Below, piece by piece: positions 1 to 52,701 of a stretch of DNA of 52,701 nucleotides. The notes below the pieces were generated by a model. It was not told where the DNA came from, searched no databases, and was given only the letters and a program-made list of their open reading frames with translations. Each line of letters begins with the position of its first letter. Positions within the stretch are counted from its first letter, which is position 1. This DNA comes from a virus (taxonomy: Duplodnaviria; Caudoviricetes), in the IMG/VR virus record IMGVR_UViG_3300023210_000044, positions 1 to 52,701 of that record; one strand, 5' to 3'. The translations under genes were made by a program, and so were the position numbers.

Positions 1-241
1 TGTCGATGTCCTTATTGCTATCCAGAAAGTGGACTGCCTCGCTGATGGTGAGTCCCGAAGCGTGTTTACCGTTTATCCGCAGGTTGATAAGCAGTGAGTC
101 TGCTGATCCATGATCGAACGAATTGGCGATTTTGCCAATGCTTAGTATCATGGATGCTGCGGCTTCATTGCTGTATGCTGTTTCGCAATGAACATCGTCA
201 AAGTCTGGTCTACGCACCGTGACGCTAACTTCATAGAACAT
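1..241 (-). CDS. Array cassette ORF, hypothetical, runs off the left edge (MFYEVSVTVRRPDFDDVHC...SNKDID)
   Basis: Not in the ORF track. ATG at 241 follows the repeat SD (AAAGGAACCAACATG), and the frame is open for 80 codons to position 1. Confidence 0.8.
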   Translation of the reverse strand, partial: MFYEVSVTVRRPDFDDVHCETAYSNEAAASMILSIGKIANSFDHGSADSLLINLRINGKHASGLTISEAVHFLDSNKDID

Positions 242-245
242 GTTG

Positions 246-307
246 GTTCCTTTCAAAGAACGCAGGTTATTGAAAAACTCTGCTGATCAATTAAGACCAG
301 CAGAGCG
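246..307 (-). repeat. 62-bp cassette repeat copy 1 (28-bp palindromic core 278-305, T-tract, SD)
   Basis: gttcctttcaaagaacgcaggttattgaaaaactctgctgatcaattaagaccagcagagcg; six near-identical copies in the window. Confidence 0.97.
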
Positions 308-309
308 AG

Positions 310-519
310 TTATTTGACCGATACAACAAGGCCGTCTTTCAATTGAGCCTCGGCATACCATGTGTGTGGTGCAGGATAATGCGGCCCTTCCAATGTGGTG
401 TAGCCATCGGTCGGCTCATTACCGCCAAATGGGCCGATTTGAAAGATCCGCACCGCCTCACCCTCTTTGATTGCTCTTTTGAGTGCCGCTTTGCTTTTGA
501 AGTTTGTAGTGGTGTACAT
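310..519 (-). CDS. Array cassette ORF, hypothetical 69 aa
   Basis: ATG lies directly after the repeat SD and the stop lies 2 nt before the next repeat. Confidence 0.85.
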   Translation of the reverse strand: MYTTTNFKSKAALKRAIKEGEAVRIFQIGPFGGNEPTDGYTTLEGPHYPAPHTWYAEAQLKDGLVVSVK

Positions 520-522
520 TTT

Positions 523-584
523 GTTCCTTTCAAAGAACGCAGGTTATTGAAAAACTCTGCTGATCAATTAAGACCAGCAGAGCG
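523..584 (-). repeat. 62-bp cassette repeat copy 2
   Basis: Identical to copy 1. Confidence 0.97.
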
Positions 585-591
585 GTGTGGT

Positions 592-843
592 TTATCCGAT
601 CAATCGTTCAAGTTCAGCGACGAATGCTTTCCCACCTTTCTCATTGATTGCTTCAAGAATCTTACGGGCTTTTGATTTGCCAAAGCGAAACGGCAATTTT
701 TTCGGATCGCCGATTGTCATCAACTCATGACCATTGCCTTTGATGTATGTCACACATTCCAACTCCGATTTCAGTTCCGATGCCTCCATCTTGAATGCTT
801 TTTTGGTTGACGATTTCTTGACGGTGGTTTTGCTAGCTGCCAT
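592..843 (-). CDS. Basic small protein, paralog of 2323-2571; possibly nucleic-acid binding
   Basis: Lys-rich N-terminus; the C-terminal ~65 aa are nearly identical to 2323-2571; SD GAAAGG upstream. Confidence 0.85.
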   Translation of the reverse strand: MAASKTTVKKSSTKKAFKMEASELKSELECVTYIKGNGHELMTIGDPKKLPFRFGKSKARKILEAINEKGGKAFVAELERLIG

Positions 844-1000
844 GGTGGTAGCCTTTCTCGGTCGTTTTGACCGTTTTGGTTTTGGCCGTTGCTGGCCGGT
901 TTGTTGAATCTCTCTGTCCTATCAAAGCGAAGCAACTAGGACAGAAGATTCAATTAAACAAGAGAAGAAAAGACTAAGATCTTATTGAACCTAAAGGTCT
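844..1000 (-). promoter_or_regulatory. Structured leader B (long hairpin 899-959 plus two small hairpins)
   Basis: gtttgttgaatct..ctgtccta pairs with taggacaga..agattcaattaaac; homologous to 2572-2770. Confidence 0.6.
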
Positions 1001-1031
1001 GAATGGCCGTCAAGCCACCCAGACCATGTGT

Positions 1032-1301
1032 TTACTTACGTTTTGACTCTTGAGCATCCTTCATGTCGATGATGTGAGTTGGATCACCGTCATTGATGTC
1101 AGACCACACGATGATTCTCACTTCATCCTCATGCTTTTCGATCAAGATAGGGAAGCCAAAGCCATCTTCAGCCGCCGCTTCACCATGACCCTCGGGACAG
1201 ATGTAAATGCCCTGATTGTCTAGGCTGATTTTCACCTTGATTGCCGTTTTGTCTGATGGTAGGTCAGCCAAGTCCAGTATTGTGTGAACTATTTCTTCCA
1301 T
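1032..1301 (-). CDS. Array cassette ORF, hypothetical 89 aa
   Basis: ATG immediately follows the SD of repeat 3. Confidence 0.85.
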   Translation of the reverse strand: MEEIVHTILDLADLPSDKTAIKVKISLDNQGIYICPEGHGEAAAEDGFGFPILIEKHEDEVRIIVWSDINDGDPTHIIDMKDAQESKRK

Positions 1302-1304
1302 TTT

Positions 1305-1366
1305 GTTCCTTTCAAAGAACGCGGGTTATTGAAAAACTCTGCTGATCAATTAAGACCAGCAGAGCG
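1305..1366 (-). repeat. 62-bp cassette repeat copy 3
   Basis: One substitution versus copy 1 (gcgggtt); core invariant. Confidence 0.97.
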
Positions 1367-1372
1367 TTGTGG

Positions 1373-1663
1373 TTACTCTAATTCGCCAAGTACTTCATCC
1401 AGCTTTTCGCCAAGACAGTCAAGACACCAAGGGCAATTGTCTTCATGATCAATCTGGTCATGGCATTCATCGCATTCACCATCAATAAGATAGCTTTCCG
1501 AGACTGGGATGTAGACAGTACCCAGATCGGCTCCATCTTGACTTAGTTTGTCTTGAATAGCTTGATCCAAAGCTTGCATTGTTAGGTCAATAGCGACCCA
1601 ATCAGATCCATTGCTATTTCCAACACTATTTTCCGCCGCCATTTCGGGGCTTAAAGTGAGCAT
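1373..1663 (-). CDS. Array cassette ORF, very acidic 96 aa with CxxC..CxxC (possible Zn binding)
   Basis: ATG follows the repeat SD; motifs CDEC and CPWCLDC. Confidence 0.8.
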   Translation of the reverse strand: MLTLSPEMAAENSVGNSNGSDWVAIDLTMQALDQAIQDKLSQDGADLGTVYIPVSESYLIDGECDECHDQIDHEDNCPWCLDCLGEKLDEVLGELE

Positions 1664-1666
1664 TTT

Positions 1667-1728
1667 GTTCCTTTCAAAGAACGCGGGTTATTGAAAAACT
1701 CTGCTGATCAATTAAGACCAGCAGAGCG
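1667..1728 (-). repeat. 62-bp cassette repeat copy 4
   Basis: Identical to copy 3. Confidence 0.97.
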
Positions 1729-1734
1729 GTGTGG

Positions 1735-1992
1735 TTACCGATCCATGTCGGCAGTCATCAATTCAAGAATCTTTTTTTGAATACGTTTTTTGGCCCAGCG
1801 GATTTCCTCTTCGGCTTCATCAAGGCAAAATACTGCATCTGTCAGTTGAGATCGATCCTTGACCATCTCCCAAATACATGCATCATCATGCATTTCGGTG
1901 TCGATTCTAATTTGGCCCAGATACTCAACTGCCTTATCAACGCGATTCTTAATTGATGCAATGCCGATAACTTGGTCACATTCGTCATACAT
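1735..1992 (-). CDS. Array cassette ORF, helical hypothetical 85 aa
   Basis: ATG follows the repeat SD; ends GAT CGG TAA ccacaccg. Confidence 0.8.
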   Translation of the reverse strand: MYDECDQVIGIASIKNRVDKAVEYLGQIRIDTEMHDDACIWEMVKDRSQLTDAVFCLDEAEEEIRWAKKRIQKKILELMTADMDR

Positions 1993-1997
1993 GATTT

Positions 1998-2059
1998 GTT
2001 CCTTTCAAAGAACGCGGGTTATTGAAAAACTCTGCTGATCAATTAAGACCAGCAGAGCG
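1998..2059 (-). repeat. 62-bp cassette repeat copy 5
   Basis: Identical to copy 3. Confidence 0.97.
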
Positions 2060-2065
2060 GTGTGG

Positions 2066-2248
2066 TTACCGATCAGGGCGACGACGACGAGCTGTCTTTC
2101 TTGTCTTAGTTGAATCACTGATCTTTATTTGATCACTGGTCGCCGACAGTGTTTGGCGAATCGCATCATGGATAATCGTACGTCTTTCCATGAATGTCTC
2201 TAATGATAATACGTTTCGTTTTTGTTGAGCCGTGATGTGTAATCGCAT
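2066..2248 (-). CDS. Array cassette ORF, basic hypothetical 60 aa
   Basis: ATG follows the repeat SD; ends GAT CGG TAA ccacaccg. Confidence 0.7.
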   Translation of the reverse strand: MRLHITAQQKRNVLSLETFMERRTIIHDAIRQTLSATSDQIKISDSTKTRKTARRRRPDR

Positions 2249-2253
2249 CTTTT

Positions 2254-2315
2254 GTTCCTTTCAAAGAACGTGTGTTATTGAAAAACTCTGCTGATCAATT
2301 AAGACCAGCAGAGCG
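2254..2315 (-). repeat. 62-bp cassette repeat copy 6
   Basis: Core invariant; the linker reads gtgtgtt. Confidence 0.97.
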
Positions 2316-2322
2316 TCATGGT

Positions 2323-2571
2323 TTATCCGATCAATCGTTCAAGTTCAGCGACGAATGCTTTCCCACCTTTCTCATTGATTGCTTCAAGAATCTTACGGGC
2401 TTTTGATTTGCCAAAGCGGAAAGGGAGTTTTTTCGGATCGCCGATCGTCATCAATTCATGACCATTGCCTTTGATGTATGTCACACATTTCAGCTCCGAT
2501 TTCAGAGCGGATGCTTCCATCTTGAATGCTTTTTTGGTCGTTTTCTTCGATGCTTTTTTGGTTGCTGCCAT
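2323..2571 (-). CDS. Basic small protein, paralog of 592-843
   Basis: Start set at ATG 2571 (MAATKK) by alignment with the paralog. Confidence 0.85.
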   Translation of the reverse strand: MAATKKASKKTTKKAFKMEASALKSELKCVTYIKGNGHELMTIGDPKKLPFRFGKSKARKILEAINEKGGKAFVAELERLIG

Positions 2572-2770
2572 GGTAGTGACTCGCTTTCTGGTCGTTTTGA
2601 CCAAGTGGTTGGTGGCCGTTGCTGGCCGATTTTGGGTCGTCCTGTCTTCTAAAACCTTTCTGTCTTTCTAAATCTCTCAATCCCCCACAAAGAAAGACGG
2701 AGGCTTTGGGAGTCATTCGGGGGATTGAAGATTTCTAAAGACTAAGAAAGTTTTAAGACAGGAAGATCTT
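2572..2770 (-). promoter_or_regulatory. Structured leader A with ~120-nt imperfect hairpin (2641-2762)
   Basis: cctgtctt..aaaac..ctttct..gtcttt..aaatct..tcaatcccc pairs with ggggattga..agattt..aaagac..agaaag..ttttaagacagg. Confidence 0.65.
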
Positions 2771-2935
2771 TTAGGATTGAAGAATGAAGAAAGAATGATC
2801 TTTTTGAAGATTTTGATGCGTGTGCGATTATACATCGAAACTAGGGCCAAAAAACGGTGTAAAACGGGCACATATGATCGCGTGTTTGACACTTTGCTAT
2901 TGACAACGGCCCAAATCGCTGTCTAAACTAGTCTT

Positions 2936-3385
2936 ATGCTTGATTCACCTACGCGACAAAGCGGCGAAAATGTCAGGGCAAACTGCAATGTTGTCTCTAA
3001 TGACTCATTCAGCGCGTCTTCGGATAAAAACAACTCTGGAGATAGCACTATAAGAGGCAGAATAAGAGGTGGTCGTCGAGTTTCGGAGCATTTGTGTGAT
3101 CAGCTAGAACTAAATGAAGCTGATGTGAGGAAAATCGCCGTAAATGCTGATTTGACGATAGCGGAAAGGATGGCAGCAAAATGGGCACTTCGTTGTCTTA
3201 CTGATGATACAACGAGAGGTGGCATTCCTTTGGCGTCTTATGATATCGACAGGCTGATGGATCGAACTGTTGGCCGTCCTAGTCAGCAAGTAAACATCAC
3301 GGAAGAACACAAGACAGTCAATGTGATCAATCTAACTCGCGAGGCTCTTGACGATGCCAAGGAAGCGCTGACCATCGACATATAG
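2936..3385 (+). CDS. Putative terminase small subunit-like protein
   Basis: C-terminal IDRLMDRTVGRPSQQV resembles the 'LLDRxxGKPxQ' motif of terS/DUF5681-type proteins; TTGACA-18-TAAACT at 2900-2929 upstream. Confidence 0.55.
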   Translation: MLDSPTRQSGENVRANCNVVSNDSFSASSDKNNSGDSTIRGRIRGGRRVSEHLCDQLELNEADVRKIAVNADLTIAERMAAKWALRCLTDDTTRGGIPLASYDIDRLMDRTVGRPSQQVNITEEHKTVNVINLTREALDDAKEALTIDI

Positions 3386-3638
3386 TCACGGTTCTCTCTA
3401 TACCCCGCGTTAACGCACAATAGAGTCACGGTTTTGTTTAGAAGCGTGATTGATCGAATTGCCCCTCAAGATGTGTGTGTTAACGCGTGTATCTTGGCGG
3501 CTCACCATCCTGACCCGCCTCTCAGATCGGGCAACGGATCCGTAAGGATAACGCAACTATATTCCACACAACATATTTCAAAACATTGACTGCCGTTAAC
3601 AGGCTTTTATTTTATTTTCAAAAACTCACCCCAACCCC

Positions 3639-3667
3639 TTGACTGCCGTTGGCAGGTATGGTAAGAT
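3639..3667 (+). promoter_or_regulatory. Sigma70-like promoter with palindromic operator
   Basis: TTGACT-17-TAAGAT with CTGCC-gtt-GGCAG overlapping the -35/spacer; a degenerate copy starts at 3586. Confidence 0.75.
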
Positions 3668-3673
3668 AACGAT

Positions 3674-3913
3674 ATGGCACTTGACAGCAACAACAAAAGT
3701 TTCAAAGAGCTGATGGACAAGGCTATTGAGGAAAGCATCCCTACCCCGGAAGAGTTCTGGGGCATAATCGGTTCGTCACCGCAGTTCCTTGGCACGGCCC
3801 CTCAGGACCGCGAGCTTCTCGCCGAGCTCCTTGGCACCAAGGAGCTTCGTTACAAGTTCGAGATTTCGTCAACGGGCGGCTTAACCATTACGGATAGAGG
3901 GCCACGATCATGA
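3674..3913 (+). CDS. Hypothetical protein
   Basis: Follows the promoter; ATGA overlap with the next gene. Confidence 0.7.
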   Translation: MALDSNNKSFKELMDKAIEESIPTPEEFWGIIGSSPQFLGTAPQDRELLAELLGTKELRYKFEISSTGGLTITDRGPRS

Positions 3914-4188
3914 CGCGTTCAGACATCCCCGACGAGATCAGCACCCGTGCCTTTGACAAGGGTGAATACGTCACCGCCGAAACCAAGGAGGAGACGGATG
4001 ACTGGCACGACCAGATGCAGGGCCTTCAGGATATTAGTGATGTGCCTTTGTTCTTGCGTGACCGCGACCAGCTTGAAGAATTGCCAGCCTCTGCGGCGGG
4101 TCGCGCGATGATGGCTGAAGACGAGTTCTTTAATAAGAAGCCAAGTTTATGGCAGAAGGTAAAGCGATGGGTGACTGGGAGTATATAA
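3910..4188 (+). CDS. Hypothetical protein
   Basis: Coupled to the previous ORF. Confidence 0.7.
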   Translation: MTRSDIPDEISTRAFDKGEYVTAETKEETDDWHDQMQGLQDISDVPLFLRDRDQLEELPASAAGRAMMAEDEFFNKKPSLWQKVKRWVTGSI

Positions 4189-4427
4189 GAACAGGATTCG
4201 GCGACGACGCCGAGAACTTGCATTGCGGCGACTGTAAGGTTGCTTGGACTGGGCCACCTCGTTGTCCAGAGTGCGGCAAGGCAAATGAGTATAATGAGCG
4301 GACCCTCGATCACGAGGCGTACGTTAATGGCGTGTTTCTTCCTGTTGTTCAGGAGGTATTTGAAGACACGTTTTCGGTAATTGATTCCCCTAAATGTTTG
4401 GAGCATCCAGATGGCGACGACAGTTAA
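4149..4427 (+). CDS. Zinc-ribbon protein (start possibly 4167)
   Basis: CGDC...CPECG motifs. Confidence 0.65.
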   Translation: MAEGKAMGDWEYIRTGFGDDAENLHCGDCKVAWTGPPRCPECGKANEYNERTLDHEAYVNGVFLPVVQEVFEDTFSVIDSPKCLEHPDGDDS

Positions 4428-4791
4428 AATTGGTGACAGTTTAAAGTTTCATTTGAACGAGCAGGAGATTCATGGTTTTAAAACCTTCGGCGAGCCCGGC
4501 ACTGACGGTCCTCACGAGGCGGAGGTTGTGGCTGTTGTGGGGGATGGTGGGCATGTGGATGTCGAGGCGATTGATAGCAGGGGCAACAAGCACCGCATCA
4601 ACAACCTTCCAGTGAGTCCAGCCAAGTCAGGGCAATCTTTTGTTACAGGTTGCGAGGCAGTTACCGAAGTGGAAAAGCCACTTGGGACAGCCACATCAGA
4701 AGAGTCATCCACTACCTTGGATGGCTCTGCCGCCGTAGATGACATCGTTTCTAACGATCCCTCGGATGGTACTTTAGAAACATCGGATTAA
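4411..4791 (+). CDS. Hypothetical protein (beta-rich N-terminal domain, acidic tail)
   Basis: GGAG SD before ATG 4411. Confidence 0.7.
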   Translation: MATTVKIGDSLKFHLNEQEIHGFKTFGEPGTDGPHEAEVVAVVGDGGHVDVEAIDSRGNKHRINNLPVSPAKSGQSFVTGCEAVTEVEKPLGTATSEESSTTLDGSAAVDDIVSNDPSDGTLETSD

Positions 4792-4795
4792 CCAA

Positions 4796-5075
4796 GCCCC
4801 CGGTAGCCGGATCGTCGGGGTTCCCTCGGCGGTTCGGTTTCGCCCGCTGTGATCCGACGTTGATCTACCCTGCCCCACAAAGGCACTTTGATGGGATGGG
4901 ATCTGCAGAGCGTCGGGGAGTGGGCACTAACTTGTCGGTGCGGATTCATATTCGCCGCTTGTATAATGACGCAGGCTCTTGCCATAACCTTCAGCGAAAG
5001 CTGACCGTTGCCAGCAAGAGCAGGTGCTCCTTTAACCTCCGCATGATGGGGGTCGTGTACAAGGATCATGGCTGA
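4796..5075 (+). ncRNA. Candidate structured ncRNA (strand uncertain)
   Basis: No convincing ORF; several nested stems, including tcagc-GAAA-gctga inside gctcttgc/gcaagagc. Confidence 0.4.
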
Positions 5076-5103
5076 TTTTTTAACGTATTCTCTTTCTCCT
5101 CCG

Positions 5104-5143
5104 GCCTCCACCGTTTTTCTAGGCGGTGGAGGCTTTTTCTTTT
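5104..5143 (+). terminator. Intrinsic terminator between convergent operons
   Basis: gcctccaccg/cggtggaggc 10-bp stem followed by tttttctttt. Confidence 0.8.
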
Positions 5144-5325
5144 GGCATTCCGAGGTAGATGGTATGCCCCCGGGTGAACATACTTGCTGCTGCGGGTACT
5201 CCTATGGCGATGTACCCACCGCCATGGCGGTCCATGTAGAACAGGTCGCTCCCGCAGAGTGCTAGTTGGAGCCGCCGCTTTAGCGATGCGTTCTCGGCTT
5301 GCAGCGTTGCTAATAATTCATTCAT
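5119..5325 (-). CDS. Hypothetical protein
   Basis: TAATG overlap with the thermonuclease stop. Confidence 0.6.
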   Translation of the reverse strand: MNELLATLQAENASLKRRLQLALCGSDLFYMDRHGGGYIAIGVPAAASMFTRGHTIYLGMPKEKASTA

Positions 5326-5669
5326 TACAAATACTCCGTGGCGTGTCCTTTGCGGATCAAGTGCTTGTTAACATCGGTTCTGTCGTGATAAATCGTTGCT
5401 AACCAGCGACCATACTTGCCTTTTCCGTGCGTCCTAACCAGCACTTCTTTATGTAAGATCAAACTTCGCAAATAGTCTCTTGCTTCGTAGGCTCTTTTCT
5501 TAACGTCGCCGTGAGTGCCGCGCAACTCAGGTGTATCAATACCCTTGAGTCTTAGTTTGGCTGATTTAAGAATGATACCGAAACCAATGTCCAAGTCGCA
5601 AGTCACAGTGTCTCCATCATATACTCTTGTGATCATACCCACGTTAAGTCTTGTTGGTTGGCGACTCAT
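5325..5669 (-). CDS. Thermonuclease (staphylococcal nuclease family)
   Basis: RVYDGDT, RLKGIDTPE, GKYGRWLA and NKHLIRKGHA motifs. Confidence 0.92.
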   Translation of the reverse strand: MSRQPTRLNVGMITRVYDGDTVTCDLDIGFGIILKSAKLRLKGIDTPELRGTHGDVKKRAYEARDYLRSLILHKEVLVRTHGKGKYGRWLATIYHDRTDVNKHLIRKGHATEYL

Positions 5670-5866
5670 AGTCTCTCCAATGCATCAATGCCATCTTGGA
5701 TCTTCTGGCTGTAGCCCTTCAGTTCTTTGATGTGTTTCCTGCGTTCGTCGTCAATGTTCTTGCTGTCGCGGGTCTGGGACGCGAGCACGCCATTGATGAT
5801 ACCCCTGCTGATTAGCAGTGCGTGGCTTACTGTTTCACGGTTGGTCATTTCCATAATTATTTCCAT
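5666..5866 (-). CDS. Hypothetical helical protein
   Basis: Overlaps both neighbouring genes in the operon. Confidence 0.65.
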   Translation of the reverse strand: MEIIMEMTNRETVSHALLISRGIINGVLASQTRDSKNIDDERRKHIKELKGYSQKIQDGIDALERL

Positions 5867-6441
5867 TCTCTGCTGCCGATTCGCTCAATGCGTTCGGCGG
5901 GGTTAAGGTGATTAACGTACGTGTTGGTCGTTGCAATGTTACTATGCCCCAGTTGCTGCGAGATCATATGGAGCGGGACGTTTTCGTTCACGAGCTCATA
6001 GGCATGGGAGTGTCTCAGCCCGTGAGCATGGACACGATGTTCGATACCAGCTCTTTTCCCTATTCGCTTTAACATGTGTCTCACGTATGATGTATCGAGA
6101 GGTGTTCCATGCAAAGTGCAGAACAACAATCCCTTGGGCTTGACGGCGACCCACTGCTCGATGAAGACGAGGGTGCCTTGGTCTACAGCGACCACGCGAG
6201 ATTTGTCACCTTTACCGTGCCGTACAGTAATGGCTCCTCTCTTGGAGTCAATGTCTCGTGCAGCAAGGTTGAGGGCCTCGCTACAGCGTAGTCCACTGCG
6301 GTAAAGTAGGGCGATTAAGGCTCGGTTACGAAGTCCGGTAGCTCCACGACCCCGGGCTTTAAGAAGTGCTTCGACTTCCTTGGGCGTGCAGATGCCCTCA
6401 AGTGCAGGGTATTTTTTACCCTTGTTGGCTGGAATAACCAT
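5857..6441 (-). CDS. Tyrosine recombinase, catalytic domain only (194 aa)
   Basis: SGLRCSEAL (R), HGKGDKSR (K), HGLRH (HxxR), LGHSNIATTNTY (H, Y). Confidence 0.95.
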   Translation of the reverse strand: MVIPANKGKKYPALEGICTPKEVEALLKARGRGATGLRNRALIALLYRSGLRCSEALNLAARDIDSKRGAITVRHGKGDKSRVVAVDQGTLVFIEQWVAVKPKGLLFCTLHGTPLDTSYVRHMLKRIGKRAGIEHRVHAHGLRHSHAYELVNENVPLHMISQQLGHSNIATTNTYVNHLNPAERIERIGSREWK

Positions 6442-6473
6442 GTGTGTGCTCCTTTTAAAAGCGTGATCCTAGG

Positions 6474-6502
6474 AGTATAGACTGCCAAAAGCAGTCTGTC
6501 AA
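6474..6502 (-). promoter_or_regulatory. Promoter of the recombinase operon with palindromic spacer
   Basis: TTGACA-17-TATACT; spacer GACTGCttttgGCAGTC. Confidence 0.8.
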
Positions 6503-6506
6503 GTTT

Positions 6507-8465
6507 ATGACTGTAGCAATTGATCCAACGCCACTTTCTCACCAGCCCGTGTCTTACGGGATTCAGCAGCATTACAAGGAGCACGACCTCACGTATGAGA
6601 ATGACGTATGGGAATGTCCAGAGACGGGGATGGTGGTGCCCAAGTTGTTGGATAAGAACTTGGCTCACCGGGCCAAGGTGTTGGATTATTGTGATAGCAC
6701 GGAGCGGAGAGAGACGATCATGTCGATCTGCGCGAAGAGTCCTAATTACTGGTTAAACATTTTTGCTTGGACGCATCGACCGCAGTACACCAGTATTGAT
6801 GGTCGTATCCGTGGAGCTGGTGCCAAGTGGCAGGACAGGGATGGGAACTGGCACAAGGAGCCGGGTCAGCATGCACCGATTATTACTTGGCCCGCGCAGG
6901 ATTTGTATGTCGATGCGATGCACAAGTGTTTCTCGCAGGGCGGAACCTTGATCGCGGATAAGTCGAGGTCGCAAGGTGCGACCGTGTTGGCGATGTACAT
7001 GATCGCTTGGGGATTGCTGTTCGATGATGGGTTCACCGCGTTGGTGATCTCGCGTAAGTCGGGCATGGTGGACAACGCCAGCAAGAACTCACTCTTCGGC
7101 AAGGTTGATTATGTGTTCAGCAAGTTGCCGGGCTGGATGATTGATGAAGGCAGGGACATCGAACGTCGCCGTGGTAACGAACCTTTGATCATGAACTCGG
7201 CGAACAATGACGCACACATCATTGGCGAGACATCCAACAAGGATGTGGGTCAATCGTTGAGGACGACGGTGACGTTGGTCGATGAAGCGGCACGTTTCCC
7301 TGACGGTCGTGCGTTGCTTAAATCGATCGACACCGTGTCGGCGGGTTACATCTACGCTTCGACACCAGCTGGACCCGGTACCGAGTTTAGCCAGTTGCGA
7401 GAGAAGGCGATGACACCGGAAGGATCGGAAGAGATCACGGTCGTCACCTTGGGTTACTGGGACCATCCCGACATGGGCAAGGGTAGGGAACTTGTTTGTG
7501 ATACTGATGGCATCGTCACCGGCAAGGCGGGGAGTTACTTCTGGGAGTCGCCCGCGTTTCGGGTTGCGAGAGCCAAGTCAACAAACCCAAGAGACATTCG
7601 TGAAAACTGGTTGGTCGATCACGATACATCGGGCTTGTTGCTGATTGATTCAAACTCGCTGGCGAAGATGAAGGGCACGCTGCGGGAGCCGGACATCAAG
7701 GGGACATTCGATCCGGTGCATATGACTTTCCAGAGGAACGTCGCGGGCAAGATGAAGCTCTGGTGCAAGTTGGACAAGTACGGTTCGCCCAACATGAATG
7801 ACAACTACGTGATCGGCTGCGACTTGGCCCAAGGGGTGGACGAGAGCCATACGGCGATTACGGTGATGAGCAGGACGACAGGGCAGATCGTGTGCGAGTA
7901 TGTGGATCCTGCGATTGATCCGTACTCGGCGGCTAAGCTGGTGGCGGCGATGGGGGTCTGGTTCGGTGGGCAACATGGACACGCGTTCGTGATCTTCGAG
8001 CGGAATGGGCCGGGGCTGCCGTTCGGGCACGAGCTGGTGCGGTCAGGCTACCCGTTTATTTACTACCAGCGGCTGGAGGATCGACGCATCGCCAAGAAGA
8101 CAAAGCGGTGGGGCTGGCAGAGTACTGGGGATACGAAGGAAATTATGTTCGCCACGCTCAATAAGTACATGCAAAATGGATGGTTTTTTACTTATTCTAT
8201 GCAGGGCTGGGCAGATATGGGTGGCTGGGTCTATGATGATTCGGGTAAGATAGTGTGCGGCAGGTTGCGTGATTTGTCCACCGGAGCACAGACGCGACAC
8301 GGTGACATTGCGATCGCCTATTGCATGTGCGTGATTGGAGTGACCGAGGCACCGCACTTCGACACCAGCCAGCCTAGATTTAGACCGGGGACGATGGGAT
8401 TGTTGGCCAAGCATGGCCAGACCAAGCTGAAGACAGAGTTACCTGACCCTTTTGCAAGGCGATAA
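6507..8465 (+). CDS. terL: Terminase large subunit
   Basis: ADKSRSQGAT (Walker A-like), TLVDEAAR (Walker B), ASTP, and nuclease motifs VIGCDLAQG, FERNGPG, HGDIAIA. Confidence 0.92.
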   Translation: MTVAIDPTPLSHQPVSYGIQQHYKEHDLTYENDVWECPETGMVVPKLLDKNLAHRAKVLDYCDSTERRETIMSICAKSPNYWLNIFAWTHRPQYTSIDGRIRGAGAKWQDRDGNWHKEPGQHAPIITWPAQDLYVDAMHKCFSQGGTLIADKSRSQGATVLAMYMIAWGLLFDDGFTALVISRKSGMVDNASKNSLFGKVDYVFSKLPGWMIDEGRDIERRRGNEPLIMNSANNDAHIIGETSNKDVGQSLRTTVTLVDEAARFPDGRALLKSIDTVSAGYIYASTPAGPGTEFSQLREKAMTPEGSEEITVVTLGYWDHPDMGKGRELVCDTDGIVTGKAGSYFWESPAFRVARAKSTNPRDIRENWLVDHDTSGLLLIDSNSLAKMKGTLREPDIKGTFDPVHMTFQRNVAGKMKLWCKLDKYGSPNMNDNYVIGCDLAQGVDESHTAITVMSRTTGQIVCEYVDPAIDPYSAAKLVAAMGVWFGGQHGHAFVIFERNGPGLPFGHELVRSGYPFIYYQRLEDRRIAKKTKRWGWQSTGDTKEIMFATLNKYMQNGWFFTYSMQGWADMGGWVYDDSGKIVCGRLRDLSTGAQTRHGDIAIAYCMCVIGVTEAPHFDTSQPRFRPGTMGLLAKHGQTKLKTELPDPFARR

Positions 8466-8468
8466 AAT

Positions 8469-10463
8469 ATGGCGTTTGATACAAATGAACTGCACATGTA
8501 TGAAGAAGTTCACGCTGCAGAATTGCACCGGGACATGCATCTTCGAGTGACTGGGGATTTGATTAAAGATTATCACGGGCCGCACTGGCGGGAGGACCGC
8601 TTTGATGCGGTGGCTCCTGCACCAGAGAACCACGCTCTTGAGTGGCTGGCACTGGTGACCAACAAGATTATCTACGACAACCCCACGGTGAAGATCAGTA
8701 GTCGTCACTCGGGCATGGATCCGAAGATGATGGCCCGCTTTGAAGGGGCGATCAACCAGTGGGCGAATATGCAGGATCTCTGGAAGACCTTGATGAAGGT
8801 CTGGTACGACTCCGCGTTTGGTTACGGCGTGATACGGACAACGCTGGGTATGATGCCGGGGTACAAAGGCTTCCGCGTCGCCAGTGGGCAGCAGATCAAA
8901 CCGCAGTGGCCGATCTCTCGACGTGTGCCACCGCATCGCTTTATCATCGACTACCGTTGTGAAGAGTTCCAGCAGGCTCGCTTTATGGGCCACGTTTGGA
9001 AGAGGGATCATAAAGATCTTCTCAAGCGAAAAGGATTCAACCATGACGCAATCAAAAAAATTGCGTGGGATGTCGGTCTCGAAAAAATTGGGACGCCGAC
9101 CAATGATTACAAGAACGGGCCGTCCCGCAAGGAGATCGTCGGTTACGAAATTTGGGTGCCGGAACATACACTACCGGAAGCGCGTGGCCGCATGGGTGTC
9201 CACGGAACAATTTTCACAATGGGCGTCGGGGTCAACGGTCGCGATGTGTCGAGGCCGCAATGGATCAAAAAACCGAGGCCGTATTATGGACCCTCCACAG
9301 GTCCATATACCATGTTTGGAACGTATCATGTACCGGGCAGTGTTTATCCCCTCAGCCCCCTCGCTGCCACTTACCAGCAAGTTAAAGAACTCAACGCCCA
9401 CTCCGTCGCCGCTTCAAGATCCGCTGCAGCCTATAAATCCTTCATCGGATACAACCCAGCAAATCCGAACGCGGGGCTGGCGGCAAAGCATGCTCGCAAT
9501 GGGGAGGTGGTACCCATCGAAAATATGAGTGAGGATATCCGCGAGCTGCAAGTTGGCGGGGTGAAGCCGGAGATGTATGATTATTTGGGCAAGCTGCATG
9601 AACGTCGCGATCGTGTGACGGGTTTGTCCGACGCGGCACGCGGTAACGTGACAGGTGTTGGTACGGCGACTGAAGTTGCTGATGCGTCTGCGCAGCGTGA
9701 CTCGCGGTTGTCGTTGGTCAAGAAACAATTCAACAGCCAGACGTCCGAGGTGCTCGACATTGCAGGCCACTTCATATTCAACAGTGAGTTCGTCCGCTTT
9801 AAAATGAGCAGTGCTGCGGCGTTGAAGATCAACCCAAGGCCCAAGAGTCTGCCCCAACCTTCCGAAGCAGACAAGATTGCAGCACAGATTGAAAACGGTG
9901 AGATCGACGATCCGTTTAATTTGGGTCTGCTGCCGTTTGGCAAACGTGTTGACGTGATTCGGGAGCAACTCGAATGGAATCCCGAGGTGACATTCCCTAC
10001 TGACGAGCCCGGCGACCAGCTGGAGTCAATGGCCCAGATGACCGGGATGGCGTACGAGGATCTCCAGCTGCAGTTAGATCCCGCATCCATGGAACGTGTG
10101 GATCAGGCGTTGCTTCAGAAGCAGGCGTCGGACCAAGCGACACTGGTGAGCCAGATGGCACCAGTCATGTTGCAGACGCCGCACATCGAGTGGGAAATGC
10201 TGTTTGATACGTGGGGCTTGTCTCTAAACAACAGGAACTTTGCCGACTTGATCAAGGGCGACGTGCTTGCCCAGATGCAAGAGATGACGACAGGGATCAT
10301 GCAGCAGCAGGCCGAGGGCCAACAGGGCGGGCAGTCTGGCGGCAGCCAGCAGCAGGTAGGCGTCGGCACTGGATCAGGCGGGGCTGTTGCATCTGGGCCG
10401 GGTGGACAGTATATTGATCAGGGACGTGCCAGTGGCAGGAACGTATCTAAAGCAGTCAGGTAA
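8469..10463 (+). CDS. Portal protein
   Basis: 664 aa directly after terL; VTGLSDAARG...TATEV motif typical of P22-like portals. Confidence 0.85.
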   Translation: MAFDTNELHMYEEVHAAELHRDMHLRVTGDLIKDYHGPHWREDRFDAVAPAPENHALEWLALVTNKIIYDNPTVKISSRHSGMDPKMMARFEGAINQWANMQDLWKTLMKVWYDSAFGYGVIRTTLGMMPGYKGFRVASGQQIKPQWPISRRVPPHRFIIDYRCEEFQQARFMGHVWKRDHKDLLKRKGFNHDAIKKIAWDVGLEKIGTPTNDYKNGPSRKEIVGYEIWVPEHTLPEARGRMGVHGTIFTMGVGVNGRDVSRPQWIKKPRPYYGPSTGPYTMFGTYHVPGSVYPLSPLAATYQQVKELNAHSVAASRSAAAYKSFIGYNPANPNAGLAAKHARNGEVVPIENMSEDIRELQVGGVKPEMYDYLGKLHERRDRVTGLSDAARGNVTGVGTATEVADASAQRDSRLSLVKKQFNSQTSEVLDIAGHFIFNSEFVRFKMSSAAALKINPRPKSLPQPSEADKIAAQIENGEIDDPFNLGLLPFGKRVDVIREQLEWNPEVTFPTDEPGDQLESMAQMTGMAYEDLQLQLDPASMERVDQALLQKQASDQATLVSQMAPVMLQTPHIEWEMLFDTWGLSLNNRNFADLIKGDVLAQMQEMTTGIMQQQAEGQQGGQSGGSQQQVGVGTGSGGAVASGPGGQYIDQGRASGRNVSKAVR

Positions 10464-10468
10464 ATTAA

Positions 10469-10933
10469 ATGTCAAACAAAAAGCAGAAGAGCAATCTGTC
10501 TGAACTTCAGAAGCGTAAGCGAGCGAAGGACGCTATCCAAGATTCCAAGCGGCTGATCATGCCGAAGATCTTGGACGGTGACGAGGGGACGGAGATACCT
10601 GACATGCCGGAGAAGATTGATGAGGTGACTAGCAGTAAGACCTTCATTGATCAGGCAGCCCGCCGCATGCAGGTTTATGTCGTCTTTGATCATGTTGCCG
10701 AGAAGTATCACACCGAGTATCGCGGCATCATTACAGTGACGCAGCAGATGGGCCAGCACCGTCAGGAGAAGGACATTGCATTTTCTATCTTGATGAAAGA
10801 GGACACAGAGTTCCATCGCCAAGATCTGATCGAAGCTTACGTGTTGTTCTCTGAAAAAGCCCGCGAGTTCAAGGCGGGCATGTCCAAGAAGATCCGGGAA
10901 CAATCGTCTACACCAAAACTTTACACAGCATGA
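10469..10933 (+). CDS. Hypothetical protein
   Basis: ORF within the head operon. Confidence 0.75.
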   Translation: MSNKKQKSNLSELQKRKRAKDAIQDSKRLIMPKILDGDEGTEIPDMPEKIDEVTSSKTFIDQAARRMQVYVVFDHVAEKYHTEYRGIITVTQQMGQHRQEKDIAFSILMKEDTEFHRQDLIEAYVLFSEKAREFKAGMSKKIREQSSTPKLYTA

Positions 10934-11235
10934 TTTATCAATTCCAATCCGAAGATGGCGAGATCATTGAACGTGAATACTCCATGTCCAGCCCGCAAGC
11001 TGCAGGCAAGGGGATCACGGTCAAGGGCAAGAAGTACAAACGCATTCTTACCTCAGGCGCACATGCACCAGAGGTGAATAGCGGCTTCAAGGCTTACGTG
11101 TCGGTGGCCGCGCCCAAGGGTCTGGACAAGATTGATCCGTCTATCCCAATCGACAGAAAAACAGGCCGACCAGTGATTACGAATCACCGGCAAGAAAAAG
11201 AAGTGGCAAGGCTAACTGGCAAAGAATGGCTCTAA
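10930..11235 (+). CDS. Hypothetical protein (FmdB-like N-terminus lacking Cys)
   Basis: Begins MIYQFQSEDGEIIEREYSM; ATGA overlap with the previous gene. Confidence 0.65.
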   Translation: MIYQFQSEDGEIIEREYSMSSPQAAGKGITVKGKKYKRILTSGAHAPEVNSGFKAYVSVAAPKGLDKIDPSIPIDRKTGRPVITNHRQEKEVARLTGKEWL

Positions 11236-11247
11236 CTGGAGACTCAA

Positions 11248-12372
11248 ATGACGATTCCTAACGTAAGGCAAGAAGTGGACGTGGTCCGGCAGATCATCGC
11301 CAAGGTGAAGGCTGCATTGTCCTTGGTCGATGTAGCAGGAAACCCCTGTCAGTCCCACATCGGATCGACAGATGTCCTGCCCATCGCAAAGCTGGGTTAT
11401 ATGCTCGGCGTCAACCTCAATTCGATCGTAAACGAGTACGGCCAGCCCGCGTTGGCTGAAGATTTGATGCGGCCCGGGCAGTACCAATCGATCCATGTCA
11501 ACACCCTGATTGGCTTGGTTGAAAACCAAATCCAGCTCATGTACAACTTGGGCCCGATCGCACCGACTGGTGTCGCCGGTGCTGTGGATTACGGACAGCA
11601 ATCACTGCGAACAGAGGCACACTTTGGTCCACCCCCTGTTCATCCTCAGCCTCAGCCCGCGTTTGTTCCGCCTCCTTCCGTGTTACCGCAGTACGGTAAC
11701 CAAGAGATCGTTCCACCTGTCGCGTACCCGCAGCAGCCTCCCGCACCTGCGACCTTTACGCCACAGCAGCCCGCCCCTGTCTCTGTGCAGCCACAGCAGG
11801 TAGATCCAACGATGGCAGCGATGTTCGGGCAACAGCAAGCAGCACCTCCCGTGCCGCAAGCACAGGCTCCATTGACACCCGGGCAGCAGTTAGGCTATGA
11901 ACCGCTGCCCGGGGCGGTGCCTCAACAGGCTCCTATCCCTATCAACCCAGCGCAAGCCCTTGGCCTTGAGCCTCACCAGCAGGTTGCTCCTCAATTCCAC
12001 GAGCCGACCGCAGCACAAGAAACCGCTGCCGCTGCTGCTGAACTAAAACCTGAACCCCCTCGCCGTCCCGGCCAGAGTCTGCCGAGTGCCGAGGGAAAAG
12101 CTAGTATCCCAGCCATTCCGGCTGGGTTGGTAGGGGGTGACGCTGCGACAGCGTTTGCCAATCAAAGCGAGGGTCATATCCCCACGATGGTGGACAGGAT
12201 CCCCGCTGTAAATAGTTCGTACATGATGGTTGATGGGCCCGCGTTGGATCAGATGATGACCACTCGTGGCATCAGCTTCGATCCCGGCGAAGACAAGAGC
12301 TGGAAGGTCAGGCGTCTCGACGCTTACGATAATGCAGCTCGCGGCCAACTTTCACTTGCACAATCAAGGTAG
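11248..12372 (+). CDS. Pro/Gln-rich hypothetical protein
   Basis: GGAG SD; central low-complexity P/Q/A linker. Confidence 0.8.
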   Translation: MTIPNVRQEVDVVRQIIAKVKAALSLVDVAGNPCQSHIGSTDVLPIAKLGYMLGVNLNSIVNEYGQPALAEDLMRPGQYQSIHVNTLIGLVENQIQLMYNLGPIAPTGVAGAVDYGQQSLRTEAHFGPPPVHPQPQPAFVPPPSVLPQYGNQEIVPPVAYPQQPPAPATFTPQQPAPVSVQPQQVDPTMAAMFGQQQAAPPVPQAQAPLTPGQQLGYEPLPGAVPQQAPIPINPAQALGLEPHQQVAPQFHEPTAAQETAAAAAELKPEPPRRPGQSLPSAEGKASIPAIPAGLVGGDAATAFANQSEGHIPTMVDRIPAVNSSYMMVDGPALDQMMTTRGISFDPGEDKSWKVRRLDAYDNAARGQLSLAQSR

Positions 12373-12396
12373 CGCAGGCTATACTGGAGACAGACC

Positions 12397-13584
12397 ATGT
12401 GGATTTTATTTGATCCAGAAGATGGTTCGCGGCCCCAAGGGGCTGCTGACACCGAGGTTGCAACGGCAGACGCCAATGTATCCACGGGTGAGGTTGACTC
12501 GAAACCTCAGACATTTAAGTACCAGAACCGAGAGTTGAACCACGGTCAGGCCCAAATGGTCGTGCAGTACCTCAAGGGGGATAGCACTAACCCTGCCATC
12601 CCATCTGACCTTAAAGCGTTTGCTGACGAGTCACCCAAGTCCGAGGCCACTGGCGAAACTCCTGCGACACCTCAGATTGGTGAGGCTAAGGCTGCCTCGC
12701 AGACTGCGCAAGCGGAAACTGCGGAACAGACCACGGCAACATCAACACCCAACGATCCCGGCAACGTGCAGGGCCAAACACACGATGCCGAAGAGTTGGC
12801 AAAAGCCACGCAGGCTTTGTTAGCGCAACAGTTCCCTAAAGAACTGGTTGAGCAAATGCCTCCCGACGAGCTGATTCGTCGCGGTGAAAAGGCTGCGAAA
12901 TCGCAGGCTCATTTCAACCGTACGATCGGCGAGAAGAACTCTGCGGTCGAGTCTATGCAGGCTCAGATCGACGAGCTAAAGGCACAGCTTGATACGCGCA
13001 TGAGCGAACCTGATGGCGACGACGACGATGGTTTAGCTTCCATGCTTCCTGACGACGAGCCCACGGGCTACGAACGTCATGAGCAAGCACTCAAGGAACA
13101 GGCCGAATCGCATCAGATAGAGCTTGATGCGGTGCGGGCTACCACTGAGGACCATAGTCGGCGTAGCGACGAAGCGTTCATTGAGATCGCAAGGCGTGAT
13201 CTCTACTCGGAGTATCCTCAATTAAAGGACTCCGAGAAGTTCAAGGAGGTTCATACCAAAGTGTATGAACTCGCGAAGCTTGAGGGCTACCACGATGATG
13301 AATCTGGTGAGCCTGACATTCCTCTGTTAATGATGGATGCCTCTCGCATCGTGCTTGGACAAGAACAAGCAAAGCAACAGCAGTCGGATCTCACGACTCG
13401 CTATCGAGAACAAACCACTGGGCAACCAGACGATATAGATGATATGGCAGATAGTACGATTGAGGGTCAGCCGATGACCAAGCGAGAGAAGATGCTTTAC
13501 GCATACGAACTCCAAACCGTTCATGGAAAAACCCCAGATCAGATCCGCCAAATCACGGATCGTATTCCCGAAGCAGCCGATTAG
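12397..13584 (+). CDS. Probable capsid scaffolding protein
   Basis: Acidic and coiled-coil-like; lies immediately upstream of the capsid gene. Confidence 0.65.
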   Translation: MWILFDPEDGSRPQGAADTEVATADANVSTGEVDSKPQTFKYQNRELNHGQAQMVVQYLKGDSTNPAIPSDLKAFADESPKSEATGETPATPQIGEAKAASQTAQAETAEQTTATSTPNDPGNVQGQTHDAEELAKATQALLAQQFPKELVEQMPPDELIRRGEKAAKSQAHFNRTIGEKNSAVESMQAQIDELKAQLDTRMSEPDGDDDDGLASMLPDDEPTGYERHEQALKEQAESHQIELDAVRATTEDHSRRSDEAFIEIARRDLYSEYPQLKDSEKFKEVHTKVYELAKLEGYHDDESGEPDIPLLMMDASRIVLGQEQAKQQQSDLTTRYREQTTGQPDDIDDMADSTIEGQPMTKREKMLYAYELQTVHGKTPDQIRQITDRIPEAAD

Positions 13585-13613
13585 ATCCGTACCGATAAGT
13601 ACGGAGTATCCAG

Positions 13614-14702
13614 ATGTTAAGCAATCATGCTGACTTCTTGGCGTCAACTCGTGACCAACGCGTCGTTTCAAAGCAAACGCTTTTGAACGAAGCAACTAAG
13701 AACAACTATTTTTTCTTCAGCACAATGATGAAGCGTGCTGAGCAGAAGTTCAAGGGTGGTGACAAGTTGGTTGACCGCATCCAAGGCGATGTGGCTGGCA
13801 CGTTCTCGTTTTACAACCCCAATGATGAGTTTGCACCGACGCAACAAGACACGCTGAAATCAATCAGTGTGGACTGGGCGTTCGCACAATCTCATTATGT
13901 CCTAATCAAAGAAACTGCGTCGTTGAACTCGGGCGATCCTATCGCCTACCTCGACTACGTGATGTCGCTTGAGCAGGGGTGTGTTGTTGATACGATCAAC
14001 GGACTCGAAGAAGCATTGTGGGCTAAGCCCGACAGTCGTACCATGGAATCGTCAAGTGCCGATCCCATTAACCCTCTCTCCCTCCTCTGCTTCAATACTC
14101 GTGACGGTCTGGCTCCAAGCTCGACCAACGGTGGCATCGCCACTGGATCGAGCGATTGGACAACTCTTCAGGGCCTATCACCTTCTAACGAAGCGTGGTA
14201 CCGCAACAAGTTCAAATCGTACACGGCGGCAACGCCTGACAACCCCGATGCTGGTTTGATTTCTGCGATGGACGACATCGTGCTTCAGACCAAGTTCGAG
14301 TTGCCTGATGCGATGAACAAGTACGGCGAAAGCGAAAGCTTGCAGAAGCATTGCATCACGACCAGTCGTGACGGCATCGTCTTCTACAAGGCTCGCTTGC
14401 GTGCCTTGAACGATCGCATGGAACAACTCCGTGACCCGAACATCAACGGTGTTCAGTACAACGGCGTTCCATTGGTCTACGTGTCTGAATTGGATGGACT
14501 TGGTTGGACTGACAATCAGCCCGACTACATGTTCTGGGACTTTAATTACATCGTCCCATTCTTCCATTCTGACACGTACATGGACGAAACGATTTCCACA
14601 GGCGGAAGTCGTCAGCCCAACAGTACAGTCGTGTTCAAATTCACTTGGTACAACATGATCAACAGATCGCGTCGTCGCCAAGGTCGTTTGTTCGCAGCGT
14701 AA
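13614..14702 (+). CDS. Major capsid protein
   Basis: 362 aa after the scaffold; GG..L...I..FSFY..D.....D.L....W pattern of HK97-fold capsids; followed by a terminator. Confidence 0.8.
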   Translation: MLSNHADFLASTRDQRVVSKQTLLNEATKNNYFFFSTMMKRAEQKFKGGDKLVDRIQGDVAGTFSFYNPNDEFAPTQQDTLKSISVDWAFAQSHYVLIKETASLNSGDPIAYLDYVMSLEQGCVVDTINGLEEALWAKPDSRTMESSSADPINPLSLLCFNTRDGLAPSSTNGGIATGSSDWTTLQGLSPSNEAWYRNKFKSYTAATPDNPDAGLISAMDDIVLQTKFELPDAMNKYGESESLQKHCITTSRDGIVFYKARLRALNDRMEQLRDPNINGVQYNGVPLVYVSELDGLGWTDNQPDYMFWDFNYIVPFFHSDTYMDETISTGGSRQPNSTVVFKFTWYNMINRSRRRQGRLFAA

Positions 14703-14715
14703 GTTTAAACCTGAC

Positions 14716-14746
14716 AGGGGGCGGATGTTCCGCCCCCTCCCTTTTG
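14716..14746 (+). terminator. Intrinsic terminator after the capsid gene
   Basis: agggggcgga/tccgccccct stem followed by cttttg. Confidence 0.7.
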
Positions 14747-14807
14747 TTATCACTGACGTAGTGGTAGCAAGACGAAGATGTCAACTCCCCAACAAGGAGG
14801 CAATTTA

Positions 14808-15611
14808 ATGCCTAACGTCTCTAATTATTCTCACATCCTTCCCGGCATCCAGCGCGAAGGTAAACCCCTCCAACGTGCCGTCACACACTTTGACGACTTC
14901 ATCGTTGGTGGATTCAAAGCGGACGCCGGACTGTCGATGGAAACCGATCCATCGTCAAAGTTCGGTACAGTTGCCAACGCAGGTGAATGGTTCCTTTCCC
15001 TCACGGGTACTGGTACCAACATCATCTCGGACGCTGGTCCCAATGGTATTCTTACTATGACGACTGGTGCGACCGAGAATGACTCGAATGAAATGCAGCT
15101 CAACGGCGAGTCTTTCAAGCTGGCCACTGGCAAGCGTTTGATCTTTGAAGTTCGTGCTAAGTTTGAAGACGTCAGTCTGTCAAACTGGTTCATCGGCCTT
15201 GCTGAAACTGAAGTTAACGTGATCGACGGCGTGACCGATTACATCGGTTTCTACAGCAACATCGACGCCAACGCCCAGTACGGCGTGGCCAAGAACGGTA
15301 GTGCTGCTGTCCAAGGCAGCAAGACTGCGGCTTCGACCACGCAAGATGGTGAAACCAATGGTGACACCGGGGTTGCCTTGGTCGATGACACCTTCAATGT
15401 TTTCCGTTTTGAATGCAACGGCCTCAAGGCGAAGTTCTTCGTGGACGGTGCTTATATCGCCACGCTCAATGCGATCGAAGATTCAAGCGGCAACAGTCAG
15501 GATTTCCCCGATGATATCAGTGTGACTCCAACTCTTGCCATTCAGAACGACTCAGCTGCGGCAGAGAAAATGGAAGTGGACTATATCCTCGTTGCCGCTG
15601 ATCGTCATTAA
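14808..15611 (+). CDS. Probable capsid decoration / ConA-like beta-sandwich virion protein
   Basis: Strong SD AAGGAGG before ATG 14808; FDDF...MEVDYI beta-sandwich pattern. Confidence 0.6.
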   Translation: MPNVSNYSHILPGIQREGKPLQRAVTHFDDFIVGGFKADAGLSMETDPSSKFGTVANAGEWFLSLTGTGTNIISDAGPNGILTMTTGATENDSNEMQLNGESFKLATGKRLIFEVRAKFEDVSLSNWFIGLAETEVNVIDGVTDYIGFYSNIDANAQYGVAKNGSAAVQGSKTAASTTQDGETNGDTGVALVDDTFNVFRFECNGLKAKFFVDGAYIATLNAIEDSSGNSQDFPDDISVTPTLAIQNDSAAAEKMEVDYILVAADRH

Positions 15612-15650
15612 TGCGCCTGACCCAGCCACTGGCTAAGGTGTAGTCTCCAG

Positions 15651-15686
15651 CCATAGAAGGGGGTTCCTCCCCCCTTCTATGGTTTT
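15651..15686 (+). terminator. Intrinsic terminator
   Basis: ccatagaaggggg/cccccttctatgg stem followed by tttt. Confidence 0.8.
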
Positions 15687-15703
15687 ATTAAGGATGATTT
15701 ACA

Positions 15704-16087
15704 ATGGAAGATATATCAGGCGAACTAGTCACAGTTTTAATTAGTGTTTGTGGCACGCTTGGTGTGGTTGTTGGCGCGATCGTTATGATCATGAAAAGTT
15801 TATTCAAGCGGCACTTGCTGTTCTTGGATCGCCTTGAAACAAACATACAACTTCAGACCGAGAGTGTGTCGAAAAGCGAGCAGCACCTTGCTGCTATTAG
15901 CCAAGCAAACACTGCCAACATTGAAATGCATCGGAACATTTATAGCCCTTTTGCTACGGTCCTGACCAACGACGCTATCCGTGAGTTTATGGAAGCGCAG
16001 AAGTTGGTTGTTCAGGGCGCACCAGACGAACAAGTGCTGGCAAAACTAGATAAGGGTATCTCAATTTTAGACTCACGGGAAAGGTAA
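15704..16087 (+). CDS. Membrane protein with an N-terminal TM helix (holin-like?)
   Basis: Hydrophobic LVTVLISVCGTLGVVVGAIVMI followed by a coiled coil. Confidence 0.6.
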   Translation: MEDISGELVTVLISVCGTLGVVVGAIVMIMKSLFKRHLLFLDRLETNIQLQTESVSKSEQHLAAISQANTANIEMHRNIYSPFATVLTNDAIREFMEAQKLVVQGAPDEQVLAKLDKGISILDSRER

Positions 16088-16126
16088 ATAGAAAAGTTCG
16101 GTTACTCGTTTTTATAAGGATAAAGC

Positions 16127-16459
16127 ATGGCAAATCAAACCATCAATCAAGTTCAACGGACGTTTGTCCAAGGGTCTGCTCGTCAACACATTGAAACGGT
16201 TATTCGATTCAAATCCCTGTTAGACTCTTATGTTGATGACTATGACAATCAGCAGACTCCTATTGCTGAGACTGCTGATATTATCAATGACAATAGAGAT
16301 TTGACCGCACCAAGGGATGATGCTCCCAACCTCACGGGTAATGACCTCAAGACGTTGCGTGACCTGTCACAGATTATGTCTAACACGTTAGACACTGCTT
16401 ACGAGAACGATTTGATTTCCCTAGCAGCACGACCTGTATCATCCATCCGTAGAGGATAA
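16127..16459 (+). CDS. Hypothetical virion-module protein
   Basis: AAGGA SD. Confidence 0.75.
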   Translation: MANQTINQVQRTFVQGSARQHIETVIRFKSLLDSYVDDYDNQQTPIAETADIINDNRDLTAPRDDAPNLTGNDLKTLRDLSQIMSNTLDTAYENDLISLAARPVSSIRRG

Positions 16460-16461
16460 TA

Positions 16462-17859
16462 ATGGTAGATCGGTATTACGCCAAAAAGACTACGATTGTC
16501 GCTTCTCCGAGTGACAGTAATGACGGCCTAGACCCTTGTGGGTTTGGCCTCAGTACTGCTGCGTGGGACGACACGGCCAAGACGCTAACCCAATCGGGAG
16601 CGTTCAGTAGCTACACATGGGCATCAGGTCACTTGATCTGGGTTAAGAGTTCAACCAGTTCGACACTGACTGCGGGTTATTATGAGATCACCAGTAAGAC
16701 TGATTCTGACACTATTGTTCTCGCCTTGTACACATCACCCCGCGAAGATTTCTCAGGGACATGGGGTGCAGGCAACGACACAAATGTAGTCACAAGCAGC
16801 GGGCCATTTTCAACAATCAGGAAACTGACGACAACAGTCCTGCTCGGCGGCGACGAGTGCTACATCGACAACGGTGGAACATGGCAAGAATCTGGCGGTC
16901 AGTTCAGTTGGGGCAGTATCACTGGAGACACATACAGTATTCCGCTACACGTTATCGGGACTGATGGAGCAGGTGTTCCCTTAGCCTTTCCTAACCGTGT
17001 AACTATCACTGGTGCGTCGATGTCCGCTGGTGCTGAAATCATGTATACAAACGATGGACTCCACATGGAGAACCTTCGGCTAACAGCGGCTAGAGATAAC
17101 GCACTCACAACGAGTGGCTCGATGGTGTCGCTATACAACTGTGAGATTGACAACGCTTTTGACATTGGTTGGTATATGAACAATCAGGATCAGAATGTCG
17201 CTATCGGTTGCGAGTTCCATGATAACGGCGAAGATGGTATTTACCAAGCTGCCGGGACTTTCTTATTCTGCTCTGTTTACGATAACGGTCAAGTAGGTAT
17301 CTATGGCATAAGCACTGAGCTTAATATCCATTGTTGTTACATTTACGGTAACGGCGAGCAGGGGATCAGGAAGCATAATACAGACCATTTAGTTATATCA
17401 AACTCGGTCATCGCAAATAATACGCTGGACGGTATATATTGTAGTGGCTCTGCCGGTGTCAGGCTGGCGGGCGTGATACTCGCAGGTAACGGTGGGTACG
17501 GTGTGGAGATAGCCTCAACATCTACCTCACGACCAGCGGCAGCTGGTCACGGCGTGATCTTTTGGAATAACACTAGCGGCAACTTTGGAGGTGCTGGAAT
17601 CAAAGCGATGGACTTCGCACTTGGTGTAAATAGTTACATCGACGCAGCTAGCGACCCGACTGCTGATTCTGTGAATGACGACTTCTCGATTGACGCAAGT
17701 GATGAGGCTTATGAACTGATGGGTTCAGTGGCAGGAACGATTGACCCTACTGCCGCAAACGCGATGGTCTATGATTCTGGAGCGTTTCAAGTTCGCGGCG
17801 GCGGCGGCGGCGGCAGCGCAAGCGGTGCCCGTAACCCAATGAGGGGACCAATGGGATGA
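16462..17859 (+). CDS. Right-handed beta-helix (pectin-lyase-like) tailspike/receptor-binding protein
   Basis: Repeated C.i.dNg..Gi units (HDNGEDGIY, YDNGQVGIY, YGNGEQGI, ANNTLDGIY). Confidence 0.75.
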   Translation: MVDRYYAKKTTIVASPSDSNDGLDPCGFGLSTAAWDDTAKTLTQSGAFSSYTWASGHLIWVKSSTSSTLTAGYYEITSKTDSDTIVLALYTSPREDFSGTWGAGNDTNVVTSSGPFSTIRKLTTTVLLGGDECYIDNGGTWQESGGQFSWGSITGDTYSIPLHVIGTDGAGVPLAFPNRVTITGASMSAGAEIMYTNDGLHMENLRLTAARDNALTTSGSMVSLYNCEIDNAFDIGWYMNNQDQNVAIGCEFHDNGEDGIYQAAGTFLFCSVYDNGQVGIYGISTELNIHCCYIYGNGEQGIRKHNTDHLVISNSVIANNTLDGIYCSGSAGVRLAGVILAGNGGYGVEIASTSTSRPAAAGHGVIFWNNTSGNFGGAGIKAMDFALGVNSYIDAASDPTADSVNDDFSIDASDEAYELMGSVAGTIDPTAANAMVYDSGAFQVRGGGGGGSASGARNPMRGPMG

Positions 17860-19439
17860 GTAATTACTTTGGCGACATAGCAGAAGATGCAACGATCCGC
17901 ATCCCGTTTAATACGTTTGATAGTAATGACCCTGCCGCAAGTGTCACGGCCACAGATTTGGCTGACGCGGACATTAAGGTTCACAAGGACGGTAGTGCCA
18001 CGCAGATCGTAACTGACGGGGCGACTATCTCGATTGACTTCGACGGGGCTGCGGGTTGTCACTACGCCATCATTGATACGAGTGCTCACTCGGATTACTC
18101 AACCGGGTCAGACTATGACGTAAGGCTGGAGGGGATCACCGTGGATGCGGGGACGTTGAACCCGTGGATCGGATCATTCAGCATTCAGAACCGATACTCA
18201 GCCGCCGCAATCGACGCAGTTAAAGCCGAAACCGCACTGATCGTCGCTGACACGAATGAACTCCAATCAGATGATGTGCCGGGATTAATCGCAACGCTAG
18301 ACGCTGTGGTCGATACCGTCAAAGTCGATACCGCTGCCATCCTTGTAGACACCGGAACAACCATCCCCGCCACGATCACAACGATTGATAATGAGATCGC
18401 AACTATCGATGGCATCGTTGACGCGATACTTGTAGACACCGGAACAACATTACCAGCAACGCTTGCGACTATTGATGGCATTGTTGACAGCATTCTTGTA
18501 GATACTAACGAGCTTCAAACTGATTGGGCTAATGGGGGCCGACTCGATCTTATTCTTGACACTGCGGCGGCTGGCGGTGGTGGTGGTGACGCGACCGAGG
18601 CCAAACAAGACACGATCATTGCTAATTTAGCTACCGTAGATGGTATCGTTGACAGCATTCTCGTTGATACCGGAACAACCATTCCTGCGACGATCACCAC
18701 CATTGACAACGAGATTGCAGTGATTGATGGCATCGTTGACGCGATACTCGTTGACACTGGAACAACATTACCAGCAACTCTCGCAACCATTGATGGAATC
18801 GTTGATGACATCCTTGTAGACACTGGAACGACGATACCCGCAACAATCACGACAGCACAAAACGATCTTGACATTATCACCGGAGCCAGCGGTGTAAATC
18901 TATTAACCGCAACACAGGCGAGCATTGACGCGATTGAGGCAGACACTAACGAGCTTCAAACTGATTGGGCTAATGGTGGACGCCTTGATCTTATCCTCGA
19001 CACGGCTGCGGCTGGCGGCGGCGGCGGCGGGGACGCGACTGAGGCTAAACAAGACACGATTATTGCAAATCTGGCTACCGTAGATGGTGTAGCAGATGCT
19101 ATACTGGTAGATACTAACGAGCTTCAAACTGATTGGGCTAATGGTGGTAGATTGGATTTAATTTTGGACGCAATCTTGGTAGATACATCAGCAACAGGTG
19201 GTGCAGGTGCCGATGCTACGACCCTCGATCTCAAGGTCGGCGGCGTTGCATTAGCAGATGCGGATGTGTGGCTGACAAGTGACTCAGCAGGCAACACGGT
19301 TGTAGCGGGTACCAAGCAGTCTGACTCAAATGGCGAAGTGTTATTTATGTTGGATAATGGCAACACTTATTACATCTGGGCTCAGAAAGATGGTTATAAT
19401 GCAATCCAAGGTGAGTCCTTTACAGCGAGTGCTGACTAA
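17856..19439 (+). CDS. Repeat-rich fibre-like virion protein
   Basis: Multiple IDGIVDAILVDTGTT(L/I)PAT repeats and three DTNELQTDWANGGRLDLILD repeats. Confidence 0.7.
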   Translation: MSNYFGDIAEDATIRIPFNTFDSNDPAASVTATDLADADIKVHKDGSATQIVTDGATISIDFDGAAGCHYAIIDTSAHSDYSTGSDYDVRLEGITVDAGTLNPWIGSFSIQNRYSAAAIDAVKAETALIVADTNELQSDDVPGLIATLDAVVDTVKVDTAAILVDTGTTIPATITTIDNEIATIDGIVDAILVDTGTTLPATLATIDGIVDSILVDTNELQTDWANGGRLDLILDTAAAGGGGGDATEAKQDTIIANLATVDGIVDSILVDTGTTIPATITTIDNEIAVIDGIVDAILVDTGTTLPATLATIDGIVDDILVDTGTTIPATITTAQNDLDIITGASGVNLLTATQASIDAIEADTNELQTDWANGGRLDLILDTAAAGGGGGGDATEAKQDTIIANLATVDGVADAILVDTNELQTDWANGGRLDLILDAILVDTSATGGAGADATTLDLKVGGVALADADVWLTSDSAGNTVVAGTKQSDSNGEVLFMLDNGNTYYIWAQKDGYNAIQGESFTASAD

Positions 19440-20206
19440 TGGGTAATAGCTTTACATTAACGGCGGCGGCGGCAGGGTCTGGGGTCGGTAAGGATGTCGC
19501 GTACTATCGTGGCCAGATCCACAACGCTCTGGGTGGTCGCATGGACGATCGCACCACGATCTACGAGGTCGTGAACGATGCGGGTCGTTACATGTTCTCC
19601 ATGGAGGAGTGGCCGTTTAACAAGCGGGTGCCTACTGATCTGGCCTTCACGGCGGATGATGCGTTCATTGCCTTGCCTGCTGACTTCGGCAAGATCATTA
19701 GCATCGAGGTGCCAAGCAACCTGCAGAACAGGGTACAGTTAACCTCGCCCGGCTATATTGAATACTTGCGAGGCTCTGACCTTCAAGATCCCTACAACTA
19801 CCACGTCGCCATCGTCTACCCCACGCAGACAGCCCAGACAGGGTCACAAGGCGTGCCTCGCCTTGAACTATGGCCAACGCCGGGCACGGCAGACACGACT
19901 GCCCTGCGGCTCGTCTACGAGGCGAAGTGGACAACACTGACTGCGGTGACCCATGTGCCCAACATCCCCTTGGAGGCTGAGCCCCTGTATTTACAGATCG
20001 TGCTCGCCTTCGCGAGGTCGCTTGACAACCCCAGTCTCAACTTAACCGAGTTACTTGGTACAATAAACGCAGGAACAATGTTCAGAAATCTGTCCCGAAC
20101 GTACGGGATGGCCCAGCGGTCGTTAGGTCTGTCCGAAGGAGGCATCGTGAACAATGCTCCTCGCGGTGAATACAGGCCGTTCGCAACAATCGCTGGTGCT
20201 TCTTAA
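19439..20206 (+). CDS. Probable head-tail adaptor
   Basis: EEWPF...LPADF...LELWPTP pattern of adaptor proteins. Confidence 0.65.
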   Translation: MGNSFTLTAAAAGSGVGKDVAYYRGQIHNALGGRMDDRTTIYEVVNDAGRYMFSMEEWPFNKRVPTDLAFTADDAFIALPADFGKIISIEVPSNLQNRVQLTSPGYIEYLRGSDLQDPYNYHVAIVYPTQTAQTGSQGVPRLELWPTPGTADTTALRLVYEAKWTTLTAVTHVPNIPLEAEPLYLQIVLAFARSLDNPSLNLTELLGTINAGTMFRNLSRTYGMAQRSLGLSEGGIVNNAPRGEYRPFATIAGAS

Positions 20207-20252
20207 TCTATAGTCCCCAAGCTTGGACTTTAAAAACAAAGGATCCCCCACC

Positions 20253-20600
20253 ATGAGTTTCAATCGAATCCAACGTGCAGTCGAAGGCCAAGCAATGGCT
20301 CCTCGATTTTCAATGAACAGTGAAGTGTTGGCGGCAGGAAAGACGCTCGCCTTGAATGATGCCCCCCACCAGCGATTCGATCCTGATGGTTCGACTCGCA
20401 TCATTGTCCTGCCTGCAGTTGCATTGGCAGATGGCTCTTGGTTTGAGATCCTCAACTGGGCTGGTGGTGCCGAAGATCTCACGATCAATGATGCGTCTGG
20501 CTCCACGATTGCAACGGTCTCGCAAAACGAAAGTTGCAAATTTGTGTGTGACGGTTCGGCGTGGTACCACATGGGCATCACTACGATCGCCTTGGCGTAA
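20253..20600 (+). CDS. Small beta-rich virion protein
   Basis: AAAGGA SD; IVLPA...ILN...LTI pattern. Confidence 0.65.
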   Translation: MSFNRIQRAVEGQAMAPRFSMNSEVLAAGKTLALNDAPHQRFDPDGSTRIIVLPAVALADGSWFEILNWAGGAEDLTINDASGSTIATVSQNESCKFVCDGSAWYHMGITTIALA

Positions 20601-20639
20601 GTTTGACTCCTTCAGTTAACTCTTGAAAGGAGTTTTATT

Positions 20640-21290
20640 ATGCAACAATCAAGAGAGGGCCATGCGTCCAACATCCCGCTGCGAAAGTATCTCACCTCTA
20701 TGAGTGTGCTGGATGCGTCGTTGGCAGCGGGTGTCGGCAACTCAGTATTTGCTGACTCGGACCTGCCCGCATCGGGCGAGCCCGACCACATCATTCCGTT
20801 TGGCGGAACCAAGAACCTGATGGTCATTCCGTTTGGAACGCAGACCGGGGGAACCCCATCTGTTGAAACGCTGACGATACGTTTGACGCTGTGGGATTTT
20901 ATGGACCTCGCGGCAACAGACGAAGCCTCCAGCAAGCTGTGGATACCATCCGAAGTCGTCGAAGGGTTGTTCACGTTGGGGTCAAGGGCTCCGACCACGT
21001 TAGCCTTGACGGCCAACGATGATGTTGTGGCGGCGAGCACATTCTTTACCGACACTGCCGCTGCGTCATCGCAGTTTGAGTCACCAATTCAGACAGTTGG
21101 CGGGACACTTGGAATCTCCGCACCGCAGGTGAGCGACCTTAACGGCGTCACCTTAACCGGCACTGGTGGTATTGTTGACACTACGCCAGCGGCATTGACC
21201 CTTGCAAACAGCAAGGGCTTCTACGGTTGGTCTCTGGCGTTTGAAAAAGAAACAGCTGGCAGCTGCAACGCTTTGTATAGGATGTTCTAA
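20640..21290 (+). CDS. Hypothetical virion protein
   Basis: AAGGAG SD. Confidence 0.75.
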   Translation: MQQSREGHASNIPLRKYLTSMSVLDASLAAGVGNSVFADSDLPASGEPDHIIPFGGTKNLMVIPFGTQTGGTPSVETLTIRLTLWDFMDLAATDEASSKLWIPSEVVEGLFTLGSRAPTTLALTANDDVVAASTFFTDTAAASSQFESPIQTVGGTLGISAPQVSDLNGVTLTGTGGIVDTTPAALTLANSKGFYGWSLAFEKETAGSCNALYRMF

Positions 21291-21986
21291 GTGACATTGA
21301 TGACGCTTGACACTGCCCGGACCACACTGCAAGACTCTGTTGCTCATGTGGGTACCGGCACGTACGACGAAGACGACTTGGATATCGCTATCCTTGCCGC
21401 TTGTCGTCACTTCATCAATGCGACCAACTGTTACACCCTCACTGAGACATGGACGATTGCCGCAGGTGATGGCAGTGTTGCGACGAGTGCGATCACGGGG
21501 TTAACCACACCTTGGTCACCGTCTATGTACCTCCACTCCTACAACTCCAGTGGCAGTGGGTTTATTTACATGCGGCTGCTTGACGAAAGTGCATGGATGG
21601 ATCTGATGTCGGTGACGGCGACGGCGGTTGCGAGTACCAACATCACTCGGATCATGTTCCCTAATGAAACCGAGATGTATTATCATCCCGCCAACAGCGA
21701 CTCGTTCACCATGCGTGTGACACGTCGTGGCGGCTTTGACTTTACGATCGGTCATGAAACGCCAGCCAGCGTGTCAATCCCTGTCCCTGAAAACTTTATC
21801 TACGACGTGCTCTGGTACGGCGCGAAGCACTACTTGCACAAGGGTGCGCCGGGTCATCCTGATGCCGACAATGTCCGTCAAGATTGGCTCCGTGTGATCG
21901 AGATGGGCAAAGAGCATTACAAGGTTGGGATGCCCAGCAGCAGGAGCCGCGACGTTAGGCCAAGGAACAGACGCGGAGGTAAATAG
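21291..21986 (+). CDS. Possible second adaptor-like protein
   Basis: Pattern similar to 19439-20206 (YHPA...IPVPENF). Confidence 0.55.
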   Translation: MTLMTLDTARTTLQDSVAHVGTGTYDEDDLDIAILAACRHFINATNCYTLTETWTIAAGDGSVATSAITGLTTPWSPSMYLHSYNSSGSGFIYMRLLDESAWMDLMSVTATAVASTNITRIMFPNETEMYYHPANSDSFTMRVTRRGGFDFTIGHETPASVSIPVPENFIYDVLWYGAKHYLHKGAPGHPDADNVRQDWLRVIEMGKEHYKVGMPSSRSRDVRPRNRRGGK

Positions 21987-22798
21987 TGAGCAACTATCCT
22001 CTGTCTCAGCAGGGCCTCTTCACGCCGATTGATGGCACCAGTTCTATTCTTCATGGCACTGTCGCTTGGGCAACCAAGCAGCGACTTTATGATGTGACTG
22101 GGGTCCAAGGTAGCGGCAGTGAAATCATCGCCGACTGCTCTCCTCAATACGGCTTTGGTGCTGAGTTTGACGAGATGGCCAGTCAGGGCTGGGTCTTCAA
22201 TAAACATTACACCTCTGGCGAAAAGTCTTCCATCACATTGGGTAACGTCGTAGTCAGGCCAACGCGGTGGTCTCTTCAAAAAGTCTGGCCTTTGTATGAA
22301 GTCTCTGGGGTCGGCCCTCATGGCCAGTGCGACGAGACGGCTAAGTGGGCAGCGGGTACGCCCGAGTTTATCCTGACGTGCGAAGGCTATCCCTTGCAAA
22401 CGACAGGTCCAGTGGTCCGTACTAAATTGGTCCCTGTTACGTTTGTCGCTTCAGGCATCGGCACGATGACTTGGTCGAACGATGCACATGTAGAGACATT
22501 TGAGTTCGCCAATCAATTCACCAAGGGTGGCAACTCGGTCTTTCGATTCAGGGGCAAGATCGCAGGGGACATGACGTTGTCTGCTGTCCCGGCAGCGGAC
22601 GCCGCCGACTTGAAGTGGTTGCTGGAAGCCAAGAAGCCAGTGCGGGGAACCTTCACGCTGGATGGTGATGCGGAGACCATCTCTGAAAAAGCTATCATGT
22701 ATGACGTCAGCCTCAAGTACAACGCCGCGTACGGCGGGCACGTTACCGCGAGCACGAAGATGCGTGTTGATGCTAAAGACGAAGGGATTTATGTATGA
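21986..22798 (+). CDS. Hypothetical tail protein
   Basis: GGAGG SD; beta-rich. Confidence 0.65.
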   Translation: MSNYPLSQQGLFTPIDGTSSILHGTVAWATKQRLYDVTGVQGSGSEIIADCSPQYGFGAEFDEMASQGWVFNKHYTSGEKSSITLGNVVVRPTRWSLQKVWPLYEVSGVGPHGQCDETAKWAAGTPEFILTCEGYPLQTTGPVVRTKLVPVTFVASGIGTMTWSNDAHVETFEFANQFTKGGNSVFRFRGKIAGDMTLSAVPAADAADLKWLLEAKKPVRGTFTLDGDAETISEKAIMYDVSLKYNAAYGGHVTASTKMRVDAKDEGIYV

Positions 22799-22938
22799 CC
22801 GACGAACAAGCACAGCAGATGCTCGACGCGATCGAGGCTCAAAAAGAAGCCCTCGATAAGATCCTCGTTGCCATTCAAGAGCTTCCTGAGGTCACTGCTT
22901 TTGCCATCGCTCGCGAGTTAGGGGTGGACAATGGCTAA
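22795..22938 (+). CDS. Small 47-aa protein (MTDEQAQQMLDAIEAQKEALDKILVAIQELPEV...)
   Basis: Below the ORF-track cutoff; ATGA overlap upstream, overlaps the next start and fills the gap exactly. Confidence 0.7.
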   Translation: MTDEQAQQMLDAIEAQKEALDKILVAIQELPEVTAFAIARELGVDNG

Positions 22939-23842
22939 CTTACATCGCAGGCGGATCTTCTCCGGCACGACCGCGACAAGGGGCGTCACCGATCCTCGTG
23001 ACACCATGTTCCGAGAGCTGCTTCACTTCGACAACGTCACACCCGGCGTGGTCGAGAAGGCTGTTGACAAAGCCCTGACTGTTCTCCCGACCGTCCGAAC
23101 TATCTCTGGGTCGAACTGCTCGTTGATTGATGTTTCGGGTCGCCTGATGTCGTGTGATACGGCGATGGTTACTGCTCGCTACGGCAACAAGGCGAGCAAC
23201 GGCGGTACCAACAAGGAGCAGAACATCGACATGGATCTGGGGTTCGCCTCTGTCCAGTGGGTGCAGACTGCATTGCCATATGTCGAACCACCTCGTACGG
23301 CTGGGAAGACGTACGAGCAGTGGGTATTGGCTTATCAAGCACTCATTGACGCCGCAGTTGCGGCGACTGATGGTGGCGAGGGTTCGTTTGATGACAACGG
23401 CATGCCCAGCGGTGCGGCGAACACTAATGGCGCGGGCAGGATTGCACCTTATGCGTATCAGGTTCCGGTCTGGACGATCCGTGTTCGTGCCGTGTTGAAC
23501 AGCCACCCGGGTCCACGGATTAAAGTTTATAGCACGAGGCGGGTGAATAAGGTTCCTATCACATGGGCTGGATTTCGGTTCGAGGCTCGCACGCTTCGCT
23601 TCGACGGCGTCAAGACGCGGCAGTATGGCAATAAGTGGAACTGCATGTACAGCTTCTCTTACAAGGGTGGCGGGTGGCACGAGCAGCGACTGATCGGTGC
23701 GACATGGAAGCCCACGGACTCTGACGGTGAGCCGGAGAAGGATAGCTCGGGCAACGCTATAGAAACAAGGTCTGCCGCTTTCGGTACGACTCCGATGTAT
23801 AAATCTCTCAGTTTTGAGTCACCCGGCTTCCCGGACAAGTAA
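22931..23842 (+). CDS. Hypothetical tail protein
   Basis: Operon context. Confidence 0.7.
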   Translation: MANLHRRRIFSGTTATRGVTDPRDTMFRELLHFDNVTPGVVEKAVDKALTVLPTVRTISGSNCSLIDVSGRLMSCDTAMVTARYGNKASNGGTNKEQNIDMDLGFASVQWVQTALPYVEPPRTAGKTYEQWVLAYQALIDAAVAATDGGEGSFDDNGMPSGAANTNGAGRIAPYAYQVPVWTIRVRAVLNSHPGPRIKVYSTRRVNKVPITWAGFRFEARTLRFDGVKTRQYGNKWNCMYSFSYKGGGWHEQRLIGATWKPTDSDGEPEKDSSGNAIETRSAAFGTTPMYKSLSFESPGFPDK

Positions 23843-23843
23843 T

Positions 23844-24311
23844 ATGCCTATTGAAGATCATGATCCATTTACGGGGACAAGTCCATTCAACAGGACGGAA
23901 CTGTTGAACGAGATGGCTTCGATTGTCCAGCGCGTCATGAAGATGACTGGCGGCCCGGGGATCCTATTGCAAAACTCGGACGGCGGTATCACGATCGCCA
24001 CGATCGACGAGGACGGTGATGAAGGCGGCAGTAGCGGCGGCGGCATGTTCGCTGTCTTGGTCCAATGGGACGGCTTTGGCAACTCGGGTAGTGCCACTGA
24101 GCAATGCTCCTACACTTACGACGTGAGAAGCCTGAGTGGCCAAGAGCTGGGTAAGGGTTTGTCACCGCTTAAGAACCGATCGCTATTCGGCAAGTATACT
24201 GCCCCCACTCGCGGCGACTTCAACGTGTATGGCACGGGGTTTTATACTGGTGACGGCACGTTCAGGTTATATGATGCGAACGAAGTTTACTCTACCGAGG
24301 AATGTGCCTAA
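23844..24311 (+). CDS. Hypothetical tail protein
   Basis: ATG 1 nt after the previous stop. Confidence 0.7.
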   Translation: MPIEDHDPFTGTSPFNRTELLNEMASIVQRVMKMTGGPGILLQNSDGGITIATIDEDGDEGGSSGGGMFAVLVQWDGFGNSGSATEQCSYTYDVRSLSGQELGKGLSPLKNRSLFGKYTAPTRGDFNVYGTGFYTGDGTFRLYDANEVYSTEECA

Positions 24312-24805
24312 TGCCGAGTGATGGTATTGTCACAATTACAAGTGATGGAAAGTTCTCGCTCAAGAATGGCGTGCTTGATATATGTGACGAGTGCTGTGGA
24401 GATTGTTTTTCCTCATGCCAACAAACGCCAACCAACTCGCCAACGTGTGGCACTTTAGTTCCCGGTATTTGCGGAGCAACAATACCTTCGCTGTATGACG
24501 TTGCGCCAAGTTACACCGACGCGGTGAGTTACCACGTTTGGACATGGGAGGGAGATATATTTGATACACCATCGCTAAATTTTATCTTAGAGGTGAGATG
24601 TCAGGTTAGTGACCAGCAAGTTGGCGCGAGAAGCCTCACGAGCGTCACCAATCCAGACATGGGTGGCAACGATTCGGCGTGGGCAGGATTCAAAGACATC
24701 ACCGGCAATTTATCATGCGGCGGGGACGGCAACTTGTCAGGGAGTTTTAGTTTAGAAGGGCTTGATGGCGGGTGTGAGGCAGACATTGCGACGTTTACAT
24801 TATGA
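24311..24805 (+). CDS. Cys-rich hypothetical tail-tip protein
   Basis: CDECCGDCFSSC motif; TAATG overlap with the previous gene. Confidence 0.65.
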   Translation: MPSDGIVTITSDGKFSLKNGVLDICDECCGDCFSSCQQTPTNSPTCGTLVPGICGATIPSLYDVAPSYTDAVSYHVWTWEGDIFDTPSLNFILEVRCQVSDQQVGARSLTSVTNPDMGGNDSAWAGFKDITGNLSCGGDGNLSGSFSLEGLDGGCEADIATFTL

Positions 24806-25458
24806 TTCCAAAAGTATTTCATCTTGTATGGGGCCACGATAAGCCGCTGCCTGATTACGGCGTGAAGCATATCGCGAAACTCAAAGAGCTATACCCTAGC
24901 TGGAAGGTAAAAGTGTGGCTGGACTTCCCGCACGAACGTGTCACCGGGGACGCGATGGATATTGCCGCGAACTATGGGGCGAGATCTGACATTATGCGGT
25001 TGGAAATCTTGCACAGGTTCGGCGGGTGCTACCTTGACGTGGACGTTGAACCCTTAAAGGTATTCCCTTGGTTTGATACATTCAGTAATATATCATGCAA
25101 GCAGTCGGCAGGCGTCGGCTCGCACTTCATCGCCGTACCGCCAAAGTCTGTTGCGATGAGATCAGCTCTTGGTCGCATCAACAAGGTAGTATCTATATTA
25201 CCAACCATTACAAAGCACCAGACGTTCGTGAATACTGGGCCGGACATGTGTAGCATTGTGTTTATGTCGTGTAAAGACATGACCATTATCGATAAGCCCG
25301 TGATTGAAAAGTATTTCAAGCATCATAAAGCCGGATCGTGGTTAAAGCACGAAATTTCTCGATCAGATGTTAAACTAGTGGGCGAGGCGAATCTGGTAGG
25401 ATGGGAAGAATCCAAGGCAAGATTAAAAGAAGGCGGGTGTTGCGACCCGGTTGTATAA
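24802..25458 (+). CDS. Glycosyltransferase, GT32/Gly_transf_sug (DxD)
   Basis: MIPKVFHLVW...SDIMRLEILHRFGGCYLDVDVE...TGP. Confidence 0.9.
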   Translation: MIPKVFHLVWGHDKPLPDYGVKHIAKLKELYPSWKVKVWLDFPHERVTGDAMDIAANYGARSDIMRLEILHRFGGCYLDVDVEPLKVFPWFDTFSNISCKQSAGVGSHFIAVPPKSVAMRSALGRINKVVSILPTITKHQTFVNTGPDMCSIVFMSCKDMTIIDKPVIEKYFKHHKAGSWLKHEISRSDVKLVGEANLVGWEESKARLKEGGCCDPVV

Positions 25459-25468
25459 GGAATAAATC

Positions 25469-26713
25469 ATGGCTACTAGATATTGGCTCGGTAAAGCGTT
25501 GGGCATCGCCCAAGTGGACACGGTCGAAGTCACAGCGTATCACGCGGACACGACCTACACCTTAACGGTCAACGGTGTTGCGGTGGTCACGCAGGTTGGC
25601 GACACCAACGTCACGGTCACCGCTGCCGCGATGGCAACCAAGTGGAACGCCAGCCTCCACCCTTACTGTATTGGCATCACCGCCAGCAACGCGTCTGGCG
25701 TGATCACCCTGACGGCGGACCAGTTGGGTGAGCCCAACACCGTCACCTCCTCCAAGTCAGGTACCGGCACGATCGGCAGTGTGACATCTGTCACTGCTGC
25801 AACCGGACCACGCTGGTGGAACAACGCGGCCAACTGGTCCGGCGATACTGTTCCTGTATCGACCGACATTGTCATCATCGACAACAGCACGATCGACATC
25901 CTCTTTGGCATCGACCAGTCTGGCATGTCCGGCCAGTTCGCAAACGTCACCGTGGGCCGAGGATATAGGGGCGTCATCGGTCTCAACGCTCACGCCTTCT
26001 TCGTCAATGGCTCGGACAACGCTTCGGCGACCGAGTACCGAGAGACGTACCTCAAGATCAAGTGCAACGGGTTCATCGAGATCGGCAAGGACACGGGCAC
26101 GGGTACCGAGCAGATGTCGCGCCGCATCAAGATTCACTCCGGTGCGACCGAGGTGGACTTCATCGTCTACAACACGGAGGCAATCGACAATAGTGTGGAT
26201 GTGCCCAAGCCCTGTGTTCAGCTGAACATGACTCACGCCACTTCCACATTGGAGGTGCGTGGTGGAGAGGTAGGTGTGGCTGTCGCCATTGAAGGTGAGA
26301 CCGCTACGCTGGGGACGATCACTAATACGGGCGGTCGTATCATCACGGGCAGCGGCCTGACGCTGACGACGTATGTCCAGACAGGGGCTTCGTCCGAGGG
26401 GTCGCAGCTCCATCTTGCGGCAACGCTGACCACGCTGACAAACAATGGCGGCGACACCACGACCAGCGGTAGTTATGCGATTACGACAGTAAATACGTCA
26501 GCGGGTCAGGTAATCAGTAACTCGACTGGTACAATAACGACAGCGAACTCCACTGGCGGTCACCTTGATTTTAGTAAGTCGAGAGCGGCACGAACAGTTA
26601 CAACGGCGAAGGTGGACGCCCCCGGTTCAATCTCCTTCGACCCAGCGTACCTGACGCTGACTAACAAGGTTACGTCCAACGATCCGGTTCGATACACAGC
26701 AACGGCGGCATAA
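25469..26713 (+). CDS. Thr/Gly-rich beta-solenoid virion protein
   Basis: WNNAANWSGDTVP motif and T-rich repeats; AAGGA SD. Confidence 0.7.
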   Translation: MATRYWLGKALGIAQVDTVEVTAYHADTTYTLTVNGVAVVTQVGDTNVTVTAAAMATKWNASLHPYCIGITASNASGVITLTADQLGEPNTVTSSKSGTGTIGSVTSVTAATGPRWWNNAANWSGDTVPVSTDIVIIDNSTIDILFGIDQSGMSGQFANVTVGRGYRGVIGLNAHAFFVNGSDNASATEYRETYLKIKCNGFIEIGKDTGTGTEQMSRRIKIHSGATEVDFIVYNTEAIDNSVDVPKPCVQLNMTHATSTLEVRGGEVGVAVAIEGETATLGTITNTGGRIITGSGLTLTTYVQTGASSEGSQLHLAATLTTLTNNGGDTTTSGSYAITTVNTSAGQVISNSTGTITTANSTGGHLDFSKSRAARTVTTAKVDAPGSISFDPAYLTLTNKVTSNDPVRYTATAA

Positions 26714-27423
26714 TGAAACCACATGAAATAGAACGCTCTTGCTTCATCACATTGAAGCGTCACGACAGGACTCGATTGCCTGAGTTCATCGGTCGCATTG
26801 ATGCGCTTAACTTGTCGTGGCTCACGCGGAGCATCATCATCAAGTTCGACGCGATCGATGGTGAACAATGCACGCCGCCATGGTGGTGGACATCAACGGG
26901 TGGTGCGTGGGGCTGTTACATGTCTCACCTCCGTGTCCTTGAGAAGATGATGAGCAACAAGAACGCGTCCGTCATCATCTTTGAAGACGACGCTTTCTTT
27001 TGTGATAACTTCAATGATGAGATGGAGACGTACCTTGAGCATCTGCCAGACGACTGGGAGATGGCGTACCTTGGCGGCCAGCACATCGTGGTGCCGACGA
27101 AGGTGAACGACTACGTGTCGCGGGCCAAGGACGTGCGGGGCACCCATGCGTACATGCTGCAGGGTGATGGCATCATGAAGTTGTACCAGCACCTGACTGA
27201 TTTTGTCCGGCTGGCCATTCATCATGACTTGCGGCTTAACGCAAGGCGGTCGAAAGAGGCTATCATGCCAAGTGTATTTCCGCGAAAGCAACTGGACGAA
27301 TGGATAGGTGAGCTGGTAGGGAGTGGGAATATCAAAGCGTATGCACCGATGGGCTGGATGGTCGGTCAGGTCGGTGGCGTATCGTCAGTCAGCGGCGTCG
27401 AGAAGAAAACTTACATAGGATAA
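26713..27423 (+). CDS. Glycosyltransferase family 25-like
   Basis: ITLKRHDRTR, GAWGCYMSH, IIFEDDA, DWEMAYLGG and GTHAY motifs. Confidence 0.88.
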   Translation: MKPHEIERSCFITLKRHDRTRLPEFIGRIDALNLSWLTRSIIIKFDAIDGEQCTPPWWWTSTGGAWGCYMSHLRVLEKMMSNKNASVIIFEDDAFFCDNFNDEMETYLEHLPDDWEMAYLGGQHIVVPTKVNDYVSRAKDVRGTHAYMLQGDGIMKLYQHLTDFVRLAIHHDLRLNARRSKEAIMPSVFPRKQLDEWIGELVGSGNIKAYAPMGWMVGQVGGVSSVSGVEKKTYIG

Positions 27424-27427
27424 TGCT

Positions 27428-29269
27428 ATGACTAACACTTACAGTAAGGCAAATGCGTTGGGTGCGCCGCTGAGTTTAAGAACCGCAAAGCGCAACCGAA
27501 GGGACGCCAACAATAAGCGGGAGATCAATAAGATAAAAAACATAGGAAGCTCGAAGGTCATCCCAGCCTCTCGGGGAGCATCGGGCGATCAGGGGGCGAC
27601 CGGATTTAAAGCAGGTATTGACCCCTCAAAACTAGTGGGTTCTCTGCAAAGAAAGCCTAAGCCTAGAGGGCCGAAGAACTCTTCAGCAGCAACCATGACG
27701 AAGGATAAAGCCCCGACGAAATTGCAGCAATTAGACAAGAAGCTTGGCGGTTTGAAACGAACGCCAAAACAGCAGGCCAAGATTGATAAAGACAAGAGGA
27801 AGGTTAACGTGACCGCAAAGCCAACGCTGCAGAGGACGGGGTTTGGCATCACGAAGAACGTCCCTGAAGATTTTAAAAACCGAACGATCCATTCACCTGA
27901 AGCAGGTATGGACTCGGATGAAAGCCTTGCTGAAAAGCGGGAGGCAGATCGTCGGAGAGTGTACGAGCTGGCTGGCATGAAAGTGCCAGCTAAATCCAAG
28001 ATCAACCAGCCCGGCTCAACAGCCAAGCCTTCACTCCGCAAAGGGAAAGGCAGCGGGAAGAATCCGACATCACTCCGCCATCAGAACTTCGTAGCAGGCG
28101 GTGGCTTTACTGGCTATGACGGAACCCAGTATGCGTTTCAGGTGGACGATAAAGCAAATAGAATGAACTCCACGACTGGGGCGCACCTGAAAGATACTGC
28201 CCGGATGATTGAGCGAAGAGGTGCGCTCAACTCGCTTGGTCGTGGCGAGTCGTGGGGTCAAGGTCGAGAGAGGCTGCTGGCGGCTGGAGCCAGTGAGCAG
28301 GAAGCCAGAGCCATTCTCGGGCCAAACAACGACCCTGCCCAACCTCCAAGCGATGCAGCTCAAGCTGTCTACAACGCACCGTATGGCAGTGCCCCATCGA
28401 ACGTGAACCGTGACGAGTTCGCTGGTGCGAGAAGCGAGTCAGCGGGTAGCGAGTTCGATCGAGCTGGACTCAGTGGCACGAACGAAGCTGGCGAGCAGAC
28501 CGGCCTGACTCGCAACGACATTATCCAGCACATGAACCAGAGCAAGGTCAACGGTGTCAACACCATGACCTACGCTCAGGCCAAGCAGGAAATTTACAAC
28601 AAGAACATGGGGGCACAGGGTGATGCAGAAGCACAGCGACACACCGCTATGCAGAACATCCTTTACGAGAACAAGACGATGGCTGAGATCAAAGCACTGA
28701 CAGCTGCGGCTGCCAGACAAGATCAGCATACCAAGGCACTCATTGCTGCTGGTGCTGACCCGTGGGAAGTGTACAAGACTGGCCTGCAGTCTGCTGATCC
28801 CAAGGTGCGATACGCAACAGCGCTTAAGATGATGGAGTTTAGCAAGACTAACTTCGCCGGATCACCAGACAAGCAGCGTGAGTTCGACGATCTAACGAAG
28901 GACGTTGCGTACATGGAGCGGCGAATCCAAGACAAGTTGGATGACATTGATACCGCAACCACCAAGTACAAAGCAGACTACCCCGGAGCCTCTGAAAAGG
29001 ATGTGGCTGCTCATGTCGCCCATTTGCAAAAATCTTTAGAGGGGTTAAGGGGAAGGAAGTCTGGGTACTTGAAAGACATGAACAAGCTCAAGAATCTTCA
29101 TGATCAGGTGCAGTCGAAATCGGAAGCGGGGGCCGAGGGAAAAGCGGAGGCGAAAGAGGGGGCCGAGGGAAAAGCGGAGGCGGGCAAGACCCCGCAGAAG
29201 AAGGTGGTTCACGACGGGTCGGTTCCCAAAAGCCTGCGGCCCCAAAAGGAAAACAAGAAGAAGAAATAG
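27428..29269 (+). CDS. Probable internal virion/ejection protein; possible -1 frameshift extension to 29487
   Basis: 613 aa with a Lys-rich N-terminus, just upstream of the giant protein; in-phase G GGA AAA at 29137 and 29167. Confidence 0.7.
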   Translation: MTNTYSKANALGAPLSLRTAKRNRRDANNKREINKIKNIGSSKVIPASRGASGDQGATGFKAGIDPSKLVGSLQRKPKPRGPKNSSAATMTKDKAPTKLQQLDKKLGGLKRTPKQQAKIDKDKRKVNVTAKPTLQRTGFGITKNVPEDFKNRTIHSPEAGMDSDESLAEKREADRRRVYELAGMKVPAKSKINQPGSTAKPSLRKGKGSGKNPTSLRHQNFVAGGGFTGYDGTQYAFQVDDKANRMNSTTGAHLKDTARMIERRGALNSLGRGESWGQGRERLLAAGASEQEARAILGPNNDPAQPPSDAAQAVYNAPYGSAPSNVNRDEFAGARSESAGSEFDRAGLSGTNEAGEQTGLTRNDIIQHMNQSKVNGVNTMTYAQAKQEIYNKNMGAQGDAEAQRHTAMQNILYENKTMAEIKALTAAAARQDQHTKALIAAGADPWEVYKTGLQSADPKVRYATALKMMEFSKTNFAGSPDKQREFDDLTKDVAYMERRIQDKLDDIDTATTKYKADYPGASEKDVAAHVAHLQKSLEGLRGRKSGYLKDMNKLKNLHDQVQSKSEAGAEGKAEAKEGAEGKAEAGKTPQKKVVHDGSVPKSLRPQKENKKKK

Positions 29270-29459
29270 CGGTTGACCACCCTGCGGCAAGAACGCTCGC
29301 GACTCTTGCGGCAGAGAATGATATAAACACTCCGGTAACACCGTCAATGGCAAAGACGATGAGGCTCAAGCCCGGCCATCAGATCGATGTGGACGGCGTT
29401 ATAATGTATTACAATCCGGCCAGCAAGCCCGGAAAAGTTAAGCTCTTTACTGAAGACGA

Positions 29460-32400
29460 GTGGATCACATGGCAGAACAGACGCTAAATACAGGTTCGCA
29501 GCAGGACTGGCTCCGGTCTAACAATGTGCGTCCGCAGCAGCCTCAGCAGCAGCAGCAAGCTGACCCCAGCGAGGTTGGCATAGACCTGAACTCGGTGACC
29601 AACAAGCGTGATCATGCCCTTGATCGCGATTGGCAAACGCTGGCCGACAGCACGCAGCAGAAGGGTCGCACTGCAAGGTTCAATGATCCTGAACTAAGAG
29701 AAACAATCTTGGGCTTTCGTGGCAAGACAGTCCGTCTCGCCGAGAAAGAACTTAAGCGTCATGACAACATCGTGGATCAGGGATATGAAGCAAGCGTAGA
29801 GCCGGGCGTGTATGTGACGGACGCGGGTAGAAAAGAGTGGGAGTACAAGAACGAAATTAAAAGAGGCTGGTTGCAAGCGGGTATCGGTCTGCTCAAAGAA
29901 CAAGATCCATACCGCCAGCACTTGAAGCTGGACGACGAGCTTGAGGACGACGACCTGCTGGGATTGCCAGAAAAGAAAAAGTCGCAGCTAACACAAAAGA
30001 CGACGGGCAAGTTTGAGGATGTGGAATGGGAAGAGGAGGAAGATGAAGACGAGAAGAACCTGTTTAACCAAAACATGACAGGCCGTGAATATGTAGTCGG
30101 GCACGGCATGCGTAGTGGCCCCACCTCGACGACTCGCCAGACAAGAGCGGCGTTGAAAAAGGTGGCAGAAGAGCATGGCGAAAAAGGAACTGAAGAGTAC
30201 TACAAGCTTGCTGGTGAAATCCCCGGCATGGCCGAGATCAATGGCGTTAAAAAGCTAAAGATGAACGACCAGCCGGTCTTAAGAAAGCCCGAGCCTGAAG
30301 GCTATCAGGTCCAAGCGAAGTACGAACGGAACGACAATGCGAGGCAGGGTTCGACTGCAATAAAAATCCGTGACGCCTATTGGCAGCCCGACGAAGATGC
30401 TGCCAAGCGAAACCGTGCTCACGAAAAGCGATACGCATTGCAGATGGGGCGATGGCTGTACGGCCAGAGCTTTGTCGCGTCAGCAAAGACGGCGATGCTT
30501 CAAGGCGACATTAAAAAAGCCAGAGCATACATGGAAGTTGCGCGGGCAGTGAACCATTTGCAAGATGGGTTCCATGCTGATTCAGGTAGCCCGAGGGTAC
30601 AGAGCGTAGTTAACGCGATCGGTGCGGACGCAATGGAGAAGAAGGCGTGGATGTTGTACCACGGCACCGTGGACGACGAAGGCAAGATGACCGCCGATGG
30701 GTACAAGCAGAAGACTGAAGAGTTTGATCGCGAGAACCGTGACCGCGTAGGCCAGATGACGGACGGCGAAGACAGGATGCATTCGATTAAGCGTGCGATT
30801 TACTCGTTCGCTCAGGTGTTCCCTGAGGGATATGCCGCTGCATTGGAATCAGCTGATCAGATATTGCAGCATTACTTTAACACTGGCAATAATTGGTCGG
30901 CGGAAGAGTCCGCGATGTACAACGCGCTTGGTGGGTCTTGGCTATCCAAGCAGCAGGGTAAGTTGGACCAGAGCGCAAACGCTGGCGACTTCTACGTAGA
31001 TCAAGTCCCAGCTATGGTCGGCGCACAGCTGGCGTTCTTGGCGTCAGGTGGTATCGCTGGGAAGCTTAGCAAGGGACTGAAGCTCGGCTTGCAACATAGC
31101 AAACTCCTTCAATCAGTAGCGATGGGCACGGCTGGTTCCGGCATGTCGTACAAGTCCATCAGGGACGAATGCATTGCCATGGGTGGCACGCAACAAGAGG
31201 CTGAGGGCATGGTCATCTGGGGCGTGCTGTCTGGTATGACTGAGGCTGTTCCGCTGGCCGTCAAGTACAAGGGCATGGGCAATCTGACGGAAGCGATCGC
31301 AGGCATGGGCAAGGGGTTCAAACGAACTCTGCTTAGCCGCATCAAAAGTGCGGGTACAGTTGCTGCGATAGAGATCCCGAAGATCTTTTCAGAGACCGTT
31401 GAAGAATGGGGCCAAGAAGGTATCCAGCAGTGGATCCACAATGTGGGTGCATCGACAGTCTACGATGTCATGCGTCAGCTTGACGAAGGTGTGAAGGAAT
31501 CAGCAGCTATGGGTGCGTTGTTCGGTGGTGTGTTCCAAGGTCTCCACTCCGGTGCCCATGTCGGTGTCACCGCGTTCATGAACCAGAGGATCAAGTCGCC
31601 AGACGACACACAAATAACTAACGAGATCCTTGCTTACATGCACGGTGGGCAAGAGGCTGTTGATGCGATGCGGAAAGCGGGAATGTCTGATGGTGATATT
31701 TACTCGACGCCCCCCGGGGAGGCCGCCAAGGCCGCGTCCGATTCCGCAAGAGCCGCAAGAAAACAACTCAGGGCATTAGAGGATGATGTTGCAGCTAAGG
31801 ATCAGGCTAAACAGGACGCGATGAGCGAACTGCAAGATGGTGATGCAAACGAATCTACACCTGAGTCAAAGGCGAGGTATCAAAACTTTAAAGCAGCGGA
31901 AGCTTCTGCGAACGAGGCTCGTGCCAAGCACAATGAGGCCAAAGCTGCGCCGCAGAAGGCTGTCGATGAAGCCGAGGCCAAGCTTAAAGAAACAAAGGAA
32001 GCAGCAGAAAAAGATCCCCGCCATGCAGCGGTGGTTCAGGCGTTCGACACTGCATCCAACGAGGTGGATGCCCTTGAGAAAGAGATCGCTACCGCAGAGA
32101 AGACGAGGAACTTTAACAAGGGTGGCGACACCAAGGCGTTGGATAAAAAGCTAAAGGATCTTTACGGCAAGCGAGATGATGCCCAGTCCCGTAAGGATGC
32201 TGCGGAGAAGATAAGCAAAGAGTTCCTTGAGCATGCAACCAAGCCCGCTAAGGCTGAGGTGGCAAAAGCTAATGACGCATTGGCTCGTGCTGAAGCACTT
32301 ACCAGAGGGAAGAGTATTGACGACCTCGTCAAGCCCAAGAGCAAGCAGCCAGCAGGATTGAAACGCAACAAAGACCTGAACGATGCTGGCAAGGAGTACG

Positions 32401-35400
32401 GCGGTTCATCCACAACTGTAACACCAACGCGGACAGGTACTGGTGGGCAGACAACGCAAGCTGCCAAGGCCGACAAGGCTAAGGATAAGGCGATCAATGA
32501 TGCTGCTGCTGCCAAGCAGACGGTAGAGGAAGCTGCTGCGGAAACAGAGAGGCTACGGCTAGCTGCCCATGCCGCAGTGGACGCGTTAGAGCAAGAAGAT
32601 GTGGATGCGGACGAAGACGCATACACCGCTGCATATGACGCCGCACAAGAGGCAGTGGACGCACAAAATGCTGCCCGTGACCTAGAGGCGGTCATGAGGA
32701 ATAACGCCCAAACCAAGGGGCGTGTCGAGGGCAGCCAACAGAAGGGTGACAAGCGAACCAAGGCTCGCAAGCTCAGCGACATCGTAGCTGATGTTGACCC
32801 GCTGTCGTACCTGCGAAAGGATAGCGAGAAGGCCAGCGACCAAGAAGAAGATTACGACGTGGACCTTGGTGAGACCGAGACTGAAGCTCCCATCACCATA
32901 GACACCTCGATTAAAGTGGCATTGGCAAAGTCCCAACTAGCTGCTGCAGAAAAAGCGTTCGCTGATGCGGTGGGCGAGAATGATATCAACGCGGCTGAAA
33001 AAGCACTCAACGATGCTGAGTCCGCACTTGCTGCGGCTGAGGCGGCTCACGATAAGGCGAATCCTACTGAGTATGTAGACACAGATACAGGGGAAACGAT
33101 CGAGATCAAATCAAAAGCAAGCAATGGTTGGCTCATTGTTCGTAATGGAAAAACTGAGTTGGTGAAAGACCTCAACTACATGACGCGAGGTGAGTACGAA
33201 GCGAACAAGAAGCAAGAAGCTGATGAAGCAGCGATGGAAGAAGCGAAGCAAAAGAAAGAGGACGAGCTGGCAGAGAATGACATTGAGGTGTTGTGGTACG
33301 ACGACGAGAAGGGTGTCATGTTTGTTAAGCACCCTCCTACCAAGAAGAACCCAGATGGCAAGATTGAAGAGATGCCCAATGTCTTTGCCGACAAGCCACG
33401 CACGCAGTCTAAGTTTACTCGCGGCGAACTGAAGCGAGCGAAGAAAGCATACGACCAACTCAAAGAAGAAAACGCAACGCGACAAACTGAAGAAGAGTTC
33501 AACGCTGCCAAGGCCAAGTCGGGTGCGACTGCTGCACGTCAGGCTGAGCTGGAACGATTCAAGAAGTTCATGGAGAAGGCGATACTCGCCTTCCTGCCCA
33601 AGGGATCGAAGTACAACGCAGACGATCGGGTCGTTACCTTGCCCAACGGTAAGACGTTCGATGTCGAGTACTCGCTGGAAGAGGATCTCATCAACGGCAT
33701 CTCTGGAATTATCTCAACCCCCGGCAGTGACCTCAGCTCGCTTATCGCTTCGATCTATGGCCAGAACAGCAGGGCTGATTTAGATCTGGCGAAACTTCCT
33801 CTTACCAGTGAGGAGTTTAGCAAGCTGCCTGACGAGGAGCAGCGATCCAAACTGATGCGACTGTTCGGTCCTAATGGTGCGGGCGGTAGGACTGGTGGTC
33901 ACTGGGACGGAGCGAAAGTAACCACGATCACTACAGCGGATGGGGCGAAGACTGTCCTTACTGGCCGGTTGTATACCGCACTGCCTGTAGGTAGCAGCAC
34001 GAACATCGCCGCCTTCGACAAAACCTTCGCCGTCCTCCGCGAAGAGATCGGTCACGCTGCAATACAACTGATGCCCATGAGTCAAAAAGACAGAAAGCGA
34101 ATGGGTAAGATCTACGGTAAGAAGGGCGTGTTTGACAAGGAGGCTGAAGAGGCATTCCTTGAGGACGCCGTCCGTTACCACGCAAGAGGCGTGCATGAAG
34201 GCGGCTTCCTCAAGAAAACATTCGACAAGATGTTCAGCATGGTTGAGACTTTGCTAAACATCGGTAGGCCGTCAGCACTGCGAGGCCGTGCAGCAACACG
34301 TATCGCGATGCGCAATCTATGGGGACCGTCACACTCTGAGCCTGCCAGCCAGCCTACCGTTGCCTCTTCCCTTGCTAATCAAGAGCAGGATCTGATTAAC
34401 CAAACGAAGCACAACATCAGGCTCAGCAAGGCAGAGCTGGACACGCTCAAGTTTGATGAAGATGACATGCTTGTGGGTGACGCGTCTCCCAAGGTCAAGA
34501 AAATACTTGATGAAGAGCGAAAAGATTTCATCGAACGTAACAAAAGCAAGGGACTGCAGGCACCTAACGACAGGCACTTGCTTGGTGCGGGCGGATTGTT
34601 TGGTGGTGCAGCTGGAATCAAAAGAAACTATGGGTCACCCACATCAATCGTTGCGGGTGACTTCCAGAAGGCACCGGGCGATCGCGCTAGGTTGAACCCT
34701 CTACTCAAAAAGCCCAGCTCGTTTACAGATGAGCAATGGGAAGCGAAGATCCAAGAAGTAGCGGACGAGCTGGACGCTAGGTACAACGTCGATCTTTCCT
34801 TAATGACATGGATGGTCGGGAACGTGCATACCCCGTTCTACGAGACAGCCCAAAAACTTGACAGTTCGGACGAGCCCGGTGGCAGGAACCGCATGAAGGA
34901 ACGTCTGGCGGATCTGATGCCCATGGTGTTCGATCCTGACTACTACATGAAGAGTGACCCGATGCCCGGCACGCCAGAGACAGGCATGTACAGGGAAGGG
35001 GGTGGCCTCTCTGGAACCTTAGACCTGATGGAAGTCATGACTCCTGATGTGAGGGACAAGTGGGTCACAAAACCTTGGTTTAATCCAAGCGGATCGGCCA
35101 AGATGTATGAGCCCGGTAGCGTTGAGCTTGAACCATCAAATGATTTTGATAGGTTCTCCAACAGGCTGTTGAAAGAATCTATCTTCACTATATTCCAGCA
35201 AGGTTTGCTGGCGGGGTCTGGACCATTTGAGAATGATTATCCGGGATTTCTGAAATCAATTAAGTTTGATTTGTCCAAATTTGTTTGGACAAATATAAAC
35301 AAGTTCCTTGATAGCCAAGGGACAGGTGCCTTTGGTAATGACTCTTACTTCCGCGTCATTGCCGAGATGAATGCCCACATGCCAGACCTTCTTAGGAAGG

Positions 35401-38400
35401 TCACTGGCGAAGATGATGCCAGCCGCGCTAAGTTGCTGCTGCAATTGACCAGAGGAAAGGGTGGTGCCCCCGCCCCTCTCGATTACTCCAATCCGTTGAA
35501 ATATATAGCGAATGCGGCGACGCCCATGCACCATCTGGGCAAGATTACAGGGAACGACAAGAAGAGCATAGGGCTAACGAGGTGGGAATCAGATAAGCAG
35601 AAGGAGATTGACAACCAGAAAGCACATGACAAGTCAGAGGCGATATTGCAAGCTGCGGCGAAGGAGAGGGTTGATGCTTGGATCCTCAAGGAGTCCGAGC
35701 TGATGACGCCACAGATGGAGAAGGATTTACTGCAGCGTAAGCCTGCCGAGGACGAGCAGGCTAGGGGCTGGTTCATGCCATGGTCAGTAAAGGTAGGGGA
35801 GTGGGTAAAAAGTGCGCCGACCGATGGGCCTGATGGCGACCTCGCTGTATCAAAATGGGAGAGGGTGACTGAGACCATCAGAACAGGGTGGGATGAAGAT
35901 GCTCAAGAGTCAATATGGAATATCCGCACGAACGTAACCGACCAGCTCTTAAAAGAGACAGGTACAGACTATTCGTACGAAGGGATACCGTCAGAGCTGA
36001 ATGAAATGCTAAGTATGCCTGTCACGGTGTACTCGCCAGCGTCCGAAGAATATCTTGCCACCGCAGCGAAAGAGCTGGAGAGAAAATACAGGAAGCGGGC
36101 AGAGCAGATGGGCATCCCGTTCTCCTCTTTCATGCACGGCTTGATGTACAAGTTCGTATCGAACGTAGACACCACGAGCAGTGAGTTCCTCGATGGTTTC
36201 TACGGGCGGAACAATCCGCTGACTGACGAGAACGGTGAAGCCACCGTGATGTACCGAGGCGAAGAGGAAAAGGGCGTCGCCCTCCCTCGTGTGGACTTTA
36301 GGAATGCTCCTCAAGGTATGATTTTCTTGACGAACCGCGTCACGAAAGCGGCGACCTACACGCGTGAGTACTACGACAGAGGTTTGGATCCTAAAGATGC
36401 GATAGGTCCGCAGGCTGAAGTCCATATCTATCCCGAAGGCCACCGCTATGCTGGACAGCGGGAGAAGCATTCGATGGAGTGGTTCGCGAATGATCCCGGC
36501 AAACGAATACTTCAGTTTGACGAAGATACGAAGGAGATGCTTGATCCTAATTTTGAGTTCAATCGAGGCCAGATCCTGCCCATGTATATCGGGTGGAAAA
36601 GACCATTGATAATAGAGGCTGCTGGTGCTGACTACAGTCAAGTCCCCACCCCTGAGATATTCTTCCACCAGAGGATCACCGAGAAAGAATACAAGGAGCT
36701 TGAAAAAGCTGCTAAGTTTAACCACGGCTACGATGCGAAACCTATGGGCGGGTCAGAGTATCTCATGTCCCGAGAGAAACCCGGTCATGAATCCATGGGC
36801 ACTGACGACGTGCTCAGGATGCTGGTCATGTACAACAATCTTCAGACATCAGAGGATGCAAAGTACGACGGCGTTCTTATCAACAACCTAGTAGACGAGA
36901 TGCATGCTGGCTGGTCTCAGCCAGCTCAGGTTGCAATTGTCCCTGTAGAGTATGCCAAGAACTTGAAGTCCGCTTCAGGCAACACGACCTTCGACAAAGA
37001 GACGACCCACCCTGATCACACCCTGTACAACATCCGCCTACCTGAAGCTGTCAGTGAACTTGAATACGTCAGTGAACTTGGCGGGTCCACGGGTGCGATA
37101 CTCATGGAAGATGACGAGGGCAAGAAGTACGTCGTCAAGCGAGGCAATAGCTACGAGCATGTTGAAGACGAGTACGCCGCCGAGGTCATGTACCGCGAAG
37201 CCGGTATCCAAGTGCCGCCATCTACCCTCGTGTATGACGACGAGGGCCCAGCGAAGATCTCGCTTTACCTTGGTAACACGAGGGAGATTGGTCGCCTCTA
37301 CGGTGACGAACTTGCGAAGGCAAGGAAGGCTGTTCAAAGCAACATGGCAGCTGACGCACTGTTTGCCAACTGGGACGTTGTAGGTATGGGCGGTGACAAC
37401 ATCCTTGTCGATACAGAAGGCACGCCATGGCGTGTGGATGTCGGCGGATCGCTACGCTACCGTGCCCAAGGTGGGCCTAAGGGTGAGATGTTCGGCGATG
37501 TTCCCGGGGAGCTTAGATCCCTACGTGAGATGAACGAATGGTTTAGCGACATGACTGACGCTGATGTCATCAAGTCACTGGACAAACTGATGGCCCGCCG
37601 CGAAGTGATCCTCGACTCGATCGAAGACCCCGACGTCCGCGAAGTCATGGCCCAACGATTCAAGAATGCCGGTGATGTGGTTGGCAAGAAATACAACATC
37701 GACTTAAGCCACAAGAAGGAAGCCTTTGGTGGTGTCCTCATGAACAGTGACGGCAAGGTCTTGCTCCGCGAACCCTCCAACCACTTCGGTGGCTACGCTT
37801 GGACCTTCCCCAAGGGCCGTCGCGATCCCGGTGAGACGCCAGAGCAGGCAGCACTCCGCGAAGTCAAAGAAGAGACAGGCTACGACGCCAAGATTGTCGG
37901 CACGATCGAGAAGGGCTTTGAAGGCGATACCACGGTGACGAAGTTCTTCAAGATGGAAGTCGTCGGCGAGCAGGGTGAGACAGACTGGGAGACCAACGCG
38001 ACAGGTTGGTTCACGATTGATGAAGCCAAGGCCAAGATAGGCGAGTCACCTAACGAGGCTGGTCGCGACCGTGACCATGACATCTTGAACCATGCGTACG
38101 GCAAGGGCGATGCCAAGTACAACGTCGATCTCGGTATTCGTGTGCCAGCCAGCTTGCGAGGTCAAGAGACGATGGCGACCAACCCATATGTAAGCGTGCC
38201 TGTTGTTGCTATCCCCAAGGATCGGCCTGATCAATTTGTATCCTACCTGCGGGCTGCTCAATCACACTCGGCGAACACGCCAAAGGGCTTCGAGGGTATA
38301 TCCGCGTTGAGATTCATGGCCCTTAAGGAGGGCGGCTGGGTGGTATGGGATTATGAGAATGGAGACCATGATGATGTTGCTGGCTCCAGAGAACATAAGG

Positions 38401-41400
38401 GTACATTTGAAACCAAAGGACCACACCGAGGATATATCCAGTTCCGGGACGGTGAGTGGGTAGAGGAAATCTACCCTTACATCATCAAGGCCAACAAGAA
38501 GATGCTGCCCAAGGAAGCGGTCAGATACCTAAAAACCCTGCCGGTTGCGGAGTATGACGATCGCTACGACTACGAACGCTACAACGTCGATCTCGCTGGC
38601 CCCCGCACTAAGGAGTTCAAGCAGTGGTTTGGTGACAGCAAGATCGTTGATGCTGACGGCAACCCGTTGATAATGTATCACGGCAGCTTATCGTTTAACC
38701 CAGCGAAGTACGACAAAGAGGCGGCGAATCGCGGGGATAAGCCGTTTACCATCTTTGGGAAGGAAGGGGGGCAAGCAGGGTGGTCCGAGGAAGGTCACTA
38801 CTTTGCCAACACCCCCGAAGAATCACTGAATTATACATTCGGCGACCCTTCGTTGGTTAAATCGTTCTACCTCTCAGCAAAGAATCCGTATGTATTTGAC
38901 TGGTCGAGGACAGAGTTTGATGAAGACGCTTGGTGGCCGACCGAAAAAGAATTAAAGAAAATGGGGCATGATGCGGTCATTGTGTATGAAGGGGAAGATG
39001 GAGGATATCATGGCCCTCAAAATGTTTGGGGCAGTAACTTAAAAGAGGTCATCGTCTTTGATGCTAACCAGATTAAAGAGATTGAGAACACCAAGCCGAC
39101 GAGTAGCCCTGACTATCGCCACAACGTCGATCTCGGTATCCGTGTGCCAGCCAGTTTGCGAAGCCAAGAGACGATGGCGACCAACCCATATGTAAGCGTG
39201 CCTGTTGTTACTATCCCCAAGGATCGCCCCGATCAATTTGTATCCTACTTGAAAGCTGCTCAGTCTCACTCGAAGGGCACGCCAAAGGGTTTTCAGGGTA
39301 TCACTGCATTGAGGTTCATGGAGCTTAAGGAAAAAGGCGGCTGGTTAGTATGGGATTATGAGAATGGAGACCATTACGACGTTAAAACCTCCACGGAATA
39401 CAAAGGTAAACTGCTGCCCTACCATGGCCATGTCGAGTTCCGGGGTGGCAAAGCGGTAAACCAAAATATCCTTGGCATGGTCACGCGTGCCAACAAGGCC
39501 ATGTTGCCTAAAGAAGCAGCCAGCTATCTCAAGTCCCTGCCCGCTACGGACTTTATGAACCCCAGCTACAACATTGACCTTGACTCTTGGGTAGGCAGTG
39601 ACGCAGCTAACAAGGCGGCTAATGAATACTGGAGCGAGCGGGTACTCACAAAAGAGTTTAAGGACTGGTTCAAAGGTAGCCAGATCGTTGATGAGAATGG
39701 CCAGCCGCTGATTGTTTATCACGGCTCGCCGGGCAAGGACGGATTCACTGAGTTCGGCCAGTACACCATGGACTACGTGATGGAGAATGGTCCGCCATCA
39801 CGCTATGCCGACACCGCATTCTTCTTCACTCCCGACCGGGAGTATGGGGAGCACTACGGTCCTGTTAAAGCGTTCCATCTTTCAATTAAAAATCCGAAGA
39901 GGGTTACCGCTCAAGAGTACGAGAAGGGGTATCTCGATCTCACGTCAACATTCACAGAAGGTGGTATGGACTGGGGTAAGAAGGCGTACTTCGACAGCCT
40001 CATCGCAGAGGGCTACGACGGTATCATTTCAACCGAGGGCCCGATAGTAGGTGACGAGGGTATGTGGAGCAACGTCGATGAGATCGTTGCCTTCAATCCC
40101 AGCGACATCAAAGAGATTGAGAACGTCAGGCCGACCGACAGTAAAGACTACCGCTACAACACTGACATCAGCCTCGCCAGATCGTATGGCGAGAAGGAAG
40201 CAATCAAAGTCAACGGCAAGATGATTGACTTCTGGCCTGACGCTGGCCGTCACCTCGGTGGCCTTGTCGGTATGATCCGCCAAGAGGCGAGGCTACCGAC
40301 AGATGAAGGCGAGAAGAGTCACACTGGATTGAGAGCACTCGCTAAAGGCGACGGCACCGACGCTGTCTTCTGGCGATCAGAGGACGCGGTCCATAGCGAC
40401 GTCGGCAGCAAGCTCGGTGGCCAGTACGCTCAAGAAAATACCAAGCTCCAGTTCGTGTTCAACAAGAACATGCCCATGGCTGATGATGTCGAGGGCTGGG
40501 CACCCAGCCTGAAGGCTGCGAAAAAAGCATTCAGTAGGATTCTCGGCCATGCCGGGTGGCAGATCGATAGCATCGACAACGCAGGCAGATTACTGGTCAG
40601 CCAGCTACCGAAGAAAGGTAGGCCGGTTGAAACCGCTCGCGACCGTCGCGACGCGAAGGGCGTGCCGACTAACATTGCTGATCCTGATTTAAATAACCCA
40701 TGGCAACAGCCCAACGATACCAACTTGGTTGAAGGTTCTCGCATCAAGTTCCCCGGCACTGAGTCAGCACCTCTTGATGGCGTCGATAGACTTACAAGTG
40801 GCGCCATCAACATCAACTACATTGACTCTGAAGGCGATCGTGCGATCCGCCACTACAAGTCCGAGAGTGAAATGTCCGGCGACCTCCAAGTTCTCCCTGC
40901 TGCCAACTCCCGCTACAACGTCCGGCTCAAGGGGCCAACCGCATCAGCGATCGCCGAGTCCTTGGCTCGTCAGGCCATGACCGAGAAGCCCGGCGAGAAG
41001 ACGATCGGTGCTCCACGCATTGATGCTCACGGCAACGTCATCAACCTCGCCAACCCCGGCATGAGTCCCGAGGGTCGCGCTGTCGCCAGTGCTGGCCAAG
41101 AGATCATGAAGCACAACAAGGGGCTGCGACGTGACACTGACGTAGAGAAGGAAGCAGCAGCCTACCTTGAGAGCAAGACACACGAAGGAGCTGTGGATGA
41201 GATCTTCAACAGGGGCGGCATGGGCATGACAGATGCCCAGACCCTTGTCGCTCGCAGCCTGATCACCGCCCAAGCTGACAAGGCGTTCCAGACGGGCAGT
41301 ACGGCGGACTTTGCCAAGGCTGTTGAGATGGCGATGTCATACGAAGAGGCAGGTATGGACATGGCCCGTGCCCTTCGTGCCCGCCGTGACTTCGTGCAAG

Positions 41401-43541
41401 ATCCAGCCCAACGCATCCGCGACTACGTGTACGAATCAATCACGATGCCTGACCCAAGGACACGGGAGATCGTAGAGTTCTGGAGCGGGAAGATGAGGAA
41501 GGCAACCACTGACGCGCAACGAGAGAAAGCCTTCAACAAACGCAAGGCTGTCCTTGACAAGTACGCCAAGCGATTGCACAAGATCCGTGACGCCCTGCGT
41601 GCGGCTGGACTCGACCCCAGTACGATGACGCCTGAAGATTGGGCTGACCTCAAGAAAGCATCGAGAGCTGTCCGCATTGTCCAGACAGCCAAGCACGGCA
41701 TGGCCGACAAGATGTTTGAGTACTGGATCAACTCGATCCTGTCTGCACCTATCACCCACATCCGCAATGTTGTGGGTAACACCGTGTTCGGCTTCTGGGA
41801 GATGACCGCCCAACGCATGACCGAGGTTGCAGTCAACGCAGTGTTGCCCGGCAACAAGGCCGACGCCACCACGCTGAGTGAGCTAAAGTACCTGTACGCT
41901 GGCTTCCTGCAAGGCACGAGTGAAGGGTTCGCTAACGCATTCAAAGCGTATGACACCGAGGTGCCAACCAGCCTCGAAGACTTCTCGTCTAAGATTGAGA
42001 AGGCTGACATGACCAAGGCGATCAAGGGTGCTCATGGTCGTGCGATCAGGATACCCACACGACTACTGATGGCTGAAGACGAGTTCTTCAAGTCGATCAT
42101 CTTCCGCATGGAAGTAGGTGCTCACGCTTACTCCATCGCCAAGAGTGAAGGCAAGCAAGGCAAGGCTCTGTCCGACCGCATTCAAAACCTAATGATCGAT
42201 CCTACATCGAAGGCTCAGGTCGCAGCTCGTGACGAGGCTAAGCGATTGACGTGGCAAGCTGACACGGACAATGCCATCTACGACCTGATCCGGCAGCTGC
42301 GTGTACGCGTTCCCGGTGCTCGCTACGTCATCCCATTCCTAACGACACCTTGGAACATCTTTAAAGTCGGCACGAAGAAGAGTCCGTTCGGATCGCTCGC
42401 ATTGATGTACAAGATGATCCGCACGCAGACAAGTGACACCTACGAATACAACCGCCGCGAAGCAGTGCGTGACACTGCCGAGCAAATCTGGGCATGGGCA
42501 GCACTGGCTGCCTTCTTGAGATGGGCGGCACCTGACGAGGACGATGAGGAAGGCGCAGACCCACGCCCAACTATCACTGGCACCACTCCGATCGACCCGT
42601 CAGAACGTGCCGCCGCTTATCGTTCCGCACCGCCAATGTCTATCCGTATCAACGGTGAGTACCACTCGTATAAATTTATCGAGCCTTACTCCACCATGTT
42701 CGGATGGATGGCTGACAGTGTCTACAAGTTAGGCCGAGCCAAGAATGGTGCAGAGACCACGCAGATCTTCAAAGATCTGACTGGTAGTGTTCGCGGCATG
42801 TTGCGAGACAAGACGTTCTTGTCTGGCATGAGTGACATAGCTCGGATTATCGAGAACCCAACTACCGGCATCCCCAACTGGGTGAGTAGCTTTGCGTCAT
42901 CATGGGTGCCCAACATCGTACGCAACCCCATGCATGCAACAGACAACTACATCCGCAACTACGAGCAGAGTGTTGCCAACTTCGGCATGCCATTCTTCGT
43001 AGAGTTTGCAAAGAACACGGCATGGAAAGCAATGCCATCCGAAGCATTCATGGGTGCTCTTGGTATGGCACCGCCTCCACCACGCGTGAACATCTGGGGA
43101 CAGCCAGTCATGAAACACATGGGTGGCAATGCGGCAAGCGACTTCCTTCACCGTGTGTTTTCACCTGCTCAAAAACAAAACACCCAAGCCAATCAAGGCT
43201 TGCACATTGACATGTTTGCACACGAGTGGAACAAGCGATTCCCTTACGACCAACTCAAGACGCCGATCCCCGATCGCCGCATCACTATCCGCAAGAAGAA
43301 TTACGAGATCGACGACGCGTTGATCAATGAGTACCTGATCGTGCGGGGGCAGATGGCGTTCCGCATGCTCAAAGATGTGAAGTTCGATTACGATAAGCCT
43401 CGCAAGTGGCAACGCAAGCTAATCAGTGACTCACTCACCCGAGCAACCAACATGGCGAACAGGTCATTGATCCTAGGCAAGCTGCAGGAACACGTTGCCA
43501 GCGGCAAAATTAGATTACTTTCAAAAGAAGCTGGCTACTAG
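29460..43541 (+). CDS. Giant polyvalent protein (4693 aa): zincin-like, three ART-like, HipA/PI3K-like kinase, Nudix and LPD38-like C-terminal regions
   Basis: Uninterrupted ORF. Nudix box GRRDPGETPEQAALREVKEETG; kinase YVVK..E..NWD..DNIL..VDVGG; ART-PolyVal-like WFxxSxIVDxxGxPLIxYHGS; REEIGH. Confidence 0.9.
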   Translation: MDHMAEQTLNTGSQQDWLRSNNVRPQQPQQQQQADPSEVGIDLNSVTNKRDHALDRDWQTLADSTQQKGRTARFNDPELRETILGFRGKTVRLAEKELKRHDNIVDQGYEASVEPGVYVTDAGRKEWEYKNEIKRGWLQAGIGLLKEQDPYRQHLKLDDELEDDDLLGLPEKKKSQLTQKTTGKFEDVEWEEEEDEDEKNLFNQNMTGREYVVGHGMRSGPTSTTRQTRAALKKVAEEHGEKGTEEYYKLAGEIPGMAEINGVKKLKMNDQPVLRKPEPEGYQVQAKYERNDNARQGSTAIKIRDAYWQPDEDAAKRNRAHEKRYALQMGRWLYGQSFVASAKTAMLQGDIKKARAYMEVARAVNHLQDGFHADSGSPRVQSVVNAIGADAMEKKAWMLYHGTVDDEGKMTADGYKQKTEEFDRENRDRVGQMTDGEDRMHSIKRAIYSFAQVFPEGYAAALESADQILQHYFNTGNNWSAEESAMYNALGGSWLSKQQGKLDQSANAGDFYVDQVPAMVGAQLAFLASGGIAGKLSKGLKLGLQHSKLLQSVAMGTAGSGMSYKSIRDECIAMGGTQQEAEGMVIWGVLSGMTEAVPLAVKYKGMGNLTEAIAGMGKGFKRTLLSRIKSAGTVAAIEIPKIFSETVEEWGQEGIQQWIHNVGASTVYDVMRQLDEGVKESAAMGALFGGVFQGLHSGAHVGVTAFMNQRIKSPDDTQITNEILAYMHGGQEAVDAMRKAGMSDGDIYSTPPGEAAKAASDSARAARKQLRALEDDVAAKDQAKQDAMSELQDGDANESTPESKARYQNFKAAEASANEARAKHNEAKAAPQKAVDEAEAKLKETKEAAEKDPRHAAVVQAFDTASNEVDALEKEIATAEKTRNFNKGGDTKALDKKLKDLYGKRDDAQSRKDAAEKISKEFLEHATKPAKAEVAKANDALARAEALTRGKSIDDLVKPKSKQPAGLKRNKDLNDAGKEYGGSSTTVTPTRTGTGGQTTQAAKADKAKDKAINDAAAAKQTVEEAAAETERLRLAAHAAVDALEQEDVDADEDAYTAAYDAAQEAVDAQNAARDLEAVMRNNAQTKGRVEGSQQKGDKRTKARKLSDIVADVDPLSYLRKDSEKASDQEEDYDVDLGETETEAPITIDTSIKVALAKSQLAAAEKAFADAVGENDINAAEKALNDAESALAAAEAAHDKANPTEYVDTDTGETIEIKSKASNGWLIVRNGKTELVKDLNYMTRGEYEANKKQEADEAAMEEAKQKKEDELAENDIEVLWYDDEKGVMFVKHPPTKKNPDGKIEEMPNVFADKPRTQSKFTRGELKRAKKAYDQLKEENATRQTEEEFNAAKAKSGATAARQAELERFKKFMEKAILAFLPKGSKYNADDRVVTLPNGKTFDVEYSLEEDLINGISGIISTPGSDLSSLIASIYGQNSRADLDLAKLPLTSEEFSKLPDEEQRSKLMRLFGPNGAGGRTGGHWDGAKVTTITTADGAKTVLTGRLYTALPVGSSTNIAAFDKTFAVLREEIGHAAIQLMPMSQKDRKRMGKIYGKKGVFDKEAEEAFLEDAVRYHARGVHEGGFLKKTFDKMFSMVETLLNIGRPSALRGRAATRIAMRNLWGPSHSEPASQPTVASSLANQEQDLINQTKHNIRLSKAELDTLKFDEDDMLVGDASPKVKKILDEERKDFIERNKSKGLQAPNDRHLLGAGGLFGGAAGIKRNYGSPTSIVAGDFQKAPGDRARLNPLLKKPSSFTDEQWEAKIQEVADELDARYNVDLSLMTWMVGNVHTPFYETAQKLDSSDEPGGRNRMKERLADLMPMVFDPDYYMKSDPMPGTPETGMYREGGGLSGTLDLMEVMTPDVRDKWVTKPWFNPSGSAKMYEPGSVELEPSNDFDRFSNRLLKESIFTIFQQGLLAGSGPFENDYPGFLKSIKFDLSKFVWTNINKFLDSQGTGAFGNDSYFRVIAEMNAHMPDLLRKVTGEDDASRAKLLLQLTRGKGGAPAPLDYSNPLKYIANAATPMHHLGKITGNDKKSIGLTRWESDKQKEIDNQKAHDKSEAILQAAAKERVDAWILKESELMTPQMEKDLLQRKPAEDEQARGWFMPWSVKVGEWVKSAPTDGPDGDLAVSKWERVTETIRTGWDEDAQESIWNIRTNVTDQLLKETGTDYSYEGIPSELNEMLSMPVTVYSPASEEYLATAAKELERKYRKRAEQMGIPFSSFMHGLMYKFVSNVDTTSSEFLDGFYGRNNPLTDENGEATVMYRGEEEKGVALPRVDFRNAPQGMIFLTNRVTKAATYTREYYDRGLDPKDAIGPQAEVHIYPEGHRYAGQREKHSMEWFANDPGKRILQFDEDTKEMLDPNFEFNRGQILPMYIGWKRPLIIEAAGADYSQVPTPEIFFHQRITEKEYKELEKAAKFNHGYDAKPMGGSEYLMSREKPGHESMGTDDVLRMLVMYNNLQTSEDAKYDGVLINNLVDEMHAGWSQPAQVAIVPVEYAKNLKSASGNTTFDKETTHPDHTLYNIRLPEAVSELEYVSELGGSTGAILMEDDEGKKYVVKRGNSYEHVEDEYAAEVMYREAGIQVPPSTLVYDDEGPAKISLYLGNTREIGRLYGDELAKARKAVQSNMAADALFANWDVVGMGGDNILVDTEGTPWRVDVGGSLRYRAQGGPKGEMFGDVPGELRSLREMNEWFSDMTDADVIKSLDKLMARREVILDSIEDPDVREVMAQRFKNAGDVVGKKYNIDLSHKKEAFGGVLMNSDGKVLLREPSNHFGGYAWTFPKGRRDPGETPEQAALREVKEETGYDAKIVGTIEKGFEGDTTVTKFFKMEVVGEQGETDWETNATGWFTIDEAKAKIGESPNEAGRDRDHDILNHAYGKGDAKYNVDLGIRVPASLRGQETMATNPYVSVPVVAIPKDRPDQFVSYLRAAQSHSANTPKGFEGISALRFMALKEGGWVVWDYENGDHDDVAGSREHKGTFETKGPHRGYIQFRDGEWVEEIYPYIIKANKKMLPKEAVRYLKTLPVAEYDDRYDYERYNVDLAGPRTKEFKQWFGDSKIVDADGNPLIMYHGSLSFNPAKYDKEAANRGDKPFTIFGKEGGQAGWSEEGHYFANTPEESLNYTFGDPSLVKSFYLSAKNPYVFDWSRTEFDEDAWWPTEKELKKMGHDAVIVYEGEDGGYHGPQNVWGSNLKEVIVFDANQIKEIENTKPTSSPDYRHNVDLGIRVPASLRSQETMATNPYVSVPVVTIPKDRPDQFVSYLKAAQSHSKGTPKGFQGITALRFMELKEKGGWLVWDYENGDHYDVKTSTEYKGKLLPYHGHVEFRGGKAVNQNILGMVTRANKAMLPKEAASYLKSLPATDFMNPSYNIDLDSWVGSDAANKAANEYWSERVLTKEFKDWFKGSQIVDENGQPLIVYHGSPGKDGFTEFGQYTMDYVMENGPPSRYADTAFFFTPDREYGEHYGPVKAFHLSIKNPKRVTAQEYEKGYLDLTSTFTEGGMDWGKKAYFDSLIAEGYDGIISTEGPIVGDEGMWSNVDEIVAFNPSDIKEIENVRPTDSKDYRYNTDISLARSYGEKEAIKVNGKMIDFWPDAGRHLGGLVGMIRQEARLPTDEGEKSHTGLRALAKGDGTDAVFWRSEDAVHSDVGSKLGGQYAQENTKLQFVFNKNMPMADDVEGWAPSLKAAKKAFSRILGHAGWQIDSIDNAGRLLVSQLPKKGRPVETARDRRDAKGVPTNIADPDLNNPWQQPNDTNLVEGSRIKFPGTESAPLDGVDRLTSGAININYIDSEGDRAIRHYKSESEMSGDLQVLPAANSRYNVRLKGPTASAIAESLARQAMTEKPGEKTIGAPRIDAHGNVINLANPGMSPEGRAVASAGQEIMKHNKGLRRDTDVEKEAAAYLESKTHEGAVDEIFNRGGMGMTDAQTLVARSLITAQADKAFQTGSTADFAKAVEMAMSYEEAGMDMARALRARRDFVQDPAQRIRDYVYESITMPDPRTREIVEFWSGKMRKATTDAQREKAFNKRKAVLDKYAKRLHKIRDALRAAGLDPSTMTPEDWADLKKASRAVRIVQTAKHGMADKMFEYWINSILSAPITHIRNVVGNTVFGFWEMTAQRMTEVAVNAVLPGNKADATTLSELKYLYAGFLQGTSEGFANAFKAYDTEVPTSLEDFSSKIEKADMTKAIKGAHGRAIRIPTRLLMAEDEFFKSIIFRMEVGAHAYSIAKSEGKQGKALSDRIQNLMIDPTSKAQVAARDEAKRLTWQADTDNAIYDLIRQLRVRVPGARYVIPFLTTPWNIFKVGTKKSPFGSLALMYKMIRTQTSDTYEYNRREAVRDTAEQIWAWAALAAFLRWAAPDEDDEEGADPRPTITGTTPIDPSERAAAYRSAPPMSIRINGEYHSYKFIEPYSTMFGWMADSVYKLGRAKNGAETTQIFKDLTGSVRGMLRDKTFLSGMSDIARIIENPTTGIPNWVSSFASSWVPNIVRNPMHATDNYIRNYEQSVANFGMPFFVEFAKNTAWKAMPSEAFMGALGMAPPPPRVNIWGQPVMKHMGGNAASDFLHRVFSPAQKQNTQANQGLHIDMFAHEWNKRFPYDQLKTPIPDRRITIRKKNYEIDDALINEYLIVRGQMAFRMLKDVKFDYDKPRKWQRKLISDSLTRATNMANRSLILGKLQEHVASGKIRLLSKEAGY

Positions 43542-43542
43542 C

Positions 43543-43571
43543 TTGACAGCCAACGGCAGGCATGGTATGAT
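43543..43571 (+). promoter_or_regulatory. Promoter with operator for the replication operon
   Basis: TTGACA-17-TATGAT with cagcc-aac-GGCAG. Confidence 0.8.
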
Positions 43572-43617
43572 GACGAGCTGACGTTCCCATTACACCAACC
43601 TTTGTCCCGAGGTTACC

Positions 43618-45069
43618 ATGCTCACGACTCTCAGATCCTATCAGGATCACGGCCTTTCATTGATGGAAAAACAGACCTCCACCTATCTCGCACACGAGAT
43701 GGGCTGCGGGAAAACCCTCATCCCTATTGCTTACATCGATAAGCACATGCCCAAGCAGACGCTGATCCTCTGCCCCAAGGTGGTCATTCCTGTCTGGGTT
43801 AACGAGTTCAAGAAACATCTAGGCGAGGACGCAAAGATTCTCGTAGTGCCTCTCGACTTCAAGCCCGGCAAGCGAACCCGCATGACTGGTGCTGACCGTC
43901 TGGCTTATGCTCGACAGCAGTGGGTGCAAGCCAACAACGCAGGGTGGCCCATCGTCTTCGTCATCAACTATGAGTCCGCAAGGATGAAACCTCTGTCCGA
44001 AGCATTCCTCAAGCCCGCTTGGGATCTGGTGGTGGCTGATGAGATCCATCGCGTCAAGTCACCGTCTGGCTCCACCAGTCGGTGGGTAGGACGGCTCGGA
44101 AAGAAAGCAATCAAGAAGGTGGGCCTGTCTGGCACACCCATGCCGCACTCACCATTGGACGTGTTCGGCCAGTACCGATTCCTTAACCCTGACATCTACG
44201 GCATCAACTACACCTCGTTCAAAAGTAAGTACGCAGAGATGGGCGGTTACCGCCACCCGGTGACGAAGAAACCTCTTGAGATCATGGGCTACCGTAATAT
44301 CCCTGAGCTTAACGAGAAGTTCTATTCCATCGGTCACCGCGTGACCAAGGACGAGGCTCTTGACTTGCCCAGTGAGCGGCACGTTGAACGCTTCTGCTCC
44401 ATGCCCAGCAAGGCGTGGAAGGCGTACGACTCCATGGAGAAGGAGCTGGTCGCTGACCTGCCTGATGAGTACGACCCAGCGGTAGCAGCTAACGTCCTCG
44501 TGCGTGGCATCAGGCTCCAGCAGATCACGTCAGGCTTCATCAAGAACGACCAAGACATCATGGTCCACCTGCATGAAGAGAAGAGGCGTGAGCTGAAGGA
44601 GTTCATCACAGAGGACGTCCCTGATGGCGAGCCTGTCGTGGTGTTCTGCCGGTTCAAGAAGGATCTTGCTGCCGTGCAGGAAGTAGCGACAGAGATGGAG
44701 CGTCCTTACGACGAGATCTCCGGCGACCGCAAGGACGTCAAAGGCAAGTGGAATGCTGCTCGCGGTGCCATCCTCGGTGCCCAGATCCAGTCAGGCGGCA
44801 TTGGCATTGACTTAACCTGCTCTCACTTCAACGTGATGTTCAGTCAAACGTACAACATGGGCGACTATGACCAAGCCCTCGCTCGCACCCACCGTCATGG
44901 CCAAGAGCATGATGTGGTTTATGTCCACCTCCTGATCAAGGGCACCATCGACGAGGACATCCGCGCAGCATTGGCCCACCGAGCTACTGTCGTGGACGAT
45001 GCGCTCACCCAGAGTGACGTCAACCGCATTATTATCGACCGCATCAAGAAAGGACGCGCCGTACAATGA
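43618..45069 (+). CDS. SNF2-family helicase
   Basis: EMGCGKT, VADEIH, LSGTP, VVFCRF, GGIGIDLT and QALARTHRHGQ motifs. Confidence 0.93.
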   Translation: MLTTLRSYQDHGLSLMEKQTSTYLAHEMGCGKTLIPIAYIDKHMPKQTLILCPKVVIPVWVNEFKKHLGEDAKILVVPLDFKPGKRTRMTGADRLAYARQQWVQANNAGWPIVFVINYESARMKPLSEAFLKPAWDLVVADEIHRVKSPSGSTSRWVGRLGKKAIKKVGLSGTPMPHSPLDVFGQYRFLNPDIYGINYTSFKSKYAEMGGYRHPVTKKPLEIMGYRNIPELNEKFYSIGHRVTKDEALDLPSERHVERFCSMPSKAWKAYDSMEKELVADLPDEYDPAVAANVLVRGIRLQQITSGFIKNDQDIMVHLHEEKRRELKEFITEDVPDGEPVVVFCRFKKDLAAVQEVATEMERPYDEISGDRKDVKGKWNAARGAILGAQIQSGGIGIDLTCSHFNVMFSQTYNMGDYDQALARTHRHGQEHDVVYVHLLIKGTIDEDIRAALAHRATVVDDALTQSDVNRIIIDRIKKGRAVQ

Positions 45070-45548
45070 CCGACGAAGAGTTTATCAAGCAGACTGTTGC
45101 CCCCAACGACAACTCTGCCATGCCCAAGGATGTCCTTGACGCTATGGCTGAGTGCGTTAGGTGCAAAGCGATCAAGGACGATCTCAATCGTCAGAAGAAA
45201 GCCAATGACTCCGACCTTGAAACAGCACAGGGTATTGTGTTAGCATGGCTGGAGTCGAGCCCCATCGATAAGATGTCGGCTCACGGTGGCAACTTCTATC
45301 TCATTCGTGACGTAAGTTTCTCGTCGCCCTCTGGCACTGACGCTACAGTGGATCGCATCATGAAGAGTGCGAAGCCAGAGCTGTTACAGCTCCTCGGTGT
45401 CAACCACATGAAGTTCAAGTCGTGGCTGAAGCACGAGCTGGAAGACGAGGCGGGCGTGTGGCAAGTTGACGAAACGAAAGTGCCCGAAGAGTTGCGTGAC
45501 GTAATCAAGATAACTGAGTTCTTTAAACTGGGTATGCGTAAGGCGTAG
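45066..45548 (+). CDS. Hypothetical replication-module protein
   Basis: ATGA overlap; N-terminal coiled coil. Confidence 0.75.
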   Translation: MTDEEFIKQTVAPNDNSAMPKDVLDAMAECVRCKAIKDDLNRQKKANDSDLETAQGIVLAWLESSPIDKMSAHGGNFYLIRDVSFSSPSGTDATVDRIMKSAKPELLQLLGVNHMKFKSWLKHELEDEAGVWQVDETKVPEELRDVIKITEFFKLGMRKA

Positions 45549-45587
45549 ACCCACCATCACTTTTACCCGCTTAGACAGGAGACTACT

Positions 45588-46394
45588 ATGTCCAAGCAAG
45601 CAAGTACACCGTTAGACGAAGAGCAGAAGCTTCCCGCCGCCATGACTGAATCAGAGGGTGGGTTACCTGCTCACCTTCAAGACCTGCCCGACCAGAGAGA
45701 AGGGCTTGAAGAGTCAGCGAACTACCAAGCTACCCCGATGCTCAAGGTCATCCATCCAACCACACTGCCAGCCATCCTTGACGAGTTCGGTGCTGGTGCA
45801 GCCACCATCAATGGCAAACTGTTCGCAGGCTTTGAAGAGAAAGTGAAGTGCAACGTGCTCTTCTTCTGGCCATCGTGGACGTACCGCCGTGACAACGCAG
45901 ACAAGTCAGGACACTTCATCATTGAAGAGTCGCTTGACTCGCACAGTGAGCTGGCTGCTAAGTGTCGCAACCCGAAGATGCGTGAAGTGCCTTACGAAGA
46001 CAACCCCAAGATGTTCTACAACCATGCAGAGCAGCTTAACTTCCTCATGCAAACAGAGGTGGAAAGCAATGACGTGCCCAAGGGTACGATCTTCACAGTG
46101 GCGTGGGCGATGGGTGGTCACAAGGTGGGCAAGCGATTCAATAGCTACGCCGACACAACCGGCTGCCCTATCTACTGCAACGTGATCGACCTTGAAGTAA
46201 CCAAGTCACGCAACACGCAGAACGAATGGTATCAACTTGACTTCTCGCTTGACGAAGAAAAAGTGAAGAGGTTTATTACGCAAGAGCAATTGATCGTGTG
46301 CAAGGATGCTCACGTCCGGCTTAAGGCGGCGCACGCTGCCAAGCTTGAGGCGGAACGATCAAATGGTTCCGAGAGTGATGGAAGCGGCGACTAA
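45588..46394 (+). CDS. Possible ssDNA-binding/annealing protein
   Basis: Position in the replication module, acidic tail and AGGAG SD; function inferred only. Confidence 0.5.
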   Translation: MSKQASTPLDEEQKLPAAMTESEGGLPAHLQDLPDQREGLEESANYQATPMLKVIHPTTLPAILDEFGAGAATINGKLFAGFEEKVKCNVLFFWPSWTYRRDNADKSGHFIIEESLDSHSELAAKCRNPKMREVPYEDNPKMFYNHAEQLNFLMQTEVESNDVPKGTIFTVAWAMGGHKVGKRFNSYADTTGCPIYCNVIDLEVTKSRNTQNEWYQLDFSLDEEKVKRFITQEQLIVCKDAHVRLKAAHAAKLEAERSNGSESDGSGD

Positions 46395-46410
46395 CCTCGC
46401 TGCGGGACAA

Positions 46411-46456
46411 GGGGTGGGTTTGGCTTGGCCTCACGTAGTCGCCCACCCCTTTTTTT
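46411..46456 (+). terminator. Intrinsic terminator/attenuator before the primase
   Basis: ggggtggg/cccacccc stem followed by T7. Confidence 0.65.
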
Positions 46457-46484
46457 CTTAACCTTCACGATCGGGAGCAGAACC

Positions 46485-48248
46485 TTGACCTACAAGGATG
46501 GTACGTCAATATTTTTTAACACACTGTTCCCCCAGCTTCCAGAGCATGGGCGTATTCTCATATGGCGTACACCCGGCAGGTTGAGTGACTTTTGTTCTAA
46601 CGCCGACGACGCAGCCGCCACGGCTGACAAGGTTGGCAAAACCCATGATGCCTACTTCTCTTGTGGCATTCAACCGGACCACCTCAAGCGAGCACAGCGA
46701 GCCAAGTCCGATCAGGTCTTAGGGATCACATCCTTCTGGGCTGACATGGACTTCGCAGGTGAGGGCCATGCCGAGGGTAGTAAGTACCCACCAAACTATG
46801 ACGCATGCATGACGATCCTCGACGTCGAGCTTGGTATCAAGCCAAGCATGATCGTGCATTCAGGCAATGGCATCCATGCCTACTGGATCCTCGACGAGCC
46901 ATGGATCTTCAAGGACGATGCCGACCGAGACAAAGCCGCCAGCCTAATGAAGCAGTGGCAAAAGAACCTGCAGCGTTTGTGCGGATTGAATGGCTGGTCA
47001 ATGGACAGCACGTTCGATCTAGGCCGAGTGCTTCGACCCGCAGGCACGTTCAATCGCAAGGACAAGAAGAACCCCAAGCCAATATCAATCAGGGAGCTCA
47101 ACGAGTACAGGTACCCCGTTGACGCACTTGAAAGTATCCTACCTCCCGAAGATGAAGAGCCTCGCCTACCTGTCGCTGATAAGACAGCGGCGGTGACGAT
47201 GGAAGACGCGCCTAACTTCAAGGCTAATGATCCCTTCGATCTCCTGCCTGACATCGTCAAAGAGTACGTGACTACCGACAGTGGCACCAAGCAGTGGTGG
47301 AACCGGCAGCGTCACGACATGAGCAACACCACACCATCGTCGTACGACATGGTGGTCTGCAACATCGGTCTCTACAACGGGTGGAGCGACGGTGACATTG
47401 CCAAGGCGATGTTCGCATGGCGCACCCGGTACAACGAGAAGCCAGATAAGATCTACGAGAGAGATGACTACGTTAAGCGCACGCTGGATGGAGCCAAGGC
47501 GACGTTCAAGTTCAACAGACCTGAAGCTAAGACTGGTGATGTGGTTGACAAAGTAGTTAGCAACAACGGTCACGACAAGCCTGACCCGTTGGCCATCAGC
47601 AAGCAGGTGATTAGCGATGGCCTGCATGGGCCAAAGTGTGTCGGCGTCGTGCAGTACAGGATCAGCAACACCGTCCACAACTATCACATGCTCGTGCGAT
47701 GGGAAGACAATACCGTCAGCGACATTGACATGGGTGGTAGTGACACAGTGAGGAGCAACGCCAAGTTATCTTCACGCCTATGGGACGAGAACATTGAGCT
47801 GGATGTAGACAAGAAAGACTGGCCACGATTCCTTGCAGCGATACGCATCGTTGCCGAGGTGGTTGAGTCGGACGAGGTAAGAGATACATTCATCACCAAG
47901 AAATACATCAAGGCATACTTCAAGAGCCGGTCCATGCTTGTTGATCAAGACGCATGGTTCAATGCATACCAACGCAACGATCCGTTCGTGCGTGACGGTA
48001 ACATCTACATCGACTCCGAACACTTCCGCACGTTCGCCTACTCCAAGTACAAGGTAGCGGTCAGCGATGGCGAGATGCGTAAGAGACTGATGCGTGTTGG
48101 CTTCCGAGAGGTGGTGCTTGACGTGCCCGAACCTTACGACACCAAGTGGACAGTGCTTCGCCTTGACTTGCCTAAGGCATACGGCGAACAGTACCTCAGC
48201 GAGGCGAAGCTCTACCCTACAAAGCTTTTGGAAACTAGCCAAAGCTGA
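46485..48248 (+). CDS. AEP/RepB-like primase
   Basis: FWADMD, HSGNGIHAYW and RVLRPAGTFN motifs; TTG start at 46485 after GGGAG. Confidence 0.85.
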   Translation: MTYKDGTSIFFNTLFPQLPEHGRILIWRTPGRLSDFCSNADDAAATADKVGKTHDAYFSCGIQPDHLKRAQRAKSDQVLGITSFWADMDFAGEGHAEGSKYPPNYDACMTILDVELGIKPSMIVHSGNGIHAYWILDEPWIFKDDADRDKAASLMKQWQKNLQRLCGLNGWSMDSTFDLGRVLRPAGTFNRKDKKNPKPISIRELNEYRYPVDALESILPPEDEEPRLPVADKTAAVTMEDAPNFKANDPFDLLPDIVKEYVTTDSGTKQWWNRQRHDMSNTTPSSYDMVVCNIGLYNGWSDGDIAKAMFAWRTRYNEKPDKIYERDDYVKRTLDGAKATFKFNRPEAKTGDVVDKVVSNNGHDKPDPLAISKQVISDGLHGPKCVGVVQYRISNTVHNYHMLVRWEDNTVSDIDMGGSDTVRSNAKLSSRLWDENIELDVDKKDWPRFLAAIRIVAEVVESDEVRDTFITKKYIKAYFKSRSMLVDQDAWFNAYQRNDPFVRDGNIYIDSEHFRTFAYSKYKVAVSDGEMRKRLMRVGFREVVLDVPEPYDTKWTVLRLDLPKAYGEQYLSEAKLYPTKLLETSQS

Positions 48249-48276
48249 AATTTTTTTGAGTCAAATTTCCCGGTGC

Positions 48277-48305
48277 TTGACTGCTAACGGCAGGCACAAT
48301 AGGAT
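48277..48305 (+). promoter_or_regulatory. Promoter with operator
   Basis: TTGACT-17-TAGGAT with CTGCt-aac-GGCAG. Confidence 0.75.
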
Positions 48306-48311
48306 GCAACA

Positions 48312-48548
48312 ATGGACAAAGATCTTATTGACGATGAAACACTTTTGGCTGATGGATTTGAAGACGCCCTCATCGGCGTGACCTGCGGCATTCACCCACA
48401 AGAAGAGTGTGCTGTCTACAGCAGGAACAAGTGTATTGAAGTCTTGATGCGTGACATGTCTTACGAAGACGCTGTTGAATACTTCGAGTTCAATGTTTGC
48501 AATGCCTACGTCGGTGAAAGAACACCAATCTTTATACAGGATGCATGA
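48312..48548 (+). CDS. Small conserved-type phage hypothetical protein
   Basis: ADGFEDALIG...AVY...EYFEFNV..AYVGERTP pattern that I recall from aquatic phages. Confidence 0.8.
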   Translation: MDKDLIDDETLLADGFEDALIGVTCGIHPQEECAVYSRNKCIEVLMRDMSYEDAVEYFEFNVCNAYVGERTPIFIQDA

Positions 48549-50257
48549 TGAAATACAAAGGGCACTACACTGTCATCGGCCCGCCCGGGACAGGCAAGAC
48601 AACTTGGATCGCATCGCAGATTAAAAAGATCTGCGACGAATCACTTGGTGGATCTTTCCAAAACCAAAGCCCTGTCTTGGTATGCTCGCTGACCAAGGCC
48701 GCCGCAGCTGAAGCCGCCGGTCGTGACCTGCCGCTACCACCCGAGGCTGTTGCCACGATGCACGCCCATGGGTTCCGAACCATGGACGGGGTTGTCCTGA
48801 TCACCGGCAAGATGATCAAGGAAGTTTTCAACGCAGACAACCCCGGCTTCGCCATCACGCCTGAAGACGTACAAGTTGACGACGAGCTGGGCCCTACCGA
48901 ATCGACCGGCGAGCAGAGCATCGGCGATCGCTGGGCTAGTGACTACCACCTGCTGCGACATTGCATGACACCGCGAGACCAGTGGCCACCAGCTACCGCA
49001 GCATGGGCTCGCAAGTGGGAGCAATTCAAAGAGTCCCAAAACGCCATCGACTTCACTGACATGATTGAGTACGCCAGTGAAGAGCCGCCCTTCAATCCGA
49101 AGATCATCATCTGCGACGAAGCCCAAGACATGTCAGCACTAGAGATGTGGAAGCTCAAACAGTGGGGTGATGCCGCTGGCGCACTGATCACGGTTGGCGA
49201 TCCATGGCAAGCACTCTACGTTTGGCGCGGAGCCCAGCCCGACAGCCTGCTCAATGACCTACATGAAAACCCTGAGCACTTTAAGATCCTCAAGCAGAGC
49301 TGGCGGATCCCCGCCGCCGTTCACGAGGTCGCAACTAACTGGATCAAGAAGCTGTCCACCTACGAAGAGATTGAATACCTGCCCAAGGTGGGCGATCCCG
49401 GCCACGTTGAGCAACTGTCAATGAGCCGGTACACCGCACCCAAGGAGATGCTCTATCACGTCATGGATCAGGTTGACCAAGGGAAAACCTGTATGCTGCA
49501 GCTCACCTGCAACCACATGGCGGGCGTCCTCTGCCACTACCTCCGGGAAGAGGGTATCCCCTTCTCTAATCCATGGCGTAAGCACAACCACCGCTGGAAC
49601 CCTCTCGCTGAGCGTAAGGGCATCTCCATGAGTCAGCGGGTCACCGCATTACTTAAGGCAGCGAGGCCCGTACACGGCGAGGATCGCCGCATGTGGGATC
49701 TCACAGACATCTTCTACTGGGCCAATGCCATGAAGGTGGGCGGGATGTTCCAACGTGGGGCCAAGAAGAAGATGGCCGAGATGGCAACCCAGTACCCCAA
49801 CGCACGGTTCGAGACAGAGCATCGTGGCGCGTGGTTCCTTGAGGATAGCCTGACTGAGCAGTCCAACTTCGGTAAGATCTGGAGCTGGTTTGAACGCACC
49901 GATCGCGGCGAGGATCTCCCCGTCAGCATGCTGCTGGACATCTGGATCGCAGGACTTGACGCTTCACACGCCAAGGCAGCCAAGTACATCCGTGATGTGG
50001 TTGTGAAGCAAGGTGCCGAACACCTGACCAAGGAACCACAGATCTATGTTGGTACAATCCATTCGTTCAAAGGTGGCGAGGCGGACGTGGTCTATCTCTG
50101 GCCTGACATCTCCCCGCGATCGATGGACGGGTACTGCCAAGGCGGTGGCGAAGAGCATGACAGCGTGATCAGAGCGTTCTATGTCGGCATCACCCGGGCA
50201 AAGCAGAGCCTTTACTTGTGCGAAGGCAGCAATGCCAATGCAGTGGAGATCCTGTGA
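48545..50257 (+). CDS. UvrD/Rep SF1 helicase
   Basis: GPPGTGKT, DEAQD, VGDPWQALY, QSWR, TIHSFKGGE and YVGITRA motifs. Confidence 0.93.
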   Translation: MMKYKGHYTVIGPPGTGKTTWIASQIKKICDESLGGSFQNQSPVLVCSLTKAAAAEAAGRDLPLPPEAVATMHAHGFRTMDGVVLITGKMIKEVFNADNPGFAITPEDVQVDDELGPTESTGEQSIGDRWASDYHLLRHCMTPRDQWPPATAAWARKWEQFKESQNAIDFTDMIEYASEEPPFNPKIIICDEAQDMSALEMWKLKQWGDAAGALITVGDPWQALYVWRGAQPDSLLNDLHENPEHFKILKQSWRIPAAVHEVATNWIKKLSTYEEIEYLPKVGDPGHVEQLSMSRYTAPKEMLYHVMDQVDQGKTCMLQLTCNHMAGVLCHYLREEGIPFSNPWRKHNHRWNPLAERKGISMSQRVTALLKAARPVHGEDRRMWDLTDIFYWANAMKVGGMFQRGAKKKMAEMATQYPNARFETEHRGAWFLEDSLTEQSNFGKIWSWFERTDRGEDLPVSMLLDIWIAGLDASHAKAAKYIRDVVVKQGAEHLTKEPQIYVGTIHSFKGGEADVVYLWPDISPRSMDGYCQGGGEEHDSVIRAFYVGITRAKQSLYLCEGSNANAVEIL

Positions 50258-50898
50258 ACCAATACTACCACGACACAAAGGACATCCGTAATGTTATTGA
50301 AACGTATTACCCAAAAGGTTATTTCGATCGCGAGATGGCTGACATATACGAAGTCATCTACTCCAAGCACATTAGCCGGGCCGCAATTGGTAAGCATCGT
50401 CGTGCAATGGGGCTCAAAGCGAATCGTGATGCAGTGGGGAACCAGAGATATCGCGAGCTGCGATCTCGACTCTCTCGCGAAACGCTTGAACAAATGGGAG
50501 AGCTCGCTCTGGTTGATGTACGCAGGCAATCTCGAAGGCTTAAAGCATTACGCACCTATGGTTGGATCGATGCTGAAACAGAGCGTGAAGCTAGGCTACT
50601 CGACCTTATGCACGCTCACCCTGAAGGGATCACAAGAGAGCAAGCCGCTACCTCACTTGGCTACTCAGTGGGCCGCAACGCTAAGAAGAACTCGGCTATC
50701 GACAAGTCCATCTATGCCCTCGTCAATCGCGGGGTGGTACTGCGAGGAAGACGAGTTACCACTAAAAGAGTGCTTGGACAGGGCCGAGGCAGAAGCATCA
50801 CGCAGAGGCTTTACAAGCTGGCACCAAACATAAAGAAGAAATATGCCAACCGAAAAGAACTTAACCAATACGGTGATGAAGTATCTCAAGACGCTTGA
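50254..50898 (+). CDS. Basic protein with possible HTH/wHTH domains
   Basis: GTG start coupled to the helicase stop; GITREQAATSLGY...IYALVNRG. Confidence 0.55.
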   Translation: MNQYYHDTKDIRNVIETYYPKGYFDREMADIYEVIYSKHISRAAIGKHRRAMGLKANRDAVGNQRYRELRSRLSRETLEQMGELALVDVRRQSRRLKALRTYGWIDAETEREARLLDLMHAHPEGITREQAATSLGYSVGRNAKKNSAIDKSIYALVNRGVVLRGRRVTTKRVLGQGRGRSITQRLYKLAPNIKKKYANRKELNQYGDEVSQDA

Positions 50899-51154
50899 CC
50901 ACAGCTGGTGGTTCAAGGTTCACGGCTCCCCGCTCCAGACCGCTGGCGTGCCGGATATCATTGGCTGTATGCACGGCCAGTTCATCGGCTTCGAGCTAAA
51001 GGTAGGCAACAACAAGACCAGCAAGATCCAAGACTATGTCATCCAAAAGATACGCGAGGGTGGCGGTGCAGTGTGCATCGCATACTCCAAGAAAGAAGTC
51101 GTCGCCTTCATCACCGCACATCAAAGCATCTTCAAACCAAAGGTCACCCCATGA
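50843..51154 (+). CDS. VRR-NUC / PD-(D/E)xK nuclease (resolvase-like)
   Basis: GVPDII...FIGFELKV...Q...I...GG. Confidence 0.9.
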   Translation: MPTEKNLTNTVMKYLKTLDHSWWFKVHGSPLQTAGVPDIIGCMHGQFIGFELKVGNNKTSKIQDYVIQKIREGGGAVCIAYSKKEVVAFITAHQSIFKPKVTP

Positions 51155-51777
51155 TTTACGATGGAACACTTAACGAAGAAATGATTATCAAGCGAGCAAG
51201 CCAAGTTGAGAACCTGTTCAGGTTCATCGACGGCGAGTTCCATAACACCAATCATCTGGATGAAGAAGAGAGGGAAGGGCTCACCTACATGAACCCTTGG
51301 CGAAACATCCCCGACAAGAGATACGAGCCATTCACCGAAGACCGGATCACCAACATGGTGTGCGAGCTGCACAGCACCATTAGTAATGACGCGGTGACGA
51401 AAGCTGTCCGCAAGGAGTACCGCGACCGGGTCGGGCACGGCCTCAAGAAGTACGGCACCACTGTCCAAGGTAACCCCCTACTGGCTGACCAGTGGGCTCG
51501 CCACCACTACGAAGAACTTCTCGATGCCTCGGTCTACACCGCCAGACGCATCAGTGACATGCGAATAGCTGGCGTAAGTGTGGATAACCACAACTTCCAG
51601 TGGCTGTGCAATCACCTGATGAGCCTGACCTACGATGTTCGAGTCGTGCGGAACCAGATGAAAGAGATCGAGTTCAACATGCTGCAGGCAGACCTGCGAG
51701 CCAATGTCGCTAAGGGTATTATCAACACCAAGACCCCGGGCAAAGGATTTATGCTGGGTGGCCTAGATAGCCCTTGA
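51151..51777 (+). CDS. Protein with an all-alpha NTP-pyrophosphatase (MazG-like) motif
   Basis: R...GLKKYG...W..H.YEELLDASVY; ATGA overlap sets the start at 51151. Confidence 0.55.
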   Translation: MIYDGTLNEEMIIKRASQVENLFRFIDGEFHNTNHLDEEEREGLTYMNPWRNIPDKRYEPFTEDRITNMVCELHSTISNDAVTKAVRKEYRDRVGHGLKKYGTTVQGNPLLADQWARHHYEELLDASVYTARRISDMRIAGVSVDNHNFQWLCNHLMSLTYDVRVVRNQMKEIEFNMLQADLRANVAKGIINTKTPGKGFMLGGLDSP

Positions 51778-51803
51778 CAGGCGAGCGGCAGGCAGGATAC
51801 AAT
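51774..51803 (+). promoter_or_regulatory. Promoter for lysis-like genes
   Basis: TTGACA-18-TACAAT with two GGCAG half-sites. Confidence 0.6.
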
Positions 51804-51809
51804 CTAGCC

Positions 51810-52181
51810 ATGCACGTCATCCACACTCAACGGCCCCTCATTCTCGCCCTAATGCTCTTCGCTTTGACCGGCTGCAACATGACTCCGCATTCACAGTGGG
51901 CGACCCAGCGGGACATCTTGACGACCTCCCAGAACGCGATCATGACGATGCACACCGCCAATCTCATCAATGATGACGACGTCAAAAAGATACAGCCCTA
52001 CCTGCTAGTTGCTCGCGAGCATCTTAAACTTGCCAAGGAGGAGCTACCCGCTGGCCTCAATTCAGCCTTCATGGACAAGACTATATTCGACAGGTACATG
52101 AAGCATGCGATGAATGCTATCTTGACGGTCGATCAATTCCTAGCCGAGAGACAAAGTAATGGACCCAGCATCAGTAACTAA
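51810..52181 (+). CDS. Lipoprotein
   Basis: Signal peptide with lipobox LTGC. Confidence 0.75.
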   Translation: MHVIHTQRPLILALMLFALTGCNMTPHSQWATQRDILTTSQNAIMTMHTANLINDDDVKKIQPYLLVAREHLKLAKEELPAGLNSAFMDKTIFDRYMKHAMNAILTVDQFLAERQSNGPSISN

Positions 52182-52359
52182 AAGCCTTATCCTCTTCGCT
52201 AAAATTGGCGGGGACATTAGCAATGCAGCAATTCAATTCGCATCTATCGTCAAGGCGAAGGGCGCGATCACCGAAAATCAATGGCGGGAAGTCGTCACCG
52301 CCGCAGACTTGTCAGACAAAACATTCGACGACTGGTTTAACAAGAACATAAAAAAATGA
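52159..52359 (+). CDS. Hypothetical protein
   Basis: Overlaps both neighbours. Confidence 0.65.
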   Translation: MDPASVTKSLILFAKIGGDISNAAIQFASIVKAKGAITENQWREVVTAADLSDKTFDDWFNKNIKK

Positions 52360-52553
52360 AATCAACCAAGACTACTGTCGCTGGCATGATCGCCATCGTA
52401 ATCGCCATCCTCGTCGCTGTCTCAGCTATGATTGATGACAACCCTGCCACGGTCGCTGATTGGGGTGCGGTTGGCACATCGATCTCTGTTGGTGTCGGCC
52501 TCCTTCTCGCTCGCGACAATGACAAGTCCAGCGAAGACGTCGGTAATAAATAA
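52356..52553 (+). CDS. Holin-like two-TM protein
   Basis: 65 aa, two hydrophobic helices and a charged C-terminus. Confidence 0.6.
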   Translation: MKSTKTTVAGMIAIVIAILVAVSAMIDDNPATVADWGAVGTSISVGVGLLLARDNDKSSEDVGNK

Positions 52554-52578
52554 AGCAACACCCAGCGAGAACCACACC

Positions 52579-52662
52579 ATGGGCGACAAGATGTTTGAGT
52601 ACTGGATCAACTCGATCCTGTCTGCACCTATCACCCACATCCGCAATGTTGTGGGTAACACC
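52579..52662 (+). repeat. 84-nt copy (83/84 identical) of 41700-41783 from the giant gene
   Basis: Direct sequence comparison; the single mismatch is at 52583. Confidence 0.95.
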
Positions 52663-52687
52663 GTTACTCTTTCGGTGTGGTTTTTTT
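52658..52687 (+). terminator. Intrinsic terminator (apparently split by the 84-nt insert)
   Basis: acaccg/cggtgt stem followed by gg and T7. Confidence 0.65.
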
Positions 52688-52701
52688 ATGCTTGTTGGGC
52701 C

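Follow-up and report, generated by a model that had tools for sequence, protein, structure and literature searches.

Promoter-early stem-loop (PeSL) cassettes have been described in T4-like phages (PMC2839356, PMC4122927). According to one of these reports, they are composite motifs that run from a stop codon to an ATG and combine a terminator stem-loop with a Shine-Dalgarno (SD) sequence; they flank ORFans and mediate insertions and deletions via homologous recombination (PMC2839356). An array that resembles these cassettes is carried by a marine phage outside the T4 group, with an SU10-like portal match, a giant polyvalent protein, and occurrence in marine metagenomes as signs of its lineage. 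The window, i.e., the whole stretch of 52.7 kb that was analyzed, is a linear fragment with an estimated completeness of 73%, and metagenome contigs of the same phage show that the array runs on past its left end by ~3.5 kb. The window was compared with one distant relative that has an array (L010) and with L066, L067, and L068, three short contigs from this phage; together, these provide a very small sample of swap events.

[quoted passage not shown] Homologous recombination is the proposed mechanism in both cases. In contrast to the PeSLs described there, the module has no strong sigma-70-like early promoter (best match 7/12, as in shuffled sequences), it is found in another phage lineage, and its copies are far more uniform. 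We consider it probable that the repeats are stop-hairpin-RBS modules, i.e., terminator- or attenuator-like RNA elements that also provide portable homology, comparable to PeSLs devoid of a recognizable sigma-70 promoter and shuffled by homologous recombination.

The genes and the functional strand of the repeats are on the minus strand (Table 1). The first-pass annotation had described six direct repeats of 62 nt with an invariant core of 28 nt, consisting of 11-nt arms with one mismatch around a 6-nt center, and all of this was recovered. The opening 14-mer of the 62-mer is found exactly at 246, 523, 1305, 1667, 1998, and 2254, and the core occurs six times, each time without mismatch and on the plus strand. 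Even when three mismatches were allowed, the 52.7-kb window contained no further match, and none of 100 shuffled sequences contained any. The direct repeats are near-identical over 62-80 nt and show 84-100% identity across 80 nt, copies 4 and 5 being 100% identical over this length. Each unit begins precisely with the TAA of the upstream gene, ends with the ATG of the downstream one, and comprises, in the order of the minus strand, TAA, a 12-bp hairpin, UUUUU, a spacer of ~11 nt, the SD within a weak 6-bp hairpin, and ATG. The ATG follows 3-5 nt past GGAAC in each repeat, and the repeat is, in every copy, the only source of an SD for its downstream gene, which bears out the earlier proposal that each repeat supplies the SD for a small, unrelated ORF. 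Seven copies are near-perfectly identical, in the loop as well as in the 31-nt SD half, which exceeds what a terminator plus an SD would need.

Table 1. Location of the array features and of the recombinase gene in the window.
Feature	Position	Strand	Description
Module copy 1 (ORF B/ORF A junction)	243..322	-	Hairpin 277-306; U5, SD, ATG
Module copy 2 (ORF C/ORF B junction)	520..599	-	Hairpin 554-583
Module copy 3 (ORF E/ORF D junction)	1302..1381	-	Hairpin 1336-1365
Module copy 4 (ORF F/ORF E junction)	1664..1743	-	Hairpin 1698-1727
Module copy 5 (ORF G/ORF F junction)	1995..2074	-	Hairpin 2029-2058
Module copy 6 (ORF H/ORF G junction)	2251..2330	-	Hairpin 2285-2314
ORF A	2-241	-	Cut by window end; no family match
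ORF B	310-519	-	69 aa; widespread small-protein family, function not known
ORF C	592-843	-	83 aa; Lys-rich N-terminus; first gene after leader
Unit boundary	844..1031	-	Hairpin type d (996-1025, terminator-like), then conserved leader with long hairpin
ORF D	1032-1301	-	89 aa, acidic; no family match
ORF E	1373-1663	-	96 aa; C-terminal CxxC...CxxC module
ORF F	1735-1992	-	85 aa; missing from contig L068
ORF G	2066-2248	-	60 aa; truncated form of 89-aa G' (L068)
ORF H	2323-2571	-	82 aa; first gene of leftward unit
Leader and divergent control region	2572..2935	-	Promoter matches
Xer-like tyrosine recombinase	5857-6441	-	194 aa; Phage_integrase domain, E 1e-41 (Pfam)

All six copies were called terminator-like on the minus strand, with 12 pairs (6 G-C), a 6-nt loop, and the tail TTTTCAATAA. 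The first 4,000 positions contain 13 terminator-like sites, vs. 4.2 ± 2.1 in shuffled sequences. For the 80-nt unit, the folding energy of the minus strand is -27.2 kcal/mol (z -5.0), vs. -25.3 kcal/mol (z -3.2) for the plus strand. The single mismatch between the arms can pair as G.U on the coding strand but not on the other one. When 11 hairpin elements were considered (types a and d from the window, types b, c, c2, and d2 from L067, and five from L010), 26 G.U pairs were counted on the coding strand vs. 3 on the other one, and the coding-strand fold was the more stable in each of them, by 3.6-9.2 kcal/mol. Covariation was assessed in ten of these elements, type c2 being left out because it is nearly identical to c. 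In this set, 11 of the 13 stem pairs are changed on both sides, and 93.1% of the cells are paired vs. 65.7 ± 3.0 in shuffles, the observed value being reached in none of 500; with the partners slid, paired cells drop to 28-52%. On the coding strand, every hairpin has a T-run behind it, in which the TTT next to the stem does not vary among the ten elements. Since the G.U pairs are largely confined to the coding strand, the stems covary, and the T-run is invariant, the sequences point to a terminator- or attenuator-like RNA element rather than to a double-stranded recombinase site. Covariation alone is also compatible with a folded site in single-stranded DNA.

The hairpins are similar to intrinsic terminators in their G+C-containing stem of 11-13 bp, their loop of 4-7 nt (the range in the other array elements), the U-run immediately downstream of the stem on the sense strand, and their position just past the stop codon; furthermore, the stem covaries while the U-run stays. 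The pattern of the outer stem matched eight unrelated sites, i.e., six in bacterial genomes and two in metagenomes (L069 and L070), all of them single-copy hairpins with a T-run; since the search pattern itself required the T-run, these look-alikes weigh little. Unlike an intrinsic terminator, the hairpin of the array recurs in near-identical form after nearly every gene of the operon and forms one unit with a fixed ribosome-binding module.

A survey of ~6.1 kb in the window and L067 yielded 15 gene junctions, seven with type a, one with type b, two with type c, two with type d, one with the leader only, one with the SD half only, and one bare. A hairpin with a U-run is present just past the stop codon at 12 of them and absent from the other three, and four hairpin types occupy equivalent positions in one array. 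In L010, diverged homologous modules are found at the same positions, and their hairpins differ among themselves in both arms by compensatory changes.

Relatives had been expected to carry different ORFs between the repeats, and near-identical metagenome genomes do differ by gain, loss, or replacement of whole ORFs adjacent to the repeats, with flanks that are 96-100% identical between contigs. A 63-aa ORF in L066 replaces a 147-aa ORF of L067; the identity ends at the ATG on one side, in a hairpin-less module, and starts again on the other side at the TAA. L067 has an extra module with a 44-aa ORF, and L068 is devoid of ORF F and one repeat and contains the longer G'. Between the window and L068, one breakpoint falls into gene G, on the outer boundary of copy 5 (2074/2075), and 96 nt are specific for L068. 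This change is not a plain repeat-for-repeat exchange. Mini-circles that arise by exchange between flanking motifs are a feature of PeSL cassettes; in the assembled contigs examined here, three joints are accounted for by paralogous copies that lie to the left of the window.

The description of the array as a cassette-like series of unrelated small ORFs is supported, and the repeat-led ORFs show no mutual similarity in blastp searches. None of the eight ORFs A-H matched a Pfam or PHROG family at a significant E-value. The full-length product of ORF A has 125 aa (L067 474-851), and the CxxC...CxxC module of ORF E is shared with G' of L068. ORF B belongs to a family of 242 proteins and is present in 25 other viral contigs, none of which has this module. 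ORFs C and H are paralogues (97% identity over 67 aa in blastp) and are preceded by a distinct leader (copies at 2572-2790 and at L067 1954-2067 and 3917-4083) instead of the repeat; beyond each other, no relatives and no family were detected for them. With 242 relatives for ORF B and only its own paralogue for H/C, the cassettes appear to be of mixed origin.

Within the module, the best sigma-70 match is 7/12 (three copies), and 1931 of 2000 shuffles scored equally well or better. A promoter scan found nothing wholly within the repeats, and one match, at 1315-1288, borrows its -10 from gene sequence. Elsewhere in the window, four sites look like genuine promoters, with scores of 10-11/12. In the control region, the best leftward match is merely 8/12 (TTTTTT-16-TATAAT), and TTGACA-18-TAAACT is found rightward at 2900-2929. 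Efficient termination is hard to square with 12 terminator-like hairpins in ~6 kb that have no recognizable promoter after them. It must be assumed that expression past them depends on partial read-through, antitermination, or an unrecognized phage-specific promoter.

The first-pass annotation had mentioned an RNA element with PeSL-like homologous recombination only as an alternative, but this reading fits the evidence best. Each repeat would constitute a complete standard intergenic module in a leftward operon of small accessory genes. In the mRNA, the hairpin and the U-run most likely function as a factor-independent terminator or attenuator, a role suggested by their sequence; the hairpin could also be a protective 3' hairpin and would dose and insulate each small gene, while the second half of the module would set translation initiation. 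Unrelated ORFs are flanked by identical stretches of 60-80 nt, so that the modules may double as portable homology. Homologous recombination between modules, whether in the same genome, in co-infecting relatives, or in other copies, would insert, delete, or replace ORFs at stop and start codons, and the same process would keep the copies homogenized. The exchange is presumably homologous rather than site-specific.

A reading in which the hairpin serves chiefly for recognition or processing of the mRNA, as the target of a phage antiterminator or translational regulator or as a site for nuclease processing and stabilization, with the U-run being secondary, is rather unlikely. The RNase III sites between the early genes of T7 are a precedent for processing and stabilization, but a 12-bp stem is short for this enzyme. 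The Lys-rich H/C protein, which is duplicated and always encoded first in its unit, behind the leader, is a candidate regulator, and the invariance of loop and flanks in seven copies goes beyond the needs of a terminator. Also, the ORFs downstream of hairpins without a following promoter are intact and have good SDs. However, four hairpin sequences with their loops occur at equivalent junctions in one genome, and the hairpins of L010 vary freely, which makes sequence-specific recognition less likely. The feature common to all hairpins is the U-run, and the candidate regulator lacks any detectable family.

The first-pass annotation had favored a dif/lox-like site for a nearby tyrosine recombinase. 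That this enzyme is catalytically intact is supported by its Pfam domain and by alignment. Tyrosine recombinases depend on the catalytic residues R-K-H-R-H/W-Y, all of which were found in the aligned protein. Its motifs RxxE, GKGxK, HxxR, GH, and Y align with solved Xer proteins (4a8e, 5hxy). The enzyme consists of the catalytic domain only, the N-terminal DNA-binding domain being missing. This domain is closest to XerA, XerC, and XerD, but the profiles were matched just from about position 91 onward and below the cut-offs of these full-length, two-domain families (141.5 vs. 220, 126.1 vs. 335, and 118 vs. 330 bits, respectively); indeed, the protein scores under every curated family cut-off. 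In size (~200 aa) and in the collinearity of residues 19-177 with positions 8-173 of the 198-position profile, it resembles the FimB/FimE invertases, but it scores 81.6 bits against a cut-off of 222, and no convincing inverted repeats bracketing a segment were found in the whole window (three weak pairs within 8 kb). Its gene belongs to another leftward operon, 3.2 kb away from the array, with a promoter at 6502-6474 (TTGACA-17-TATACT), and adjoins the terminase gene, a position conserved in relatives.

We regard it as very unlikely that the 28-bp element, as a duplex or as an attC-like folded strand, is the site at which this enzyme moves single-ORF cassettes. The 11-6-11 geometry, which is shared with dif and pdif sites by the type-a elements only, the direct orientation of six copies, the conserved Xer-like catalytic domain nearby, the different cassette content of near-identical genomes, and a covariation with G.T tolerance that a folded DNA strand would also allow are all in agreement with such a site. 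However, recombination leaves the bias in G.U pairs and the invariant T-run unexplained, both of which point to RNA. Equivalent junctions have other hairpin types or none, a module without hairpin flanks the replaced ORF on one side, and the breakpoints fall on the ATG, on the TAA, or inside gene G, not in the 6-nt center. The enzyme of L010 has been kept with 52% identity, and yet the hairpins vary there in both arms, so that, in contrast to dif, the arm sequence is not conserved. Relatives of the enzyme were found in 54 viral loci, whereas arrays occur solely in the kin of the window; no additional copy of the 28-mer is present near the recombinase gene, and no evidence linking this gene to the repeats was found. 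The sites of the array are direct, many, and heterogeneous, while pdif sites alternate in orientation. Like an integron, the array is one-directional and promoterless, its unrelated small ORFs are each followed by an imperfect palindrome, and its cassette content varies between close relatives. In attC sites, the palindrome has bulged bases and includes the recombination point. The array, in contrast, has clean hairpins with a U-run and boundaries at stop and start codons (L066/L067, window/L068), and an IntI-type integrase, which integrons encode beside attI and the first cassette, is lacking here, as the 194-aa enzyme, whose gene is not adjacent to the array, matched the integron integrase profile TIGR02249 in two pieces with 84.1 bits against a cut-off of 265. 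A new recombinase-driven cassette system is not supported by the finding.

A dual use of the hairpins, with a role in the mRNA and cutting and rejoining of the folded type-a strand by the catalytic-domain-only Xer-like recombinase, is highly improbable; if true, the array would be an integron-like cassette system of a phage, in which a minimal integrase acts on sites shaped like terminators. Also highly improbable is a selfish origin of the repeat as a small MITE- or REP-like insertion element that spread into intergenic gaps and affects regulation incidentally, as, for all its seven near-identical copies in a single region and its palindromic core with conserved flanks, every copy starts at a stop codon and ends at an ATG without variable flank or target duplication, provides the only SD of the downstream gene, has diverged homologues at the same positions in L010, and is found nowhere else in the window or the viral collection.

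As stop-hairpin-RBS modules, the repeats would represent a natural form of plug-and-play gene exchange in a non-T4 phage, in which a fixed adaptor allows swaps that are exact at codon boundaries. The PeSL principle, i.e., a regulatory motif that serves as portable homology, would then work in this lineage without a promoter in the motif, and it is a puzzle how an operon with a terminator-like hairpin behind almost every gene is expressed. For uncultured marine phages, the modules would offer handles on variable accessory genes, which possibly function in host takeover or anti-defense.

Six direct repeats, 84-100% identical across 80 nt, separate the small genes at the left end of the window. 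Read on the minus strand, which carries all of the small array ORFs A-H, each repeat constitutes the entire intergenic region, with the TAA of the upstream gene first and the AUG of the next gene last. The first part of this module comprises the TAA, the heptamer CCACACC, a hairpin (GCUCUGCUGGUC-UUAAUU-GAUCAGCAGAGU) and UUUUUC; the second part consists of ~11 nt, the motif UUCUUUGAAAGGAAC, in which the SD lies inside a 6-bp hairpin, a further 3-5 nt and the AUG. The repeats, their core and their positions, as described in the first-pass annotation, were all confirmed: the 28-mer core occurs six times, each time without mismatches and on the plus strand, and the 14-mer opening the 62-mer is exact at all six positions. 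No further copy of the 28-mer with up to three mismatches was found in the 52.7-kb window, a linear virus record of an estimated 73% completeness, and a match was present in none of 100 shuffles. At positions 2316-2318, the window reads TCA, where L068, a metagenome contig of the same phage, and all contigs from four seawater runs have GTG, which is the flank consensus of the other repeat copies; judged from this pattern, the difference looks like a conversion patch.

Repeat copies and small ORFs of the array in the window
Feature	Positions	Strand or reading	Basis
Repeat copies	243-322, 520-599, 1302-1381, 1664-1743, 1995-2074, 2251-2330	module read on minus strand	sequence comparison
ORF A	2-241 (window end cuts gene)	minus	
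ORF B	310-519	minus	
ORF C	592-843	minus	
ORF D	1032-1301	minus	
ORF E	1373-1663	minus	
ORF F	1735-1992	minus	
ORF G	2066-2248	minus	
ORF H	2323-2571	minus	

A pattern scan of metagenome contigs yielded three short contigs that belong to this phage, i.e., L067, which is 99.4% identical over window 1-714 and extends 3.5 kb farther left, L066, which adjoins the window start, and L068, which spans window 1629-3614. The other two matches (L069 and L070) show no similarity to the window. Together, the window and L067 contain 15 gene junctions across ~6.1 kb. Seven of these have a type-a hairpin, one has a type-b hairpin (GUUCUGGAUGGC...GCUGUCCAGAAC) with flanks as in type a, two have type c, and at the remaining two hairpin junctions a conserved leader follows a type-d hairpin. 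The three hairpin-less junctions consist of a leader only, a 30-nt SD half only and a bare 16-nt gap, respectively. Thus, the hairpin sequence is variable even inside one genome, and a hairpin with a U-run directly 3' of the stop codon is found at 12 of the 15 junctions. In the type-c repeat, with copies at L067:2684-2734 and 3425-3475 (98% identity across 51 nt), the hairpin is different and the layout stop-hairpin-U-run-SD unchanged. The conserved leader (~110-190 nt), present in four copies (window 844-995 and 2572-2790; L067:1954-2067 and 3961-4083), combines a long hairpin (TTGAATCTTCTGTC...GACAGAGAGATTCAA) with a GGCC-AGCAAC-GGCC motif. Every transcription unit seems to start with such a leader, ahead of its first gene; no convincing sigma-70 promoter was found inside it.

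The content of the array varies cassette-wise. Between L066 and L067, the flanks of which are 96-100% identical, a whole ORF has been replaced: 3' of the common ...UAACCCGCGUUCUUUGAAAGGAACAAAAUG, a 63-aa ORF is found in L066 and an unrelated 147-aa ORF in L067, and identity restarts at the TAA ahead of hairpin b. The left edge of this replacement is a hairpin-less module, and L067 contains an additional "SD half + 44-aa ORF" that is absent in L066. L068 and the window, with flanks of 97-100% identity, differ by 96 nt present only in L068 and 322 nt present only in the window. The order is E, repeat, G' (89 aa), repeat, H in L068 and E, repeat, F, repeat, G (60 aa), repeat, H in the window. G' (L068:109-378) carries at its C-terminus a CxxC...CxxC module akin to the one in E, and its final residues, ...ADMDR, are as in F; window G is truncated after RRRRP, at the outer repeat edge (2074/2075). 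The module common to E and G', CxxC...(P)WCxxCL, is zinc-ribbon-like and has been lost from window G, so that domains as well as whole genes are shuffled here. The swap breakpoints are located at an ATG, at a TAA or within a gene, and none demonstrably in the 6-nt centre of the core. The cassette array proposed in the first-pass annotation is thus partly borne out, in that near-identical contigs do differ by whole ORFs.

The assembled contigs of the four seawater runs end at the repeats, and none of them extends across the array. Three joints in them (989>1660, 1375>1 and 2068>1) were considered as circles or deletions and rejected as such, since the joints and loose ends match paralogous modules, leader copies and genes located left of the window according to L066 and L067. 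Gaps in cover (e.g., 1801-1920 in X4) carry no evidential weight. Among the runs listed for window 1-3000, none was of RNA.

Terminase-based searches led to nine related viral loci, and no TerL relatives were found in bacterial genomes. Only one of the nine, L010 (TerL 60% identity), extends far enough upstream, and it also has a leftward series of small ORFs, none of them related to those of the window. Its modules are homologous but diverged (stop, CCACAAC, 11-bp hairpin, 4-nt loop, AGUUUUUC, SD), and their stems vary between copies through paired changes. A blastn search of INPHARED phages with window 1-3000 gave no match, neither the exact 28-mer nor the exact SD half was found in viral contigs beyond the phage's own record, and the hairpin pattern matched only single-copy terminator-like sites in bacterial genomes.

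As judged from homologues, the array ORFs have different histories. ORF B (69 aa, without a Pfam family) has 242 relatives of roughly 50-75% identity on contigs of up to 140 kb, and none of 25 other viral contigs with a homologue contains the window module. The H/C protein found no match in Pfam, PHROG, Atlas and homologue searches, its sole relative being its own paralogue. One unrelated 51.8-kb viral contig with an ORF B homologue, L088, has an array of its own (1500-5350), in which eight intergenic modules of ~100 nt sit between small plus-strand ORFs. Each contains two hairpins and then an SD; compensatory variants occur in the stem of the first hairpin, and there is no U-run.

All six window repeats were scored terminator-like on the minus strand in a consensus scan, and positions 1-4000 contain 13 terminator-like sites vs. 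4.2 ± 2.1 in shuffles. Predicted folding energies of the unit are -27.2 kcal/mol (z -5.0) for the minus strand and -25.3 kcal/mol (z -3.2) for the plus strand. On the coding strand, the lone mismatch between the inverted arms forms a G.U pair, and on the opposite strand it is A.C. Across 11 hairpin elements (window a and d; b, c, c2 and d2 of L067; five of L010), 26 G.U pairs were counted on the coding strand vs. three on the opposite strand, and the coding-strand fold was the stabler one in all 11, by 3.6-9.2 kcal/mol. Ten of these elements were aligned for covariation, c2 being omitted as a near-duplicate of c. They form a 13-pair helix with changes on both sides in 11 of the 13 pairs. Paired cells amounted to 93.1% vs. 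65.7 ± 3.0 in column shuffles (0/500 reached the observed value), only 28-52% of cells were paired with slid partners, and the covariation score was 0.89 vs. 0.31. The TTT 3' of the stem is invariant in all ten. Strand-biased G.U pairs, covariation and the fixed T-run point to an RNA on the coding strand, since one-sided G.U pairs, changing stems and a one-sided T-run are all explained by a structure read at the transcript level. The outer-stem pattern had eight unrelated matches (six bacterial genomes, two metagenome contigs), all a single-copy hairpin followed by a T-run. They are ordinary terminator-like sites and lend weak support, because the search pattern already demanded the T-run. No Rfam family was found in 1-4000, only a chance miRNA match (E 0.45).

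Thus, the module is probably an RNA-level terminator or attenuator combined with an RBS, and at the same time portable homology for ORF-precise shuffling. The hairpin with its U-run would terminate or attenuate transcription, and the SD half would serve as RBS; identical modules would provide the homology between which ORFs are precisely swapped. That the hairpin of the transcript is an RNA recognition or processing site is rather unlikely.

Still less plausible is that the repeat is a recombinase site. A duplex site of one recombinase should hold its arm sequence, and a one-sided T-run or G.T is unexpected in it. Here, the arms are variable, the G.U pairs strand-specific (26 vs. 3) and the T-run fixed, no breakpoint demonstrably falls in the core centre, and one replacement edge lacks a hairpin. 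The recombinase itself is genuine: the product of ORF 5857-6441 is a catalytic domain of the tyrosine recombinase type (Pfam E 1e-41), and its catalytic motifs align with those of solved Xer proteins. It is nearest XerA, XerC and XerD, yet falls under every curated cut-off because there is nothing N-terminal of the catalytic domain, and it is collinear with a 198-aa FimB/E-type invertase profile. Its operon, which also includes a 66-aa ORF and the gene of an SNase-like nuclease, is separate from the array and is transcribed from a near-consensus promoter (6502-6474) divergent from TerL; a rightward operon (2936-5111) intervenes between the recombinase and the array. The head-to-head recombinase-TerL pair is kept in five of the nine TerL-related loci (L007, L008, L010, L071 and L072). 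No recombinase was found beside TerL within the 0.4-2.9 kb present in L073-L075, and L009 offers merely 80 nt of upstream sequence. Distant relatives of the recombinase were found at 54 viral loci. Two scans over 59 loci, two being the same contigs as two others, searched for repeated hairpin + T-run sites and for 14-mers occurring at least three times, respectively. Of the scanned loci, only the window and, in a diverged form, L010 showed cassette-spaced repeats. The proposed dif/lox-like role is unsupported. Alignment of five relatives revealed nothing conserved in the recombinase-TerL gap, an inverted-repeat search of the window gave only three weak pairs, and neither a candidate site nor an attachment site or an invertible segment emerged; the enzyme may act in integration, dimer resolution or inversion. 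Least credible of all is that the repeat is a selfish mini-element.

No sigma-70 promoter was found in the module, the best score of 7/12, in three copies, being reached by 1931 of 2000 shuffles. Elsewhere in the window, four sites score 10-11/12, and the host therefore probably reads the canonical consensus. The top leftward candidate upstream of H scores just 8/12. As many as four hairpins in a row precede some genes, which might be expressed through partial read-through, through antitermination or from a phage-specific promoter within the conserved 31-nt SD half. The proteins scanned, from a record that lacks 27% of the genome, showed no RNA polymerase. In N4-like phages, hairpin promoters are used by a virion RNA polymerase. 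Such promoters were considered here because of a giant ORF (29460-43541, 4693 aa) and rejected, as this ORF has ART-PolyVal (E 2.5e-27) and NUDIX (E 4e-19) domains instead and no RNA polymerase was seen. Its product is a giant polyvalent protein, a class whose members presumably enter the cell alongside the DNA.

In T4-like phages, PeSLs (promoter-early stem-loop cassettes) have been described as composites that occupy the whole interval between one gene's stop and the next gene's ATG and comprise a sigma-70 early promoter, a stem-loop for which termination was shown, and an SD (PMC2839356). They flank ORFans, and indels and mini-circles arise via homologous recombination (PMC2839356; PMC4122927). 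Like PeSLs, the window modules extend from stop to ATG, contain a terminator-like stem-loop and an SD, and flank ORFans at which close relatives differ; they have no sigma-70 promoter, and the phage lineage is a different one, with an SU10-like portal match, the polyvalent protein and an occurrence in seawater runs. Hence, the modules are classified as working like PeSLs without being members. A limited literature search, which does not prove absence, returned only the T4-like PeSL papers for such motifs and no description of a phage integron-like system. Hairpin spacers repeated between small phage genes may be commoner than reported.

Follow-up and report, generated by a model that had tools for sequence, protein, structure and literature searches.

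A repeated peptide joint at the module borders and swap points of a predicted virion-type polyvalent protein

Polyvalent proteins of phages and conjugative elements were described by Iyer, Burroughs, Anand, de Souza and Aravind in 2017 (PMC5512222), whose main text proposes that embedded zincin peptidases process them into units and also notes their recombinational variability. Processing has been proposed since then, and no site for it has been named. That main text names no inter-domain motif, and 'junction' there refers to Holliday junctions; in the searchable literature we found no description of the motif reported here. An alignable, conserved joint would be a concrete place to look for cuts. 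In the window, by which we mean the whole 52,701-nt stretch of Caudoviricetes DNA that was analysed (IMG/VR record IMGVR_UViG_3300023210_000044), a single open reading frame repeats the motif (Y/H)N(V/I/T)(D/R)(L/I) ten times. A preliminary description read the motif as a cleavage site that releases effectors from an injected polyprotein, as a microhomology for in-frame module exchange, or as both.

A giant protein with ten joints

The giant ORF occupies positions 29460..43541 on the plus strand, as do all features below, and encodes 4,693 aa from a GTG or 4,690 aa from the ATG at 29469; the database copy starts at this ATG, three codons in, and has a length of 4,690 aa. It closes the structural gene block, following genes for a terminase, portal, beta-helix fibre and SU10-type adaptor and preceding helicase and primase genes. 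Its PHROG matches are to 'internal virion protein' and to the N-terminal region of the N4 virion RNA polymerase (vRNAP). The latter covers aa 300-945 (30357..32294; phrog_2206, E 3.6e-12, profile positions 36-652 of 3406), a stretch in which no polymerase domain was found. The C-terminal module (40929..43538; phrog_6651, E 1.1e-13) has homologues that stand alone as internal virion proteins about 950 aa long: 206 of the 207 viral stretches matched were confirmed, and in 80 retrieved loci the matches were mostly separate ORFs of that size. Polyvalent proteins combine at least two unrelated effector domains, and the giant contains two stretches of ART-PolyVal (E 2.5e-27) and a NUDIX domain (E 4.1e-19), with one further ART and one HipA_C domain below threshold. 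From these matches we predict that the 4,690-aa giant is a virion-type polyvalent protein of a marine phage.

Comparable giant virion proteins with an LPD38-type C-terminal module are the 2,811-aa gp47 of the podovirus phi24B (bioRxiv 10.64898/2026.04.10.717836) and gp69 of JC1, from the Bcep22-like group (domain table of PMC9144972). Like them, the window giant is very large, is predicted to be internal to the virion or ejected from it, and combines assorted enzymatic domains with a conserved C-terminal module; Pfam did not detect LPD38 itself in it. Unlike it, they carry lytic transglycosylase, DarB-like or MuF-C domains, and the portions of these sources that describe them report no repeated joint.

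All ten sites listed in the preliminary description were recovered in frame at identical positions, against 0.022 expected from composition; shuffling the protein 2,000 times produced 0.0245 sites on average and never more than one. In a six-frame scan of every open frame of at least 80 aa, the strict motif was absent from the rest of the window and a looser pattern matched once, at 5031 (FNLRM). Joint 1 (HNIRL, aa 1651, 34410..34424) divides the N-terminal structural part from a 119-aa module, and joint 2 (YNVDL, aa 1775, 34782..34796) divides that module from one of 743 aa. Joint 3 (YNIRL, aa 2523, 37026..37040) separates a cryptic, divergent third ART-like domain (36171..36986), whose ART-type tail NLKSASGNTTFD runs into the joint, from a kinase-like module (37041..37691). 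This ART-like domain, omitted from the earlier domain list, was found with our in-house ART HMM at aa 2238-2482 (E 4.4e-7) and is sub-threshold for Pfam ART-PolyVal (E 8e-4). Joint 4 (YNIDL, aa 2745, 37692..37706) leads into the NUDIX hydrolase domain (37716..38036), which also has Nudix matches in the PDB, and joint 5 (YNVDL, aa 2887, 38118..38132) leads from Nudix into domain A (38133..38579). No relatives of domain A were found in viral or metagenome scans, and the atlas gave no lead; it is 68% identical to domain A' (39135..39566). Between the two lies ART-PolyVal module 1 (38595..39119), recognised by Pfam and the in-house HMM and with an AF2 model that matches PARP catalytic domains; it is bounded by joint 6 (YNVDL, aa 3041, 38580..38594) and joint 7 (HNVDL, aa 3221, 39120..39134). 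ART-PolyVal module 2 (39582..40154; best Pfam stretch aa 3411-3558) is bounded by joint 8 (YNIDL, aa 3370, 39567..39581) on the A' side and joint 9 (YNTDI, aa 3566, 40155..40169). The 248-aa module that follows (40170..40913) has no Pfam match and a marginal likeness to A only (BLASTP E 0.052), and joint 10 (YNVRL, aa 3819, 40914..40928) closes the effector region before the C-terminal structural module.

The proposed coincidence with domain borders was borne out by domain envelopes, HSP ends and a DNA repeat alike. Pfam NUDIX (aa 2753-2859) falls between the motifs at 2745 and 2887, and the in-house HMM places ART-PolyVal at aa 3043-3206, between 3041 and 3221, and at aa 3390-3551, between 3370 and 3566. 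Against other giants, HSPs end 0-10 aa from the joints: those of the kinase-like module begin at aa 2528, one residue past YNIRL, and those of Nudix run from 2751/2752 to 2882/2886, stopping just short of YNVDL. Three stand-alone Nudix ORFs end at the position of that same YNVDL, and the first base of the A/A' DNA repeat (211 nt, 87%) is the second base of the motif. The motif is thus the exact border of modules in the giant. For the kinase that the preliminary description placed at 37026-37691, the border holds by HSP start; the name goes back only to tblastn similarity to phage proteins and to a HipA_C match below threshold (E 9.6e-4; 19.3 bits, where the cut-off is 30.5). Two AF2 models, one from a 23-row alignment (mean pLDDT 70.4) and one from 5 rows (65.5), put all four motif copies they contain, joint 4 among them, wholly or largely at pLDDT <50 and outside the ART and Nudix cores; the joint is modelled as a short peptide in a flexible, low-confidence linker.

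The joint is also repeated as DNA. The 13-mer ACAACGTCGATCT, noticed earlier as a shared word, occurs four times (34783, 38119, 38581 and 39121, the first in joint 2) against 0.08 expected. Motif codons were identical in 107 of 150 pairs compared with 67.3 expected, a value reached in none of 5,000 simulations, and in 86 of 122 pairs with 55.9 expected (p 0.0006) when the recent duplicate was left out. Motif codons in the window are therefore more uniform than amino-acid conservation demands. At the fourth residue D and R alternate, with the acidic D in 7/10 sites; K replaces R before the aromatic residue in three of the ten, and five joints lie between non-ART modules.

Kinship with the ART-PolyVal cassette joint

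Many polyvalent giants have ART-PolyVal cassettes flanked by a joint that reads ...GNxGxFDxxNPDIR(Y/F)S(L/I)R..., and the window motif aligns with it. In a MAFFT alignment PDYRHNVDL, which contains joint 7, and KDYRYNTDI share columns with PDIRYSLRA, PDIRYQIRN and PDIRYNLRN, and ERYNVDLAGPRTKEF is placed over DIRYSLRAPDTKEF. At aa 3221, 3566, 3041 and 3370 the window sites also take the place of the family joint, which follows the Pfam ART-PolyVal model by 5-7 aa, precedes the FKxWFGxS start of the next ART by about 7 aa, or does both. In sequence they depart from D-I-R-(Y/F)-S, reading (D-Y)-R-(Y/H)-N-(V/I)-(D/R)-L with D-x-R kept at two window sites only, and none of 149 ART-bearing representatives has two or more sites of the window's type. 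Judged by these alignments, the window motif is a local variant of the widespread ART-PolyVal joint, aligned and not identical. Like other polyvalent proteins with ART-PolyVal (PF18760), the giant would join ART, NUDIX and kinase effectors in one virion-type polypeptide, and its ART tails and joint align with theirs. Unlike their joint, its shifted variant (Y/H)N(V/I)(D/R)L is found at non-ART borders as well.

Across 178 ART-bearing proteins, the 5-mer [RK][YF][SQN][ILV][RASDNK] was strongly enriched within 45 aa of ART envelopes (65 against 4.2 expected), depleted inside them (6 against 12.5) and showed no enrichment away from ART domains (25 against 25.2), so that across the broad family the joint may belong to the ART as an accessory and not mark junctions in general. 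It occurred at 167 of 693 internal ART ends and at 2 of 25 terminal ones, a trend only (p 0.09). C-terminal ARTs retain the GNxGxFDxx..I tail with nothing after it to be released, and stand-alone ARTs keep it as well. The strict motif was upstream of none of 34 N-terminal ARTs, so on their upstream side the ARTs themselves do not require it. Among relatives 33 of 77 motif codon pairs were identical with 24.7 expected, and the codons for S, L and R vary freely; the joint is conserved there as amino acids and in the window also as DNA. The joint tail is uniform within each giant, which has a variant of its own.

Module exchange at the joint

The preliminary description had proposed comparing homologous giants for module exchange at the motif. 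Between 18 non-redundant viral frames from 25 loci we found 18 internal block boundaries, at ten of which a motif lies no more than 6 aa away in both partners (against a null mean of 0.04 and a maximum of 2 in 2,000); a strict motif in either partner accompanied nine (null mean 0.64). Two boundaries, both in the L088/L091 comparison, lie off the motif, and BLAST ends put six more 10-21 aa away.

A second line of evidence comes from sequencing run X6, from another seawater sample. Two of its contigs match the window without a difference, one from 38577 on, 3 nt ahead of motif 6, and the other from 40909 on, 5 nt ahead of motif 10. Upstream of these breakpoints they continue into 96 and 194 unlike letters, the final 30 of which are absent from the window. 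Both contigs are short and of low depth (2.1 and 3.3), and among the matches listed they are the two pieces that fit without a difference and continue into unlike sequence; at joint 8 an X6 contig bridges A' and ART2 as the window does. As at VENN-like demarcation motifs, homology between relatives therefore breaks at the motif, in related giants and in a wild relative of this phage seen in X6, and the expectation of exchange at the motif was supported. We consider it very probable that the joint is a swap point where homologous blocks end and unrelated blocks begin. Such a joint would explain how phages and conjugative elements reshuffle anti-host enzymes in frame, would offer a handle for predicting module borders in thousands of unannotated giants, and gives protein design a natural rule for joining modules or exchanging them.

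Putative processing and competing readings

Tentatively, and with somewhat less than even confidence, we propose that the motif is a VENN-like demarcation joint of phage polyvalent proteins that is a swap point and a putative processing site together. It would be a standardised joint between modules of a virion-packaged polyvalent protein, derived from the ART-PolyVal cassette joint, placed here at every effector border and encoded in this lineage by a nearly invariant DNA word that could let new modules enter in frame. Viral polyprotein sites and the VENN of CdiA suggest, by analogy, that once the chain has been ejected into the cell an endopeptidase might cleave it in or beside the basic-aromatic-(N/S) core and so set free the kinase-like, Nudix, A and ART modules, each as an effector of its own. 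Such an enzyme, not recognisable in the giant, may come from the missing quarter of the genome or from the host. A stronger form of the proposal, which we think rather unlikely, is a bacteriophage polyprotein: an injected 4,690-aa chain cut at ten joints into about nine effectors by an unrecognised kind of peptidase or a host enzyme, with the joints as universal in-frame sockets for cassette trade among marine phages. If so, DIR(Y/F)S(L/I)R would be a general cut-and-swap signal of polyvalent proteins.

Among the sites at which phage head proteins are cut are LxE, for gp21 of T4, and those of the prohead proteases of giant phages; packaged effectors can also be trimmed, as T4 Alt is. SPN3US offers a further comparison (PMC10052503). 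The joint resembles such head-protein and viral polyprotein sites in that one short consensus, particular to the element, recurs at all of its junctions; unlike in T4 and the giant phages, no protease gene was found among the window ORFs scanned, and joint cleavage is putative. With the VENN of CdiA, where passages of PMC9424206 describe precise processing as required for toxin entry and PMC3150448 reportedly links the motif with recombination of toxin cassettes, it shares a short conserved peptide bordering exchangeable modules, as in other polymorphic-toxin demarcation motifs. It differs in sequence, delivery route (phage ejection) and modules, and CdiA has one VENN, before its C-terminal toxin, where the giant has ten joints in series.

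The search for a peptidase did not uphold the zincin-like reading of REEIGH (34038..34055), which cannot be recognised as a zincin motif: the first His of HExxH is missing from it, it gave no Pfam match even at E 10 and none to a crude in-house HMM of HExxGH regions, and a language model likened it to two domains of unknown function, LPD23 and LPD1. HExxH is absent from the entire 4,693-aa giant, unlike in zincin-bearing polyvalent proteins, and with no peptidase-domain match either the giant does not qualify as carrying a zincin-like metallopeptidase (MPTase). PHROGs or Pfam scans of 20 window ORFs found no protease gene, and no prohead protease was seen in the capsid module. HExxH was present in 36 of the 47 proteins rich in the motif and in 69 of the 134 poor in it, an association that is gone above 3,000 aa. 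When the zincin-like region of a relative was folded with its own joint peptide, the score was 0.43 against 0.00 for the best control (partner pLDDT of 41 or higher, and agreement between runs in 48% of contacts or more). Calibrated on known cases, the method brought 51 of 78 solved complexes up to the mark, as well as 2 of 108 mismatched pairs, but scores up to 0.60 were more often wrong than right, which makes this weak support. The alternation of D and R at position 4 is awkward if that residue is a protease P1, and according to passages of PMC5512222 and PMC13492108 the N4 vRNAP, itself a giant of related kind, is packaged without having been processed. Processing at the joint, argued from analogy, is a tentative suggestion that we rate a little below an even chance.

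Several of these observations would fit a joint that serves exchange only, its word kept as the flank of mobile ART cassettes and as short homology, its peptide a harmless spacer that is never cut. Breakpoints lie at the motif in relatives and X6, the motif stands on both flanks of ART cassettes, the window has a four-fold 13-mer and excess codon identity, N-terminal ARTs lack a strict motif upstream (0/34), and the giant has no recognisable peptidase. We find this reading doubtful: relatives keep the amino acids while S, L and R codons differ (33/77 against 24.7), 15 nt is short for efficient homologous exchange, and 13-18 nt of homology within one lineage cannot account for a peptide conserved across very distant giants.

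Conservation of the peptide might instead reflect recognition without cutting, at a docking site for the capsid interior or portal used in packaging, a chaperone or ratchet site for the unfolded chain on its way into the cell, or an ART regulatory tail or auto-modification site that spread to other joints. An exposed linear motif in the AF2 models, a basic residue beside an aromatic and an aliphatic one, the tight linkage to ART tails in the family and the GNxGxFD..I tail kept by C-terminal and stand-alone ARTs are consistent with this. Yet half of the window sites are not beside an ART, the acidic D in seven of ten fits a chaperone site poorly, K for R before the aromatic in three argues against an Arg-ADP-ribosylation site, and no partner is known; we regard recognition as unlikely. 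That the repeats are a mere by-product of tandem duplication or composition is scarcely credible. Two duplicate pairs of flanked modules, A/A' (68%) and ART1/ART2, speak for it, but the sites join non-homologous modules and align with a family-wide joint where chance would give 0.02 sites, and the ten-site count, the absence of the motif elsewhere in the window and the boundary coincidence in relatives already contradict it.

Effector modules between two structural parts

The viral contig (52.7 kb, completeness estimated at 73%) carries terminase, portal, beta-helix fibre and SU10-type adaptor genes upstream of the giant ORF (29460..43541, + strand) and helicase and primase genes downstream. 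From a GTG start the ORF encodes 4693 aa; the database copy begins three codons later and has 4690 aa. Pfam searches of the giant returned two stretches of ART-PolyVal (E 2.5e-27) and a NUDIX domain (E 4.1e-19). In PHROGs searches, aa 300-945 resembled the N-terminal part of N4-type virion RNA polymerases, and the C-terminus gave an 'internal virion protein' match. Since effector domains are flanked by these structural-type matches, we count the giant as a new member of the phage polyvalent proteins as defined by Iyer et al. 2017, its effector modules strung between two structural parts. The N-terminal part includes a long Ala/Glu/Lys/Asp-rich stretch (aa ~740-1330, window 31600-33400) that is probably coiled coil or low complexity. 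The last 875 aa matched 206 stretches of viral contigs; in 80 fetched loci the frames over these matches are mostly separate ORFs of ~950 aa, which start with MAI(E/Q)Q... and lack the motif described below. In loci L006-L077, the ORFs preceding such stand-alone homologues are ~945-987 aa long and carry a single DMRF(S/N) ~150 aa before the C-terminus. At the left end of the window, positions 1-6000 have a G+C of 0.45-0.51, against ~0.53-0.55 elsewhere, and no large + strand ORFs.

The joint marks module borders and swap points

The preliminary description had proposed that ten in-frame (Y/H)N(V/I/T)(D/R)(L/I) motifs, here called joints, punctuate the giant at domain borders. We recovered all ten, at 34410, 34782, 37026, 37692, 38118, 38580, 39120, 39567, 40155 and 40914 (sites 1-10), compared with 0.022 expected from composition and at most 1 in 2000 shuffles. 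The first lies at aa 1651, with none earlier in the chain, and a six-frame scan of the window found the motif in no other open frame of at least 80 aa. The 13-mer ACAACGTCGATCT occurs in four copies (0.08 expected), and the residue preceding the aromatic is basic at 8 of 10 sites. De novo motif counting with a reduced alphabet missed even this motif, the method being too blunt.

The placement at domain borders was borne out by several kinds of boundary. Pfam and ART HMM envelopes fit between motif sites, and local alignments of the kinase-like module (37026-37691) to other giants begin one residue past YNIRL, while those of the Nudix module span from 2-3 residues past YNIDL to 1-5 residues short of YNVDL, the position at which three stand-alone Nudix ORFs end. 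The DNA repeat shared by A and A' (211 nt, 87%) starts on the motif's second base. In AlphaFold2 models of ART1 and of Nudix with their flanks, built on shallow alignments of 23 and 5 rows, respectively, all four motif copies lie outside the folded cores, wholly or largely at pLDDT <50. The ART model resembles the catalytic domains of PARPs, and matches to PDB sequences exist for Nudix only. For the segment previously called a kinase, the module border stands, but its identity as a kinase comes down to a sub-threshold HipA_C match. Overlooked in that description was a third, divergent ART-like domain before site 3 (36171-36986), which falls below the Pfam threshold and ends in an ART-type tail, NLKSASGNTTFD, directly before the joint. 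Domains A and A' (38133-38579 and 39135-39566) are 68% identical and alternate with the two ARTs, of which they may be partners or regulators. They have no relatives in viral or metagenome scans and no Pfam match, and the best atlas score for A, 0.87, does not amount to a lead. The likeness of the module following site 9 to A is marginal (E 0.052).

Comparison of homologous giants, the check suggested in the preliminary description, revealed module changes at the joint. From 25 loci we retained 18 non-redundant viral open frames, dropping five near-duplicates, one truncated frame and one stand-alone 191-aa ART, and defined homology blocks by BLASTP (at least 65% identity over at least 100 aa). 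At 10 of the 18 internal boundaries, which are not all independent and by eye represent ~10 events with ~8 at the joint, both partners have the motif no more than 6 aa away (mean 0.04 and maximum 2 over 2000 null trials). The strict motif occurs in either partner at 9 boundaries (null mean 0.64), a further 6 lie 10-21 aa off the motif as judged by BLAST ends, and 2, both between L088 and L091, do not fit it. In one typical swap, ...VKFSIRAP and ...VKKSIRAP join unrelated upstream sequence to downstream sequence of 97% identity; in another, sequence is unrelated downstream of ...KDFKYSI.

The window's DNA is also present in seawater metagenome runs, where the comparison (X4-X7) is informative only where contigs cover the window. 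Two contigs of run X6, which belongs to a different study from the possible sources, show the same behaviour: one matches 38577-38731 without difference after 96 unlike letters and a second matches 40909-40956 without difference after 194 unlike letters. Motifs 6 and 10 begin 3 nt and 5 nt after these breaks, respectively, and the shared part thus opens with R-YNVDL and R-YNVRL. In each contig, the 30 unlike letters next to the break have no copy in the window. A third X6 contig spans motif 8 as the window does. Because the contigs are short and of depth 2-3, we regard them as a pointer rather than proof of module exchange in the window's own lineage, in the same direction as the exchange supported in related giants. 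Strain variation was noted at 37877-37928 and 40505-40605. Run X4 holds a second strain, whose differences at 37916-37928 lie on every third base in a synonymous-like pattern, and 40475-40748 is spanned by a more divergent contig with 20 differences in 274 nt.

Kinship with ART tails and conservation as peptide and DNA

YNVDL is absent from the other giants retrieved by searching with the window's effector region. They bear one to six copies of (N/D)xDIR(F/Y)S in the context QIKSAxGNxGxFDxxNPDIR(F/Y)S, a few residues after the Pfam ART-PolyVal model ends. MAFFT placed PDYRHNVDL and KDYRYNTDI of the window in the same columns as PDIRYSLRA, PDIRYQIRN and PDIRYNLRN of viral relatives, and, N-terminal to the ART, aligned ERYNVDLAGPRTKEF over DIRYSLRAPDTKEF and AKFSIRAPNTKEF. 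On this column match, we equate the aromatic of the window's motif with the Y/F of DIR(Y/F)S, N replacing S.

Across 149 ART-PolyVal representatives drawn from 4323 HMMER hits, D[IVLMY][RK][YFHW][SNAQT] occurs at least once in 63 and at least three times in 27, and none has two or more window-type sites. Other lineages each have a uniform variant of the tail: SIL(M/A)S, DITRR, NISES, ILSQ and KITES. We then sorted motif sites in 178 proteins by ART HMM, replacing a regex-based neighbourhood sorting that had misfiled ART-adjacent sites. For [RK][YF][SQN][ILV][RASDNK], 65 occurrences lie no more than 45 aa from an ART envelope (4.2 expected), 6 lie within envelopes (12.5 expected) and 25 lie elsewhere (25.2 expected). 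With the enrichment confined to ART flanks, the joint is, across the family as a whole, a property of the flanks of the ART cassette. The window is unusual in that five of its ten sites (aa 1651, 1775, 2745, 2887 and 3819) connect non-ART modules. None of 34 ARTs at a protein N-terminus has the strict motif upstream, and C-terminal ARTs mostly retain the GNxGxFD..I tail; the (R/K)(Y/F)S core is present at 2 of 25 C-terminal ART ends and at 167 of 693 internal ones, a difference that is no more than a trend (p 0.09).

In relatives, the codons place the selection on the peptide. Counted in 13 of the 18 retained frames, pairs of motif sites within one genome share a codon in 33 of 77 cases, slightly above the 24.7 expected, and Ser, Leu and Arg codons at these sites vary freely. 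The window's motifs use TAC 8/8, AAC 10/10 and GTC 5/5, codons whose shares across the whole gene are 0.73, 0.69 and 0.35, and 107 of 150 same-residue pairs share a codon versus 67.3 expected, with 0 of 5000 simulations as high; without the recent A/A' duplicate the count is 86 of 122 (55.9 expected, p 0.0006). This uniformity fits copying of joint DNA during exchange, to which a bias towards major codons at critical residues could add. Together, the motif is real and is a standard joint of effector cassettes that marks module borders and swap points, conserved as a peptide across the family and additionally as DNA in the window's lineage.

Close relatives with the window's own variant were found neither by protein word search nor among the 149 representatives, nor among viral contigs matched by the C-terminal module or by ART1; domain A as query returned nothing in viral contigs, and genome contigs yielded nothing. 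Metagenome contigs gave no window-type relative, the best being L112 (40%), whose frame 9719-14389 encodes a 1557-aa MuF-type head protein with ART-PolyVal, Nudix and a kinase-like module akin to the window's. Its module order is reversed, with Nudix ahead of kinase, and the motif is lacking. No such motif occurs in Yersinia fHe-Yen8-01 or Morganella Mecenats66, in which the kinase, Nudix and ART relatives are neighbouring genes.

Other giants (P0035, P0039, P0059, P0064; L112 aa 70-90) carry a second type of joint after ART tails or before ARTs, WDE.KHPRGEHG(R/K)(W/F), N.NHD.KGRFASG or NPSQPRDARGRWGSGGG, repeated at many junctions within one protein and not present in the window. The 70 nt at 38616-38685, coding for the conserved ART start (FKQWFGDSK...), are 80-82% identical to DNA of Pseudomonas phage vB_PaeM_USP_25 and Dolichospermum phage Dfl-JY45, and short fragments of seawater contigs, belonging to other ART genes, match the same stretch. 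Such short pieces with loose ends, at 38613-38652, at 39687-39721 and at similar places, were rejected as relatives; they are mismatched and derive from other ART genes, whose conserved FKxWFGDSK coding region they represent.

Processing as a candidate second role

The zincin-like peptidase earlier proposed at REEIGH (34038-34055) was not supported. The first His of HExxH is missing there, no HExxH occurs anywhere in the giant, and neither Pfam nor a crude HMM of HExxGH regions matched the region. With phmmer, matches among the collected giants reached only E 0.017-0.8 and included a non-significant alignment of REEIGH on HEAIGH (E 0.16); a language model called the region LPD23/LPD1-like (0.93), a lead only. 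Scans of 20 other ORFs of the window, in which about a quarter of the genome is missing, detected no protease.

Relatives offer hints of cleavage. HExxH is present in 36 of 47 motif-rich giants versus 69 of 134 motif-poor ones, an association that is weak once stratified by length. Folding the zincin-like region of the relative P0158 with its own joint peptide scored 0.43 against 0.00 for the best control (partner pLDDT at least 41, runs agreeing in at least 48% of contacts), weak support from a tool whose mark is reached in calibration by 51 of 78 solved complexes and by 2 of 108 mismatched pairs, and whose passes at or below 0.60 are more often wrong than right. A third hint is the single uniform site variant per element, a pattern common to the joint tails of other giants and to viral polyproteins. 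Taking these together, the joint could also be a processing site, a reading toward which we remain slightly on the sceptical side.

Among chemistries considered, intein-like Asn cyclisation at (H/Y)N was rejected because relatives have S for N, and caspase- or metacaspase-like recognition of a P1 D/R because one S1 pocket cannot take both residues. Iyer et al. (PMC5512222) propose that polyvalent proteins are processed by embedded peptidases and state that N4 vRNAP is packaged unprocessed; a 2026 cryo-EM paper (PMC13492108) likewise calls N4 vRNAP an unprocessed polyprotein. The joint is not described in the main text of PMC5512222, and a search of openly accessible main texts turned up no account of it. 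In role the joint resembles the VENN peptide of CdiA, each being a short peptide at the border of exchangeable modules; for CdiA, exact processing at VENN is described as needed for toxin entry (PMC9424206).
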